Positions 1 to 58,711 of a stretch of DNA of 58,711 bases are shown here, piece after piece (position 1 is the first letter of the stretch; the number at the start of each line of letters is the position of its first letter). A program made the translations under genes and the position numbers. Under the pieces are notes generated by a model, which saw only the letters and a list, made by a program, of their open reading frames with translations, did not search any database and had not been told where the DNA came from. The stretch is from Alphaproteobacteria bacterium (GTDB lineage Archaea > Nanobdellota > Nanobdellia > Woesearchaeales > UBA9642). The stretch covers positions 1-58,711 of the forward strand of contig DASPMU010000108.1 of assembly GCA_035626895.1 (NCBI GenBank). The letters are read 5' to 3'.

Positions 1-1182
1 AACAGCGAATTTGATGATTTGAAAGTCCAGATAACAGATCTGAAAGATATATTAAATTCTGAAACAAGAGTTAGAAACATAATCAAATCAGAGATGGAAG
101 AAATAATCCATACTTATGGAAGCAAGGATACAAGAAAAACAAAAATAATCGACACAGCAGATGAAGATTCCGAATTTGCTATGGAAGATTTGATCCCTGA
201 CGAAAGCGTAATCATAACATTATCCCATTCAGGATACATAAAGAGATTGCCGCTTGAAACATACAAATTACAAAATAGAGGCGGAAAAGGAGTTATTGCA
301 TCAGATGTCAAAGAAGGAGACTACATTGAAAAATTATTCATCGCAAGAACTCATTCATATCTATTGATCATAACAAACAAAGGCCAGCTATATTGGCTAA
401 AAGCATATAAGATACCTGACGCTTCAAGACAGTCAGCAGGAAAAGCAATCGTGAACTTGCTAGAGCTTGATGCAGATGAGAAAATTAATGCAATAATACC
501 ATTAAAAGAATTCGACGACAAGCATTATCTAGTCATGGCAACAAAGGCAGGTACTATCAAGAAGACAAACTTGATTGAATTCTCAAATCCTAGAAAGGGT
601 GGAATTGCTGCAATCAATCTTGATGAATCAGTAAAGGATGAGCTTGTAAATGTAGTTCTAACTGACGGAAAACAAGATATAATACTTGCAACTGCAAAGG
701 GAGTTGCTTCAAGATTCAGCGAAGAAGATGTAAGATCAACTGGAAGAACAAGCCAGGGAGTTCGCGGCATAAGACTTGAAGAAAATGACAAAGTAATAGG
801 AATGATCATTGCAGAAGATTCACAGAAAATCTTGACGCTTACTGAGAATGGCTATGGAAAGATGACAGAGATGACTGAATACAGGAAAATCAACAGGGGC
901 GGAAAAGGAGTAATCAATATCATCTGCTCAGAAAGAAACGGTGACGTTTCAGCAATATTGCCAGTTGTAGATACTGATGAAGTCATGTTCATTTCAAAGA
1001 AAGGAATATTGATAAGAACTAGCTGCGATCAGATATCAACAGTCGGAAGAAATACTCAAGGAGTAAGACTCATCAAGCTTGCAGCAACAGACAAGGCAAT
1101 CAATATGACTAAAGTTGTGAAAGATGATGAGAAAACGCCTGTAGCAGAAATAAAGCCTGATGAATCAGCTGTCCATCAGTAA
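1..1182 (+). CDS. gyrA: DNA gyrase subunit A, C-terminal part (5' end outside window)
   Basis: The frame is open from base 1; the track starts it at a TTG at 19. The translation shows the C-terminal beta-pinwheel with repeated blade motifs NRGGKGVIAS, NPRKGGIAAI, TSQGVRGIRL, NRGGKGVINI, NTQGVRLIKL. Confidence 0.85.
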   Translation, partial: NSEFDDLKVQITDLKDILNSETRVRNIIKSEMEEIIHTYGSKDTRKTKIIDTADEDSEFAMEDLIPDESVIITLSHSGYIKRLPLETYKLQNRGGKGVIASDVKEGDYIEKLFIARTHSYLLIITNKGQLYWLKAYKIPDASRQSAGKAIVNLLELDADEKINAIIPLKEFDDKHYLVMATKAGTIKKTNLIEFSNPRKGGIAAINLDESVKDELVNVVLTDGKQDIILATAKGVASRFSEEDVRSTGRTSQGVRGIRLEENDKVIGMIIAEDSQKILTLTENGYGKMTEMTEYRKINRGGKGVINIICSERNGDVSAILPVVDTDEVMFISKKGILIRTSCDQISTVGRNTQGVRLIKLAATDKAINMTKVVKDDEKTPVAEIKPDESAVHQ

Positions 1183-1214
1183 ATTTTTATTCTTATTCTA
1201 TTTTTATATAATAT

Positions 1215-1889
1215 TCAATTTCCGATTGGCGGCAAATTGCTAATATCTCGAGGATCAATAATATAAGGCTTTTTTCTTCCTCCCGATTCTTCTTTCTTGA
1301 CAAATGTTAATTTACCGTCTTTAACTAAAGGCTCGAGTCCCTGAACTCTGATATTTTTCATGTCAAAATATTCTTTATTTCTATCATAAAACTCCGATAG
1401 CCTGCGTTGAGCATAATTGGCATAACCAGGATATAAGTAATACTTGTTATTATCTACGCCGCCTGTTATTCCTTTCGCAGGATCATTTCTCCAAGTAATT
1501 TTATTGAGTGTTGCATCGATTATGTAAGTAGTATCATTTACGCTAACTTCAAGCCATGCATGGCCTGCCCAAACAGTACTGTCTAATAATCCGATAACTA
1601 CTTCTGATTTTATGCCTTTTTCCTTTAATAAGTAATATAAAAATATAGTATAATCTTCGCAATCGCCAGTTCCTTTTTTTATTGATTCTTGCATAGACTG
1701 CCAATAGTCTTCTGCAATTGATGGACCATCAGATTTAGAATTTAAAATATCACGCACATAATCAAACTCTTCTTCAATAATTTCTATTAAAGTTTTTGGT
1801 CTAATAGGCTCAATATTTTCATATACACATCCAGATAGCGTTGCTGTAAGAAGAGCAATGCCTGCTAATTTCTTTAATCTACTAACCAT
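1215..1889 (-). CDS. Transglutaminase-like cysteine peptidase, probable lipoprotein
   Basis: Lipobox-like N-terminus LLTATLSGC. Cys-His-Asp arrangement GTGDCEDYT ... GHAWLEV ... YIIDAT, typical of the transglutaminase-like fold. Confidence 0.6.
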   Translation of the reverse strand: MVSRLKKLAGIALLTATLSGCVYENIEPIRPKTLIEIIEEEFDYVRDILNSKSDGPSIAEDYWQSMQESIKKGTGDCEDYTIFLYYLLKEKGIKSEVVIGLLDSTVWAGHAWLEVSVNDTTYIIDATLNKITWRNDPAKGITGGVDNNKYYLYPGYANYAQRRLSEFYDRNKEYFDMKNIRVQGLEPLVKDGKLTFVKKEESGGRKKPYIIDPRDISNLPPIGN

Positions 1890-1939
1890 AACAAATTCAG
1901 AAAGTATTCCTCTTTTATAAAGAATATGGATTTGTGTTA

Positions 1940-2947
1940 TTATTTATTTCTGATATTTTTAAACCTTAACCTATCTTGATTTCTTTCATAATATAAGATT
2001 ATGCTATATTCAAGATAGTCGTCCCATGGAAGTTTTTTGTAATTATTTCTAGAAATACCTTTTACTCCTCGTTGAGTCTTGTAAACCAGAGATTCTTTTT
2101 TTGGATCATAAATATATGTTGTATCTGAGCTATCCCACTCCAGCCAAATTCTTCTCTTATCATTAGAATCATAATTTCCATAGACTAAGCGAGAATCAAT
2201 CTTAAACACTTGCATTCGAGATTGCAAATATATTGCCTTATCCTCACTATCGCCTGAATTTAATCTGCTTGTCTCGAGAGGAGATTGCCAGTGATCAAGA
2301 GAATCGAGATCTTCTACATATGTTATTTTGTTTGTTGCATCGATTAGCTGTTTTACAAGAACCATATTTACCTTTGGAGGAATTATTTTCTGATTCACGA
2401 AAATAAGCGTATCTCCATTTCTGGATTTGTAATTATTAATCAAACTATCTAGACGATCCAATTCATCATTGGAATTCCATAACACATAACTGTTTTTTCC
2501 GATGTTCCCTTTTATTCCAGGTCCGTCCCTGTAAAGCAATTCGTATTCTGATGTCGCCTCTAAAATAAACGTAGTGTCATTACTAATATATTGAACCCAT
2601 GCATGATCACTATCATCTGAGACTTGTAATTTCCCTCCAGCAAGCTCGGAATAAATATTTTTATAACATAAACACCTCTGTACGGCCTCGGATTTATCTT
2701 CACAATCCCCAGTACCTAGTTTTTTTGTCTCCTTATTGCTCTGCCAAAGTTCATCAACTCCGTGCACTTCCTTATCGGTTTTATATTCCACAGTCCTATT
2801 TACAGAATCGACACAATATTTTACATCAGAAATATTTACTGATTGATTTTTCGAATGTGGAATCTGAGAATTTGTTGACGTTGATTGGGCATGAAGACCG
2901 GTATATGAACAAAGCGCAATTATGCTTGTGAGCAATAATTTCTTCAA
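1940..2947 (-). CDS. Secreted protein with two transglutaminase-like domains (second degenerate)
   Basis: Signal peptide MKKLLLTSIIALCSYTGLHA. Domain 1 has GTGDCEDKS ... DHAWVQY. Domain 2 has SGDSEDKA ... RRIWLEW, with Cys->Ser and the His lost. Confidence 0.55.
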   Translation of the reverse strand: MKKLLLTSIIALCSYTGLHAQSTSTNSQIPHSKNQSVNISDVKYCVDSVNRTVEYKTDKEVHGVDELWQSNKETKKLGTGDCEDKSEAVQRCLCYKNIYSELAGGKLQVSDDSDHAWVQYISNDTTFILEATSEYELLYRDGPGIKGNIGKNSYVLWNSNDELDRLDSLINNYKSRNGDTLIFVNQKIIPPKVNMVLVKQLIDATNKITYVEDLDSLDHWQSPLETSRLNSGDSEDKAIYLQSRMQVFKIDSRLVYGNYDSNDKRRIWLEWDSSDTTYIYDPKKESLVYKTQRGVKGISRNNYKKLPWDDYLEYSIILYYERNQDRLRFKNIRNK

Positions 2948-3938
2948 TTAACCACCAACAAGTCTTAGTTGTTATTAGAAATTTATAAAGTTAATCCGAA
3001 ATTAGAATAATAAAATAATATAATGTATCGATTTGTTGATTTTTTCGGCTATTAATGTCCCGTAGGTTACTTTCGTTCTTCACTAAATATTAAAGCCTAC
3101 ATCATTGCTTTTAGACGATTTTTGAAATTGTTACAATTTTTGTTGTGTGTAAATTTTCTTTTTTGTAAGCCAATTTCAGTTCCCATCTACGTTTTTACTA
3201 TCTGTAGTCTCATTTCTTCTTTAGTTTTGCCTTCTAAAAACACTGTTATATGTTTTTTTCCGTTGAACTTTTTTCTCCTGCTAACTTTATCATTGTCCTT
3301 TGTGCTACTTTTGTGCGGACCATGATTATAGCCTATACCTCAACTCCTCGATACATTTTATTCTTCTTTGTTTTTTTTACTGTTTTACGAACTTTTGCAT
3401 GCATTCATTCTGCATGACTACTCTTTCCCGCCTGTATCTCTTTTTCCCGGTTTTTTATGCCGTTTCGTCGTCGTTTCTTGTCGTCCCTATTCGATATTTC
3501 TATCAAAGTCGTCGCTTGTTGTCATTAAGGAATGTGAAAGGGGCCTTCCGAGATTTCTCCCGGAAGGTTTAAAGGATTGCGTGAATACTTTAGTGTGAAA
3601 CACTGAAAGTGAACGCTTGTGAACTTGAAGGGTTGAACACTAAAGCTACGAACGTCAGTGAGTTTGCTTTAGTATGAAGCAAATGAATATAGCTAACACT
3701 AATGTTCTTTGTTTTTTATGCTCCCTCGTTGATCTTTATTTGTTGTTATGGATTCAATACTTGAAAAAAAAAACAAGTTGATTGAATGTCAAAGTCATAC
3801 AACACATTGGAACGTTGTATGGGAATAAAACCAAAGTCTTGCTTTCGTCCTACATTGTTCGTAAATCAGTTTTAATAGCCTTCTTTTTTTGGTCCATGCT
3901 GATGGACTTTGAAGGGTGGAAACTCGTCACACTGCCAT
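2948..3938. other. Unusually long non-coding spacer, pyrimidine-rich on the plus strand, with a GC-richer structured part
   Basis: No minus-strand ORF of 60 aa or more. The plus-strand ORFs (3122-4129) translate to F/L/C/S low-complexity nonsense. Hairpin CCTTCCG(10 nt)CGGAAGG at 3544-3567 and a TGAA/GTGAAC-rich stretch at 3590-3700. Confidence 0.5.
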
Positions 3939-4982
3939 TCAATGCTTGCTTATTGTTTCCTGTAGGGTTTGTAAGGTTTTATTCAAGTCATCCAACTTCT
4001 CTACAATCTTCGAGTCTTGCTGCGTCTGCTCGAAATTATACTTTTCAGATAATTTCTTTGCTATCTGCAAACTTTTCTCGATTTTTGCTGTTATCGACTC
4101 TTTTTTCCAATTCGTTTTTCTGTGATTGAATGCCTCTAACAATTCAATCATTCTTGATAGTGAAAAATTGACGCTGCTTGCGATTAATCCAATTCTTAAG
4201 CCTGCTTCTTTTTTCTTTTCTGGGCTCAGGTTGCTAGTTGCGTTGTCTAAATCAGTTAATGCCAGTACAAGCGTGCTTAATGATTGATCGAAGTTTCGAA
4301 CTTCTGAATTAACCTTTTTGCTCATCTTTACTGATTCGCTGATGTTTCGAATGTCGCTTCTGAATATGTACAGTTCTGAGACTGCGCTGTTTGTTGATTC
4401 TTCAAAGCTTAGCTCTTCAACTTGATGCTTTATTTCTATTGACGCAATTTTTGCGATCAAAAGAGCGAATAATGCAGCGCTGAATATCGCTTCTAGTATT
4501 ACTAGCAGCTTTGAATAGCCTAATGGTACAATGTCATTGTATCCAATTGTTAGCGCAGTTATGAAACTGAAATAAATGCTGTTTGCAAAACCATTAGCGT
4601 TTGCCGTTAATGATTCACCGTTGTAACTTAAGTGGTGGGCTGTGAATGATAAACTGAAATATAATATTGCGAAAGCGACTATGCCTAGAGCCCAGATTCC
4701 TGCTATCTGTTTGATAGATAGACTATCAAATACTGTGGACTCTTTCATTTTCGTTATGGACGCTGCGAAGCGGTTGTTTTCAATCGCTTTTTGGATGTTT
4801 TTACTGTATCTAGGTATACACTTTTGTATACCAATATCTACTTTAATGATTGAGCTTATATTTAAATGTTCTGTTTTGTGCTCATTTGTGCGGGAAAAAA
4901 GTGTCCAAAAATGCATATTTTTGCAAATTAATACAAAAAACACTAATTTTATCGACGAGAAAATAAAATCACTATTTTTCAA
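3939..4982 (-). CDS. Ion-channel-like membrane protein (K+ channel-type pore loop) with C-terminal coiled coil
   Basis: Two TM helices flank the pore-loop-like FSFITALTIGYNDIVPLG. The true start may be an internal Met (for example MKESTVF at about 4748). Confidence 0.5.
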   Translation of the reverse strand: MKNSDFIFSSIKLVFFVLICKNMHFWTLFSRTNEHKTEHLNISSIIKVDIGIQKCIPRYSKNIQKAIENNRFAASITKMKESTVFDSLSIKQIAGIWALGIVAFAILYFSLSFTAHHLSYNGESLTANANGFANSIYFSFITALTIGYNDIVPLGYSKLLVILEAIFSAALFALLIAKIASIEIKHQVEELSFEESTNSAVSELYIFRSDIRNISESVKMSKKVNSEVRNFDQSLSTLVLALTDLDNATSNLSPEKKKEAGLRIGLIASSVNFSLSRMIELLEAFNHRKTNWKKESITAKIEKSLQIAKKLSEKYNFEQTQQDSKIVEKLDDLNKTLQTLQETISKH

Positions 4983-5060
4983 ACTGCCTTAAACCGGCTA
5001 AAAAAAGGTTTCAAAACATTTAAATTAAGCACGCCCCAAGATAGAAAAAAAGAGGATCAT

Positions 5061-5576
5061 ATGGCAATAGACAAGCTAGATTTATTATCAAAAGGCTGGA
5101 CTGCAGCAGAGATAAATCATGCATCAAAAATTCTTGAGGAAGCCGAAGATAAGAAAGGCGGAAAAATTAAGTTTGCAGATAAAGCCCTCATAGCAATAAT
5201 GGCTTTTTTGATGATAGGGAATGGTTTTGCTTGTTCAATAATTCTTGTCCCGTTCATATATACAATCAAAGGAAATTTTATTCTTGCACTGGCTGGAATC
5301 GTAGGGCTTTTATTTAGCGTCTTATTTAGCATAATAATATATGACATGGAGCGCATCCACCACAAAAGCGAGACAAATTTGTTTGTTGCTTTTATTGTGA
5401 ATGGAATAATAAACTTTTATCTTATAATAGAAGCTACAGCAAGATTTGGGGCAACTACAACACTCCCAATGAGCCACAACATATACTATGTTGCTGGAGC
5501 ATATCTTGCAGCATTCCTGCTTCCGCAGGTAATATACCAGATGGGCAAAAGAAAAATCATCGATATCAAGGCGTAA
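5061..5576 (+). CDS. Hypothetical polytopic membrane protein
   Basis: ATG preceded by AGAGGA and a TTTAAATT box (about 5019-5026). Several hydrophobic helices. Confidence 0.4.
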   Translation: MAIDKLDLLSKGWTAAEINHASKILEEAEDKKGGKIKFADKALIAIMAFLMIGNGFACSIILVPFIYTIKGNFILALAGIVGLLFSVLFSIIIYDMERIHHKSETNLFVAFIVNGIINFYLIIEATARFGATTTLPMSHNIYYVAGAYLAAFLLPQVIYQMGKRKIIDIKA

Positions 5577-5631
5577 CAATTCACTTTCAACTCATAGAAA
5601 TATTTATAAAAAGTCATACAGTAGGCAAAAA

Positions 5632-6132
5632 ATGGAAAAGGAATTATTCGAATGGACTCTTCAATATGTGAAGAATAAAGATCTCACTTTCAGGAAATTA
5701 GTCAAACATACAGATCATTCTAAAGAAGGATATATTGAATTTGAATTCAAGGACAAGAAAGTCTTCTATTACATAACAGAGAGATTAAATGAGAAAGTTG
5801 TAGATCAAGCAAAAAGCCGAGATCATAAAGTAATAGTCTGCAATAACACTGATGACAATTTCAAATTCCTCATATCTCATTGGAAAAAGCTTTCCGAATA
5901 CAAGAATCTAAGCGTATTATTCGTCAATCTAAAGCTTAATGACAAATGGATAATAAATCCACACACGCATAGCATGATAGCTGATCCTGCAAGCATAGAA
6001 TCAGGCCTTAGGACTATTTTTGACACAGCAAACGGCAAGATTGCAGAGATAAAGGCAGGCAAAAAGAAAGCTTCAATGTTTGAAGAATCCTCAAGTTCTG
6101 AAGAAGATGAAGAAGGATTTGATGATAAGTAA
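5632..6132 (+). CDS. Hypothetical protein with acidic Ser/Glu/Asp tail
   Basis: Clean ORF with TTTATAAA about 30 nt upstream. C-terminus is SSSSEEDEEGFDDK. No family recognised. Confidence 0.4.
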   Translation: MEKELFEWTLQYVKNKDLTFRKLVKHTDHSKEGYIEFEFKDKKVFYYITERLNEKVVDQAKSRDHKVIVCNNTDDNFKFLISHWKKLSEYKNLSVLFVNLKLNDKWIINPHTHSMIADPASIESGLRTIFDTANGKIAEIKAGKKKASMFEESSSSEEDEEGFDDK

Positions 6133-6138
6133 TTTCTA

Positions 6139-6552
6139 TCAGTCTCTTGGAAGTACAAAAGCATACATAGCTTCTTTCTTATAGTATTGGGCAGCTATAA
6201 TTCTGGCAATGTTATTGAAATTTTTATTATATGAAAAAATTTCTACTATGCCTGCATCAAACATTTTTATCGTACCGTAATCAGAAGGAGAACTAATCCA
6301 GTATTTTTTATGTTGTATAAGAAAGATCGCATAAGCAGGAGTTTCTTCATCCGGATGCTTGAATGAATATAGATTTTCTGGCTTTTCAAGCATAAGCTTA
6401 TCAGATATTATATACTTTTTAGGAAGTTGATAGACAATTTCCTGCAAAGAACTATAGCATTTATTCAATGATTTTTGATATGTTGTTAACCTGTTAGAAT
6501 CAGAATAAGATGAAAAAAATTCGAAGGGATTACTCATCGCCCTCTGGTGCAT
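6139..6552 (-). CDS. Hypothetical protein
   Basis: The ORF overlaps the upstream PRC-barrel gene by 23 nt, an operon-like arrangement. No motif recognised. Confidence 0.35.
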   Translation of the reverse strand: MHQRAMSNPFEFFSSYSDSNRLTTYQKSLNKCYSSLQEIVYQLPKKYIISDKLMLEKPENLYSFKHPDEETPAYAIFLIQHKKYWISSPSDYGTIKMFDAGIVEIFSYNKNFNNIARIIAAQYYKKEAMYAFVLPRD

Positions 6553-6796
6553 TTGGTATAGCCTGCCTGTTGATAATCATGATATCACCAATACTCTTTA
6601 CCAAATTATGCGGGATGATTACTCCCTTAGCGCTTCCAAGCACCTTGTTTAAGAATGAATTCTTAGTGGCTCGAACTCTCCAGCCAGTGATCTTAGTATT
6701 CTGGATTATTGCTTCTTCTACGTCGCCAAAATAATCTCCAGTATCAGTAAAAACTCTCATTTCGTAAGTTTCAGAAACTTTTTTCATCTTTAACAT
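6530..6796 (-). CDS. PRC-barrel domain protein
   Basis: Small beta-barrel pattern VFTDTGDYFGDVEEAIIQNTKITGWRV ... GVIIPHNLVKSIGD resembles PRC-barrel proteins. Confidence 0.5.
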   Translation of the reverse strand: MLKMKKVSETYEMRVFTDTGDYFGDVEEAIIQNTKITGWRVRATKNSFLNKVLGSAKGVIIPHNLVKSIGDIMIINRQAIPNAPEGDE

Positions 6797-6894
6797 TTTA
6801 CATCACCTAACTCCTACAGCTCTTCCTCTACACTCTCTTTTTTTAACTACTATGCAAATAAGAATGAGCTTGTTTATATAATTTACGATTTAGA

Positions 6895-7566
6895 TTATCT
6901 TATTATCTCAGGCGCCAGCATCTTGGATTTCAATTGTTCTCCTGGAATCGGCTTAAAAACAAAAGCATTTTCGGAATCAAAATAGCCGCATCGGAACTTA
7001 TCTATAGGAATTCCTGTCCTTTTACTAAGCATGATGGCATAGAAATTAGTCTGTGTTGTCGCGTATTTTTCCCTATGGGCGTTAGGCTTATAGTCCCATA
7101 TCCAGACCAGGCCATTTTCAATTCTCAGGGCGTCAATGTGCCCAGTCAGTGCTTCTTCGCTGTTGAAAAAATCCTTGTAATCCGGAAGTTCGGTTGCAAG
7201 AAGCCAAATTGGAACTTCAACACTTATTGTCATGGCATCATTTTGAAGCATGAACATCTGTACATTTGTGTGAGCTGTAGTGTATTTATCTTCTTCAAGT
7301 CCGTATTTTGCAAGAGAGCAGACTTCATGGCCTGGAACTTTTATCAATTCAACTTCAAATTTCATCCTAAGACTGCTTGATCTAGGTCCTGTCGCGAAAT
7401 AATTATCAGGGCAATTATCCTTGACGTCAAAAAGATACTTTATCATCGAATCCAATTCTTTAGAACATAATTCTTTAGTCTTAGGGTCGTGTATCCTATA
7501 ATGATACCACCAACCATGCTTCAAAGACTTATGAATTATCATAAAACGAATTGCAAGCAAGTTCAT
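6895..7566 (-). CDS. PD-(D/E)xK family nuclease (RecB/Cas4-like core, no Cys cluster)
   Basis: HIDALRIENGLVWIWDYKP (D ... DxK) followed by TTQTNFYAIML (QxxxY). Confidence 0.55.
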   Translation of the reverse strand: MNLLAIRFMIIHKSLKHGWWYHYRIHDPKTKELCSKELDSMIKYLFDVKDNCPDNYFATGPRSSSLRMKFEVELIKVPGHEVCSLAKYGLEEDKYTTAHTNVQMFMLQNDAMTISVEVPIWLLATELPDYKDFFNSEEALTGHIDALRIENGLVWIWDYKPNAHREKYATTQTNFYAIMLSKRTGIPIDKFRCGYFDSENAFVFKPIPGEQLKSKMLAPEIIR

Positions 7567-7647
7567 TATAAATATTTTGGTTGAGAAAAAAGTGTGTCCA
7601 GTGAAGAATTTAGAAAATTTGAATAAAAAAATAAAGATGAAAAGAAT

Positions 7648-7905
7648 TTATCTTCTCTTCTTCTTTGCATGTGAAGAATGATGCACAGAATGCGGATGAC
7701 CATGAGCGAGTGCATGCTCAATCTTTAATTCTTCCTGCTCGATTCTCATAGCTTCTTTCTCAATATGATGAGTCATTCTCTCGATATTCTCATCCATTCT
7801 TGCAATCCTTCGTTCAAGTAGAACTAAAACTCTAAGTGAGTAAACTATTGCTGCAAGAGTACCGATAATAATTGCTAAAATAACGCTATCAGCTGCCATT
7901 CTCAA
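7648..7905 (-). CDS. Small single-pass membrane protein with His-rich basic tail
   Basis: N-terminal TM ILAIIIGTLAAIVYSL, a coiled-coil segment, and the tail HALAHGHPHSVHHSSHAKKKRR. Confidence 0.4.
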   Translation of the reverse strand: MRMAADSVILAIIIGTLAAIVYSLRVLVLLERRIARMDENIERMTHHIEKEAMRIEQEELKIEHALAHGHPHSVHHSSHAKKKRR

Positions 7906-7977
7906 AACACCTCTTTAAAAACTAAGATAAATATATCCTCGCACGGGACATTTAAATAGTTTGCTATTTTTTACAAA

Positions 7978-8373
7978 TCAATTAGACACTCCAATGACTT
8001 GCTCAAAACTTAGTCCCTTGCGCTTTGCAGTAGGAATGTCAATGACATAGCTATTTTCAGTTTTTTCCAAATCTTCAATATTAAAGAAAAACCAATCCAT
8101 CCTGTCAAATTTTATTGCAATCCAGGCTTCAGCGCCGAATTTCTGAGAGAAGAAAATCAATTCCTCGACTTCTTTTTTAGTCAAATATTTCTTAAGATCG
8201 GCAGTAGTCTTGCATTCAATTGCAACTCTGCGAATATTGTTTCCTGCCAAAATATCAGGAGCTGCATACTTCTGGCTTCCCGATCCTGCTGCGCGTATAG
8301 CAACCCATCCTGCAGCATTGAATTTATGTATCAAGTCCCTTTCTGCATTCGATCCTTTAGCTTTAAGATTCAT
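7978..8373 (-). CDS. hjc: Holliday junction resolvase Hjc
   Basis: KGSNAERDLIHKFNAAGWVAIRAAGSGS ... PDILAGNN ... VAIECKTT. Size about 130 aa. Confidence 0.8.
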   Translation of the reverse strand: MNLKAKGSNAERDLIHKFNAAGWVAIRAAGSGSQKYAAPDILAGNNIRRVAIECKTTADLKKYLTKKEVEELIFFSQKFGAEAWIAIKFDRMDWFFFNIEDLEKTENSYVIDIPTAKRKGLSFEQVIGVSN

Positions 8374-8881
8374 TTAGATAGAACCTCTTGATTAATACAG
8401 GCAAATCAAATTTAGCCTTATCTCCTTTTTCAATCATTTCTATTACTTCCTTTGGAGTAAGCCAATAATATTCACAGAAATCATCTTTGTTATAATCAGG
8501 CAGTTCGTCGGTTTTTATTTCATATATTTTTTGAAAACATCTAACACCGTCTAGTGGCCCTAATTTTCCCAAATATTCCCATTTTACAGCATCGATATCT
8601 ACATTTATTTCTTCAAGTGTTTCCCGTCTGAATGCATCTTCATAAGATTCGCCACTAGATACGTGCCCACCTACAGTCATATCGAGCCATGATGGCAAGG
8701 TCTTTTTGTTTTTTGATCTTCTAAATATAAGTAATTTTCCATTAGAGTTTTTTATGAATGCATTTATGACTCTGCAATTAGTCAATTTCTGCCTGTCTTT
8801 TTCAGAGCGCCATATCTGTCCAATTACATTATCGTTTTCGTCGACTAAATCAAGCAATTCGTCAGACATTGTTATCACCAA
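8363..8881 (-). CDS. Nudix hydrolase
   Basis: Nudix box GGHVSSGESYEDAFRRETLEEINV. Paralog of the upstream gene. The start is probably MSDELL at 8869. Confidence 0.7.
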   Translation of the reverse strand: MVITMSDELLDLVDENDNVIGQIWRSEKDRQKLTNCRVINAFIKNSNGKLLIFRRSKNKKTLPSWLDMTVGGHVSSGESYEDAFRRETLEEINVDIDAVKWEYLGKLGPLDGVRCFQKIYEIKTDELPDYNKDDFCEYYWLTPKEVIEMIEKGDKAKFDLPVLIKRFYLNES

Positions 8882-9398
8882 GATATAACCTCTTTACAAA
8901 TTTAGGAAGATCTTGTTTTGCCGAGTGGCCTCCATCTATTCTAGTTATTAGCTGCTGGGGAGAGATCCAATAAAATTTATCAAAATCATTTTTGTCGTAA
9001 TTAGGTACATCTTCACTTCTAATCTCATAAATTTTTTGAAAACAAAAATATCCGTCTTTCGGATGGCCGCTGCCTAGATAGTTATATCCTATTTTAGTTA
9101 TATCCAGTCTTAATTCTTCCCAAGCTTCTCTTTCAATAGCTTGTTCATATGACTCGCCGCTTTTAACATGACCTCCTGCAGAAAAATCTAATCCTAGAGG
9201 ACATACTTTTTGATGGGCTGTTCTTCTTGGAATCCATAGATTTCCATCAGAATTTCTTATGAATAAGTTAGCCCCGCGAAAATGAGTCAATTTTTTTTCG
9301 TGAGCTTCTCTTTTATAGATTGTTCCTATGACATTATCATTATCGTCAACTAAATCTAGAAGTTCATCATTAATCATAATCATTGGAGAAAGAGCCAC
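8862..9398 (-). CDS. Nudix hydrolase (paralog)
   Basis: Nudix box GGHVKSGESYEQAIEREAWEELRL. Shares the N-terminal ELLDLVDxNDNVIG with its neighbour. The start is possibly MINDELL at 9377. Confidence 0.7.
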   Translation of the reverse strand: MALSPMIMINDELLDLVDDNDNVIGTIYKREAHEKKLTHFRGANLFIRNSDGNLWIPRRTAHQKVCPLGLDFSAGGHVKSGESYEQAIEREAWEELRLDITKIGYNYLGSGHPKDGYFCFQKIYEIRSEDVPNYDKNDFDKFYWISPQQLITRIDGGHSAKQDLPKFVKRLYLGDNNV

Positions 9399-10282
9399 AA
9401 TATAAATTTTTTGAAGCTTGTATCTCTTACATGTTCTTTATTGCGTATAAGCATTGTTATCGGGTAATGATCTGACATTTCTGTATTTGTTGTCTTGTCT
9501 ATATCATAACCTATAATTTCTTGCATCATGTTTTCATTGACGATAATTCTGTCGTATGCGCAATTAGAATTGCCTGCAGTGGTATCTTCATTGTTTTTGA
9601 TAATCCAATAATAATCAAAAAAATCTCTTTCTAATTCATCATAATATGCACAGTCGGCGTTAAGATCGCCAAGTATTATTATGTTGGTATTAAGCCCTGA
9701 AGAAATTTCTGATTCTACTAATTCTTCAAGATGAACTATTTCATTAGTTGCATCTTCTGGCTTTGCATGAAGAATATAAATTGAGAATGAATAATTATTC
9801 TCATTTGAGAAATCAACCTTTGCAGGAGGACGCTCCCATCTGTCAATTGCGTCGGGATTATAATCTTTGAATTCTTTTAATTCCAACGTATTTCTATATA
9901 GTACAGCATATTGTTCTTTTGATGTACTTCGTCCTGCCCTGCTTGAAATCTTGCAAGTATAGCCTTCAAATCTGCTGCATAGAGCGTTAAACGCCGAGCC
10001 ATCACTGTCTCTTATTTCTTGCAATATTATTATATCATAGCCATCAAGTATATCTACGTAATTTTGCATTAATTCGCTATTATTTGCTTTTTTATCTCCA
10101 AATATCTGCAAGTTCCATGCTATAATAGAAATTGTTTCATTTTCATCATATATCATGTCCTGTTGTTCAATAAATGCTGCGTAAAGTCCTGCAAGTATGA
10201 AGAATAGAATTAGAGCACCTGTTATAGAAAATGCAAGAATTTTCTTCATATAACTAAATAGGAAATGGCTGTTTATAAACAT
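9380..10282 (-). CDS. Secreted or membrane-anchored DNase I-like endonuclease/exonuclease/phosphatase (EEP) family nuclease
   Basis: N-terminal TM/signal (MKKILAFSITGALILFFILAGL). EEP motifs IIAWNLQIFG, DIIILQEIRD, ILGDLNADC, SDHYPI. Confidence 0.7.
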   Translation of the reverse strand: MFINSHFLFSYMKKILAFSITGALILFFILAGLYAAFIEQQDMIYDENETISIIAWNLQIFGDKKANNSELMQNYVDILDGYDIIILQEIRDSDGSAFNALCSRFEGYTCKISSRAGRSTSKEQYAVLYRNTLELKEFKDYNPDAIDRWERPPAKVDFSNENNYSFSIYILHAKPEDATNEIVHLEELVESEISSGLNTNIIILGDLNADCAYYDELERDFFDYYWIIKNNEDTTAGNSNCAYDRIIVNENMMQEIIGYDIDKTTNTEMSDHYPITMLIRNKEHVRDTSFKKFILWLFLQ

Positions 10283-10332
10283 TCTTTAATCATAATCGCA
10301 AAGTATTTATTCCCATAAGAATTTTATAAATT

Positions 10333-10554
10333 ATGGGAGAATATAGAATTACATCAGCAGATCATTGGGCAGATGGATATATTCCGGAACTGAATTCGGA
10401 TGGAACGATAACTCTTTTTGATAATGATGGCAATATAGAAAAGATAGTATATCCTGACCGTTCAGGTCTTGAAGCAAAAGTTGACCTAGAAGCAAGAAAA
10501 GCTCTTCCTAAGGAAGACAAAAAATACTATTCTGGAAATACGTCTTATTATTGA
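10333..10554 (+). CDS. Small hypothetical protein
   Basis: 73-aa ORF with an AT-rich promoter region. No motif recognised. Confidence 0.3.
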   Translation: MGEYRITSADHWADGYIPELNSDGTITLFDNDGNIEKIVYPDRSGLEAKVDLEARKALPKEDKKYYSGNTSYY

Positions 10555-10606
10555 ATTTAGTTTTTATAAAATTCTTTAGAATTAAATTAAAGATAATAAA
10601 AAATAA

Positions 10607-10921
10607 TTAGATAATGTCTTCTTCAGCTAGAACTACAAAGTCTCCGACTGCAATTACTGCTGAGAATGGGACTAGAATGTTTCCTTCCTTAGTCTTTTCT
10701 AGCTCTAATTTTTCAATGTAAGACGTTGGATTTACAAGTATTACATGGATTAATTCGCCAGTTCTTGCTTCGAAGACTATGTCTCCAACTTCACCGAATC
10801 TTTTCCCTGATTTAGATATAACTGTCTTTCCGATTAATTGCTTAGAAAATTTCTTATCATCAGTCATTTTTGGCTCTGCTTTGCTGCCGCCCATTGCCTG
10901 TTTGTTTAATAAATCAACCAT
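10607..10921 (-). CDS. PRC-barrel domain protein
   Basis: LIGKTVISKSGKRFGEVGDIVFEARTGELIHVIL ... VPFSAVIAVGD pattern. Confidence 0.55.
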   Translation of the reverse strand: MVDLLNKQAMGGSKAEPKMTDDKKFSKQLIGKTVISKSGKRFGEVGDIVFEARTGELIHVILVNPTSYIEKLELEKTKEGNILVPFSAVIAVGDFVVLAEEDII

Positions 10922-11030
10922 TCTGCATCACCTTGATCGTCACAATCGAAAATCTTTTTTCGTCAATGATTTCGTCAATAAAATAATTAAGATTGCCCAG
11001 ATATATAAAGTTTACTATTTGAAAATAGAA

Positions 11031-12038
11031 TCAATTTTGGGCCTGTTTTAGGGTTATTTTAAGCTCAGTTTCTGTTTTAATGCTGGTTTTTACGCTTTCT
11101 TTTTTGAGTTTAGCCTGATCCAGCAAAGTTTTCATTTCCGAACTGTTGTAACAAGTCTCTTTGAAAGGGCAAGTCTTGCATTTATTTCGATTATCAACAT
11201 AATCAGGCAAAGTGAAATCGCTGATAAGTTTATTTACAGCTCTTATTAGATCTAAAACTTCATCGCGAAGCAAGGAATTCATCTGAAGGACTCTTCTATC
11301 ATCTGCATCTTTGTATTGAAGGACTCCTTCTGTTGATTCGTATCCTTTGTCCTCAAGAAGCATTATATATGCTGCAAGCTGCACGCGATGGCCGTCCCAC
11401 ATTCCTTTTGAAGGAACCTTGCCAGTCTTTAATTCTATAGGAAGATATATTTTCTTGTCATCCTGCAGAGTATTATGAATTTCAATGACATCAATAACTC
11501 CTGAGAGGTTCAATTTTTCCGACTTATAATATTGCTCTGAAAGTATTTTTGGCGTCAAAATTTTCCATAATTCCTGGCCGTAAACTTCATGCTTATTCAT
11601 GAAGTTTGATAAATTCAAAGCTCTGTTTTTTGCTTCATTCTCAAATCCGGGCCAATAATCTTTGAATAACTCTATCATCGATAGATTGAATTCCTTTAGT
11701 CCGGACTTGTTTTTTATTATTGCATTTCTCAAATATTTTGAATAATATTTTCTATAGATATCAAATAATTCCGGATAAGACTTCTTTTCAGAGATGGAAG
11801 ATACAATTGCTTCCTCTCCAGTATTTATCAATTCGAAAGTTTCATGCCAGATTTTTCCCTTGACTAATTCTTCCTTAGGAGGAGATTCTAATGAGAGAAC
11901 AGTAGTCATGAATAATTTTCTTGGGCAATATAGATAAGAAGATAATTGTGTCGCTGTTACCATTTCGGGAAAAGACTGTCGAAGATTTATAAAGTTTGGG
12001 CAATAGTGTCCAGTGAAAGATAATCTAATATATTGCAA
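11031..12038 (-). CDS. Stand-alone Cas4-like RecB-family exonuclease with Fe-S Cys cluster
   Basis: N-terminal YLYCPRKLF; DVIEI ... IELKTGK; QLAAY; C-terminal CKTCPFKETC. The start is possibly MVTATQL at about 11963. Confidence 0.7.
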   Translation of the reverse strand: MQYIRLSFTGHYCPNFINLRQSFPEMVTATQLSSYLYCPRKLFMTTVLSLESPPKEELVKGKIWHETFELINTGEEAIVSSISEKKSYPELFDIYRKYYSKYLRNAIIKNKSGLKEFNLSMIELFKDYWPGFENEAKNRALNLSNFMNKHEVYGQELWKILTPKILSEQYYKSEKLNLSGVIDVIEIHNTLQDDKKIYLPIELKTGKVPSKGMWDGHRVQLAAYIMLLEDKGYESTEGVLQYKDADDRRVLQMNSLLRDEVLDLIRAVNKLISDFTLPDYVDNRNKCKTCPFKETCYNSSEMKTLLDQAKLKKESVKTSIKTETELKITLKQAQN

Positions 12039-12104
12039 TATTATACACCACTATTAAATAGATACAACAGAAACACTTTTAAAGATCTGCTTTCTCCAAT
12101 CGTC

Positions 12105-13418
12105 ATGCGTAAAAATACCAGTTCAGTAAGTTTGGCATTCATAATACTAATATCGTTATTCTCTAGTTTTTCATTCGCAGCAAGCACGCAAGAATCTATG
12201 GAAAATACTATAGATAAGCAGTTAGGACTTCAAGACAGTATAAACAGGGCAAGTATAGAAATGAGTTCATTTTTCTATGACGTGCAAAAATCAGACATTT
12301 TAATCATAACCGGAAGCAAGATAAGTGTTGAGGATAAGATGATATTTAGAATCATCCAATCTCACTTGGGCGCGGGAAGCTTTGCGACCATGACTGATAT
12401 TGAAGCTCTAAATAATTCAGCAATATATGGAAAAACAATAATACTTCTCGGAAGCGACAGGACAAACTACATCAGCAAAGAAGTATCTGATAAAGGCTTT
12501 TTGGACAATTCTAATCAAAGCGAATATGATCCTTTGAAAGTAGAATACGGAATCAGCGATTCCGGCAAGAAAATGCTTATAGTATATTCTCAAAAAGAAA
12601 TCAAAAATAACGAAAACAGGGCGGTGAAAAATTCTCCGCTGAATAATTTCATGGACGAGAAATATGTCCCTGCAGCTGCAACACTTATAAGTGTATTTTT
12701 GCTATATCTTTGGACAATAGTAGGAGACGCCCTGGTAAGCTTAGTTAGCGATTATATTTCATCAAAAATTGCAGACAAGGCAACAAAAAACAAGAAAATA
12801 AGCGAAAAGAAAAAGCAGCATCATGAGAAAAAATTAAGAGTGCACCAGCTCATGCACATGCATGAAGTCATCGCGTTAGTTTTTAGCATAATAGTTTTCG
12901 CGCTCACTCTTGCATGGACTTGGACAAATAACATGAGCAATTTCTGGAATATGTTCTTAATCAGCATAATAATCGTCGCAATATTATCCATAATGAAAGA
13001 ATACATCAGGCAAAATTTCTGCTATGAGAGAAAAGTATCAACTGAATACTTGCTATGGCCATTTGGAGCTCTTGTGACAGTAGTCAGCACATATTTAGGA
13101 AACACATTCTCATTAGTTTCATACGGACTTGTCGATGATACAGATGAAGATGAAAAGAAATTCGGAAAAATATCATTCTTGACATCTTTATTCACTCTCT
13201 TAATATCGATATTTGCATACATTGCAAACATAATATATCCGAGCCTATTGCTCCAGATGATATTTGTCTATGCAATAATGTCAACATTTATCGACATGTT
13301 CCCAATGTCCCCTATGGGCGGGGCAGATGTTCGAAAATGGAACTTCCCGGTGTGGCTTGTCATGTATATTGTAATAATAGCATGCTATATCTTCATGAAT
13401 TTCACTTCTTACATATAG
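12105..13418 (+). CDS. Membrane protein with large N-terminal ectodomain; possibly degenerate M50/S2P-like
   Basis: The track starts at a TTG at 12033. The ATG at 12105 gives signal peptide MRKNTSSVSLAFIILISLFSSFSFA. The TM block contains MHMHEVIA and DMFPMSPMGGAD, reminiscent of HExxH and NxxPxxxLDG. Confidence 0.45.
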   Translation: MRKNTSSVSLAFIILISLFSSFSFAASTQESMENTIDKQLGLQDSINRASIEMSSFFYDVQKSDILIITGSKISVEDKMIFRIIQSHLGAGSFATMTDIEALNNSAIYGKTIILLGSDRTNYISKEVSDKGFLDNSNQSEYDPLKVEYGISDSGKKMLIVYSQKEIKNNENRAVKNSPLNNFMDEKYVPAAATLISVFLLYLWTIVGDALVSLVSDYISSKIADKATKNKKISEKKKQHHEKKLRVHQLMHMHEVIALVFSIIVFALTLAWTWTNNMSNFWNMFLISIIIVAILSIMKEYIRQNFCYERKVSTEYLLWPFGALVTVVSTYLGNTFSLVSYGLVDDTDEDEKKFGKISFLTSLFTLLISIFAYIANIIYPSLLLQMIFVYAIMSTFIDMFPMSPMGGADVRKWNFPVWLVMYIVIIACYIFMNFTSYI

Positions 13419-13480
13419 ATTAAGAATTATATTTCTTTAATTATCGATAATTATTTAAATATTGATTCTCGAAATTGAGT

Positions 13481-14617
13481 ATGTCCAAGAGAGTGAGATC
13501 TAAGTCCGCAAAATCAGTCAAGCATCAGCCTAGGCTTACATATGATGCTTTAATCAAGCAACATCTTCATATTCTAAAGAATTTGCAGTATAATTCAGGG
13601 CTTTTTGCGGCATCAAAAAAAAACGTCAGTACGGGATATGACAAATCCTGGCTAAGGGATAATTTCTACGAATGCCTGGCGTTTGAAGTCATAGGAGACT
13701 GGGCGACAGTTGAAAAGACATACGAAGCAATCCTTAAAATATTTCTAAAACATGAATATAAAATAGATTATGCGATTGCAAACAAGCCGCAGCATAAGCA
13801 CGAGTACATTCATGCAAGATTCAATCCTGATACTTTCGATGAATATTGGGAAGATTGGGGAAATAAGCAGAACGATAGCATCGGCGCAATCCTCTATCGA
13901 ATCGGCGAACTGGAACATCACAAGCCAAAATACATACTAAAAAACCAGGATTACATAAGAATTGTAAATAAATTAGTAAAATATCTAGAATCAATCCATT
14001 ACTGGTGTGACGAAGATAATGGCGTCTGGGAAGAGAATGAAGAAGTACATGCATCAAGCGTCGGAGCATGTGTTGCCGGCCTTAGAAGCGTCAGCAGATT
14101 AGAAGGGATTAATGTTTCGAAAGAATTAATAGAAAAAGGAGAAGAAACACTAAAGCATCTTCTTCCTCGTGAATCAAAAACTAAGTTTGTAGATCTTGCA
14201 TTATTATCATTGATATATCCTTACAATGTAGTCAATAAAAAACAGCGCGATGATATTTTGAAAAATGTAGAATACTTATTGCTTCGAAAACGTGGAGTGA
14301 TAAGATACAAGAATGATCATTATTACAACAAGAATCCTGACGGATATAGTGAAGAAGCTGAATGGACTTTCGGGCTTTCATGGCTTGCAATAATATATGA
14401 AAGAATGAATGATAAAAAAAAGGCAAAGAAATTCATAGACATGAGCCTAAATGCACTGACGCCTGACGGCGTTCCAGAGCTTTATTTTAGCAATTCGAAA
14501 AAATACAATGATAATACTCCACTGGGTTGGAGCGAGTCGCTCTTTATTGTTTCCCTGCATGATATGAACAAGAAATTCATAGGCAAAACAGGAAATCTCA
14601 AGAAGCATAAGAAATGA
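13481..14617 (+). CDS. Glycoside hydrolase family 15-like (glucoamylase-type alpha/alpha barrel) protein
   Basis: GLFAAS, GYDKSWLRDNFY, WEENEEVHASSVGACVAGL, WSESLF. ATG at 13481, two codons after the track's TTG. Confidence 0.65.
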   Translation: MSKRVRSKSAKSVKHQPRLTYDALIKQHLHILKNLQYNSGLFAASKKNVSTGYDKSWLRDNFYECLAFEVIGDWATVEKTYEAILKIFLKHEYKIDYAIANKPQHKHEYIHARFNPDTFDEYWEDWGNKQNDSIGAILYRIGELEHHKPKYILKNQDYIRIVNKLVKYLESIHYWCDEDNGVWEENEEVHASSVGACVAGLRSVSRLEGINVSKELIEKGEETLKHLLPRESKTKFVDLALLSLIYPYNVVNKKQRDDILKNVEYLLLRKRGVIRYKNDHYYNKNPDGYSEEAEWTFGLSWLAIIYERMNDKKKAKKFIDMSLNALTPDGVPELYFSNSKKYNDNTPLGWSESLFIVSLHDMNKKFIGKTGNLKKHKK

Positions 14618-14654
14618 AAAATTATGTTTTAATAAGAAACTTTAAAAAAGCATA

Positions 14655-15326
14655 TTGCGAATATTAAGTAAAAAGAGTTTAGGTGAGCTATTGGTCAAGA
14701 AAAAGAGCATAAAATCGAAGATCGCAAAACATCCAAAGAAAAGATTAAGAAAATCTGATATCAATGATAAATTGGATAAAATCTTGAGCATGGAAAACAA
14801 GCTTTTGGATGTTGAGAAGAGCATAGATGAAAAAGAGACAAAAGAACTGGCTCTTGAAAAAAGAGAAGAATCAGATCTTGAAAAACTTGAAAGAATAGAA
14901 CAGGAAATAAAAAGCGAGATCGGAGAACATCCTCTTGCAAAAATTACTTATAAGGATGTTATCAAAGGCCTTGTCGGAGCATTTGTCGGTCTTGCAATCC
15001 ATTACACCTTTGTATACGGTGTCAAGATATCAGAAGAATTGACAATGTCGCGAGCTACAATGCTTTTCCCGTTGACATTTATCATCGGACTTATGTTCAT
15101 TTACGCTACTGGCTTTAGAAAAGTCAAGGATAAAGAGTTACTATGGTTCATGCCTATAAGGCTCATTGTCTTATATGTATGTGCATTAGTTATGTCGATA
15201 ATAGTATTGTTTGTATTTTATCCGCATTTCGGACATACATTCGAAGAATCATACAAAATGGTCGCTGGAGTAATGCTTGCAGCAGTAGTCGGCGCTTGCA
15301 CTGCAGATCTGTTTGGGAAGGAATAA
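14655..15326 (+). CDS. Hypothetical membrane protein with charged coiled-coil N-terminus
   Basis: K/E-rich N-terminal half followed by about 4 TM helices. The TTG start is uncertain. Confidence 0.4.
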   Translation: MRILSKKSLGELLVKKKSIKSKIAKHPKKRLRKSDINDKLDKILSMENKLLDVEKSIDEKETKELALEKREESDLEKLERIEQEIKSEIGEHPLAKITYKDVIKGLVGAFVGLAIHYTFVYGVKISEELTMSRATMLFPLTFIIGLMFIYATGFRKVKDKELLWFMPIRLIVLYVCALVMSIIVLFVFYPHFGHTFEESYKMVAGVMLAAVVGACTADLFGKE

Positions 15327-15328
15327 AA

Positions 15329-15775
15329 ATGATAAAAAATGCAAATATAGCAGAGTTATTCGGCGAATTAATAGTATTTTTTAACGGCGTAGAAAAATTG
15401 GCGCTCACTATAAAGGAAGATATAGTTAAAAAAGGAAGAGATGCTATTATTATAGATAGAGAAGTAAGTAGTTCTATAAAATCTGTCGTTGAAAAAAAGA
15501 TCGATGAAATAAAAAAATTGTATAAGGAAAAAATAAATATAATAAATTCTCTAGATATAGATAAGAAAAATAAAGAAGATATCGTAAAGGACATAAACAA
15601 TGCCATTTTGTCTTTAGAGTTATATAAGACTGCAGCCCAGCATGTTCTAAATTCCGAAAAAAACATCGTAGAAACATCTTACGAGCATTTCAAGGAAAAA
15701 TACAATAATTATATAATTCTTAACAGAGTAGTTATAGGCCGATTGGGAACATATATGCATCGAAAGGCGGCTTAA
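15329..15775 (+). CDS. Hypothetical helical protein
   Basis: The ATG at 15329 lies 3 nt after the upstream stop. The longer track ORF (from 15143) would overlap the upstream gene out of frame. Confidence 0.35.
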   Translation: MIKNANIAELFGELIVFFNGVEKLALTIKEDIVKKGRDAIIIDREVSSSIKSVVEKKIDEIKKLYKEKINIINSLDIDKKNKEDIVKDINNAILSLELYKTAAQHVLNSEKNIVETSYEHFKEKYNNYIILNRVVIGRLGTYMHRKAA

Positions 15776-15805
15776 ATTTTTAAAGATATACTCTTTTCTA
15801 TCACA

Positions 15806-16801
15806 ATGAACCTAGATGATTATTCTTACGAGCTTCCAGAATCACTTATAGCCCAACATCCTGCAGACCCTAGAGATTCTTGCAAATTGATGATTATTGG
15901 CAAAAACAAAATAGAACATGGCATCTTTCGAGATATTCTTAGCCAGTTCAGCAAAGGAGATATCTTGGTTTTGAATAATACCAAGGTAAAGCATTCTAAA
16001 TTACTAGGCAAGAAAGAATCAGGAAGCGCTGCTGAAATAACATTGCTCAAAAATATCTCTGCAAATATTTACGAAGCAAAAATAAAGACGAAAAATCCAC
16101 TTGTTGGAACTAAGATCATTCTTCATCATGCAACTGCTGAAATAATAATGCAGAAAAACATCGATACATTCGTTGTCAAATTAGATAACAAAAATGCATT
16201 GAAAGATGCCGTGATGCCTTCACCTCCTTACATAAAACATGTTGTAACAGATAAAGAATACCAGACAGTTTACTCTGATAAGAAAAAAGAAGGATCTCTT
16301 GCAAGCCCGACTGCAGGGCTTCATTTTACAAAATCACTTCTTGCAAAAATCCAAAAGAAAGGAGTCAAGATTGTTTACATAACGCTTCATGTAAGCTATG
16401 GAACATTCAAAAATATCGAGGATGTTAAAACATACGTCATGGAGCCTGAACATTATGAAATATCAAATCAGGCAGCGAAAATAATCAACAATAGAGACAA
16501 AAAGAAAAACAGATTGTTTGTTGTCGGAACAACAACACTCAAGGCTCTTGAAACAAGCGCTTCAAAATCAGGAAAAATAATTGCCGGCTCTGCAGAATCG
16601 ACATTATTCATTTATCCTCCTTACAAATTCAAATCTGGGACTGACGCATTGATAACTAATTTTCACCTTCCAAAATCAACTTTATTGCTCCTTACGTGCG
16701 CATTTGGAGAAAGAAAAAGAATATTGGACGCATATCATGCCGCAATAAAAAATAATTATAGGTTTTATAGTCTTGGCGATTCTATGATAATATATAAATA
16801 A
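15806..16801 (+). CDS. queA: S-adenosylmethionine:tRNA ribosyltransferase-isomerase
   Basis: Colinear with bacterial QueA: YSYELPESLIAQHP, LASPTAGLHFT, VVGTTTLKALE, ITNFHLPKSTLL, YRFYSLGDSMII. Confidence 0.85.
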   Translation: MNLDDYSYELPESLIAQHPADPRDSCKLMIIGKNKIEHGIFRDILSQFSKGDILVLNNTKVKHSKLLGKKESGSAAEITLLKNISANIYEAKIKTKNPLVGTKIILHHATAEIIMQKNIDTFVVKLDNKNALKDAVMPSPPYIKHVVTDKEYQTVYSDKKKEGSLASPTAGLHFTKSLLAKIQKKGVKIVYITLHVSYGTFKNIEDVKTYVMEPEHYEISNQAAKIINNRDKKKNRLFVVGTTTLKALETSASKSGKIIAGSAESTLFIYPPYKFKSGTDALITNFHLPKSTLLLLTCAFGERKRILDAYHAAIKNNYRFYSLGDSMIIYK

Positions 16802-16892
16802 TTGTGAATAATTTAAAAGTAAGAGGATATAAGACGTTTATTTAAAATAAAAGTTACCAAAAGTTTATAAATAATTATGCATTCCTATTAGT

Positions 16893-18077
16893 ATGGCAGA
16901 TAACGGTTCTGAGGCTAAAACAAAGAATAAAAGCGATGGCAAAGACGACAATAGCCTAAAATACTCATACACAGCGGCGCAATTCACAAATGCTGCTGAA
17001 GATGAAAACAGGATTCTAAAAGAAGCTGTAAATTCTTTGCGAGAAGAAATCGAAAGATTAAAGGCTCCGTCATTAATGGTTGCTGAACTTACAGAATTAG
17101 TAAACCCTAACCGTGCATTAATAAAAATTCCAAATGGAAACAAATTCTACGTATCAATTTCCGCAAGCCTCAAAGGATTAGAACCTGGAGACAGCGTTCT
17201 TGTCGAGCAGAAAAATCTTAATATCATAGACAAAATAAACGTATCAAAGAATTTTGATGTAGAAAGATTTGTCATAATTGAAAAGCCAAAGATCAGCTGG
17301 GCAAATATCGGCGGACTTAACGAGCAAATTGCAGAGATAAAAGAAGTTGTGGAACTTCCGCTTCTCAAGCCGGAATTATTCAAGAAACTTGGAATAAATC
17401 CTCCAAAAGGAATATTACTCTATGGTCCTCCAGGAACTGGAAAGACACTCATGGCAAAGGCAATTGCAAACAGCACTGACGCTACATTCATTGAAATTGT
17501 CGGATCTGAAATAGTCCAAAAATTCATCGGAGACGGCGCTAAACTCATCAAAGAAATATTCCAATTAGCAAAATCCAAGGCTCCTGCAATCGTATTTATC
17601 GACGAGATAGATGCGCTTTGCGCAAAGAGAATAGAGCTTGGAACCTCAGGAGAAAGAGAAGTCCAAAGAACATTCATGCAGCTCTTGGCAGAACTTGATG
17701 GATTCAAATCCTTGGATAATGTCAAGATAATCGGCTGCACCAACAGAAAAGATATCCTGGATCCTGCAATAGTTAGGCCTGGAAGACTTGACAGGTTAAT
17801 TGAAGTTCCAACTCCTGACAAAGAAGGAATAAAGCAAATCTACAAAATACATATCAAATCAATGCCTCTTGAAAAGAAAATCAACATGGACAAATTATAC
17901 GATCTATCGCTTGATCTTTCTGGAGCGGAGATAAGAGCTGTAGCAACTGAAGCAGGCTACTTTGCAATCAGGGAAGACAGGGATGTTGTGACCGAGCAGG
18001 ATTTCGTTAGAGCAATAGCAAAAATCAGAAAAGAAGAAGACAAGTACGGCAAAGATTACGTGTCGATGTTCGGATAA
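16893..18077 (+). CDS. pan: Proteasome-activating nucleotidase (AAA+ ATPase)
   Basis: N-terminal coiled coil, OB segment, Walker A GPPGTGKT, Walker B IVFIDEID, second region of homology. TATA about 25 nt upstream. Confidence 0.9.
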   Translation: MADNGSEAKTKNKSDGKDDNSLKYSYTAAQFTNAAEDENRILKEAVNSLREEIERLKAPSLMVAELTELVNPNRALIKIPNGNKFYVSISASLKGLEPGDSVLVEQKNLNIIDKINVSKNFDVERFVIIEKPKISWANIGGLNEQIAEIKEVVELPLLKPELFKKLGINPPKGILLYGPPGTGKTLMAKAIANSTDATFIEIVGSEIVQKFIGDGAKLIKEIFQLAKSKAPAIVFIDEIDALCAKRIELGTSGEREVQRTFMQLLAELDGFKSLDNVKIIGCTNRKDILDPAIVRPGRLDRLIEVPTPDKEGIKQIYKIHIKSMPLEKKINMDKLYDLSLDLSGAEIRAVATEAGYFAIREDRDVVTEQDFVRAIAKIRKEEDKYGKDYVSMFG

Positions 18078-18115
18078 GTTTTTTTCAAATAATTTTTACT
18101 TAGGGGTTGTTGATA

Positions 18116-18517
18116 ATGCTTGAGAATAGTGTTGAAGAAGTAATAAGAAAAAATTGGTCAAAGGAAACTAGTTCTGATCCAGATAATTGGACGCTGAAAA
18201 AACCTGGATGGGGACAATCTGAAGCAACAGCATTAGTGATGAATGATTATTTAGGCGGAGAAATAGTAGATTTACACGCACTGATAAGAGGTCCTCAAAT
18301 AAGTTGTTACTTAAACATAATTAAAGAAGATGAAAATGCATATAAAATTTTAGAACATCTATTTTCTAAAAGGGAATTAATTTATATAATTGGAAGGGGA
18401 AATCATCCAACATTTAATTCTGCAAGAAAATACTTATTGTCAAATAAAAATATTAATTCATCATACGAAATACTTAAAAAAAGAGTAGATGAGGATTTGA
18501 AATCTGAAAAATTTTAA
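18116..18517 (+). CDS. Hypothetical protein, possibly YunG-like
   Basis: SSDPDNWT..KPGWGQSEATALVMNDYLGGEIV. ATG at 18116 preceded by GGGG. Tandem paralog follows. Confidence 0.45.
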   Translation: MLENSVEEVIRKNWSKETSSDPDNWTLKKPGWGQSEATALVMNDYLGGEIVDLHALIRGPQISCYLNIIKEDENAYKILEHLFSKRELIYIIGRGNHPTFNSARKYLLSNKNINSSYEILKKRVDEDLKSEKF

Positions 18518-18565
18518 AAGATGATAAAGTTATCATAATTAAATAGTATTGGTGGGTTGTTGATA

Positions 18566-18979
18566 ATGCCTATTTCGAAACTTGAGCAGGCTATAATGAC
18601 AAGCTGGAGACGTATTACTAGTTCTGATCCAGATAACTGGAGCGAAAATAATCCTGCCTGGGGGCAGTCTGAAGCATCAGCTCTTGTAATGAATGATTAT
18701 CTTGGCGGCGAGATAGTATGGTCTAATGTTCTTCTCCGCAACAGAAAAAAAGGCATAAATTATTATAGAAACAAGGCAGGGCATAAAGAAAACAGGCTTT
18801 TAGAGATGCAGTTTCCTGAATCAGCAGTTATCCCAAACGCCATGCCGAAAAAAGAAGGATATAATTCTACAAGAGAGTATTTATTGTCGGACGAGAATGT
18901 ATTGATAAACTATAATCTTCTTAAAAAAGATGTAGAAAAATATTTGCAAGAAAATAAAACGCAGCAGCCAGATTATTGA
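18566..18979 (+). CDS. Hypothetical protein, paralog of 18116-18517
   Basis: SSDPDNWS..NPAWGQSEASALVMNDYLGGEIV. Near-identical 5' leader (GGGTTGTTGATAATG). Confidence 0.45.
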   Translation: MPISKLEQAIMTSWRRITSSDPDNWSENNPAWGQSEASALVMNDYLGGEIVWSNVLLRNRKKGINYYRNKAGHKENRLLEMQFPESAVIPNAMPKKEGYNSTREYLLSDENVLINYNLLKKDVEKYLQENKTQQPDY

Positions 18980-19021
18980 GCAATGGAGTAATATTAAATA
19001 TAATTCTTAATTATCGAAACA

Positions 19022-19978
19022 TTATTTAACTGCATAATCTTTTATCTTCTCGTTGAATTCCATGTTTATTTTAGCATCGAAGGCGTCCCTGCATAGATCA
19101 TGTATCCTGTTTAATCTTGCAAAAGCCTGGTGATTCTTGCTCGATATTGTAATCTTCTCGAATTCTGATTTGATCCTCGTAGCTTCTTCTTTCTGCGACA
19201 TAAGTTTTCCTAAAAACACTATTATCTTGCTTAATGTTGCTATATCTGATTTAGATGGATCCATAGTCCTCATTCTTAAAATATTGTCTGAAATGCTTTC
19301 CATTCTTTTTGATATTATTTGCAAGTATAATATATCTTCTTCGTTCTTTATACCGTTTTCAGTTTTCTTTGAATAATCACTCATGCATGAAAGAAGAACT
19401 CTTCTCGACAAATAAAACATCCTATCTACTGCGTGCTCTGTTTCTTCGAGAATTTTATATTGCTTGTTTTCAAGGGAAGATACGTGGAGTTTTATCAGAT
19501 AATACATCCTTAGCTGGATAGTCTTAATATTTGTCTGAATATCGTTGAACAGGAAGGATATCTCGACGCTTGTTTCATCTTCATGAGTTATTGAATATCC
19601 TTCGAGATATTTTATTGCTGATTGTATTGAATGAAGTATATTATGATCTATAGTCTTGGAAGTTACTTTTATATGATCTATGCTCTTTACATAGCAGAAC
19701 ATTATGAATTCAGTCAATGTATCTATATTTTTATCGTCAACATGTATAAGTACTTTTTTTGCATTTGATTGCGAATTGATTGATTTAGTCAGGATGAGTT
19801 CATTATTATCTGTTATGTTCATGAATATAATGTCATGATTTTTTATATGATTTGACAAAATCCATTTCTTAGGCAGGGATACTGCGTAGGAATTATTCCC
19901 GACTACCTGGACTTTTCTTGATTCCATAGCTTCTTTTTCATTCTTTTGTCCGGAAAAGTGTGATTTTTGTGCTTTCAT
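19022..19978 (-). CDS. AbrB/SpoVT-type DNA-binding domain fused to PhoU-like helical domain (regulator)
   Basis: RKVQVVGNNSYAVSLPKKW followed by a helical repeat region. The ATG at 19978 has a TATA (AATTTATATA, 20001-20010 on the minus strand) about 25 nt upstream. The track's extension to 20038 is unlikely. Confidence 0.6.
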   Translation of the reverse strand: MKAQKSHFSGQKNEKEAMESRKVQVVGNNSYAVSLPKKWILSNHIKNHDIIFMNITDNNELILTKSINSQSNAKKVLIHVDDKNIDTLTEFIMFCYVKSIDHIKVTSKTIDHNILHSIQSAIKYLEGYSITHEDETSVEISFLFNDIQTNIKTIQLRMYYLIKLHVSSLENKQYKILEETEHAVDRMFYLSRRVLLSCMSDYSKKTENGIKNEEDILYLQIISKRMESISDNILRMRTMDPSKSDIATLSKIIVFLGKLMSQKEEATRIKSEFEKITISSKNHQAFARLNRIHDLCRDAFDAKINMEFNEKIKDYAVK

Positions 19979-20070
19979 ATCGTCAATAAATATGTTCAAG
20001 TATATAAATTTTACTTTAGTATATATACTATACACCATAAAAGTATATACTTGCCTGTCTATCTATAATT

Positions 20071-20613
20071 ATGGAAAACATAAAGACAAACACAATAACA
20101 AACTGGCAAGAAAGAAAGACAATAGCCCAAGAAAAGCTGGAAGAAAAATTAGAGCAAAATTACTTCTCAGTAAAGCCGAAGAATTACGAAAATCTGGACA
20201 TTATCCAGCAAAATTACTTCTCAAGACTTGACAATTACAGCGGGCAATTCATTGAAGAGAAATTCTATATGGAGCAAAACATAGAGGAAACGCAGGGAAT
20301 ATTCTCAAGCAAAAACGAATACAAGGAAGCATTCACGGAACTCAAGAAATTCTTTGCCTTGACAAAGCTATACGGCAAGGGACTTGCAATGACGAGCCCG
20401 AAAGTTGACGAAGTATGGCATCAATTCATACTCTTCACAAGAGAATATCATTCATTCTGCGACGAATTCATAGGAAGATATCTTCATCACGAGCCAAACA
20501 TCCCGTCAAGAATGACAAAGAAAAGTCTTGACGAATCGTTCCATAACTTTGTTCATTCATACAGGCAGACATACGGCAAGATACCAGAAATCTGGGGAAT
20601 CAAGCAATCATAA
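20071..20613 (+). CDS. Hypothetical protein with D-x-x-W-H ... C ... H-H motif (GRDP/DUF1399-like?)
   Basis: KVDEVWHQFILFTREYHSFCDEFIGRYLHHEP. The family assignment is tentative. Confidence 0.35.
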   Translation: MENIKTNTITNWQERKTIAQEKLEEKLEQNYFSVKPKNYENLDIIQQNYFSRLDNYSGQFIEEKFYMEQNIEETQGIFSSKNEYKEAFTELKKFFALTKLYGKGLAMTSPKVDEVWHQFILFTREYHSFCDEFIGRYLHHEPNIPSRMTKKSLDESFHNFVHSYRQTYGKIPEIWGIKQS

Positions 20614-20673
20614 AAATCATAGTTACGAAATAAAAAACGAACAATAGAGAAAAAAACAAACGAGGAAAACAAA

Positions 20674-21534
20674 ATGAAATACACAACAATTGTACAACAA
20701 CTAAACAGCCTGGATCAAACGACCAGGGGAGTATACGACCAGCTTCTAGCAATGGAGCGTATAAATACAAAGGGAGGATACATAAAGAAAAATGATTTGT
20801 CAGATAGCGCAAACAGATTGTATTCTTCGATGGCCGGTGGAAGCGAGCCATACATAAAGACAGAGAAAAGAGGATTTATCTTCAAAGACGATGGATATGT
20901 CCTGACTAGCTACGGTCAAAAGACCCTGAATAATGAGAAGAGCAAGACAAAAAGCATTCAGTCAAAAATAAAGGGAATAGATGAAGCAGTAGAAGACATC
21001 TTGAGAGAGAACGGAACAACGCCGACGGATCATTTAGTAAAGAAACTGATGCTAGTAGACGGAGCATTTAACGCCGAAAAAATACCCTTCTTCAAGGACA
21101 AGCAAAATCTTGGAGACTATGTTCACGGAAAAATAGAATCAAACTATAAACAAAAAAACAAGAAAATAAAAATAGATCGTGAAGGAAGAGGAAGAGGACT
21201 TACAACAAGGGGATATGTCACAACAAACGATGATAGTACATTAATGAATGTCATGACATACGGACTCTTCATAAATGCAATGATGAATGACGGATATTCG
21301 CATAGAAACGAAAATAGATCAGAGTCTTCAAATTATTCTAGCGGTTGCGCAGCAATAACAGGATGCAGCTCGAGCCTGCACGACAGTGGAAGCTCTCATG
21401 ACTCGGGATCAAGTCACTCCAGCGGACACTCAAGCTGCTCAAGCAGCCACTCGAGTTGCTCAAGTTCAAGCTCATGCAGCTCAGGATCAAGCTGCGGGTC
21501 TAGCTGTGGTGGCGGAGGATGCGGAAGCAGCTAA
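20674..21534 (+). CDS. Hypothetical protein with extreme Ser/Cys/Gly/His-rich C-terminal tail
   Basis: The last ~70 aa are SSGCAAITGCSSSLHDSGSSHDSGSSHSSGHSSCSSSHSSCSSSSSCSSGSSCGSSCGGGGCGSS. All 8 Cys of the protein lie there. Confidence 0.45.
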   Translation: MKYTTIVQQLNSLDQTTRGVYDQLLAMERINTKGGYIKKNDLSDSANRLYSSMAGGSEPYIKTEKRGFIFKDDGYVLTSYGQKTLNNEKSKTKSIQSKIKGIDEAVEDILRENGTTPTDHLVKKLMLVDGAFNAEKIPFFKDKQNLGDYVHGKIESNYKQKNKKIKIDREGRGRGLTTRGYVTTNDDSTLMNVMTYGLFINAMMNDGYSHRNENRSESSNYSSGCAAITGCSSSLHDSGSSHDSGSSHSSGHSSCSSSHSSCSSSSSCSSGSSCGSSCGGGGCGSS

Positions 21535-21549
21535 AGGCTGCAAAGTAAA

Positions 21550-21557
21550 TTTATAAA
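21550..21557 (+). promoter_or_regulatory. TATA box for the small RNA candidate
   Basis: TTTATAAA about 25 nt upstream of the 5' stem of the 21579-21647 hairpin-closed RNA. Confidence 0.5.
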
Positions 21558-21578
21558 CAGCCAAGCTCTCCTATTATC

Positions 21579-21647
21579 GTGTGCGATGAGGTTGTGAACA
21601 CCCGATGACCGCAAGGGATGATTAACGGAAGTAACTGCCGAGCACAC
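21579..21647 (+). ncRNA. Candidate small RNA (~69 nt), k-turn/C-D-box-like
   Basis: GC-richer island closed by GTGTGC/GCACAC. Three GATGA motifs (GCGATGA, CCGATGA, GGGATGA) and two CCGA in the positions of D'/D. 12-nt spacer between the first GATGA box and the first CCGA. TATA upstream and a T7 run immediately downstream. Confidence 0.5.
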
Positions 21648-21648
21648 A

Positions 21649-21655
21649 TTTTTTT
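21649..21655 (+). terminator. Oligo-T termination signal
   Basis: TTTTTTT directly after the closing stem of the small RNA candidate. Confidence 0.5.
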
Positions 21656-21676
21656 AATTTTATTAGAATTTGAATA

Positions 21677-23449
21677 TCAAACTATTTTGAAATCAACGCA
21701 TATCCTATATACATAAGGAGAATGTTGACCGCATTTGACAACGTCTAGGACTTTGTGTTTTAATTTATGTTTCTTGCATGCTTTTTCTATCTGTTTCAAT
21801 GCAGTATCGATTTTATTTAGTTCTAAGAAATCATAATAGTGTATGATCGTTCCTTTCTTTGCGAATTTCAGTGTGTCATCAAGGAATTTATGCGCGTCAT
21901 GAGGCGCCGGCATTATTATCCTGTCGTATTTCTTTGGAGCAGTCTTTGAATATTTCTTCAAGTTAGCATAGCTATTCAAGCTCTCTTTAGGCTTTGATTC
22001 ATCTTTTGATTTTACTTCTATAACGCCTTTGTTGACAAGAGGCAGGATAGTTTTGAAATCTATTGGCCCCTTTCCGACTTCTCTTGTATGAGTCTTTGGA
22101 TCGTGGTCTGCGACGTGAAAATAAGTGTTGAAATTATTTTGTATTTCCTTTATGACTGAAACTATTTTCTTGTTGTTTTTGTAAGTTATATATAGGTGAT
22201 TTATATCAACACATATATTTTTGAATCCTGCAGATTTAGCAATCTTCATTATTGATTCCTGAGTATCAAAACTCATTGTCAAAGTCTCAAAATAGAAATA
22301 ATCGTAATAATTGCTTAATTCCTTGACTTTAGCGAGTACTGCCTGCTCATTTATTGATGATGCTTCTGAATGCAGATGTATCACTGAAGAAATGAAATGC
22401 TTCTTGCATAATCCCCCAAGATTCTTCAAGAATTCTACGACCCGATCATTGTCTATTGCGTAAGCTTTTCCATCTATCCTGAATGGAACATGGAAGAAAA
22501 CTTCTATTCCTTTATTTTTTAACTCAGTAACGCGTTTTTCAAACAACGGAATATTTTTTGGATCTAAATCATTGTCGAACAAATGTATCTCCATTATCTG
22601 GGGATTTTTCCTGAGCCTAGTAGCCATGTCTTCCTTTTTCAGGGAACATTTAAGCCCTATTAGATGCTGATATGGATTTTTGCTGAATTTCTTCACATCA
22701 GAATTAACTAAGGTAATATTGTGTATATTATTTAATCTAACACTGTCTAAACCGTATTTGTGCCCTAAAGGATTTATTTCAACGCCAGTAATATGCCTTG
22801 CCTTGCTGTTTCTTGCAAGAACTAATGGATAAGGCGCGCAGCCACTAAATAATACAAGTATTTCTTCATTCTTTTTTATCTGCTCGGAAACTCTCTTGCG
22901 TTCATTGCTAAGTCTTATGCTAAAATATACCTTCTCGACATCTAGCTTTATTTGAACACCATTTTCTTTGTAGATTGTCTCCTTTGTATTGACTCCTGCC
23001 AAGAATTTTAATTTCTGGGTCCTGTATACTCCGTCGTGTATCGCGGCCTTCTTTAGGACTGTCTTTATCTGAGGATTTATCTTGATCAAAGTATCTGCTA
23101 TCAATTTTTCTTTTTTAATTAAGTCTTTAGGAACTTCGATTATAGCGATGCTTCCAATAGTGTCATGGGAAGTCTTGACAAAATCCATCTCTTTTTCTGT
23201 CAATAGTTTAGAAAGATTATCCTTTAGAGATCCCTTGATATTGCTCTTCGGGAATTTCATATCAACAAATTCGAACTTGAATTTATTCAATGGATTAACA
23301 GAGGAATTTAGGGAGAATTTTTGTTTCACAGCAAAACAAATATGAGTCTTATCCTTAACATGATAATATTCTTTATCCATCAGATCATTTGATAGGATAA
23401 AACTTTTTGCCTTCTCTGCATCTTTTAATTCTACCTTAATTCCAAGCAT
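21677..23449 (-). CDS. trm5: Trm5/Taw22-type tRNA (m1G37) methyltransferase with a ~250-aa inserted TIM-barrel-like domain
   Basis: Colinear with archaeal Trm5: HDTIGSIAIIEV, YKENGVQIKLDVEKVYFSIRLSNER, SAM site ILVLFSGCAPYP ... GVEINP ... NSDVKKF, then ...YDRIIMPAPHDAHKF..GTIIHYY. Residues about 256-506 between the last two blocks are extra. Confidence 0.7.
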   Translation of the reverse strand: MLGIKVELKDAEKAKSFILSNDLMDKEYYHVKDKTHICFAVKQKFSLNSSVNPLNKFKFEFVDMKFPKSNIKGSLKDNLSKLLTEKEMDFVKTSHDTIGSIAIIEVPKDLIKKEKLIADTLIKINPQIKTVLKKAAIHDGVYRTQKLKFLAGVNTKETIYKENGVQIKLDVEKVYFSIRLSNERKRVSEQIKKNEEILVLFSGCAPYPLVLARNSKARHITGVEINPLGHKYGLDSVRLNNIHNITLVNSDVKKFSKNPYQHLIGLKCSLKKEDMATRLRKNPQIMEIHLFDNDLDPKNIPLFEKRVTELKNKGIEVFFHVPFRIDGKAYAIDNDRVVEFLKNLGGLCKKHFISSVIHLHSEASSINEQAVLAKVKELSNYYDYFYFETLTMSFDTQESIMKIAKSAGFKNICVDINHLYITYKNNKKIVSVIKEIQNNFNTYFHVADHDPKTHTREVGKGPIDFKTILPLVNKGVIEVKSKDESKPKESLNSYANLKKYSKTAPKKYDRIIMPAPHDAHKFLDDTLKFAKKGTIIHYYDFLELNKIDTALKQIEKACKKHKLKHKVLDVVKCGQHSPYVYRICVDFKIV

Positions 23450-23530
23450 TTACTCAACTCTTTTTAGTTTCTAACTCACACTTTCTCCTGATTTATTAAA
23501 AATTCGATAAATAGATTAAATTATTTATAA

Positions 23531-24568
23531 TTAAAAGTAATCGATTAATCCTTTTTGCGCTACCGGCCTTTTCTGAAGTCCCTCAAGGACTTTTCTTGTC
23601 CTCTCTTCGCTGAAATCATGCTTTGCGCATAATATTTCAACAACTTTCTCTACATCGACTTCCTTGAATGCAATCTTATAATCCGTTGCTGTTTTTGTGT
23701 TTTTGATTATCTCGAAAACATCTTTCCAATCACATTCAAAATGTTCGCTCCATTTTTTATCATGGAACAATTTATTAAAGTTATCTATTCCGCTGCCGTA
23801 TTCCTTGACTAATTTAAGGGCAGTCTTTGGGCCGATGCCTTTTATTCCGCCGATATTGTAATCTGTTCCTGTAAGCATTGCAAGAACTATCAATTGATCT
23901 TGATCGATTTCAAGCTTTGTAAGCGTGTCTTTTAATGATATTAATTCCGGAGTTATTGTATCGTATGCGAGCTTGTTTGGCATTTTTTTTCTTCCAGATA
24001 GTGTCAGATTCTTGACAACAAGTGGGCATCCGAACAAAAATGAATCTGCATCCTGGCTCAAGCTTGCGAATGCATCTTTGTTTTTTACAATCAGTGCAGC
24101 CTGGGCTTCTCCCTCGGATGGAGCCTGAATTATCGTGCACCCAAGAGCTTCCATTAATTCTTTTGCGTCAGCAATCATTTCTTTTGTCAATTTGCTAGTC
24201 CGTGAAGCAAATTTCTTCATATCATCAAGATTTTCCTCTTCTACTGCAGTATTGTATCTTGATTCTGCCTCAAGCTTTAGCTTGGTTCTTCTCTCTCTTT
24301 CCTTTAATTTTAATGCCGGAGCTTCTCCGTCAAATACGAATATGAACTTTATATCAAATTGCATAAGTTTTGTGAACCTGTAGAATAATCCATTCAGATG
24401 GCTAGTTACATTTCCATGAGAGTCTTTCAGAAGAGAACCATCAGGCTGCCTTATAGATGATAAGAACATATACAGTTGGTTGAATGCATCAACAACTATG
24501 ACTTTTCCTCTTAAATCTTCAATAGACAGTTCTTTTGTCTCAAGAAGATCCGTTATTTTTGTTCCCAT
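23531..24568 (-). CDS. fen: Flap endonuclease 1
   Basis: MGTKITDL ... VVDAFNQLYMFLSSIRQPDGSLL ... FVFDGEAPALK ... H3TH GIKGIGPKTALKLV. Confidence 0.9.
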   Translation of the reverse strand: MGTKITDLLETKELSIEDLRGKVIVVDAFNQLYMFLSSIRQPDGSLLKDSHGNVTSHLNGLFYRFTKLMQFDIKFIFVFDGEAPALKLKERERRTKLKLEAESRYNTAVEEENLDDMKKFASRTSKLTKEMIADAKELMEALGCTIIQAPSEGEAQAALIVKNKDAFASLSQDADSFLFGCPLVVKNLTLSGRKKMPNKLAYDTITPELISLKDTLTKLEIDQDQLIVLAMLTGTDYNIGGIKGIGPKTALKLVKEYGSGIDNFNKLFHDKKWSEHFECDWKDVFEIIKNTKTATDYKIAFKEVDVEKVVEILCAKHDFSEERTRKVLEGLQKRPVAQKGLIDYF

Positions 24569-24755
24569 TATAAATCCCTATTTCAAGAATACCGAAGGGT
24601 TTTAAAAGTTATTTGTAAAAATTTAGTGAATAATCCGAAAATTCTTTATATAAACAGTACGTAAAAAACATATACTATTAATCCTAAAAATATGAAATCT
24701 GCAATTGGAGTCATCATTTTGATCTTATCCTAGTTATTACAAATACGTAATTTAT

Positions 24756-25919
24756 CTAATCTTTTACATGAATGTATTTGTGAAGAACTTTCTCTGCATG
24801 CCTTCGCTTTTCCTGATGGTCTTTGAGGAATGCAGTCAATTTTTCAATTAATAAATTCTTCAACTCTCCTGAAAGAAGCGCACCAGATTTATAATCGTTA
24901 TGAATTTTTTCAAGCAATGCATCGTCTTCTTCGAATATTTTCAGCCATTGGAAAGAAACATCAATATCAGGGTTTCCTCCCAATCGTCTGTGTTCATCTA
25001 ATGTATCTCTTCCACCGCTGAATGCATATTTCTTGACCTTTCTTGCTGCCTCTTCGGGTTCGTCAGTCAGGGCAACAAATGAAGTTGCATCAGATGAAGA
25101 CATCTTGCCGCCTGAAAGTCCGGGAACAAAAGTATGATACGTTGAACATAATTCTTTGAATTTTATATTATTATGTGCCATGACGCGAGACATCATGTCT
25201 CTTGCAATTCTTAAATGAGGATCTTGGTCTATTCCTACTGGAACTAGTACTGGCAATGAGCCTTCAAATTCAGGCAATTGCATGTGAAGCATGTCTGAGG
25301 CTTGCAGAAGCGCAGAAACCATTTTTGCCGGGCTTATTTCGCCGTAAACAGCCTTGAATTCATTGAATGTTGCGTGCCTTGCAAGAATATTTTGCAACCT
25401 GTAATATGCATTTGACTTTTCTGCATCTTTTGATCGATCCGATTGAAAATATATCTCGCAGTTCTCAGGTTTTAATCCTAGAGCAATATAGTTCAATATA
25501 TATTGATCTATCGCTGTCTTTCTGCCTTCTTCAAGGCTTACGCCGCGGGCATTGTATGCTTCGATATCAGCAACGCAAATTACAACTTTTGCGCCAAGAG
25601 ATTGATAGAATATTATTTGCCTTGCAAGGATCATGTGCCCTATGTGGAATTTTCCCGTAGGCATAAGGCCAGTCATCATTACAAAAGGCTTCTTATGCTC
25701 AATTGCAGTTATTATATATCCAAAATCCCTGTGAGCAAACACTAAATTTCTTCTGAATAATAATTCTTTATGGAATTCTTTTGGAAGGCTTGATGATTCT
25801 AATTTCTGGACTCCAAAATCCTTCAATAGCTTTTCGTAATTGATATCCCCTTTTACTTCCCAAGGATTGAATACAGACTCTTTTACTGGAGCCGAATTTG
25901 AATTGCCTGAATCTTCCAT
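24756..25919 (-). CDS. trpS: Tryptophanyl-tRNA synthetase (archaeal/eukaryal type)
   Basis: NPWEVKGDINYEKLLKDFG N-terminus, HIGH-type TGKFHIGH, KMSKS-type KMSSS. About 387 aa. Confidence 0.75.
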   Translation of the reverse strand: MEDSGNSNSAPVKESVFNPWEVKGDINYEKLLKDFGVQKLESSSLPKEFHKELLFRRNLVFAHRDFGYIITAIEHKKPFVMMTGLMPTGKFHIGHMILARQIIFYQSLGAKVVICVADIEAYNARGVSLEEGRKTAIDQYILNYIALGLKPENCEIYFQSDRSKDAEKSNAYYRLQNILARHATFNEFKAVYGEISPAKMVSALLQASDMLHMQLPEFEGSLPVLVPVGIDQDPHLRIARDMMSRVMAHNNIKFKELCSTYHTFVPGLSGGKMSSSDATSFVALTDEPEEAARKVKKYAFSGGRDTLDEHRRLGGNPDIDVSFQWLKIFEEDDALLEKIHNDYKSGALLSGELKNLLIEKLTAFLKDHQEKRRHAEKVLHKYIHVKD

Positions 25920-26005
25920 AGTCTTAAAATTACTTCTTATTATTTAAAGTTTCTTGATTAGAAGGCTTTGTGTAAAAATGCATTTAGAATGTTCTTATAT
26001 CTCGA

Positions 26006-27199
26006 TTACTGAATCTGCTTGAACATCATGCCACTGAACTCATTGTTCATCATTGCCTGAGTTTTCTGGGATAAAGCGCCCGTAGATAAAAATAAGCAAG
26101 GCATTTTCTTGTTTTGCGCAAATATCAATGCCGGGGCAAGATCTGCGTCTGTTATTGTAGTCTTGTCTTTTGCTTTGCAGAATATATATTCGTTAGTGTT
26201 ATGATTTTTTAATATTAAGTTGTATTCCGTTTTCTTCAGTTTTTCTTTGCTTAATAGATCAAGACCGTTTGTTGTTATGAAATTTAGTATGACTTCATAG
26301 AAATCTTTTTTATTAGGATCGCGGGCAGGCTTGGCTTTAGGAATTTTCTCTTTTGCTTCCTTGTGTTCTGAAGTCTTATGTTCAGCTTGTTTGTGTTCAA
26401 CATGTTCCTTATGAACTCTTGGATGAGACTCGTGAGCATGTTCTGCCTGATGCGTATGTGAAGTAGAATGCGTTCTGGTATGATGAGTCTTATGTTCTTC
26501 ATGTGTATCCTGGGATAATTCTTTTGGAATCTCTGAATGAACTGCAGGAGCTGAATGTATTTCTTTATGCTCTTGGACTGCTTCTGGGACTATTTCATGC
26601 GCAGCTTTCGATAATGCTTCATCGATTACTTTGCTTGCCGGAATCGGTTCAGGAGAATGGATTTTGGGAGCTTCTGGTTCTGACGGTTTTTCTCCTGATT
26701 TCACTTCAGATATTATTGGAGATACAACAGGCGCTTTCTCCTGCAAGATTGGCTTCTGGACAATTTTCTGAGCGATGAGCTCCGCCTGCTCGACTGGAAC
26801 ATTGTAGAATCTCCAGAATAATACTTTGATCCCTGAATGCTCAATGTAGAAAGGCTTTGCAAAATCCCTTATAGTCTTTAAGGAAAATCTCGTCAAGGCG
26901 TCCTGAGATTCATCTCTTACGACCTTCTGGTCTTTTAGCATGACAAATGTTCGCCTGTCTTTCTCGTTCAAATGTTCGATATAATCTTCGAGTCTTGACT
27001 CGTGGTCAGGTATATAATATAGCGGAGATCCTCCGACCTTCAAGCTTGAAACCCTGATTTTTCCTGTAGTGATTATTGTTGAAAGAATTGCTCCGATTAT
27101 CATCGTGTCGCCGCCAACTTGCTTTACAATTTTTGCTGGCAGAGTCGGGCCCTGGCTTACGACTTCGAGAATTTTTTCTTTAGGTATATTTTGGAGCAT
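26006..27199 (-). CDS. Hypothetical protein: winged-helix-like N-terminus, His/Glu/Lys-rich linker, conserved C-terminal domain
   Basis: No family recognised. The linker is HKEIHSAPAVHSE...THHTRTHSTSHTHQAEHAHESHPRVHKEHVEHKQAEHK. Confidence 0.35.
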   Translation of the reverse strand: MLQNIPKEKILEVVSQGPTLPAKIVKQVGGDTMIIGAILSTIITTGKIRVSSLKVGGSPLYYIPDHESRLEDYIEHLNEKDRRTFVMLKDQKVVRDESQDALTRFSLKTIRDFAKPFYIEHSGIKVLFWRFYNVPVEQAELIAQKIVQKPILQEKAPVVSPIISEVKSGEKPSEPEAPKIHSPEPIPASKVIDEALSKAAHEIVPEAVQEHKEIHSAPAVHSEIPKELSQDTHEEHKTHHTRTHSTSHTHQAEHAHESHPRVHKEHVEHKQAEHKTSEHKEAKEKIPKAKPARDPNKKDFYEVILNFITTNGLDLLSKEKLKKTEYNLILKNHNTNEYIFCKAKDKTTITDADLAPALIFAQNKKMPCLFLSTGALSQKTQAMMNNEFSGMMFKQIQ

Positions 27200-27302
27200 A
27201 ACTATTAAAATAGACCAGAAGTTTAAAAATTTGTTGCTGTGTTGCTAACTTTGAGTAGAAAATATTATAGGATTAATGGAATCAGTTTGTAACTTTGTTT
27301 TA

Positions 27303-27911
27303 TTATGGTTTTATCCATTTGATCTCATAATATGTAACGTCGCCTTCATCATCAACGATTCCCATCATGAGCTTCTTTTTTGTAGAGTGGGCCACTCTGT
27401 TTTTGGCCGAGAAATCATACCAAGTCATAGATGTTGATTCGTTGACAGGATAAATAATCCATCTTGCATGATCTTCGCCAGGTTTCACGCCTCGGTCGTA
27501 TACCCTGAAATCCGCTCCGAATTTCAGTGCAGTCTTGATTATGTATCCCCGATCTCTCATGTCCTTGAAGACACAGTATCGAATCCACATGTTAGGCTCG
27601 AGTTTTGAAGACTTTTTCAAAAATGAATCGAAATCAATCAATTTATTTTTTGAATCTTTTAATTCTAATTTGTTCTTTTCAATTAAGTATAATGTTTCAA
27701 GAAGAGATAATTGAAGCTTGCCGTCAGGCAAAATAGTTCCGTACCTTGAAGCGTTGTATAATTCCCTTGACTCATCAGATTTCTCTGCGACAACACGTCC
27801 ATCTGAAAGTGTCGCCTTGATTTTTTCCTTGAATCTTTTGCCATCTATTATAGTATCTTTAGCTTTCAATACTTTCAAGTCTTTTGGCAGTTCGCCATCA
27901 TCATTAGCCAT
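27303..27911 (-). CDS. endA: tRNA-splicing endonuclease
   Basis: YCVFKDMRDRGYIIKTALKFGADFRVYDRG ... HARWIIYP catalytic domain. Confidence 0.85.
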   Translation of the reverse strand: MANDDGELPKDLKVLKAKDTIIDGKRFKEKIKATLSDGRVVAEKSDESRELYNASRYGTILPDGKLQLSLLETLYLIEKNKLELKDSKNKLIDFDSFLKKSSKLEPNMWIRYCVFKDMRDRGYIIKTALKFGADFRVYDRGVKPGEDHARWIIYPVNESTSMTWYDFSAKNRVAHSTKKKLMMGIVDDEGDVTYYEIKWIKP

Positions 27912-27993
27912 GAGATTAGAAGGGATAAAGACTTTTTAAAGGTATTTAAAAGGAATTAAAGAAATAGAGAATAAAAATAAAAGAAATAATTAA

Positions 27994-28257
27994 TTATTTC
28001 TTGCTCTTCTTTGCTGGTGCTGCATGATGATGTTCTTCATCACAGCATGCTGCCTCGCAACAAGCTGCCTTAGCGAAGAATGATTTTGCGATTCCTGCAA
28101 ATACTAATAATACTGCAAAGAATGCGATCCATCCATCGATTCCTGTCCACTGTGGCCAAACAAATGCATTGATCAATATCAATACGCCAACTAATGCCTT
28201 AGTCATTCCGCTGCACTTACGGCACATTCCGTCTCCATCATAACCCATAATAATCAC
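27994..28257 (-). CDS. Small membrane protein with Cys/His-rich tail
   Basis: Two TM helices and the tail AACCEAACCDEEHHHAAPAKKSKK. Confidence 0.35.
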   Translation of the reverse strand: MIIMGYDGDGMCRKCSGMTKALVGVLILINAFVWPQWTGIDGWIAFFAVLLVFAGIAKSFFAKAACCEAACCDEEHHHAAPAKKSKK

Positions 28258-28372
28258 CTCAATAATTTCAATAAATATGAGCTTATATGATTATCTTGAA
28301 CATGAGCGTTTATAAAGATTATTGTAAAAATGCATGAGAAAAGTTTATATAGCTCTTTCACCAAATTAAAAC

Positions 28373-28606
28373 ATGAATCTAAATTTGGAAGAAATTTCTA
28401 AAAATATTCCAAGCAAAGAGAAAATTGACAAGGGAATACTTTATACTACAGCAATATTATTCTTGGATTATATGGTTGGACATGCACTCTACAAGCAACC
28501 GCTGCATGAAGCTCTAGGAATGCATCTTCCAGAGTATGCAAACAACATTGAAATGGCGGCTCTTGGATTCGGTTGGCTCTATTCAATGAAGAATCCTAAG
28601 AAATAA
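28373..28606 (+). CDS. Small hypothetical protein
   Basis: 77-aa ORF with TTTATATA about 25 nt upstream. Confidence 0.3.
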   Translation: MNLNLEEISKNIPSKEKIDKGILYTTAILFLDYMVGHALYKQPLHEALGMHLPEYANNIEMAALGFGWLYSMKNPKK

Positions 28607-28634
28607 TTCTAGCCAGAATAAGTTCTCATCAAAA

Positions 28635-28642
28635 TTTATAAA
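28635..28642 (+). promoter_or_regulatory. TATA box of rnz (leaderless arrangement)
   Basis: TTTATAAA ends 22 nt before the ATG at 28665. Confidence 0.5.
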
Positions 28643-28664
28643 GTTCTTAAGCCTTCAATCGATT

Positions 28665-29591
28665 ATGCCATTAGAATTGACATTTTTAGGAACAGGATCA
28701 ATGGTTCCGACAAAGGACAGGAATGTAGTAGGAATGTTTCTTAGTTATAAGAATAAAGGCCTGCTCATAGATTGCGGCGAAGGGACACAGAGGCAGATGA
28801 ATATTGCCGGAATAAATAGAAACAAAGTAAATTATGTTTTCTTAAGCCATTGGCATGGAGATCATGTATCAGGACTTATTGGATTAATCCAGACTCTTGG
28901 AAACCAGCAAATGCAAAATGAAGAAAGGCCAGTTCTTCATATTTTCGGCCCGAGAGAAACCGAGGAAAGAATGGAACATATGCTAAAGACTTGCATCTTT
29001 GAAAATAAAGTAACGCTTGAAATTCACGAAATAATCCCGAAAAGAAATGAGATACTAAAAATTCTTGACAATGAAGACTTTGAAATTCACACAGCATTAC
29101 TAGATCATAGCGTTGCATGCCTTGGATATAGTTTTGTCGAGAAAGATACTCGAAAGATGAACATCGAGGAGTTAAAAAAATACGGGATCACAGGCGGCCC
29201 TCTAATTGGAAAACTCCAGGAAGGAGAATCAATAACGACAGAATCAGGCAAGCATATAACTCCAGAGATGGTCTCAGACGTCAAGAAAGGCCTTAAAATA
29301 ACTTTCATATTAGATACTGGACTTTGCGAAAACGCGATAAATCTATCAGAAAAATCTGATCTTCTAATTTGCGAAGCAACATACTCATCAGAACTTGGAG
29401 AGAAAGCAGAAAACTACAAGCATATGACTGCAAAAGATGCAGCAATCTTAGCAAATAACGCAAACGTCAAGAAATTAATACTGACTCATCTCTCCCAGAG
29501 ATACAAAGATCCTGGAGACGTTCTTGAAGACGCAAGAAATATCTACAACAATGTAGAAGTCGCTCATGATTTCATGAAGATAAAGATGTGA
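28665..29591 (+). CDS. rnz: Ribonuclease Z (tRNA 3' endonuclease)
   Basis: LTFLGTGSMVPT, metallo-beta-lactamase LSHWHGDH, C-terminal LTHLSQRY. 308 aa. Confidence 0.9.
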   Translation: MPLELTFLGTGSMVPTKDRNVVGMFLSYKNKGLLIDCGEGTQRQMNIAGINRNKVNYVFLSHWHGDHVSGLIGLIQTLGNQQMQNEERPVLHIFGPRETEERMEHMLKTCIFENKVTLEIHEIIPKRNEILKILDNEDFEIHTALLDHSVACLGYSFVEKDTRKMNIEELKKYGITGGPLIGKLQEGESITTESGKHITPEMVSDVKKGLKITFILDTGLCENAINLSEKSDLLICEATYSSELGEKAENYKHMTAKDAAILANNANVKKLILTHLSQRYKDPGDVLEDARNIYNNVEVAHDFMKIKM

Positions 29592-29610
29592 GTCGGAAAT
29601 AACTTCTAAT

Positions 29611-29714
29611 GCAACGCCATCTGCTAGCGAACCCTAGAATAAAACAACTTTTTCGTCTAGACTCGTAGGCGGGAAGCAGTGAAAGAATTTGTGTGAGCCT
29701 GATGGCGTGTTCAC
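29611..29714 (-). repeat. Hairpin-ended intergenic element, divergent inverted copy
   Basis: Arms ACGCCATC (29614-29621) and GATGGCGT (29701-29708). Core CGTCTAGACTCGTAGGCGGGAA (29654-29675) is the exact reverse complement of the core of copy 48843-48953. Confidence 0.75.
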
Positions 29715-29733
29715 AAGAAGAAACTTTCGTTAT

Positions 29734-29898
29734 GCACATTGCCGACGCTCGCATAGTTTGTTTAATCCTATGCCGCAAACGATTCTAGACGCAAAGAAAT
29801 TTTATAAATTTCTTGCGCACAAAATGCGTACATGCATTTTGTTGCGTTAATCGAATATTGAATCGAGAACTCGCCAGGCGGCAATGCTGCTGGAATAG
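29734..29898 (+). repeat. Hairpin-ended intergenic element, long copy with ~70-nt insertion
   Basis: Starts GCACATTGCCGACGCTCGCATAG and ends TCGAGAACTCGCCAGGCGGCAATGCTGCTGGAATAG. The core is partly degenerate (..GATTCTAGACGCA). Extra hairpins at 29794-29814 and 29815-29847. Confidence 0.8.
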
Positions 29899-29905
29899 TA
29901 TTCTT

Positions 29906-32900
29906 TTAACTCAAGCTCAATATCCAGCTGCTTAGCGAGTAGTAGTATCTTGCTGCAGTTCCTAGAGGAACATCTAAGTATAGATATATTGATTCGTTGC
30001 CGTATGTAGAGTCAGTGGTTCTTGGAAGAGTTGCGCTTGTTATATTGATGAATGTATCATTGATTAAAACAATTCCTGAAGATGAATTCGTGGAATTTAT
30101 CCTGAAGTTGCTTGCAAGCAGCCTGTCAGTTGAATTTGCCAAGTCGTACGCTTTTAGCTGCACAAGTGTATACTGGAAGTTTCCAGTGTTATTTAATATT
30201 AATTCTCCGGCGAAGGAATTGTTTGAACCTGCAGTTAATGATCCTGTGTTCAATAAAGCAGTATTGAGGGATATAGCGTACAATGTGTTGTATGTAAAGC
30301 TTGTTGATATATCTTGAGTATAATTATTATTGTTATCCATTATTGAAATGTTCACAGACCATGCTCCTGCTTGGTCATAGTAATACATTCCGACAACGCA
30401 GCTTATGTTCTGCGCTGTTGAATTTATAGGCGTTCCAGTACATGACGCGTCAGCACTCTGCCTGAATACTCCGGAGTTATTTACTATTACTTTTGCAGAA
30501 CTCACATCTATTGTTGCATTGCCTGCACCTTGATTGACAGTGAAATTGAATGAAACATTTTTGATTGATGATTCTAGTGGATCTATGGATCCTACTGAAA
30601 CGATGTTAGTAATGTTTATCATAGAAGAAATTATTGAAGTTGTTGCAGGACCAAAGTCTGTTCCCTGATTTAGCCACTTGCTACTATTAGTCGACTGGTT
30701 CAATGGATAATCACTTCCCGTATCTCCAAAGCCATCAGAATTGCTGTCGTAAATATCATAATTTTCAATATCGATATAATAGTTGCCTTGAGCATATCCT
30801 CCTACTGTTGTGTTGTATTGGTTCGTTCCGTTAGAAGCATTCACCCAAGGACCATTGCCTGCAATAGTATTGTAATATATCGTGTTGTTTGAAGAGTTAA
30901 ATATACTTATATGAACAAGAGTATTGCTTGTAGTGTTGAGCCAGTTTTGGGAAATATTATTGTTATTTGATCCGCCGGAAATTCCTAAGGACGAAGCAGA
31001 TCCCGATACTGAAAGATTGTTTCTTGTTATCTGGTTGTCTGTAGAACCAACAGTTAGGCCTATTGCATCTGCGCCTGCTCCGCCTGTAGTTATGTTGTTG
31101 TCCATAAATATATTATTATCTGCGTTGTTTGCAATTATACCATACGAGTTGATATTATCTGAAAGCATGGTGTTTCTTGTGATGTTGTTTCCTGAGGAAG
31201 TCAATAGATATATTATTCTTGCTGCAGCTCCTTGCGTGTATATGCTGTTGTTTTCTACATGGTTATTATTTGCTGAAACAAAGAAATAGATTCCATATGC
31301 ATCAGCGCCGCTGCTGTTCATAGTATTATTTATTATTTTGTTGTTTGAACTGGAGCTTATATAGATCAATATTGCATCTGCCTTAGTTGAGTGCATGATA
31401 TTGCTACTGACATTGTTTCTGCCTGATCCTGAAGACAATGAGAGCGCATAGGAAGAAGATCCGTTCATTGAAATAATATTGCTTATGATTTTGTTATTGT
31501 CGGAATTCGACAAGTATATTCCTAATGCTGAATTGTTCATCAAAGTAAAGTTATTGTTCTGTATTGTACCATTGTTAGTATTGTTATAATATATTCCGTA
31601 CATGAATCCATTGATGTTGCAATTCAAGACAGTCGTATTTGAAGAATTGGAATATATTCCTGAAGCTCCTGAATAATTATTTCCTGTGATTGAATATCCG
31701 AAACAATTTATTGTAACATTATGAGCAAATACATTCAGGCAAGTGCTGTTTGTTGAAGCAATATTTGCACTCAAATTAACTATAATGTTTGATGTAGTGA
31801 TGTTCTGGCATGAAACTATCTGTGAAGTAGTTTGTGGTCCAAAGTCCTCTCCGAAATTTAGCCATTTGCTGCTATTAGTAGATCTATTGAGAGGATATTG
31901 CGATCCTGTATCAGCCCATCCATCAAGATTGCTATCGTATATTTCGTAGTCAGTTATATTGACATAGTAATTACCCTGAGCAACTCCGCCTACAGTTATG
32001 TTGAACTGGTTAGTTCCATTAGAATCATTAATCCAAGGGCCTCCTCCGGTAAAGTTGTTGTAGTAGAAAGTATTATTGATTGAGGAAATTATCTGTATAT
32101 GCGCCATGGTTGATTTTAAAGTATTCTGGTATATTGTATTATTATGTGAAGAGGAAGATAAGGAAATTCCATAGCCTGAACTTCCTGTTGAATTGATGCT
32201 ATTTGATGTTATATTATTGTTTATTGAACTAAATAAAGAAATTCCATCGTTTGTAGTATTTATGTTGTTCTGTGAGATCGTATTATTTGCTACGGAACTT
32301 ATTATTACTCCAGGATATGCAGTATGTATATTGTTCTGGAACAAGAAATTATTGTTTGAACTACTACCGATCGATACACCATATGAAACTACTCCTGGAG
32401 CCGTCAGGTTATTATAAGCTATATAATTGTTATTGGAGTTCAAGAATAAGTATATTGTCGAAGCGCTTGTGCTGTCAGTCTTTATCCTATTCGCTGTCAG
32501 ATTGTTGTGGTTTGATCCCAAGACATATATTCCAATGCTGCTTTGACCGGTGGTGTTGATTTGATTTCTGGTGATTATATTCAAATCAGATCCTGAATTT
32601 AGGTATATTGCATCTGAAGATTCTCCTGTAGTCAAGACTTTGTTATCTGAAATAATAGTATTATTTGCGTCATTTTCCAGCATTATTCCAACTGCAGAGT
32701 TGTTGGATGCGGTTATGTTGCTACTCCTTATTGTTGAATTATCAGTTCCGTTGAAGTATATTCCATGCATGAAATTTGTTATCGTACAATTTACGACAGT
32801 TGTATTCTTGGAGTTTGAATATATTCCTGATGCAGCTGCATAATTAGTGCCGTTTATCGATCGGCCTGAACAATTTATCATGACATTATCTGCAAATACA

Positions 32901-35900
32901 TTGATGCAAGTCCTGTCAGTTGAATTAATATCCCTGTCAAGGAACAGGCTGGCTCCGGAGCTTGTTACATTCACGCATCCAGGGCTTGTATTGAAAGTGA
33001 ATATATCAAACATATTCATTGTCGAGGATAGATTATATCTGAAAGATATTATTGCTGATCCGTTTGTTGCATTAAATGTATAATTATTATAATAAGATAC
33101 AATTGTTCCATTGTTGAAATATTCTGAAACATTAGAATAGGCATATCCTGTCGATGCAGTTGTGAGGTTAATTACTGATGATTGATAATCGTAGACGCTT
33201 ATGACTATTCCTGATGCAGGAGTTCCTATCGTGTAATTGCTATAAGCTGCATATTTCCATTTTCTATATAAAGAAGATGAAGTTATATTTTCAGTTGAGT
33301 AAGTAGCATTGATCAAAGTAATATTGGATGATTCATATGCAGTTATATCCCTTGTTGAATTTCCGGAAATATTCAAGTCAACAAATGATATATTTGACGA
33401 ACTGTTTAATAATACAGCGTATGCATTCGAGCTGTTGATAAATCCTCCAGCAAGATAGATATTATCTGAATTGTTGAAATATATGTCGGCATGTATTTTT
33501 GATTTATTGGAGTTATTTATTGAAGTATAATTTATTACATTTGACCTGGAAGAATTTACAAACGCAAGTCCACTCATGTAATTGTTGAATGAATTTAGTG
33601 CCGTAATATTAGATCCTGTAGAATCTTCTATGTATACTCCATGCCATAGATTGTTATTTACTGAGACGTTTATTAAAACAGTATCGGAAGAAGTAGTTCG
33701 CAGAAGTATTCCTGAATATAAATTGTATTGGGAGGATATATTTACAAACCTGTTTCTTGAACTATCATAAAGTTCTATTCCGCTTGAGCAATTTCTCAGA
33801 TTTATGTTTGTGAAATTATTATCATCAGCGAAAGATCCTCCGATGCATGCAAAGAAGGTATCGCGTATAGTCATATTATTGAAGTCTGTTCCTGAGCTTG
33901 TGAGCGATAATCCTCGCGATACAACATTGCTGACTCTTGAATTATCAAGATTTGCGTAGAATCCTTCACCAGTACTCAAAGTCACATTTAGCCCGCTAAT
34001 ATTAGCTGAAATTACATGATACGTTTCAAGAGGAGATGGGCTATAGCCGCTTGCATTCATGAATGTAACATTTGTTATTCTTGATCCGTCAGCGTCGCAG
34101 AGGATTAATCCGTACATCGATCTGTTTGCAATAGTTACGCTGTAATTATAGAATTCAATATATGAAATTCCATCTCCGATGCTGTTGTTTATTACTATAT
34201 TATCACACGCGGCAGCATTAGGCGCATAAACGATCCTTGAAGCATCTATTATAGTATTATTGTACACATAGTTATTTGTTGAAGCAGAATTTCCTGCAAG
34301 GAAGTATATGAATATAGTAGGGCTTGATGCATTGTTATTCTCGACAGTATTGTTTAAGGATCCTTCTCTTAGTATTACGGAAGCTGAATCAGCATCTATC
34401 ATATTATTTGCAATATTTGTCCTGTTTCCGCTGATTGCAATTCCGTATGTGGAACCGCGTATAAGATTGTGCCTGATGCTGTTGTTTGATCCGTTCAGTG
34501 ATGTTGATCCGTACTGGCTTACAGTCATGTTGTTTCCGGAAATATTTGTAAACCATGCAATGGATGATCCTATTCCGTATGCAGCGGATATATTGTTGTT
34601 TAATACGCTAGAATAGTTCGAATTAACTAATCCTATGGCAGTTCCCGACGATGTACTGACATTTATTATGCAGTCTTTTACAGTTATATTGGATGCTCCC
34701 ATTCTTATTGCAACTCCAGTGAATGATGTACCTAGTATTGTATTCTGGTTGCATCTTAAAGTTACGTTCTGTGAAGTTATGTTTATGCATACATTTCCTG
34801 CAGGAATTATTGTCTGGTTTACGTCATATATTCCAGGGCTTGAGATATTCATGCATTCGTAGATAGGGAGATAAGGTTCTGATATATACGTAAAGAACTC
34901 AAACATGTTATTTTCTACAGTAATATTATGTTCACGGGAAATAACTTCTGATCCATTAGTAGCATTGAATGTGTGATTGGTGTAATGAGTATATAATGAT
35001 CCGTTATGAGTATATTCAGTCAAATTCACATAAGCGTATCCCTGAGCATTTGTTGTGAGATTAATCAGAGATCCAAGCCTGTTATATATGCTTATGTTAG
35101 CTCCGTCTAGCGGGAAGCCGCTTGTCAGATTAGTATGTCCTATGTAGTGCCATAATTTGTATGCAGATATGCTTGTTCCAGTAATATTCTCAGTCAAGTA
35201 GCTAACATTGATCAACGTTACATTTGTTATATTGTATCCTGAGAGCACAGTCAGACCGACAGTTGCGTTTCCTGACACATTTATATCTATGAGTGAAGTG
35301 TTGTACGAAGAATCTATGAATATAGCATATGCATTCGAGCTGTTGATGAATCCTCCAGATAGAGTTATGGCATTAGCAGAGCGGTTCAAGTATACATCTC
35401 CACGATAGTTTGTCTTATTCGAATTGTTGATTGAAGTGAAGTTAGTTACAATTATGTTTGTTGAATTTTCTATTACGATTCCTGCAAGCATGCTTTCATG
35501 TATATATGAAGAAGTTATATTGATGTTATTGGAATCTGATATGAATAATCCGAACTCGCTGTTGTTGTATGTTGTAAATCCGGTTAACGTATTTCGGCTT
35601 GATCTGTCAGTGAATAATACTCCATACTGCTCGTTATTGTATGTTGTAACATTGATCACAGTAGTGTTTTTGGCGCTGCTAAACGACATTCCGTTCAGGC
35701 AGTCATGAGCAAAGATATTTGTGAAATTATTGTAATTTGAAGACTGGACAACTATAATGCAAGATCCTCTGGATTGGATGATGCTGATATTATCGAAATT
35801 GTTGTAATCTGAGCCTGCAACATATAATCCATTCTGGAATCCTACTCCTACGATATTTGACATTCTTGAAGTGTTTACTGATGAAAGATAAATTGTGTAG

Positions 35901-38900
35901 CGGTAATTTTCTGTAGCGTTGATGCTAGTCATTGTAGCGTTTTCTAATTCGTAAGCTTCAATCGCGTTAGGCCTGTATGCAGAATAATTCATCATAGTAA
36001 TATTTGAAATGACAGAATTATCAGCATTACATAATATCAAGCCATGCAGAGTCCTGTTTGCAAGTACAGTGCTTGAATTGTAATATTCAATTATTCCCGA
36101 GCCTCCGCCTAGAGTGTTATTTGTGAAATTATTATTACATGCAGAAGTAGTAGAAGGACTATATACTCTTGAAGAATTATCAACGATATTTCCATAGATC
36201 ATATTTCTGCTTGAAGACATGACAAAGACAAGATTTGCCTTTAGCAGATAGTTTCCTCTGATTACGTTGCTGCTTCCGCTGCTTATTGTCAGGGCGTTGC
36301 TTGCGTTTGAGAAATTGTTATATTGGATGATATTATTGTCTCCGCTAATTATGACTCCATTATATCCGCTTGATGATCCAGTTGCATAGTTGTCGCTTAT
36401 TGTATTGTTGTTTCCAGTTATTGTTCCGGCTACATATCCGCCGCCTAGATTAATCATGCTGTTTCTTGAAATATTGGAGTATGAAGTTATTGAAGTTCCA
36501 ACGCCACGGTATGCAGTAACTGTATTATTAAATATAAGGGAATCGTTTGCATTCTGTATGATGAATCCTGTTGCAGAAGTATTCGTACTTATATTTACAA
36601 AGCAATTTATGACCGCATCATTGAATCCATTTAGCTGGAATACTGTACCTGTGAATGTTGTATTTGTAAATGATTGTCCGGAGCAGTTAATTACTACATT
36701 CTGAGCAGTCACATTGATGCATACATCTCCTATAGGAGTTATTGATTGATTGACATCATAATATCCGGGTATATCAATTGTCGTGCAATTAGATATTATT
36801 CCCATATATCCTGGGACTTCATATGTAAATACATCAAATATACTCAAGTCATTTGTAGAGTTATGGCGCGTGGATATTACAAGCGATCCATTTGTGGCAT
36901 TGAACGTGTGGTTATTATAATAATTTAACAATGATCCGTTGTTTACATATTCAGTGATGTTGGTATATGCATATCCGGCTGATGACGTAGTTAAATTGAT
37001 CAGTGATCCAAATCTATCGTATACACTTATATTTATTCCAGCTATCGCGGTACCGTTACTATAATTTGCATAGGCAGTATAACGCCACTTTCTTATCAAG
37101 GAATTGTTTATATTCTGAGCATTATTGGAAACATTGTCTCCAGTGTTCGTATAGGATACATTCAGGAAAGTCACGTTAGAACCTAGAATTATACTAATTC
37201 CCTTTGTAAAGTTGCCCGTAATGATCATATCGGCAAATGTGACATTCTGAGACCTGTTTGCGACAAATATTCCGTTGAGCGATGAAGTGGTATTCACTAG
37301 TCCTGATATGAATACTGACCTGTTTGAGGACCTATTCAAGTATATATCTGACATGCTGTTGGTGTAGTTGGAATTATTGTAAACAAAGAAATTAATGAAG
37401 GTATTATTTTGAGTATAATCAAGATATATTCCTGATCTCCTGTTAGATAAGATGTATGAGTTTGAAATATTGTTTCCTGAAGAAGGAACAGTGATGGATA
37501 TTCCGTGTTGCCAATTGTAGCTTGAATAAGTATTATTCAGCCTGTTTCCATTCAGGGTCAATACTATTCCTGATGCATTGTTGTATGTTGATGTAACATT
37601 ATCTAAATAAATATTAGAGGCATTAATGTTCACTCCATTCTGAGTGTTATAAGTCGAGTTGATCAGCGTGAATGTATTGTTAAATCCAGTTACATTCAGG
37701 CCGTGCAGGGTGTTGGCTACCAGCGTTATTGACGTGAAGTTATTATTTGAAGATCCTGATCCGATATGTATTCCGACGCCTGCAGAATAGTTGAATTTAG
37801 AATCAAATATTGTATTATTAGTGGAGTTCCACTCTAGCCTGAGTCCAGTGTACATTGCGTTAGTCGATATTTCAGATATGACTGCCCTGTCAGTTTTAGT
37901 CAGGATCAATCCAGTGTTTCTTGTGCTTGTAGTATTTCTTATCGTGATGTTGCTTAATACAGAATCGTCCGCGTTGCATAATTGTATTGTATAATTTATA
38001 TCTAGGTTTGAAAGGGATACTGAGCTATTATAGAATTGCACAACTGATATCACATTTCCATAAGTGTTGTTTGTAATGTTTTGATTGCATTGGAAATCCA
38101 TGCTAGGATCTACATAAATATTATATCTTACCGAATTATTAATTACGTTGTCATATATGATATTTCCTGAAGTGTTGTATACATATATTCCGTAAGCCGT
38201 GGCTGCGCTGATATAGTTGCTGAATACTGTATTGTTTACGCTGTTGTTTATTACTATTCCATGCCTTGAGGCTATCTGCACATTGTTGTTGTAGATCCTG
38301 TTATTTGCCCCCGTATTTGTAGTTATTACAGTTATTCCATTAAGGCCCCTTACTACAGTGTTGTTGTAGAAGTTATTGTTGCTTCCGTTAATGACTACAT
38401 TAGAGCTAGTCGTGCTTGCATTCATATAATTGTTGCTGAAATTATTGCTGTTTCCTGTAACTAGGGCTATTGATGAAAGTCCAAGTCCTGACAATAGCCT
38501 GTTTCCCGTGAAATTGCTAAATGAAGTATTGGATATTCCTATCGCAAATCTTGCAGTGATATTATTGTTTATTATAAGAGAATTATTGGAGTTAGCAAGA
38601 ACTATTCCATTTCCACTAGTAGCTACGCTGATATTAATATTACAATTTCTTACAGTCAAATTGCTTCTGTTAGTAAATATAGCAGTTCCGGTAAATGTGA
38701 TGTTTCTGATGAAGTTAGAGTTGCAATCTATTGTAACATCAGGAGCAGTAATATTTAAGCATTTAATAAAGTTAGGAGTGATTGACTGATTGAATGTGTA
38801 TATTCCTGAAGCAGTTATATCTCCGCATTGGAAAATTGTCGAGGATAGATTTGCAAATGGATCAATCACAAAGTCGAAGCTTATTCCTCCTGAATTTGGA

Positions 38901-41077
38901 GGAGAGGATATTTTAAGGTCGAAAGTATCCTCTGATCCTGTAAGATTAGTCAATAATATTTGGTATTTTGAATACATAGATACATTGTGGAACTTGGCAA
39001 TTGAAATATTGCTGCCTCTTTCATATACATCAATGACTGATATTTCTGAATTGTCAAATGAATTTGCATATATTGTGATATCATTATGAGACTGAAGATC
39101 TCTTTCGAACGTAACTCTCAAGTATTGTCCATCCGTCACATTTGCAAATTTCAAGTCTGTGTCATTGACTATTTCATAGACATTCTCTAGGAAATTTCTG
39201 TCTGAGTCAAGTATCATTGCGTCTGTTATGACAATTATTTCGAATGTCTGGTTGCTTAAGTGAGGAGCCGTCCATTCTATTAAATCATACAATGAATTGC
39301 CGTCAGTATCATATAGATTGAATTCTAGAGTTTTGTATACTATTTCTCCATCAGATAATTTTTCCATGTCTTCAGAATTTAATGTATTGAATCCATCTTC
39401 CTGCGACGCATCAGTAATTTTCCATCGTAAAATAATATCCTCATAATCTGAAACCTCCTGAGGCAGGCTAGAAGTTGCAGTAACGTCAACATAATGCATA
39501 TCAGAAGATAATTTGACTTGTTTTGTTGTGTCTTCTATTATTTCTTCAGAGATTTCAGGAGCTTCTGTATAATATTCTATCTCAATATAATCAGTCGGTT
39601 CATTGATAGTCAATATTTTATCTTCACCAGATATTGTTTCAATAATTGTCGAGCTAAAGTCTTCAGAGACTGCTGCTATTTGTAATCCTGAATCCTTGTC
39701 AGGCTTTTTGCTCTCTGATTTTTCTGTTTTATCATTTGATTTTTTGTATAATTCTTTCTTGCCCAAGCCTTCTCCATCTATTTCAGATACAGATATATTT
39801 GTAGAATCGGCAGGTATATCAAGAGAGATTCCAGTAATATTTTCATTGGATTTTATCCTCTTGACCCATTTGACAGGCTTTCCTACTGTTGCAGGATATT
39901 GCAATAGTTCAACGCTTACTGTAGTGTTAGAAACGTTGCTTGCGTTGATCGATATATTTATTGTCTCATTGAATATTTCTGTAGCATTGGTTTCATTGAG
40001 TATTTCATTTATTATTATCTCAGTTATGTTTATTGTTGCGTTTGTTTCGTTCAGTACAGGTTCAATTATTTCAGGCAATATCTCTTCCGGAATTATTTCT
40101 TCTAGTTCAGGGACTTTTTCTGCAATATATTCTACTGACTCTATGAATAATTCCGATCCATCGGATAACTCTACAATCAGCCTGTAATTAGATGAGTCCG
40201 AAACAGGAACATTAATGCTGCAAGAATCAGCGCATAAATCTTGGATGTAAGTATATTGTACTTGCTCTTCGATAATCTCTTCTTCGGCAGTCTCTTCTAT
40301 AATATCTTCAACAACTGTTTCATCTATAGTTTCATCCGTTGTTTCATGCATAATTTCAACAGGCTCTTCAAGAACATCAATAGTTTCTTCAGGTTGTTCG
40401 ATTTCTGATTCTGTCGACTCAGATTCTTCAATCGATGGTTCAACAGATTCTTCGGCGAGAACATCTTCATCTGATGACTCCTCGATGACTTCTTCGGTTG
40501 GTTCTTCAATTACATCCTGAGATGTTTCATCTGTTTCTTCAATTATCGATTCAATTACCGGTTCAATTGCTTCTGCCTCCGTAGATTCAGTGTTAAGAGG
40601 CTCCGCATCCGATTCGCCAGCCGACGATTCCGTTAATTCAGATTCATCTAATTCCAATATATCCATTCCGGTAATTGATGACAAGCCGCCTGATAAATCT
40701 GATTCGTCAATCAAGCTGCTATCTGCAACAAGTATTCTTTCTGTTCCTTCGCCAGAGTCAATCCAGATTTTGAATTCTCCAGAGTAACGGCCGTTTATTT
40801 TCACAGAAAGTATATTCGAGTATTGTTCTGTTGAAATTATTTCCTGCAGGGCAAGATCTTTTATCGTATTTTCAGTGTATATTTCTGCAATGTAAGATTC
40901 TACTGTTTCTGATTTATCATCAGATATCAGAAGGCCTGTTATCTTTGAAATTCCATCGCTGAAATCAGGCTTTACAACTAATATGAATAAGGATAACATT
41001 AATAGTACTGTTGCAACTAAAAGCAGCTTAGACTTCCAGTCTTTTTCTTTGTTTATTTTGTTATCTTGGTCGTACAT
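29906..41077 (-). CDS. Giant (3723 aa) cell-surface protein with right-handed parallel beta-helix (PbH1/NosD-like) repeats
   Basis: Single uninterrupted 11,172-nt ORF. N-terminal signal anchor LLLVATVLLMLSLFILVV. Acidic E/I/S/T low-complexity region. Very dense N-x-S/T sequons. Recurring ~22-25-aa turns of the type NNNIT..A..GI.L..S.NN.I.NN. Macro-repeats and DSNxDGxxD loops. Confidence 0.85.
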   Translation of the reverse strand: MYDQDNKINKEKDWKSKLLLVATVLLMLSLFILVVKPDFSDGISKITGLLISDDKSETVESYIAEIYTENTIKDLALQEIISTEQYSNILSVKINGRYSGEFKIWIDSGEGTERILVADSSLIDESDLSGGLSSITGMDILELDESELTESSAGESDAEPLNTESTEAEAIEPVIESIIEETDETSQDVIEEPTEEVIEESSDEDVLAEESVEPSIEESESTESEIEQPEETIDVLEEPVEIMHETTDETIDETVVEDIIEETAEEEIIEEQVQYTYIQDLCADSCSINVPVSDSSNYRLIVELSDGSELFIESVEYIAEKVPELEEIIPEEILPEIIEPVLNETNATINITEIIINEILNETNATEIFNETINISINASNVSNTTVSVELLQYPATVGKPVKWVKRIKSNENITGISLDIPADSTNISVSEIDGEGLGKKELYKKSNDKTEKSESKKPDKDSGLQIAAVSEDFSSTIIETISGEDKILTINEPTDYIEIEYYTEAPEISEEIIEDTTKQVKLSSDMHYVDVTATSSLPQEVSDYEDIILRWKITDASQEDGFNTLNSEDMEKLSDGEIVYKTLEFNLYDTDGNSLYDLIEWTAPHLSNQTFEIIVITDAMILDSDRNFLENVYEIVNDTDLKFANVTDGQYLRVTFERDLQSHNDITIYANSFDNSEISVIDVYERGSNISIAKFHNVSMYSKYQILLTNLTGSEDTFDLKISSPPNSGGISFDFVIDPFANLSSTIFQCGDITASGIYTFNQSITPNFIKCLNITAPDVTIDCNSNFIRNITFTGTAIFTNRSNLTVRNCNINISVATSGNGIVLANSNNSLIINNNITARFAIGISNTSFSNFTGNRLLSGLGLSSIALVTGNSNNFSNNYMNASTTSSNVVINGSNNNFYNNTVVRGLNGITVITTNTGANNRIYNNNVQIASRHGIVINNSVNNTVFSNYISAATAYGIYVYNTSGNIIYDNVINNSVRYNIYVDPSMDFQCNQNITNNTYGNVISVVQFYNSSVSLSNLDINYTIQLCNADDSVLSNITIRNTTSTRNTGLILTKTDRAVISEISTNAMYTGLRLEWNSTNNTIFDSKFNYSAGVGIHIGSGSSNNNFTSITLVANTLHGLNVTGFNNTFTLINSTYNTQNGVNINASNIYLDNVTSTYNNASGIVLTLNGNRLNNTYSSYNWQHGISITVPSSGNNISNSYILSNRRSGIYLDYTQNNTFINFFVYNNSNYTNSMSDIYLNRSSNRSVFISGLVNTTSSLNGIFVANRSQNVTFADMIITGNFTKGISIILGSNVTFLNVSYTNTGDNVSNNAQNINNSLIRKWRYTAYANYSNGTAIAGINISVYDRFGSLINLTTSSAGYAYTNITEYVNNGSLLNYYNNHTFNATNGSLVISTRHNSTNDLSIFDVFTYEVPGYMGIISNCTTIDIPGYYDVNQSITPIGDVCINVTAQNVVINCSGQSFTNTTFTGTVFQLNGFNDAVINCFVNISTNTSATGFIIQNANDSLIFNNTVTAYRGVGTSITSYSNISRNSMINLGGGYVAGTITGNNNTISDNYATGSSSGYNGVIISGDNNIIQYNNFSNASNALTISSGSSNVIRGNYLLKANLVFVMSSSRNMIYGNIVDNSSRVYSPSTTSACNNNFTNNTLGGGSGIIEYYNSSTVLANRTLHGLILCNADNSVISNITMMNYSAYRPNAIEAYELENATMTSINATENYRYTIYLSSVNTSRMSNIVGVGFQNGLYVAGSDYNNFDNISIIQSRGSCIIVVQSSNYNNFTNIFAHDCLNGMSFSSAKNTTVINVTTYNNEQYGVLFTDRSSRNTLTGFTTYNNSEFGLFISDSNNINITSSYIHESMLAGIVIENSTNIIVTNFTSINNSNKTNYRGDVYLNRSANAITLSGGFINSSNAYAIFIDSSYNTSLIDINVSGNATVGLTVLSGYNITNVTLINVSYLTENITGTSISAYKLWHYIGHTNLTSGFPLDGANISIYNRLGSLINLTTNAQGYAYVNLTEYTHNGSLYTHYTNHTFNATNGSEVISREHNITVENNMFEFFTYISEPYLPIYECMNISSPGIYDVNQTIIPAGNVCINITSQNVTLRCNQNTILGTSFTGVAIRMGASNITVKDCIINVSTSSGTAIGLVNSNYSSVLNNNISAAYGIGSSIAWFTNISGNNMTVSQYGSTSLNGSNNSIRHNLIRGSTYGIAISGNRTNIANNMIDADSASVILREGSLNNTVENNNASSPTIFIYFLAGNSASTNNYVYNNTIIDASRIVYAPNAAACDNIVINNSIGDGISYIEFYNYSVTIANRSMYGLILCDADGSRITNVTFMNASGYSPSPLETYHVISANISGLNVTLSTGEGFYANLDNSRVSNVVSRGLSLTSSGTDFNNMTIRDTFFACIGGSFADDNNFTNINLRNCSSGIELYDSSRNRFVNISSQYNLYSGILLRTTSSDTVLINVSVNNNLWHGVYIEDSTGSNITALNSFNNYMSGLAFVNSSRSNVINYTSINNSNKSKIHADIYFNNSDNIYLAGGFINSSNAYAVLLNSSSNISFVDLNISGNSTRDITAYESSNITLINATYSTENITSSSLYRKWKYAAYSNYTIGTPASGIVISVYDYQSSVINLTTASTGYAYSNVSEYFNNGTIVSYYNNYTFNATNGSAIISFRYNLSSTMNMFDIFTFNTSPGCVNVTSSGASLFLDRDINSTDRTCINVFADNVMINCSGRSINGTNYAAASGIYSNSKNTTVVNCTITNFMHGIYFNGTDNSTIRSSNITASNNSAVGIMLENDANNTIISDNKVLTTGESSDAIYLNSGSDLNIITRNQINTTGQSSIGIYVLGSNHNNLTANRIKTDSTSASTIYLFLNSNNNYIAYNNLTAPGVVSYGVSIGSSSNNNFLFQNNIHTAYPGVIISSVANNTISQNNINTTNDGISLFSSINNNITSNSINSTGSSGYGISLSSSSHNNTIYQNTLKSTMAHIQIISSINNTFYYNNFTGGGPWINDSNGTNQFNITVGGVAQGNYYVNITDYEIYDSNLDGWADTGSQYPLNRSTNSSKWLNFGEDFGPQTTSQIVSCQNITTSNIIVNLSANIASTNSTCLNVFAHNVTINCFGYSITGNNYSGASGIYSNSSNTTVLNCNINGFMYGIYYNNTNNGTIQNNNFTLMNNSALGIYLSNSDNNKIISNIISMNGSSSYALSLSSGSGRNNVSSNIMHSTKADAILIYISSSSNNKIINNTMNSSGADAYGIYFFVSANNNHVENNSIYTQGAAARIIYLLTSSGNNITRNTMLSDNINSYGIIANNADNNIFMDNNITTGGAGADAIGLTVGSTDNQITRNNLSVSGSASSLGISGGSNNNNISQNWLNTTSNTLVHISIFNSSNNTIYYNTIAGNGPWVNASNGTNQYNTTVGGYAQGNYYIDIENYDIYDSNSDGFGDTGSDYPLNQSTNSSKWLNQGTDFGPATTSIISSMINITNIVSVGSIDPLESSIKNVSFNFTVNQGAGNATIDVSSAKVIVNNSGVFRQSADASCTGTPINSTAQNISCVVGMYYYDQAGAWSVNISIMDNNNNYTQDISTSFTYNTLYAISLNTALLNTGSLTAGSNNSFAGELILNNTGNFQYTLVQLKAYDLANSTDRLLASNFRINSTNSSSGIVLINDTFINITSATLPRTTDSTYGNESIYLYLDVPLGTAARYYYSLSSWILSLS
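30640..32990 (-). repeat. Two ~390-aa type-B macro-repeats inside the giant gene (approximate borders)
   Basis: Units begin C(I/L)NVFA(D/H)NV(M/T)INC.G.SI.G.NY..ASGIYSNS and end GPW(I/V)N.SNGTNQ(F/Y)N.TVGG.AQGNYY ... YDSN.DG..DTGS.YPLN.STNSSKWLN. Equivalent Cys codons lie at about 32976 and about 31811. Confidence 0.7.
32991..38870 (-). repeat. Three ~630-680-aa type-A macro-repeats inside the giant gene (approximate borders)
   Basis: Each unit starts ..C..I..PG(I/Y)YDVNQ(S/T)I(T/I)P...CIN(I/V)T(A/S)QNV and ends with (R)KW.Y.(A/G).(S/T)N...G....G..IS(V/I)Y....S(L/V)INLTT...GYAY.N(I/L/V)(T/S)EY..NG......(Y/T)NHTFNATNGS. Equivalent Cys codons lie at about 38828, 36786 and 34854. Confidence 0.7.
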
Positions 41078-41669
41078 TGTTTGATTTAGATGTTTTATTA
41101 TCTGATTTAGCGCCTGATTTTTCGGACAATTTTTTCTGCGCTCTATTGCAAACTGTCCAGATTGTTCTTTGGTCCTTGCCGAGAAGTTTTGCTATTTCTG
41201 AATATGAGAAGTCCAAAGATTTGAAATGGACAGCAATAGATTCCAGGATGCTCAGATTATTTTCGAACGCGCTGAATGGTATTTTGTTAATATCAGAATC
41301 GACATAGTCATCAAAGAAAACTTTCATTTTTTTTGACGCGACATTATATGTTACTGCAAGAGTCTTAGAATTTCTGTACAGAAGCTTGCCTATTATATTA
41401 TAAGATAATTTTTTGTTTTCTCTAAGATATTTGACTATAGATTCAAGGCTTGAGAGTTTATCGTTTCTTAAAATAGAAATTGGAATTCCATCTGGAACTT
41501 TAGAAATAGAATCGGATTGAGCCAGTGCTGGATCAATTTTATTTTTTTCAAGCTGCGATAGTAACTCTTCTCTAGAAATAGAATATTTTTTCTCTAAGAG
41601 TTCGAAGAGTTCTTCGATTATTAATCCCCCAACTTTATTCAAGTCCTTTAGGGGTTTTCTTTCAGCCAT
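41061..41669 (-). CDS. Tandem helix-turn-helix protein (sigma-70 region 4 / LuxR-like HTH x2), putative regulator
   Basis: Two repeats: IPISILRNDKLSSLESIVKYLRENKKLSYNIIGKLLYRNSKTLAVTYNVASKKM and IPFSAFENNLSILESIAVHFKSLDFSYSEIAKLLGKDQRTIWTVCNRAQKKL. The 3' end overlaps the giant gene start by 17 nt. Confidence 0.5.
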   Translation of the reverse strand: MAERKPLKDLNKVGGLIIEELFELLEKKYSISREELLSQLEKNKIDPALAQSDSISKVPDGIPISILRNDKLSSLESIVKYLRENKKLSYNIIGKLLYRNSKTLAVTYNVASKKMKVFFDDYVDSDINKIPFSAFENNLSILESIAVHFKSLDFSYSEIAKLLGKDQRTIWTVCNRAQKKLSEKSGAKSDNKTSKSNNVRPR

Positions 41670-41864
41670 TATCTAGAACAGTAATATTTTCACAAACTAA
41701 CAGAATATTATATATTATGTAAGTAAAATTAAACATACAAATATCTAAATCAAATTCCATATATTTACTTTGTAAGTATTATTTTAAAACTTTGTGTTTA
41801 GATGAAAGCAAAAATATATAAATAAGTTATACTAGTATACATAAATATATATTGATGTGAGCTC

Positions 41865-42719
41865 ATGGTTAAAGAATCGAATAATTCAAAAGTAATACTG
41901 ACAGCCATAGCTGTGTTCATAGTTATGCTCTCAATTTCGATATTTCCTTCTATATATAGTGCATTTGCAGCGCCAGGAAACACTACAGCGTTCAACGTTA
42001 CTGCAACAATCAACAGCGGTTCCCCATCAATAACATCAGTAGAAAGTTTTTCAGACAGCCCAAACGAAGGAACCACTAAAACTATTGTAGCATATTTCAA
42101 CGCGTCACATCCTAACGGAGTCGCAAACATTCCTGCATCAAATGCAATGGTCAAGATAAACCAATCAGGAGTAGTCTTAAACAGCACAGCATGTCAAGTC
42201 AACGCAACAGACAGTATTACAGTAAATAAATTCGCATGTAATATCACATTGAACTATTACAATCTTCCAGGAGTATGGACAATAAACGCCACAATAGTTG
42301 ATCTTGCAGGAAACTCATTGTCAAACATAACAGCATATTATACTAACGGCAACACTTACGGTATTTCAATAAAGACAACTAGCATTGCATTCGCAGGAAC
42401 TCCAGGTTCAACTGTTGGAGCAACAAACAATCCTCAGTATGTTAACAATACTGGAAACGTAGCCTATACTGAAATGAACTTGACAGCATACGATCTGCTT
42501 GCAGGATCTAACAGAATTGCAGCACAGAACTTCACGGCAAACGTCACTGATGGATCAGGCGCTGGACAAACACTAATCAACGCAACTCCAGTCAGAATCA
42601 ACGCATCAAGCCTGTCCGTCTTGGGCCAGAGAAACTTATACCTATACTTGAATATCCCAGCAGGAGCTTCAAACGGAACTTATAGCTCAGTATCATCATG
42701 GATTGTAACATTGAGTTAA
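41865..42719 (+). CDS. Secreted paralog of the giant protein's C-terminal ~250-aa module
   Basis: Signal peptide ...IFPSIYSAFA/AP. Colinear with giant residues about 3477-3723, for example NLTAYDLLAGSNRIAAQNF vs QLKAYDLANSTDRLLASNF. Both end YLYL(N/D)(I/V)P.G......Y.S(V/L)SSWI(V/L)(T/S)LS-stop. Confidence 0.6.
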   Translation: MVKESNNSKVILTAIAVFIVMLSISIFPSIYSAFAAPGNTTAFNVTATINSGSPSITSVESFSDSPNEGTTKTIVAYFNASHPNGVANIPASNAMVKINQSGVVLNSTACQVNATDSITVNKFACNITLNYYNLPGVWTINATIVDLAGNSLSNITAYYTNGNTYGISIKTTSIAFAGTPGSTVGATNNPQYVNNTGNVAYTEMNLTAYDLLAGSNRIAAQNFTANVTDGSGAGQTLINATPVRINASSLSVLGQRNLYLYLNIPAGASNGTYSSVSSWIVTLS

Positions 42720-42758
42720 GTCTAGTTTATTTTTCTTTATGATTTTAAGTCTGATAAG

Positions 42759-42867
42759 GCACATTGCCGGCGCTCGTACAGATTCTTTAATTGTTTTCCG
42801 CCTACGAGTCTAGACGCATAGGATTTATATTTCGAGAACTCGCCAGGCGGCAATGCTGCTGGAGTAG
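42759..42867 (+). repeat. Hairpin-ended intergenic element, short copy
   Basis: GCACATTGCCGGCGCTCG ... TTTCCGCCTACGAGTCTAGACGCA ... TCGAGAACTCGCCAGGCGGCAATGCTGCTGGAGTAG, 40 nt after the stop of 41865-42719. Confidence 0.85.
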
Positions 42868-42903
42868 AAGAAGTATAACGAATAGATCAATCTTTCCGAA
42901 AGG

Positions 42904-42911
42904 TTTATAAG
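42904..42911 (+). promoter_or_regulatory. TATA box (leaderless arrangement) for 42935 gene
   Basis: TTTATAAG ends 23 nt before the ATG. Confidence 0.45.
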
Positions 42912-42934
42912 AAGAAATACCAGTTTTGTACTAG

Positions 42935-43744
42935 ATGTATTCATACATTGTGAAGAGAGGTGTGTTAGTAGTAGTTGTGTTCTTATTAGCTATTAGTTTC
43001 GTGCATGCTTTTGGTGTTTCAGCTCCGTACATTGAAGATAATACATTGAAAGTCAATTCAGGAAAAGTTCATAGTTATACGATAACTGTGCAGAACGGTG
43101 ATGAACAGGACTATTACGTCCAGATAAATCATTCGCACAAAGAAATAATTTCGATGGACGAATCTCTCAAATATGTTCCATCAAAGAGCTATAATACAAC
43201 ATTTACTTTCCTTGTGTCGATTCCTCAGGAAATACCTGCAGGAACAGAGTATAATATAGAATATACTGCAAGACCTGTAATGAACCAGTCCGATGCTGTA
43301 AGTATAGGCGTTGAGATAAAGAGAAACTTGAAAGTAATCGTGACTGACGCAGAAGGAAACATTCCTGTTGCAGACAGAAAGCCACTCATAAATATCAGTA
43401 ATAAGGGTGTTTTCAAGAGTATACTTAAGTATGCAGTAATACTTGCTTCGCTTGTGATTGCAGGATTTGTTGTTTACAGGCTTTGGACTGTATCTAAGGG
43501 AATTTCAGAAAAGATAAATAATAAAAAATCAAATTACACGTTAAGAGAATCAAGAAATATCCATCAATTGCATGATCTAATAAAGAAGATGTCTGATGAA
43601 GAATTTAATCTTCCGATTGTAAAACACATAATAAAGGATAAGCTTACTGAGTTCAATGAGCATCATGCAGCGCATAAAGTTATTCATGCTGAAAGATCAG
43701 ATATGATCAAAGATCTGGAGAATATAAAACAATTCCATAAATAA
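42935..43744 (+). CDS. Single-pass membrane protein with beta-rich ectodomain
   Basis: Signal peptide VVVVFLLAISFVHA, a beta-sandwich-like ectodomain, TM AVILASLVIAGFVVY, and a charged cytoplasmic tail. Confidence 0.4.
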   Translation: MYSYIVKRGVLVVVVFLLAISFVHAFGVSAPYIEDNTLKVNSGKVHSYTITVQNGDEQDYYVQINHSHKEIISMDESLKYVPSKSYNTTFTFLVSIPQEIPAGTEYNIEYTARPVMNQSDAVSIGVEIKRNLKVIVTDAEGNIPVADRKPLINISNKGVFKSILKYAVILASLVIAGFVVYRLWTVSKGISEKINNKKSNYTLRESRNIHQLHDLIKKMSDEEFNLPIVKHIIKDKLTEFNEHHAAHKVIHAERSDMIKDLENIKQFHK

Positions 43745-43750
43745 AGAGTT

Positions 43751-45583
43751 ATGAGCAAACTAAACCAAAAAAAGGATAATGCAAATCTTGTTTTGCTAGT
43801 TGCAATTCTATTAATTTCAATTCCGCAATCTAATGCTGCAACATTTGACGTTGGAGCGAGTATTTGCGCGCCTTTCTGGTTTTGCACCGGCTGGAGCGAG
43901 GGAGATTGCGGCACAAGAACTTGCATGGACTCAAATAGTTGCGGAACTAACTTTGGAAAACCTTCAGAATTCTTAGAATGCGACCAAGGCGGAGGAGGAG
44001 GTTCTGGCGGATCTAGTTCGAGCGGGACGGGAGGAATATGGACGAGTCTTCCTGACGGATACTTCACGCTGAACTATGACAATATTAGAGTGAGCGTGCA
44101 CCAAGATCAGATAACACAAAAAATAATCATAGTAAACAGTTCAACTCCGCAAGATTATGTACTTGAAATAATATATCCTTCTTCATACACTAAAGGGACA
44201 GAATTCTTGACCACAACATCAGCAAATAAAAGAATTGATGGAATCGGAGACTTCAACATAATAATAGATACGAGAAATATAGTCATTGGAACATACGTCA
44301 TACCGATAAAAGTATCAAATGGAAAGTACACTAAAGAAATAAGCATTAGTATAGATGTTCTTCCGGAAAAGAATGCTATAACTGATGTGTTGATTGATTC
44401 TAAATTAAAAACACTCGGAGTAGATAAAGAATTCCAAGTCCTGATAGAAACCAAGGGAAATGATATTGTCCTAGGAGACAAAATAACATATTCTATAATA
44501 GATCCTAAAGGAAATACCATCCTGGTTTTTGAAAGCGAAATATATGATCCGAAAGAAATAAAAGATGCTATAAAGATGCCCCTTGACATAACTGAAGGAT
44601 ATTATACATTAAATGTCCGGATCTCATCTGAAAGCGGGGAATATACTAAAAGTACTCAGTTTACAGTCCTTGAGCCAGAGAAATATTATCCAGTAATGCA
44701 ACAACCAAGAAGTTTCGACCTGATTAACTGGATTATTGGAGGACTTGTAATAGTATTGCTTATAGCAGTAGTAATCCGAAATACAATATTAAGCAAATCT
44801 ATAGAAGCAAGAAGATTCAGAAGCGAATTGAGATGGAGAAAAGAGAATATGAAGACGAAATTTATTGATTTAAGGATAAAGGAAAAAATAGACAGGATGG
44901 CAAAAATTTTCATGAAAAAAGACAAGACAGATGTCAATAAAAAGGCTGAACTGTTGAAACAAAGTTATGAAAAAGGATACATTTCGTTAAAAGAATACAA
45001 CAATGCATTAGATTCTGAAGGATATCACGTCGGACAATATGCCGGCACTGCAAGCAAGGCAATCGCAAAAGAGCTAAAAGAAGAAGAAAAAATGAAGGCA
45101 GAACTTGCTGCAGAGAAGAAAAAAGAAATTGAAGAATTGAAAAAGGCAGAGAAAAAATTAAAAGAGCAAGTCCTCGAGCACGAAAAAGAAAAGAAGTACG
45201 AAGAAAAGGAAAAGGCCTGGGAAGAAAAGCAAGAGCGAAAAGCAGAAGGAAAGGAAGAGAAAAAAGAAAAAGAGCCTAAAGAAGAAAAATTCGAAGAAAA
45301 ACCATTACTGAAATATGAAGTTCCGAAAGATAGCATCCTTGACAAGACTACAACAGCCCACGCATTCGTAACGCAAGACGGCGTGAAGCTTCATAGCGTA
45401 AGAGATTTGCTTCTTGCGTTAGACGCTATGCCTGACTGGGTATTCCATCATCATACAGGCCAGGGAAGAAACGATTTCGCAACCTGGGTCGGAGATGTAT
45501 TCAGATACTTAGATGTTGCTGAGGATATAAAGAGAGCAAGATCCAAGGAAGAAATGATCAAGGCTTTGAAAGCATATAATTAA
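43751..45583 (+). CDS. Single-pass membrane protein: Cys-rich N-terminal knot, Gly/Ser linker, Ig-like ectodomain, K/E-rich coiled coil
   Basis: CAPFWFCTGWSEGDCGTRTCMDSNSCGTNFG..EC, GGGGGSGGSSSSGTGG, TM LINWIIGGLVIVLLIAVVI, EEKMKAELAAEKKKEIEELKKAEKKLKEQ..., and a conserved-looking C-terminal ~70 aa. Starts 6 nt after the upstream stop. Confidence 0.4.
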   Translation: MSKLNQKKDNANLVLLVAILLISIPQSNAATFDVGASICAPFWFCTGWSEGDCGTRTCMDSNSCGTNFGKPSEFLECDQGGGGGSGGSSSSGTGGIWTSLPDGYFTLNYDNIRVSVHQDQITQKIIIVNSSTPQDYVLEIIYPSSYTKGTEFLTTTSANKRIDGIGDFNIIIDTRNIVIGTYVIPIKVSNGKYTKEISISIDVLPEKNAITDVLIDSKLKTLGVDKEFQVLIETKGNDIVLGDKITYSIIDPKGNTILVFESEIYDPKEIKDAIKMPLDITEGYYTLNVRISSESGEYTKSTQFTVLEPEKYYPVMQQPRSFDLINWIIGGLVIVLLIAVVIRNTILSKSIEARRFRSELRWRKENMKTKFIDLRIKEKIDRMAKIFMKKDKTDVNKKAELLKQSYEKGYISLKEYNNALDSEGYHVGQYAGTASKAIAKELKEEEKMKAELAAEKKKEIEELKKAEKKLKEQVLEHEKEKKYEEKEKAWEEKQERKAEGKEEKKEKEPKEEKFEEKPLLKYEVPKDSILDKTTTAHAFVTQDGVKLHSVRDLLLALDAMPDWVFHHHTGQGRNDFATWVGDVFRYLDVAEDIKRARSKEEMIKALKAYN

Positions 45584-45611
45584 AGTAGAAAAATTAAATT
45601 TTATTTCTAAA

Positions 45612-46118
45612 CTATTTATTATTTTTCAAGAATTCTTTTCTGTGATAATAAGAATCTACAATCCATTTTCTTAGATATTTTTTGTTTTTCTTTATCATGT
45701 CTTCTGGCAAGAAATGTATTGAATAAATATTCTTTCTGCAATTTTTATTGCCGCATTTGCATCTGCACAATTCAATTTTTTCATGCTCGTTTTCTGTCAA
45801 AGAATAATCAATAGTGACTTCTTCGCCTTTTTTTATTTTCTTGAGGGCAATCACTCTCAAGCCTTCGCCGATTATAGCATTCGGATTGCAAGAATGATTA
45901 GTATATCTTAATGGATTGTAAGGATGAGGATTTATCCATTTATTTTGCGTGAAACTTACTGAATGAGGCAGGCTCCATTCATCATCTTCTGGGTCGAATT
46001 CGTGTGTAAATCCTTTGACAATGTAGATTATTTCATCTTTTTTTATATCCCTATTGGCATAAATTCCTTTACCACTTATTTTTGATTTTTTTACATCAAC
46101 TTTATCGTCATGGACCAA
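45612..46118 (-). CDS. SET-domain protein lysine methyltransferase
   Basis: GKGIYA, YTNHSCNPNA, EEVTIDYS, post-SET Cys cluster CRCKCGNKNC. Confidence 0.8.
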   Translation of the reverse strand: MVHDDKVDVKKSKISGKGIYANRDIKKDEIIYIVKGFTHEFDPEDDEWSLPHSVSFTQNKWINPHPYNPLRYTNHSCNPNAIIGEGLRVIALKKIKKGEEVTIDYSLTENEHEKIELCRCKCGNKNCRKNIYSIHFLPEDMIKKNKKYLRKWIVDSYYHRKEFLKNNK

Positions 46119-46151
46119 AATTTCACCATCATTTCAATTTATTCTAAATAT

Positions 46152-47045
46152 TTACATAGCCTCAAGTCTTCTAATTCTCTCCGCTAACGGTGGATGAGTG
46201 CTGAACATGTTGTTCCAAAATCCGCCCTTCAATGGATTTGAGAAATACAAATGAGCTGTAGCTTTTGTTGCCGTCTTTGATTCTAAATGCTCTTTGCCTA
46301 TTTTCTTTAATGCGTTTGCAAGTCCTTCAGGATGCCTGCTTAAGATTGCGCCTGTTGCGTCAGCCGCGTATTCTCTTTTTCTTGATATTGCAAGCTGTAT
46401 TAATTGAGCAATTATTGGAGCAAGAATTGCAAGGACTATTGCCAAGACTAAAAATACTGGATTTATTTCCCTGTCATTATCGCTTCCGCCGCCAAAGAGC
46501 ATGCTTCGGAAAAAGAAGTCACTTAGAAGAGCTATCAAGCCTACAAGAACGACTGTTATTGTCATAAGCCTCATATCATAGTTTTTGATGTGTCCCATCT
46601 CGTGAGCTATGACTCCTTCGAGTTCCACACGGTTTAATTTTTTCAATGCGCCCTCAGTCATTGCAATTGACGCGTGCTCTGGATCTCTTCCTGTTGCGAA
46701 TGCGTTGATCGATTGATCTGGAAGAACATATATTTTTGGAGTCGGGATCTGGGCAGCTATTGCAAGACCCTCAACTGAATTAATATAATGAGCATGATCT
46801 TTCCTGTTTGCAAGATAAGCTTTGCTTACACTGAGCGCAGCTTTATCTCCATTATAATAACTGTATAGAGCCATGCAGATAGATATGATGAAAGCAATCG
46901 TCATGAATGTTGTAATTATTGCAGGGCTTCCATCGCCATAAATGTATCCGAAAACATATCCTAGAGCTATGACTACAAGCGAGAAACAAAACATTAGCAA
47001 ATAGCTTTTGAATTTGTTTGCTGCAGTTTCATCAAATGCATTCAT
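46152..47045 (-). CDS. htpX: M48 family zinc metalloprotease HtpX
   Basis: HEMGHIKN (HExxH), four TM helices, EYAAD, STHPPLAERI. Confidence 0.85.
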   Translation of the reverse strand: MNAFDETAANKFKSYLLMFCFSLVVIALGYVFGYIYGDGSPAIITTFMTIAFIISICMALYSYYNGDKAALSVSKAYLANRKDHAHYINSVEGLAIAAQIPTPKIYVLPDQSINAFATGRDPEHASIAMTEGALKKLNRVELEGVIAHEMGHIKNYDMRLMTITVVLVGLIALLSDFFFRSMLFGGGSDNDREINPVFLVLAIVLAILAPIIAQLIQLAISRKREYAADATGAILSRHPEGLANALKKIGKEHLESKTATKATAHLYFSNPLKGGFWNNMFSTHPPLAERIRRLEAM

Positions 47046-47125
47046 AGTAACCCCCAGTTATATAAGATCAGTAATAATTAGTTAGTAAAATTAAATTAAA
47101 AAAAAAAAGAATCGAATGTTATCGT

Positions 47126-47683
47126 TTAATCAAATTTTACTTTCACGACTTCTTTCTCAGCTCCTTCAGCCTTGAAGAATTCTCTCTGAGTAAAATTGAA
47201 CATCGAGGCTATTATGCTCTTTGGAAACATTTGTATTCCGTTGTTATACATTAATACAGAATCATTGTATGCCTGCCTTGCATATGCAATCTTGCTTTCC
47301 GTTCCTGCAAGTTCTTCCTGGAGCATCATGAAATTCTGGTTTGCCTGAAGTTTTGGATAGTCTTCAGCTACAGCAAATAAGCTTTTTAGCGTGCTTGAGA
47401 GCATGTTGTCTGCCTTTGCCTTCTCTGGAAGAGTATGGGCATTTGACATTGCTGTCCTTGCAGCAGTGACTTCAGTGAAGACTTTCTTTTCATGCTTCGC
47501 GTAGCCCTTTACAGTCTCGATCAAATTTGGAATTAAGTCAAATCTTCTTTTTAGCTGGACATCTATCTGAGCCCAAGCATTGTCAATTCTATTTTTCAGT
47601 ACAACAAGCCTGTTATATGCTATTATTAAATATAATAATACAACACCTATTGCGACCAATATTCCTATAGTCAAAGAATTCAT
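47126..47683 (-). CDS. lemA: LemA family protein
   Basis: N-terminal TM plus [43 protein letters not shown]. Classic lemA-htpX pairing. Confidence 0.85.
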
Positions 47684-47873
47684 ATCAATTACACCCCATT
47701 GTTTGAATATTTTATGAATATTATTGATTGTTAATCAATATAGCTAATAGTACACTTCATTGTTTATAAAATTTACTCAGAAGGAAACTTTTGTGCTTAT
47801 TTTGAGCTTGAACCAATAGGTTTATATTTGTCCAAAAATTCCATATATTAATTATATTAAGTGGTGTTGATAA

Positions 47874-48317
47874 ATGAGCAGATTTCCTCAGATAATCCTT
47901 CCTGGAAAATCGGAAGAATATAAGATTATGCAATTCTTAGTGGGCAATGAACCTTATTTAAGATTTGCGCCTGTAAATACAGATACAAAAGGTTTCTATC
48001 ATTATCATATATTAGACAGATTTGCTTTAGAGACAGATACAAAAACTAAGACTATAAAGATAAGGGATTTCGATGTATCTGCATTTGTTGATGAAAATTA
48101 TAAAATTTCTGGAGCAGGAGCATGCGACGTCTATCTTGAGGAAAAAATCGCAATTTTCGGATCGATAAGCGCAGGATATAATATAGGAGTTAATGTTAAC
48201 CATCTGAATGAAATGGCAAAACTGATGCCCGACTGGAAATTTCTGCATAATACGCTTTATAATCGTAGGGACAGGGATATATTCCCAGAATATAAAAAAT
48301 ATATATTAAAGCAGTAA
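47874..48317 (+). CDS. Hypothetical protein
   Basis: 147-aa ORF with a GGTG SD-like sequence before the ATG. No family recognised. Confidence 0.3.
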   Translation: MSRFPQIILPGKSEEYKIMQFLVGNEPYLRFAPVNTDTKGFYHYHILDRFALETDTKTKTIKIRDFDVSAFVDENYKISGAGACDVYLEEKIAIFGSISAGYNIGVNVNHLNEMAKLMPDWKFLHNTLYNRRDRDIFPEYKKYILKQ

Positions 48318-48422
48318 TTTCTCCTTCTATAAGAAAAACTTTATAAATATAATTTGCAGTAATATACTATTGTTTATCTAATTGATAAAATCTAAAGTAA
48401 AAACTTTTGAGGGTGATTAAAT

Positions 48423-48785
48423 ATGGCTAGTAAAGATACAGATTTGGTAGCAAAAGTAGGTAGCTGGGCATTCATATTCGGTGTCGCAGTAGCATTAATG
48501 ATAGGAATTTTCAGCAGTGTAGGAACACCAGTTGGAACTACAGTATTGATCGTTTTAGGATTAATCGTAGGACTTCTGAATGTAACTGGAAGAGAAACTA
48601 CTCCATTCTTACTTGCAGCAGTTTCCTTAGTGATAGTTTCAACAATGGGCGGACCAGTTTTATCTGGCGTTGCAAGCATCGGAACAACATTACAAAATGT
48701 CCTTGCTGCAATAACAACATTTGTTATCCCATCAACAATCATAGTCGCTTTAAAGGCAATCTATGCATTGGCACATGACGAGTAA
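48423..48785 (+). CDS. Small polytopic membrane protein
   Basis: Three or four Gly/Val/Ile-rich TM helices. GGGTGA SD 6 nt upstream. Confidence 0.4.
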   Translation: MASKDTDLVAKVGSWAFIFGVAVALMIGIFSSVGTPVGTTVLIVLGLIVGLLNVTGRETTPFLLAAVSLVIVSTMGGPVLSGVASIGTTLQNVLAAITTFVIPSTIIVALKAIYALAHDE

Positions 48786-48842
48786 AATCGTCTGATTTTA
48801 TTTTTTCTTTCTCTTTAATTTCTTCTAAGATCTTAATTATTT

Positions 48843-48953
48843 GCACATTGCCGACGCTCGCATAGTTTGTTTTATCGTTTCCCGCCTACGAGTCTAGACG
48901 CAATTGCATTATTAAAATCGAGGACTCGCCAGGCGGCAATGCTGCCAGAGATG
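48843..48953 (+). repeat. Hairpin-ended intergenic element, short copy
   Basis: GCACATTGCCGACGCTCGCATAG ... TTCCCGCCTACGAGTCTAGACG (48879-48900) ... TCGAGGACTCGCCAGGCGGCAATGCTGCCAGAGATG, 57 nt after the stop of 48423-48785. Confidence 0.85.
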
Positions 48954-48988
48954 CTGTTTCATCCATCACAAGACATTCCACAAAAACC

Positions 48989-48996
48989 TATATAAA
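48989..48996 (+). promoter_or_regulatory. TATA box of the primase gene (leaderless arrangement)
   Basis: TATATAAA ends 21 nt before the ATG at 49018. Confidence 0.5.
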
Positions 48997-49017
48997 CAGT
49001 CCTCGCACTCTAAAGTT

Positions 49018-50691
49018 ATGCTTACATTATCTCAAACTTTATCGTATTACAAGCGCCGGGATGTTCAGAAACTTATTCTTGAGCAGGCTGCAAATAAAGA
49101 GATAGGCGTAAGATTCGGAGACAGTTTCGGGAAAAGGCCGGATGTCTTATTCTATGAAAATGATATTTTCGAATCTGCAAAGAAAGGCTGCACAAGTTTT
49201 CATTGTTCTGAAGAGCTTTGGAGTAATCCATTAAGCCTTAATGCAAATCTTAGAAGAAACGAGCTCGATAATCTGAGATCTGGGTGGGATTTGATTTTAG
49301 ATATTGATTGCCCATATTGGAATTTCAGCAAGTTAACGACTTATATTTTCATCAAGGCATTGAAAGATCATGGAATTGATTCTGTTACAGTAAAGTTTTC
49401 TGGCGGAAAAGGTTTTCACATAGGAGTTCCTTTCGAAGCATTCCCCGAGAAAGTTCTTGGGAAGGATACTAAAGATATTTTCCCTGAAGGACCAAGAAAA
49501 ATAACTGAATATCTTCTTCATTATATTACTGAAAATCTTATAGCTGTCGACAAGATGAATAACAGCGTCAGATTTGGGAAGATAAATGTTTCCTGGGACA
49601 AGCTACTCAAGGATATTGAAAAAAGCGAGAAGGATCTGACTATTACAAAATGCGAGAAATGCCACCGCAAGCAACAAGTCGAAAAAGCGCAGGATAGTTT
49701 AATAGAATATGTCTGTCCGAATTGCGAGAATCATATCAAGGATGTTGATAAGAGATTCATGGCTTGCCCTAAATGCAACAGGCTCATGGAAAAACAACAG
49801 GCAAGAAAAATATTATGCGAGTGTGGATCTGATAAATTCAAGCAAGAGCTTGATTTGAAATCAATATTGAATGTTGATACAGTCCTTATAAGCAGCAGAC
49901 ATATGTATAGGATGCCTTATTCTCTCCATGAGAAAACCGGCCTTGTTTCTGTTCCATTTGATATAAAACACATACTAAAATTCGATAAATCAGAAGGAGA
50001 CGTTCGGACATTCAAGCCTTACAAATTCCTCGATAGAGAAAATGCAAAACGTGGCGAGGCTGAAGGTCTTTTTAGAAAAGCATTCGATTACATTCCAGAG
50101 AAAATAAGCAAGAGAAACGACGACATAAGAAAAGCGTTCATAAAGGAAAAAAACATGAGCTCATCTGGAGGAATGCCTGAGGATACAACAGCAATCCCTG
50201 AAGAGTATTTCCCGCCATGCATCAAGAAAATAAATGCAGGCCTGGAAGATTGCAAGAAGCGTGGATTATTAGTCATGATAAATTTCTTATCAAGCTGCCA
50301 TTGGGAATATGAAAAAATCGAAGAGTACGTCATGAAGTGGAACGAAAGAAATAAACCTGACCAGCTTCGTGAAACATATGTAAGAGGACAACTTAGATAC
50401 TACAAACAGCAGGCTGCGCAAAATAAAGAGAAAATGATCGCCCCTAACTGCGATAATAAAGGCTACATGATCGATACTCAATTCTGCAACCCTGATGGTT
50501 TGTGCAGAAATATAAAAAATCCAGTACAATATGCAAAGAAAAAACTTTGGCTAAAGACTCAAGAGCAGCAGAATATAAAACCAAAGAGGCAATCAAAGAA
50601 AGAAGATAAATCTAATCCTGAGAAAGAAAATAAAGACAAGATAAAACCTGTTCCTACAAATACAATAACAAAATCTACAGATTTATTTTAA
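49018..50691 (+). CDS. priS: Fused archaeal primase (PriS catalytic domain + PriL-CTD-like Fe-S module)
   Basis: DLILDIDCP, VKFSGGKGFHIGVP, SRHMYRMPYSLHEKTG. Inserted CxxC pairs (CEKCHRK..CPNCENH; CPKCNR..CECGS). C-terminal PPCIKKI ... APNCDN ... FCNPDGLCRNIKNPVQY. Confidence 0.8.
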   Translation: MLTLSQTLSYYKRRDVQKLILEQAANKEIGVRFGDSFGKRPDVLFYENDIFESAKKGCTSFHCSEELWSNPLSLNANLRRNELDNLRSGWDLILDIDCPYWNFSKLTTYIFIKALKDHGIDSVTVKFSGGKGFHIGVPFEAFPEKVLGKDTKDIFPEGPRKITEYLLHYITENLIAVDKMNNSVRFGKINVSWDKLLKDIEKSEKDLTITKCEKCHRKQQVEKAQDSLIEYVCPNCENHIKDVDKRFMACPKCNRLMEKQQARKILCECGSDKFKQELDLKSILNVDTVLISSRHMYRMPYSLHEKTGLVSVPFDIKHILKFDKSEGDVRTFKPYKFLDRENAKRGEAEGLFRKAFDYIPEKISKRNDDIRKAFIKEKNMSSSGGMPEDTTAIPEEYFPPCIKKINAGLEDCKKRGLLVMINFLSSCHWEYEKIEEYVMKWNERNKPDQLRETYVRGQLRYYKQQAAQNKEKMIAPNCDNKGYMIDTQFCNPDGLCRNIKNPVQYAKKKLWLKTQEQQNIKPKRQSKKEDKSNPEKENKDKIKPVPTNTITKSTDLF

Positions 50692-50726
50692 TTAGAAATT
50701 TTAATTTTATATAAATATAAGATATT

Positions 50727-51242
50727 TTATGCGTAAGCAGTATTGTCGAATTCTTTTATTATATCCATCCTTTTTTCAACTACATCAACGTCTTTGTTGA
50801 ACACAAATTCTGCCTTTAATTTTTTGCCTTTCAGAACCTGAGGGAGCCATTCTTTATCTACAGAAACAGCCATGTAATCATAAGGTATATCATTGAAATC
50901 AAATTCTTCAGGCTCTGTTCTTGCATCAGTTTCTTTAGGATCTCCCATCCATTCCTTTACAAAGAACACGAATACACGCCTATTGTCATGACCTGCATGA
51001 GGATAATAAAAGTCGACTATCGCCCTTTTATCAAGATCAGACTCTCTTGCGTGCACTCCTCCCTGTTCTTTTATTTTTCTAACGGCTGCGCTTCTTGGAG
51101 TTTCTCCAGAAAGAACCGATCCGCTGTAGCCATTATATCTATTCTCAATCATTCCGCCAGTAATTTTTTTCGATAGAAGTATCTTATTGTCTTTGACTAG
51201 AAAACACAACACTTTCTCTGTGACTATGTGGCAGTTTTCCAT
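50727..51242 (-). CDS. MTH1/MutT-like Nudix protein with degenerate Nudix box
   Basis: RYNGYSGSVLSGETPRSAAVRKIKEQGGV resembles RWNGFGGKVQEGET....RREL.EE.GL of the MTH1 type. Confidence 0.5.
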   Translation of the reverse strand: MENCHIVTEKVLCFLVKDNKILLSKKITGGMIENRYNGYSGSVLSGETPRSAAVRKIKEQGGVHARESDLDKRAIVDFYYPHAGHDNRRVFVFFVKEWMGDPKETDARTEPEEFDFNDIPYDYMAVSVDKEWLPQVLKGKKLKAEFVFNKDVDVVEKRMDIIKEFDNTAYA

Positions 51243-51445
51243 AAATTAAGGGAAGATTAATCTATTTTAAAGCTTTGCGGAGCAGAAATTCCAATCCTAG
51301 ATAAATCCTCGTCGTGAAATTGTATGAGAAGAGTAGTGAAAGAATATAAGATATTGTAATAATCCAGAAATGAATGTATATTTTTAGAATTAAATAAGAA
51401 TTTAGGCCTTTTCAGGCCTTGAATCTTAAAATAAAATGAAGAAGC

Positions 51446-51694
51446 TTACTTCTTCTTCTTTCTGCCGCCTCTTGCCATTTTTGCTCTTGCGACGTTACCC
51501 TTCTTATCTACGAAGTATAAGTAACCAGATTGCTTCTTAACGCCAACCTTTGCAACTTTCTTTGCGCCCTTCTTAGCCTTTCCGCCTCGAGCCATTGTTG
51601 CTGCAGAAACATCTCCCTGCTTATCAACAAAATACAAATATCCTTTTTCTTTCTTTACTCCTACTTTTGCTACAACTTCAGCCATTTTATTCAC
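51446..51694 (-). CDS. Small Lys/Arg-rich protein made of two tandem ~36-aa repeats
   Basis: VAKVGVKKEKGYLYFVDKQGDVSAATMARGGKAKKG and VAKVGVKKQSGYLYFVDKKGNVARAKMARGGRKKKK. GGGGTGA SD 5 nt upstream. Oligo-T and an AGGCCT-TTTC-AGGCCT hairpin (51404-51419) downstream. Confidence 0.5.
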   Translation of the reverse strand: MNKMAEVVAKVGVKKEKGYLYFVDKQGDVSAATMARGGKAKKGAKKVAKVGVKKQSGYLYFVDKKGNVARAKMARGGRKKKK

Positions 51695-51889
51695 CCCAAC
51701 CCACTAATTCTTTCTTAACTAAGTGAGTTTGATAGTATAATCCTGCACGAGCTTGTTTATAAAGTTTATTATTTAAGCACGATTTTGGCGTCGGAGAAAA
51801 TCAAATTAATAGTCGAGTAGTCGATTAAGCATGAAACGAGCACAGCCATTATACTAATATGTGTATAATGCCGTCGAAAAAACATTAAA

Positions 51890-52696
51890 TCAGGATGCCT
51901 GCTTTAAAGTTATAGAATATATTACTACAGTAAGCAGCGCCAGTATGAAAGCTCCAATAAATGAAAATACGCTCGAGACCCATACAAGTATTCCATAGAA
52001 CAAGAAAGTCAGAAGGCATAATACATAAACCCATCTTGAATAGAAAAATATTCCCAGGCCATCAGTTGCTCCATCCATTCTTATAGGAGAGTCAATTCTT
52101 GGCACCGGAAGCATCGAATACATCATGAGCAATATATTTGCAATTATTAGTCTCGAGATTATTGGATTTTTTCCTGTTGCGAAATAGATAAAGCCTAAAA
52201 ATGTAATTATGAATACATGAGATAGAGGTCCCATCAGGGCAACTCTTGCTATATCTTTGGCATTTATTCCGTACCGGAACTTTCCAAGCCTTAATTTCGG
52301 TATATGCTCAAGAACAATTGAACCTGGAAGAATAAACGCTGAAAGAGGAATTATCAGAGGTATTCTTCCAAAAGTTATTATCGATAAAAATAATCCTAAA
52401 AGTATCCCATTTGCCCAGTAATTATATTTAACAAAATATCCAAGTCTTATACCGACGAGTTTCTGCAATGCTACGTGGATATACAAAGATAAAAATACTA
52501 TTATTGTTGAGAATATTAAAAATCCTACAAACGATCCTGAAATAACAAGCCTAAGATCGCTATCCACGAATTGGAATAAGCCTTCATAATGAGAAGATAT
52601 CATGAATGCGAAAGCTAGGGCAGTCAAGAATAATTCTTTCAATTCCTGGGAGGTGAAAGAATAATGTTGCCTAACAGAATACCAATATCCGTACAT
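51890..52696 (-). CDS. Polytopic membrane protein, M50/S2P-like with degenerate active site
   Basis: FLSLYIHVALQKLVGIRLGY lines up with the ..HExxH....G. block of M50 peptidases, with E->V and H->Q. MLPVPRIDSPIRMDG resembles the NxxPxxxLDG block. Confidence 0.4.
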   Translation of the reverse strand: MYGYWYSVRQHYSFTSQELKELFLTALAFAFMISSHYEGLFQFVDSDLRLVISGSFVGFLIFSTIIVFLSLYIHVALQKLVGIRLGYFVKYNYWANGILLGLFLSIITFGRIPLIIPLSAFILPGSIVLEHIPKLRLGKFRYGINAKDIARVALMGPLSHVFIITFLGFIYFATGKNPIISRLIIANILLMMYSMLPVPRIDSPIRMDGATDGLGIFFYSRWVYVLCLLTFLFYGILVWVSSVFSFIGAFILALLTVVIYSITLKQAS

Positions 52697-52746
52697 AACA
52701 TTATTTTGATATTATTGATTAATAAATGTTTGTATAAACAATGGCA

Positions 52747-53343
52747 TCAATCCATAACTTTATGCAGCGCGTCAAGAATAGTCCTTGATCTAAGTTTAGA
52801 TGGATGATCAGCCATGCTAAATACTGCGCTTGAAAGAGAGTATTTTTTCACAAGAACGGCATTCTGGCACATTCTGCCAAAAACTTCGGAAACACTCTTT
52901 GCATCAAGCAGATTGCTAAAGCCGAATATTATTGTCTGATTATTCTTTTTTGCAAGATCTGCATGGACTTGGTTTAGCCTTGTACTTTTGTAATGGAAGG
53001 AATCTTTCCTGTCGGATAATTCTGAGTCTATTATATAGTGTATCTTTGATTCAAAGAATTTTCTTTCGGCATCAGCAAACAAATAATCAAATCCTTTTGA
53101 TCTGTTTATGTCATTGACATTTCTTATGTAAAGCCCAAGCTTTATTGTCAAATTGCCGCAATTAAGATTTTTCTTGATAACTGGGAATTTCTTTAGATAA
53201 TTCAAATCATCAGTTAGAAACACTAGTCCTTTATGACCAAGAGATATAGCTGCATCTACGAATTGTTGTTCGTTATTTGCAGGTATGACTACATCGAAAT
53301 CATTCTTCCCTGCATTGCCCGAAATATTGTCTTCATCAGTCAT
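52747..53343 (-). CDS. rnp3: RNase P protein component 3 (Rpp30-like)
   Basis: Size and colinear similarity to archaeal Rpp30: FDVVIP..., NQVHADLAKKNNQTIIFGFSNLL, ...LVKKYSLSSAVFSMADHPSKLRS. Confidence 0.55.
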   Translation of the reverse strand: MTDEDNISGNAGKNDFDVVIPANNEQQFVDAAISLGHKGLVFLTDDLNYLKKFPVIKKNLNCGNLTIKLGLYIRNVNDINRSKGFDYLFADAERKFFESKIHYIIDSELSDRKDSFHYKSTRLNQVHADLAKKNNQTIIFGFSNLLDAKSVSEVFGRMCQNAVLVKKYSLSSAVFSMADHPSKLRSRTILDALHKVMD

Positions 53344-53437
53344 CTTATTCTATAGATATCCCTGTATATTTTAAAAACTTTGTCGCTACGAATTTAAAAG
53401 ACAAACTTTTATAAAAAACCGAGTATTATGCTCGAAT

Positions 53438-54118
53438 ATGGAAGAAAGAGTACAGAAAATAATCGCAAACAGCGGATATGTCAGCAGGAGAAAGGCTGAA
53501 GAACTAATAGAAAAAGGAAAAGTCAGGGTAAATGGCAGGATTGTCAAATTAGGAGATAAAGCAGACCTGGACAAAGACGAGATATATCTCGGTGAGACTC
53601 TTATCGAGAAATCAAAGCCAATCTACATCATGCTAAACAAGCCAAAACATTATGAAGTCACAATGAGCCCGAATGTCGAAAAAAATGTCCTGAAGCTGAT
53701 TCCTACAAACGAGAGGATATTTCCTGTAGGAAGGCTTGACAAGAATACAACAGGCCTTCTATTGCTAACTAATGATGGAGATTTTGCAAATAAGATAACG
53801 CATCCAAGATATGAGAAAGAGAAAACATATTTTGTGAAGCTTGACAAGAAGATAACTGACAAAGATATTGAAGAGCTAGAGAAAGGAGTTTATTTGCAAG
53901 ACGGCAAAGTAAAGGTCAAGATCAAGATGTATCATAGAGATCAACTTGAAGTCACAATCCATGAAGGAAGAAAGTGGATACTTAAGAGATTATTTTTCAA
54001 ATTAGGATATTACATCAATGAACTTTCTAGGACTAGAATAGGAAAATTGAAGCTTGACGTAAAGCTTGGCAAGTGGAGATTTTTGACTAAAAAAGAAGTC
54101 GATGAACTAATGAGATAA
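53438..54118 (+). CDS. RsuA/RluB-family pseudouridine synthase with S4 domain
   Basis: RVQKIIANSGYVSRRKAEELIEKGKVRVNG (S4) and catalytic VGRLDKNTTGLLLLTNDG. Confidence 0.85.
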   Translation: MEERVQKIIANSGYVSRRKAEELIEKGKVRVNGRIVKLGDKADLDKDEIYLGETLIEKSKPIYIMLNKPKHYEVTMSPNVEKNVLKLIPTNERIFPVGRLDKNTTGLLLLTNDGDFANKITHPRYEKEKTYFVKLDKKITDKDIEELEKGVYLQDGKVKVKIKMYHRDQLEVTIHEGRKWILKRLFFKLGYYINELSRTRIGKLKLDVKLGKWRFLTKKEVDELMR

Positions 54119-54132
54119 TTTGTGAGGTAAAA

Positions 54133-54594
54133 ATGAGTGAGGCAAATCTTAATACTATTAATAAAATAATCAGGAAAAGTTTTGGCTATGGCTTTAAAGG
54201 AAATTATGATATCAAAGATAAAGAATTCATAGATGGCAGATTGAAACTTGATACAGTAGATAGCCTTCTTATGATAGGAAAAAAGAATATTTTTGGATTC
54301 TCAATAACATATGTCGGCCAGCTTGGCTATAAGAAAAGAGATCTAATACTTGGAAGAACTTCCAAGGAAATGTATGAGAAATTTACGTTCTACGATCACG
54401 ACGGAACGCGCATTGCAGTTCTGCCAGAGTATGAGTTTCAGGCAAAGAAGTATGCAGAATTGTTCCAGAAAAAATTTGATCAGGAAGTTAAAGTGTTTGT
54501 TACAAGAGATATTGGACCGTTCAAAAGAGAATCCTTAGAAGAAAAGGTAGGCGAAAATCCTTTTGATCACAGCTTCCAGCAATTCTACAAATAA
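54133..54594 (+). CDS. Unassigned-domain family protein (1 domain)
   Basis: INKIIRKSFGYGFKGNY ... DGTRIAVLPEYEFQAKKYAELFQKKFDQEVKVFV. First of four tandem paralogs. Confidence 0.5.
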   Translation: MSEANLNTINKIIRKSFGYGFKGNYDIKDKEFIDGRLKLDTVDSLLMIGKKNIFGFSITYVGQLGYKKRDLILGRTSKEMYEKFTFYDHDGTRIAVLPEYEFQAKKYAELFQKKFDQEVKVFVTRDIGPFKRESLEEKVGENPFDHSFQQFYK

Positions 54595-54695
54595 AATTTA
54601 GTTAATCAAATAGTACTTCTAGATAGTGGTTAAAATAAGTTAAATTTTTAAAGATTAGTTCTATTCTAAATTAAGCACGATTTTAGGAAGATAAT

Positions 54696-55088
54696 ATGGA
54701 AACATTAGAAAATAAAATAGACGCTGTTGAAATAAACAAATTTATTAGAAAAAGTTTTGGAAGACGCGTAAAAGGAAATTATAGCGTAACTCCTACTCAA
54801 ATAGATGATATTGTTATCGAAAAATCATATTTACGAAATATCTTGAAGAAAAAATGGTTTGGAACAGAATACTTATTGATCGGAAAATTTACAGAAGAAG
54901 ACGGCTCAGAATTATCAGTATTCCCTAAGTATAAAAAAGAAGCAGAAAAATATTCCAGATTATTCCAAGAAAAAACAGGCAAGAAAGCAATTGTAAATAT
55001 AGAAGAAAACCTACAGGCAATTTATTATTCGAAGGGAACAGAAGAAGATATTCCTAGCAATTATATGGAAGGTTTTCCGTCAGGATAA
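54696..55088 (+). CDS. Unassigned-domain family protein (1 domain)
   Basis: METLENK..INKFIRKSFGRRVKGNY ... EEDGSELSVFPKYKKEAEKYSRLFQEKTGKKAIVNI. Confidence 0.5.
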   Translation: METLENKIDAVEINKFIRKSFGRRVKGNYSVTPTQIDDIVIEKSYLRNILKKKWFGTEYLLIGKFTEEDGSELSVFPKYKKEAEKYSRLFQEKTGKKAIVNIEENLQAIYYSKGTEEDIPSNYMEGFPSG

Positions 55089-55119
55089 ATATGAAAAAAA
55101 CTAGTTGGAGATTTTTAAT

Positions 55120-55923
55120 ATGGAAACATTAGAAAACAAAGTAACGGTAGAAAAAATCAATGAATTAGTTAATGAAGCTTTCGGAAAAGGGACTAAAGGA
55201 ACTTATTTCCACAAGCCAAGCCATGAACAAGGCCGTTACAAATTCTCAGAGATAAACCAATTGTGCCATCTGGGAAAAGAAACAATATTTTTAGGGATGC
55301 ATATTTCCGGAAATGTTTATGGAGTATTTGAAAGTCGAAAATATTCAGAATCGCCTGATGGATCAGAGTTATCAATCAGGCAATCATACATAAAAGAAGC
55401 AGAAAAATATGCAGAATTATATGAGGAAAAATACGGCAAGCCTGTCAAGATAAAAATTATTGGTGAAAATAGAATATCAACTTACTTTGAAAAAATAATC
55501 GGTGAGCAGTTCAATAGAGTAGAATTAGTAAATAGGCTAGTTGCAAAATCATTCGGCTTAGGATTTAGAGGAAATCTTTGGTGGACACATTTTGAAAAAC
55601 AAAAAGATGGATCATCTGTGAAAATATACAAGAGCGATCCTAGATTTTTGCTCGATATTGGAAGAAATGCTTCTTTGCTTGGCGGAGCATTCAACGACAC
55701 ATGGAGAAATTATGAAATTGTTGGATCATTCACAGATGAAAAAACAGGACACATTGACGGAACAGCACTTTCAGTGCATACTGAATACAAGCCTCAGGCA
55801 GAGAAATATGCAAAATTATTCAAGAAAAAAATAGGCATTGATGTATATATAGAAACATTTGATAAAGAGAATTATCCTAGTTTAATCGGTTCCAAAATAT
55901 TCAGACTAACGGAGAAAAAATGA
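55120..55923 (+). CDS. Unassigned-domain family protein (2 domains)
   Basis: The ATG at 55120 gives the same METLENK N-terminus as the previous gene. Domains end EAEKYAELYEEKYGKPVKIKI and QAEKYAKLFKKKIGIDVYIE. Confidence 0.5.
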   Translation: METLENKVTVEKINELVNEAFGKGTKGTYFHKPSHEQGRYKFSEINQLCHLGKETIFLGMHISGNVYGVFESRKYSESPDGSELSIRQSYIKEAEKYAELYEEKYGKPVKIKIIGENRISTYFEKIIGEQFNRVELVNRLVAKSFGLGFRGNLWWTHFEKQKDGSSVKIYKSDPRFLLDIGRNASLLGGAFNDTWRNYEIVGSFTDEKTGHIDGTALSVHTEYKPQAEKYAKLFKKKIGIDVYIETFDKENYPSLIGSKIFRLTEKK

Positions 55924-56609
55924 ATAATAAGCAAACAATAACACTAGACGATAAAATTGCGCAAATAAATGAATTAGTTACAGGCGCTTTCGGAAGGAAA
56001 TTTTTAGGCAATTATGATTTAGAAGAAACAAGAAATGGGCTTAAATGGAATGAGATAAATGCCTTAAAAAATATTGCCAGGGAAAGAAAAATATTTTCAT
56101 GGACATATAGTCTAAATGTTGCAGGACAATTTAAAAATCAAGATGGATCAGAAATTGAAATTCATGAATCATACGAATATGAAGCAAAAAAATATTCACA
56201 GTTTTATGAACAGAAATATGGCAAGCCAGCCAATATAAAATTAATTTTTAATCAATTTGATACAACTATCGACATGGTAAATCACCTAGTAGGAAAAGTT
56301 TTCGGACCGGATGTAACTGCAGACAACGATACTATATTTGATGAACATTGGTATATGAATTCAAATAGAGAGTTTACAAGAATCAAGTCAGATTATCCAA
56401 AAGAAATAAGAAAGGAAAATTCTTTTGTTAAGGCAAAAATAGGAGAATTTACAGAAGAAGATGGATCTGGATTGATTGTAAAAGAGAACTATCTTGAAGA
56501 AGCTCAGAAATATGCAGAATTATACGCTAAAAGAACAGGAAAAAAAGTAACAATCAAGACATACACTAAAGGTTATTCAATTCTCGACGACCCTGATTAT
56601 TCTTATTAA
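55920..56609 (+). CDS. Unassigned-domain family protein (2 domains)
   Basis: ATGA start/stop overlap with the previous gene. Domains end EAKKYSQFYEQKYGKPANIKL and EAQKYAELYAKRTGKKVTIKT. Confidence 0.5.
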   Translation: MNNKQTITLDDKIAQINELVTGAFGRKFLGNYDLEETRNGLKWNEINALKNIARERKIFSWTYSLNVAGQFKNQDGSEIEIHESYEYEAKKYSQFYEQKYGKPANIKLIFNQFDTTIDMVNHLVGKVFGPDVTADNDTIFDEHWYMNSNREFTRIKSDYPKEIRKENSFVKAKIGEFTEEDGSGLIVKENYLEEAQKYAELYAKRTGKKVTIKTYTKGYSILDDPDYSY

Positions 56610-56613
56610 GAAA

Positions 56614-57054
56614 TTACAATCCTTCTACTTGCTTGATTACGTCGAGAGATTCTTTCAATGCAACCTTTTCAGGCTCCCATGTCAATTTGCTCTTGATGTT
56701 GTCTAAAGCAGCCCATAGATAATTGTCGTGCTTCTTCTGATCAGCATAATGCTTTACTGGAATATTCATTGAAGCATTAATTACATAGAATTGGAATACG
56801 TGAGTATCCTGTCCGTCCTGGAATGCCTGCGTGCTGTTTAGTTTTCTAACCATCTTGGACTTTGCAATTCCTACTTGATCATCCATTAATCTTGCAACTG
56901 CCTGTTCTTCAGTTTCGCCATCGCGGATCAATGTTTTAGGGAATTCCCAGCCTCTCCAGCCTTCTATTCTCCTCAATATTAAGAAGTATAATTCTCCGTT
57001 GTTATCGTATATTATTACTTGTACACCTTTCTTTTCCATGCTATCACCTGACAT
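56614..57054 (-). CDS. Nudix-fold protein
   Basis: RGWEFPKTLIRDGETEEQAVARLMDDQVGI (Nudix-like box with D for E). The start may be MEKKG at 57039. Confidence 0.55.
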   Translation of the reverse strand: MSGDSMEKKGVQVIIYDNNGELYFLILRRIEGWRGWEFPKTLIRDGETEEQAVARLMDDQVGIAKSKMVRKLNSTQAFQDGQDTHVFQFYVINASMNIPVKHYADQKKHDNYLWAALDNIKSKLTWEPEKVALKESLDVIKQVEGL

Positions 57055-57195
57055 AAAATTACCTCATTTCACCCTTTTCAAGTAGAACCCATAAACCTTT
57101 TTTATATAGTTTTCGAATTTGCAAAGAAACAGGCAGCGCCAGCTACGAACCTTCGAAAAAAGAATCTTTTTAATCTCGAATGCTTGAAATCAATA

Positions 57196-57576
57196 ATGGC
57201 TGAAATGAAAACCATCAAGGGTTGGAATACACTCTTTAAAGATATGAGAGAAAGAATAACCAAAGAAAAAGAGATAAAGGCTACCGGCGGAAATAAATAC
57301 TTGCAGCTTGAAGCAAGACTGGGACATGACAAGACTGGCTCGATTAATGGAGATATTTCAGTTTATGCAATACAGACAATAAAAAATAAGGCTGAGGCAA
57401 AAGATTTCTATAAAGGCTTTGTTGAAGACGTGAAACAACATTCAGATAAATATCCAGCCACAATAATGGACGCAGAAGATTATGTCAAAAGTGATATATA
57501 CATGGCTTTGAATCTGAATTTTGCAGAGGATAAGACACATAAGCTTTGGTATAAGGTGTTAGGATTAAAGAAATAA
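57196..57576 (+). CDS. Hypothetical protein
   Basis: ATG at 57196, within the track's TTG-initiated ORF from 57184. No family recognised. Confidence 0.3.
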   Translation: MAEMKTIKGWNTLFKDMRERITKEKEIKATGGNKYLQLEARLGHDKTGSINGDISVYAIQTIKNKAEAKDFYKGFVEDVKQHSDKYPATIMDAEDYVKSDIYMALNLNFAEDKTHKLWYKVLGLKK

Positions 57577-57584
57577 TTGATAAT

Positions 57585-58592
57585 TCATTTAAGAAAAAGA
57601 TTGTTTGTGCGCAAACCATTATTTGGGAAAATCATCGGATCATCAATACCCTCAACAACAGAATATTGTTTTTTCTTGGCATATTCAAAAATTTCATCTA
57701 TTGAAATTTTATTGTTCTTATCAGTATCTGCTTCTTCAATATTACGAAATGCTCCATATAAATATCTCGGAAAAGATTCCGTGTTCTTGATTGTTGCTTC
57801 TTGATCTATTTTTGATGAAGCTATTCCTACAAAATTTTTCTTATTTGCAATGATTTTTGCAAAAGCTGCCCCATAGCATGCCCCCGTAGTGAATATTCCA
57901 AGCCCGGGCTTGATTTTAGAATATGATTCTTCAAATTCTAATTCAGTAAAATAATCTTTGTAATTATAATTCACTCCAGGTATCTTAAGAGCTGTCAAAA
58001 ATTCAAATTCCTCCGGAAGCAGTGGGCGAAGATAATTCCACATTAAATCTTGATGTTCTGATCTAATTACATCATAAACTGACTGTTTTTTCTGAGTCTG
58101 CTCTTCAGTAGAATCTTTTCTTGTATCTAAAATTTTTGCTCCGTGGGTAGTTATGTGGGTTAGAAAAATATCATTTGAATCTATCTTTGTTTCCAAATGG
58201 GAAAGAATTTTTTTAATATTTTCTCTTGTTGCCGTTGTATCAGACGGATAGATTAAATTTTCCCGGCCATATTCATCAAGTATGTATATATTTTCTTTTT
58301 TAAAATCCAATTCCAAGAGAATCTGATATATGAGACTAATATCTCGCATAAAGCGTTCATCATTTTCTCCCGCAATTAACAAAGCATATTTATCTTTTTT
58401 ATTGCTTGTTTTATTAGTTTTCTTTTCTTTCTCGAGTCTTTTATCAAATCTTGAAGGAAAAACATCATATACGGGAGGAGTATAGGTCGAATAGTCCGAT
58501 CTGGTAAATTGAGAATATGATTCATTGCTGAACATCAAGCTCCCAGCAAGCAAAATCCCTGCAAGGGTTTTGTGGATATAATTTTTTACCAC
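57585..58592 (-). CDS. Secreted clan CD (legumain/caspase-like, C13-type) cysteine peptidase with EF-hand/dockerin-like Ca loop
   Basis: Signal peptide. YALLIAGEN, His block LTHITTHGA, Cys block IFTTGACYGAAF, then DTDKNNKISIDEIFEYA. Confidence 0.55.
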   Translation of the reverse strand: MVKNYIHKTLAGILLAGSLMFSNESYSQFTRSDYSTYTPPVYDVFPSRFDKRLEKEKKTNKTSNKKDKYALLIAGENDERFMRDISLIYQILLELDFKKENIYILDEYGRENLIYPSDTTATRENIKKILSHLETKIDSNDIFLTHITTHGAKILDTRKDSTEEQTQKKQSVYDVIRSEHQDLMWNYLRPLLPEEFEFLTALKIPGVNYNYKDYFTELEFEESYSKIKPGLGIFTTGACYGAAFAKIIANKKNFVGIASSKIDQEATIKNTESFPRYLYGAFRNIEEADTDKNNKISIDEIFEYAKKKQYSVVEGIDDPMIFPNNGLRTNNLFLK

Positions 58593-58711
58593 ATTATAGT
58601 ATTTTCATATTTTTATTTAAATTTTATGAATATTATTACATCATCATACCATATATTATATAGTATCAAAAAATTTTATATTTTATGGATATTTTCTATA
58701 TAAATAAACTT

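Follow-up and report, generated by a model that had tools for sequence, protein, structure and literature searches.

A giant sequon-rich beta-helix protein with conserved end modules, from a predicted modular surface-protein family of DPANN archaea

Giant sequon-rich beta-helix surface proteins have already been reported in cultivated DPANN archaea. The passages of the Nanobdella study drawn on here describe pectin-lyase-like proteins of 908–1,320 aa, each with one pectin lyase fold and 36–52 sequons (N-x-S/T motifs). They are predicted to be extracellular, and their authors proposed a role at the symbiont–host interface as well as a polysaccharide-degrading one. The same passages report AglB in another DPANN archaeon and, for DPANN S-layer proteins, proposed candidates but no determined example. 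A second group, the nanohaloarchaeal giant surface proteins SPEARE of Ca. Nanohaloarchaeum antarcticus and SVXNc_0300 (9,409 aa), carries Ig-/fibronectin-like arrays and a VirB4/TraG-like ATPase domain, adjoins secretion ATPases, and is thought to mediate host interaction (PMC10266531). ArnR-type regulators (ArnR and ArnR1 of Sulfolobus; PMC10269533, PMC6396743) govern archaeal surface structures.

Here we describe a gene for a 3,723-aa protein, the giant, in a 58,711-nt stretch of DNA that we analysed as a whole and call the window. Likened by description, the giant and the Nanobdella proteins are both DPANN proteins, predicted to be extracellular, built on parallel beta-helices and very rich in sequons. 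Unlike them, the giant has five helices in its 3,723 residues and 252 sequons, and the passages of the Nanobdella paper drawn on here make no mention of the N-module, C-module and five-gene cluster described below. With the SPEARE-type proteins it shares a DPANN source, a predicted surface location, a signal peptide or membrane anchor, and variability between otherwise collinear genomes. A SPEARE-type identity was rejected, since the Pfam domains of the arrays and the ATPase are absent from the protein and its neighbours; the giant is a predicted beta-helix protein of another family. Among bacterial adhesins, the RTX proteins LapA, MpIBP and SiiE and the two-partner-secretion (TPS) proteins FHA and EtpA are long rods with exchangeable ligand-binding modules, conserved retention or export ends and linked dedicated regulators, and the FHA/EtpA shaft is beta-helical; the giant would follow the same general plan. 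It differs in that RTX repeats, a T1SS signal and a TPS domain are absent, there is no outer membrane, and no sequence homology to these adhesins was detected. It differs further in its presumed Sec export with an N-terminal anchor and in its dense sequons, which are an archaeal feature.

The giant's neighbours are archaeal, among them EndA, FEN1 and TYW2, and its relatives occur almost only in metagenome-assembled genomes of Woese-, Pace- and Nanoarchaeota. Both observations agree with the origin in small-genome episymbiotic archaea put forward in the first-pass annotation, and the gene belongs to a DPANN archaeon of Woese-, Pace- or Nanoarchaeota type. A phage origin, as a tailspike or tail fibre, was rejected: no structural part of the protein matched a PHROG, and the genes to either side have housekeeping roles and conserved synteny. 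Elsewhere, the window encodes a GH15-like protein at 13475–14617. The structured gap downstream of the giant had no Rfam match.

Translation of the minus strand gives a reading frame without internal stops that fills 19% of the window, much as the first-pass annotation had claimed (a single ORF over about one fifth); the second-longest ORF in the window encodes 610 aa. At 35% GC, random stops make up ~7% of codons, and by our own arithmetic the chance of 3,723 open codons is ~e^-270, so a chance origin is impossible. Composition is uniform along the gene. Its best internal DNA repeat is 102 nt at 73%, and long near-identical repeats are absent; the repeats are too diverged at the DNA level to give any reason to expect assembly collapse, an explanation that we dropped for want of DNA repeats to support it. 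The frame is a real gene encoding one 3,723-aa protein, whose parts and neighbours are listed in Table 1.

Table 1. Features of the giant gene and of the adjoining cluster (positions in the window; residue numbers refer to the giant)
Feature	Position	Strand	Basis or description
Giant ORF	29906..41077	(-)	ATG-to-stop reading frame; 3,723 aa + stop; 404.7 kDa unmodified; pI 4.36
Basic N-tail (aa 1-16) and sole hydrophobic segment (aa 17-37)	40967..41077	(-)	predicted signal anchor or uncleaved signal peptide
Conserved N-terminal beta segment (aa 38-140), ends ...SSITGMDI	40658..40966	(-)	homology to L081
Acidic E/I/S/T low-complexity spacer (aa 141-271)	40265..40657	(-)	composition
Small two-Cys element (aa 272-320, ...DLCADSCSINVP...)	40118..40264	(-)	second half of split N-terminal domain
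Second spacer (aa 321-394)	39896..40117	(-)	run of 10 N-x-S/T sequons
N-module (aa 395-745), all-beta, two subdomains, invariant motif ...YDTDGNSLYDLIEWTAPHLSNQTFEII	38843..39895	(-)	homologues, AF2 model
EF-hand-like loop D-x-D-x-N-x3-D-x2-E (aa 590-601), in N-module	39275..39310	(-)	alignment A2
Type-A repeat 1 (aa 746-1432): predicted Cys-capped right-handed beta-helix (746-1330) and beta-rich tail of ~100 aa (1331-1432)	36782..38842	(-)	Beta_helix 1.3e-18, NosD 1e-8
Type-A repeat 2 (aa 1433-2076): predicted helix and tail	34850..36781	(-)	Beta_helix 4.9e-17, NosD 1.4e-14; 38.8% identical to type-A repeat 1
Type-A repeat 3 (aa 2077-2705): predicted helix and tail	32963..34849	(-)	Beta_helix 3.9e-15, NosD 1.3e-9; 40.4% identical to type-A repeat 2
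Type-B repeat 1 (aa 2706-3100): predicted NosD/CASH-like beta-helix, ends ...GNYY..YDSNLDGWADTGSQYPL	31778..32962	(-)	NosD 1.4e-18, Beta_helix 2.2e-15
Type-B repeat 2 (aa 3101-3481)	30635..31777	(-)	NosD 1.3e-14, Beta_helix 1.6e-14; 49.4% identical to type-B repeat 1
C-module (aa 3482-3723): two tandem Ig-like beta-sandwiches, invariant Cys pair, NNTGN motif, terminal strand ...SSWILSLS-COOH	29909..30634	(-)	AF2, HMM
Tandem sigma70-region-4-like HTH protein, 202 aa	41061..41669	(-)	upstream of giant
Stand-alone C-module paralogue, 284 aa, predicted secreted, divergent	41865..42719	(+)	6.0 sequons per 100 aa
269-aa protein: hydrophobic N-terminus, probably a signal peptide, and a single TM	42935..43744	(+)	TM scan; no Pfam match
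610-aa membrane protein: hydrophobic N-terminus, probably a signal peptide, Cys-rich ectodomain, TM ~aa 320-352, K/E-rich tail, C-terminal domain	43751..45583	(+)	less widely detectable partner

The domain map of the first-pass annotation holds almost residue for residue. Its N-terminal signal anchor is matched by the single segment (aa 14–40) that a Kyte–Doolittle scan found, with none elsewhere in the protein, and the homologous N-terminus in locus L081 likewise bears a transmembrane segment. The ~100-aa domain drawn behind the anchor corresponds to the beta segment of aa 38–140, which shares 29% identity with the start of the 1,054-aa protein that L081 encodes in synteny; alignments of the relatives P0057 and P0053 to the giant start at aa 4 and aa 17. 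The acidic spacer that came next stands for aa 141–271, but a Cys-containing element at aa 272–320 had been folded into it. The C-x2-[ST]-C-x-L pattern of this element also occurs in L021, L039, L050, L056, L080 and L081, and the block of aa 141–345 holds 73 D+E and two K+R. Behind it, the reported run of sequons was recovered within aa 321–394. Pfam gave no match for the N-terminal segment, the spacer, the tails of the type-A repeats or the C-module. Export, with an N-terminal anchor and the bulk of the chain outside the cytoplasm, is a prediction only.

The three type-A and two type-B beta-helix repeats claimed previously were borne out by HMM searches against Pfam, both for the whole protein and repeat by repeat. 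The entire giant matched Beta_helix (PF13229) at 7e-39 and 133.4 bits (cut-off 25.9) and NosD (PF05048) at 3e-34 and 118.7 bits (cut-off 23.6). Searched singly, all five macro-repeats exceeded both thresholds, at 54–68 bits for Beta_helix and 35–68 bits for NosD. Type-A repeats are mutually 37–40% identical and the type-B pair 49%. Over aa 746–3470, the autocorrelation of Asn is highest at lags of 23 and 24 residues; the rung periodicity expected for a right-handed parallel beta-helix is ~22–25 residues, with stacked Asn. The macro-repeats are thereby predicted to fold as right-handed parallel beta-helices of NosD/CASH type. The type-B repeats cover most of the model for the periplasmic NosD/CASH proteins (PF05048, TIGR04247), and their closing motif, GNYY...D.DG..DTG..YPL, presumably recalls the ends of NosD/CASH domains. 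True NosD, the nitrous-oxide reductase maturation protein (TIGR04247), was rejected, as the giant scored 50.9 bits against a cut-off of 300 bits and there were no nos genes among the window ORFs scanned. The likeness is one of fold class, not function.

What the first-pass annotation had recorded as a distinct ~340-aa region and a ~250-aa C-terminal module proved to be two conserved modules (aa 395–745 and aa 3482–3723). The N-module, matched by its HMM at aa 390–745 of the giant, has 12 homologues; identity to 11 homologues is 33–42%. In GTDB species genomes it gave at least 477 tblastn-confirmed matches, and the closest match among the genomes scanned was 37% identical. A family motif, P[HS]LS[NTE]QT[FY]E, downstream of the N-terminal TM segment, is present in the giant. 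The AF2 model is all-beta (pLDDT 65) and matched nothing in the PDB at E <= 1e-3; its likeness to CBM-type beta-sandwiches was weak and confined to local stretches. Searches of Pfam and NCBIfam gave no match for the N-module. In its EF-hand-like loop, D201, D209 and E212 of alignment A2 are invariant and N205 nearly so, and the corresponding loop of P0012 gave a sub-threshold EF-hand_1 match; the loop is a possible Ca2+ site.

The C-module HMM matched the giant at E 4e-82 over aa 3466–3723, and the terminal pattern W-x-[IV]-x-[IV/L]-S, the Cys pair and the NNTGN motif are all present. Modelled at a pLDDT of ~90, the module was closest in the PDB to the CfaB–CfaB fusion 3f84 (E 3.6e-5, TM-score 0.37–0.39), with RbmA and antibody light chains matching alike. 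No archaeal thread subunit is among the best 50 PDB matches. These matches point to a generic tandem-Ig fold and leave a specific pilin or thread subunit unproven.

An exhaustive profile search of clusters found the C-module in 2,091 representative proteins. Either it stands alone, at ~280 aa, or it closes a protein of 400–4,769 aa. This length distribution comes from the profile search, as a homology search with the giant's own C-module returned short fragments only. Such giants are common among family members, the longest having 4,769 aa, so size by itself is unremarkable. Conservation along the big proteins is highest in the C-module. P0057 and P0053 resemble the giant at their ends (32–34% and 60–63% identity) and differ from it in the middle. 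Where the giant has beta-helices, relatives carry LamG, RCC1 or SBBP propellers, BNR(-like) or MG2 passengers, and several paralogues of the family occur per genome. Length varies at the syntenic locus itself: the gene encodes 1,054 aa in L081, 1,745 aa in another case and 3,723 aa in the window. The alignments show ends that are kept and a middle that is exchanged. Together, the two modules define what is predicted to be a large modular family of DPANN surface proteins that has no Pfam or NCBIfam model and that the first-pass annotation missed.

Also missed was the setting of the gene. The end of the HTH gene runs 17 nt into the start of the giant gene, which makes co-transcription and translational coupling of the pair probable. 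Nine of the 14 HTH family members match Sigma70_r4_2 (best E 4.8e-12), and at other loci the HTH gene adjoins the big gene or is fused to it. In six other genomes the fused HTH lies behind the C-module, from which it is separated by a short hydrophobic polybasic segment, and the HTH domain would be cytoplasmic. By the standard of transmembrane helices the hydrophobic stretch is short, with ~8–12 residues (~12–15 from a conserved Trp). Like ToxR/TcpP and ArnR/ArnR1, the six fused loci would join a one-component membrane-tethered regulator to an extracellular domain. Unlike those regulators, they have an adhesin-like ectodomain of >900 aa and a C-terminal HTH after a very short hydrophobic stretch, and the window's own HTH protein is soluble and encoded separately. 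The HTH protein probably regulates the surface system or is regulated by it.

On the other side, the small C-module paralogue starts ~790 bp upstream of the giant's start codon and is 35% identical to the giant's C-module (E 4e-31). Family giants always have such a stand-alone secreted paralogue next door. The small proteins are 47–72% identical at a constant length of ~280 aa. Each has a charged N-terminus followed directly by a long hydrophobic stretch and then a probable cleavage site; a class III (prepilin) signal peptide was not seen in the alignment. In 13 other loci (L020, L021, L039, L044, L050, L056, L065, L074 and L080–L084), a homologue of the 269-aa protein directly follows the small C-module gene, and homologues of the 610-aa protein are strong in L081–L084 and weak in L021 and L080. 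The full set of a separate or fused HTH, a stand-alone C-module and the small TM protein is found in the window and in L020, L021, L039, L044, L050, L056, L065, L080 and L081. Part of the set is found in L074 and L082–L084, and L086 has the same divergent layout, as read from gene sizes and order only. The HTH gene, the giant, the small paralogue and the two membrane-protein genes form a conserved five-gene cluster.

The giant holds 252 N-x(not P)-S/T motifs, compared with 122 +/- 9 when the whole protein is shuffled and 128 +/- 9 when the shuffling is by 30-residue blocks (2.0x, z ~14). Control motifs, namely the reverse motif and other spacings, lie at 0.83–1.16x. Broken down, the ratio to expectation is 2.6x for N-x-T, 1.5x for N-x-S and 0.45x for N-x-[AG]. 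The sequon saturation reported at first pass is thus a genuine, motif-specific excess (252 vs ~125 expected, controls flat). Density is 6.8 per 100 aa in the giant and 0.65 per 100 aa pooled over 47 other window ORFs, and the only outliers in the window are the giant and its secreted small C-module neighbour. Family-wide, the ratio of sequons to reverse motifs is 2.14, vs 1.08 for other window proteins, and 27 sequon columns are kept in all three type-A copies. Asn-rich turns are intrinsic to beta-helices, so part of the giant's Asn richness is structural; the control motifs argue against this as the source of the sequon excess. The two-fold motif-specific excess and the Thr preference indicate selection for dense AglB-type N-glycosylation, with the sites presumably occupied. 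Among the window ORFs that were scanned, neither AglB nor another glycosyltransferase turned up.

We favour, with somewhat better than even confidence, the reading that the giant is a 405-kDa membrane-anchored, heavily N-glycosylated adhesion or contact fibre with a docking C-module and a variable passenger. Sec would export the chain, the lone hydrophobic segment at its N-terminus would keep it in the membrane, and the acidic disordered spacer and all-beta N-module would raise the passenger off the membrane. That passenger, five NosD/CASH helices of which the three long ones each have a ~100-aa beta-rich hinge and two are short, would comprise ~100 rungs and measure roughly 45–50 nm if extended. 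Dense N-glycans, at about two sequons per rung, would turn it into a glycan-coated bottle-brush, and the variable passenger would be the exposed ligand- or glycan-binding surface for host or substrate attachment. The tandem-Ig C-module would close the chain and dock its far end back onto a membrane-proximal assembly made up of the small C-module protein and both membrane proteins of the cluster. We infer docking because the C-module is the best conserved part, a paralogue adjoins the gene, and relatives are fused to an HTH through the hydrophobic polybasic segment. The window giant ends directly after the C-module without an anchor, and it is the fused relatives and the gene neighbourhood that suggest docking back; a conserved distal end and a variable middle are also compatible with other geometries.

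The fused loci raise a further, tentative idea that we hold to be unlikely as it stands: an adhesin-like ectodomain coupled through the C-module to a sigma70-region-4-like factor would form a contact-sensing module, widely conserved among DPANN archaea and not described before, with the giant as its exposed arm. Gene expression would then respond to the binding of ligands on a host or a surface, in an archaeal counterpart of signalling by membrane-tethered transcription factors. Coupling would run through the short membrane-spanning segment in the six relatives, and in the window through a factor that is now separate and translationally coupled; the small C-module paralogue and the two membrane proteins would serve as the docking platform.

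It is doubtful that the giant is instead an enzyme array, that is, a string of extracellular pectate-lyase/CASH-type lyases or hydrolases digesting host-envelope glycans or environmental polysaccharide. Most pectate lyases, GH28 enzymes and tailspike depolymerases have a right-handed beta-helix, the fold predicted, in its NosD/CASH form, for the passenger. The GH15-like protein encoded in the window would fit, as would the proposal of the Nanobdella authors, in the passages drawn on here, for their pectin-lyase-like proteins. However, hmmscan of the giant at E <= 0.1 returned no lyase, glycoside-hydrolase or other catalytic family, only the generic Beta_helix and NosD, and PDB sequence searches with the A- and B-type repeats gave zero matches. 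The LamG, RCC1, SBBP, BNR-like and MG2 passengers of relatives are binding rather than catalytic domains, and five sequon-saturated tandem helices resemble a rod more than active-site clefts.

We regard as improbable a purely structural part of the envelope, such as a sheath, glycocalyx or S-layer-associated spacer that would protect or shape the cell, with a lattice built mainly of the small C-module protein and the giant as a lattice-anchored accessory that has no part in host contact. The strong conservation of the small protein, its predicted secretion and richness in sequons, and the C-module's standing as the best conserved piece of the big proteins all suit such a lattice, and the Nanobdella passages describe no DPANN S-layer protein beyond proposed candidates. 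Rapid replacement of the passenger in synteny and several paralogues per genome are, on the other hand, typical of interaction or variable surface proteins rather than a core lattice, and the linked HTH regulator suggests conditional expression. An artefact is very improbable, be it a chimeric assembly, a repeat array that was collapsed or expanded, or a pseudogene in decay that is still open by luck: related assemblies do often break within the gene (L083 and L084 end inside its homologue, and Logan contig L085 stops after 453 aa), but L085, an independent assembly, reproduces the small C-module gene exactly and the layout through the HTH gene into the giant's start, both end modules are present in frame and in the correct order, relatives reach 3,735, 3,629 and 4,769 aa, and the stop-free AT-rich frame, uniform composition and low identity between repeats in protein and DNA all weigh against it.

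An adhesion or contact fibre would bear on a central need of these organisms, as DPANN archaea require physical contact with a host and the contact molecules are largely unknown. Used as search handles, the two end modules together pick out candidate surface proteins by the thousand across Woese-, Pace- and Nanoarchaeota, and the signature of sequon selection may be a useful in-silico marker of exported proteins in these uncultivated lineages. Passenger exchange at a syntenic locus is the pattern expected of host-range or substrate-range determinants. The regulator, the giant, the small paralogue and the two membrane proteins, together with the fusions in relatives, make up a defined and experimentally approachable gene set.

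The giant surface protein is encoded by a single uninterrupted 11.2-kb open reading frame, as the first-pass annotation had read it, which runs from ATG to stop without an internal stop codon and specifies 3,723 aa (404.7 kDa unmodified, pI 4.36). It takes up 19% of the window, where the second-longest ORF encodes 610 aa. At the GC content of the window (35%), stops would make up ~7% of random codons by our own arithmetic, so a frame of this length cannot be a chance product. We saw no sign of chimerism in DNA repeats, base composition or an independent assembly. The gene holds no long near-identical repeats (at best 102 nt with 73% identity), and its composition is uniform throughout. The public Logan assembly SRR7004167 (locus L085) carries a 284-aa neighbor exactly identical to that of the window and the same layout, in which this gene and a 202-aa upstream gene are followed by a large gene read for 453 aa until the contig ends. 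The giant is a real gene.

The domain map proposed from the translation was correct in all main points (table). Residues 141–345 hold 73 D+E versus 2 K+R, and because the two-Cys element lies beyond the first spacer, the N-terminal domain is split by that spacer. Pfam searches of the whole protein returned Beta_helix (7e-39) and NosD (3e-34), and each of the five macro-repeats taken singly passed the curated thresholds of both families, bearing out the three long (type-A) and two short (type-B) beta-helix repeats of the first-pass annotation. A true NosD assignment was rejected (50.9 bits against a 300-bit cut-off). Each type-A repeat consists of a Cys-capped beta-helix of 530–585 aa followed by a beta-rich tail of ~100 aa with no Pfam match, while both type-B repeats end in the motif GNYY...D.DG..DTG..YPL. 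Asn, Ser and Thr make up 41% of the helix region, and Asn recurs every 23–24 residues, the expected rung length. A parallel beta-helix rises 4.8 Å per rung; ~2,300 helix residues thus correspond to roughly 100 rungs and, if extended, to a rod of ~45–50 nm.

Coordinates of the features discussed (aa, residues of the giant; nt, nucleotides of the sequence named)
Feature	Sequence	Position	Strand	Remarks
Basic short tail and sole hydrophobic segment	giant	aa 1–37
Conserved beta segment	giant	aa 38–140
Acidic low-complexity spacer	giant	aa 141–271
Small two-Cys element	giant	aa 272–320		also in relatives
Second spacer	giant	aa 321–394		10 sequons
N-module	giant	aa 395–745		conserved, all-beta
D-x-D-x-N-x3-D-x2-E loop	giant	aa 590–601	−	nt 39275–39310 of window
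Type-A repeats (3)	giant	aa 746–1432, 1433–2076, 2077–2705		37–40% pairwise identity
Type-B repeats (2)	giant	aa 2706–3100, 3101–3481		49% identity
C-module	giant	aa 3482–3723
Big protein with N- and C-module (giant)	window	nt 29906–41077	−	cluster gene
Tandem HTH protein	window	nt 41061–41669	−	cluster gene, 170–200 aa across loci
Secreted C-module-only protein	window	nt 41865–42719	+	cluster gene, 284 aa
Smaller membrane protein	window	nt 42935–43744	+	cluster gene, 180–270 aa across loci; N-terminal hydrophobic segment (probable signal peptide), one TM
Larger membrane protein	window	nt 43751–45583	+	cluster gene, 550–630 aa across loci; less widespread
Intergenic repeat (3 copies, ~100–160 nt)	window	nt 29734–29890, 42759–42859, 48843–48945	+
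Stand-alone Cas4/PD-(D/E)XK nuclease	window	nt 11031–12038	−
GH15 (glucoamylase-like) protein	window	nt 13475–14617	+
QueA-type protein	window	nt 15806–16801	+
His/Glu/Lys-rich protein	window	nt 26006–27199	−	397 aa
HTH fused to big protein	L020	nt 4186–8304
HTH fused to big protein	L021	nt 1827–6986
HTH fused to big protein	L039	nt 8257–12843
HTH fused to big protein	L050	nt 9014–13579
HTH fused to big protein	L065	nt 9044–13699
HTH fused to big protein	L080	nt 5818–10581
Giant-type gene cut by contig end	L083	nt 1–304
Giant-type gene cut by contig end	L084	nt 1–286
Giant-type gene cut by contig end	L085	nt 1–213

The density of sequons (N-x-S/T, x not P) along the helix repeats, pointed out in the first-pass annotation, is a genuine motif-specific excess, at twice the shuffled level with flat controls. 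The giant carries 252 sequons, against 122 ± 9 in whole-protein shuffles and 128 ± 9 in 30-residue block shuffles (z ~14), while control motifs (the reverse motif, N-[ST] and N-x-x-[ST]) stand at 0.83x–1.16x of expectation and N-x-[AG] is depleted (0.45x). N-x-T is enriched 2.6x and N-x-S 1.5x, and the excess is present separately in the N-terminal part, the helix region and the C-module. The giant (6.8 sequons per 100 aa) and its secreted neighbor (6.0) are the only two outliers in the window; the other 47 ORFs pooled have 0.65, with a sequon to reverse-motif ratio of 79:73. In 81 family ORFs taken from other genomes this ratio reaches 6,675:3,114 (2.14), and 27 sequon columns are common to all three type-A copies despite only ~38% identity. 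Asn richness by itself is a property of beta-helices. A Thr-preferring, spacing-specific excess is what selection for N-glycosylation predicts, with glycan attachment itself putative. The scanned ORFs of the window yielded no AglB or glycosyltransferase gene; a preprint reports AglB genes in a cultivated DPANN archaeon (bioRxiv 10.1101/2023.10.27.564410).

Neither end module is covered by any Pfam, NCBIfam or PHROG model. The N-module is predicted to be all-beta (pLDDT 65), and a fold search of the PDB with its model gave nothing at E <= 1e-3. Residues 590–602 form an invariant D-x3-N-x3-D-x2-E-W motif, whose loop has the spacing of an EF-hand calcium loop, conserved across the family, and is a possible calcium site within a beta-sandwich. 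The C-module is modeled with high confidence as two tandem Ig-like sandwiches (pLDDT about 90). In the PDB it is closest to pilin pairs (CfaB–CfaB, E 3.6e-5), to RbmA and to antibody light chains; none of these matches exceeds a TM-score of 0.39, which marks the resemblance as generic. An exhaustive C-module profile search returned 2,091 cluster representatives (674 with E <= 1e-30) in two populations: stand-alone proteins of ~270–330 aa, and proteins of 400–4,769 aa with the module mostly at the very C-terminus.

The nearest large relatives share the ends of the giant and have different middles. P0057 (1,745 aa) matches over residues 4–740 (34%) and in the C-module (63%) around a BNR-like middle that falls below the Pfam threshold. 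P0053 (1,853 aa) matches over residues 17–740 (32%) and in the C-module (60%) around Gly_rich_2, Laminin_G_3 and Big_13 domains. P0064 (3,735 aa) matches over residues 598–746 only (33%) and in the C-module (47%), with RCC1 and SBBP propellers and Laminin_G_3 between. In the genome fragment L081, gene order is collinear with the window: EndA, a 364-aa gene, a 77-aa gene, RNase Z, the position of the giant, the HTH gene, the small protein and two membrane proteins, with LemA, an M48 protease and primase further along. The 1,054-aa product at the giant's position matches the giant only at its ends, with 29% identity over the first ~110 aa and 46% over the last ~280 aa. Hence, the locus is chromosomally fixed while the passenger, the exchangeable middle section, is replaced. 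In two other relatives, as in the Logan assembly, the giant-type gene is broken by a contig end (table). The locus is systematically hard to assemble, so such giants are under-represented in public protein sets.

The chromosomal setting is archaeal, with housekeeping neighbors that include EndA (tRNA-intron endonuclease), RNase Z, FEN1, a class I Trp/Tyr-type tRNA synthetase, TYW2, the primase small subunit and a proteasome-activating ATPase. An N-module profile run against GTDB contigs (one genome per species) gave at least 477 confirmed places; the best 80 are nearly all labeled Woesearchaeota, Pacearchaeota, Nanoarchaeota or unclassified archaeon, the few bacterial or Methanosarcinales labels among them probably being binning errors. 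Several genomes among the matches listed hold two to four copies. The best match is 37% identical, so the window's species is absent from the scanned set. Elsewhere in the window, one gene in this archaeal setting gives a full-length Pfam match to Queuosine_synth (QueA, E 7e-101). As QueA is part of the bacterial queuosine pathway, the gene may have been acquired horizontally. The 397-aa protein has a long His/Glu/Lys-rich low-complexity stretch (...HTHQAEHAHESHPRVHKEHVEHKQAEHK...) and no Pfam match, and the 364-aa gene of L081, of similar size, holds the same syntenic position beside EndA. The Cas4-type gene has no cas families among the neighboring ORFs scanned. The window also encodes a GH15 protein.

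A recurrent five-gene set (table) emerged when all loci retrieved were scanned with HMMs and phmmer. The set, or most of it, occurs in L020, L021, L039, L044, L050, L056, L065, L074, L080 and L081–L084, and L086 shows it by gene sizes and order only. Every complete ORF with both modules in these loci has the small paralogue within ~2 kb. In the window, an AT-rich spacer of 195 bp (nt 41670–41864) divides the cluster into two divergent units, and the end of the HTH gene, with its stop, overlaps the start of the giant by 17 nt. Some 30 relatives have the small C-module protein in strongly conserved form at ~280 aa, and it may be an abundant subunit of the envelope or of a filament. It shares 35% identity (E 4e-31) with the giant's C-module, and small proteins share 47–72% with one another; judged by sequence, big-type and small-type C-modules are distinct old lineages. 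The two membrane protein genes accompany the small C-module gene in many DPANN loci and have no Pfam match. The 269-aa product has a beta-rich ectodomain; the 610-aa product combines a Cys-rich ectodomain and a single TM segment with a K/E-rich tail and a conserved C-terminal domain.

The HTH proteins belong to the sigma70-region-4 type (Sigma70_r4_2 matches in 9 of 14 members, best E 4.8e-12). Six loci, all from independent assemblies, lack a separate HTH gene and encode the HTH as a C-terminal extension of the big protein. The junction runs from the terminal GSW-x-[IV]-x-[IV] strand of the C-module through ~8–12 hydrophobic residues (~12–15 from the conserved Trp onward) and a polybasic run such as RRKRK or KKKKKKKK into the HTH. 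The simplest reading of this sequence order is a second membrane pass, the hydrophobic stretch being short, that would place the HTH in the cytoplasm and the C-module beside the membrane. The fused HTH may be a membrane-tethered transcription factor, and these forms resemble transmembrane transcription regulators (PMC10269533; ArnR, PMC6396743).

Two copies of the intergenic repeat sit just beyond the 3' ends of the giant and small C-module genes. An exact 22-mer, ACTCGCCAGGCGGCAATGCTGC, is present three times versus none expected by chance. The 306-nt gap past the giant is GC-enriched and well-folding (z −4.6 and −4.3 on the two strands), with no Rfam match even at E <= 1. Possible identities for the repeat are a small RNA family and a MITE- or REP-like element.

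The first-pass annotation, which had suggested a host-contact adhesin, was accurate in its description and reasonable in its interpretation. Overall, the giant is probably a glycosylated adhesion or contact fiber of a modular family. It would be exported and retained by its N-terminal segment, with a densely N-glycosylated ectodomain. The variable passenger, here five beta-helix rods chained with hinge-like tails, would form the exposed binding surface, and the C-module would dock onto a partner set close to the membrane, made up of the small paralogue together with the membrane proteins of the cluster. The HTH protein would couple this surface system to transcription; the further proposal of a contact-sensing module, a variable adhesin coupled to a transcription factor, is speculative. 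A polysaccharide-degrading enzyme array would suit the beta-helix fold class and was proposed earlier for Nanobdella proteins (bioRxiv 10.1101/2023.10.27.564410), but a catalytic family match is absent and relatives carry binding-type passengers, and we consider it unlikely. A purely structural envelope component is a slightly weaker candidate again, and an artefact, with the frame open from end to end, is highly improbable.

Giant surface proteins have ample precedent in DPANN archaea, with nanohaloarchaeal examples of up to 9,409 aa (PMC10266531). The Nanobdella aerobiophila preprint describes pectin-lyase-like proteins of 908–1,320 aa with 36–52 predicted N-glycosylation sites (bioRxiv 10.1101/2023.10.27.564410); the giant is of this latter kind, larger and multi-helix. 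A SPEARE-type identity was rejected, as the giant has neither an ATPase domain nor an Ig array. Conserved ends and exchangeable display modules make it similar to bacterial modular giant adhesins, but it has none of their defining features. Giant, putatively glycosylated beta-helix surface proteins of DPANN archaea are a kind already known, to which the giant adds one. The added value lies in features for which our limited literature search found no earlier description: end modules outside all searched libraries, passenger swapping at a syntenic locus, and a conserved cluster with a regulator that is sometimes fused to the big protein itself.
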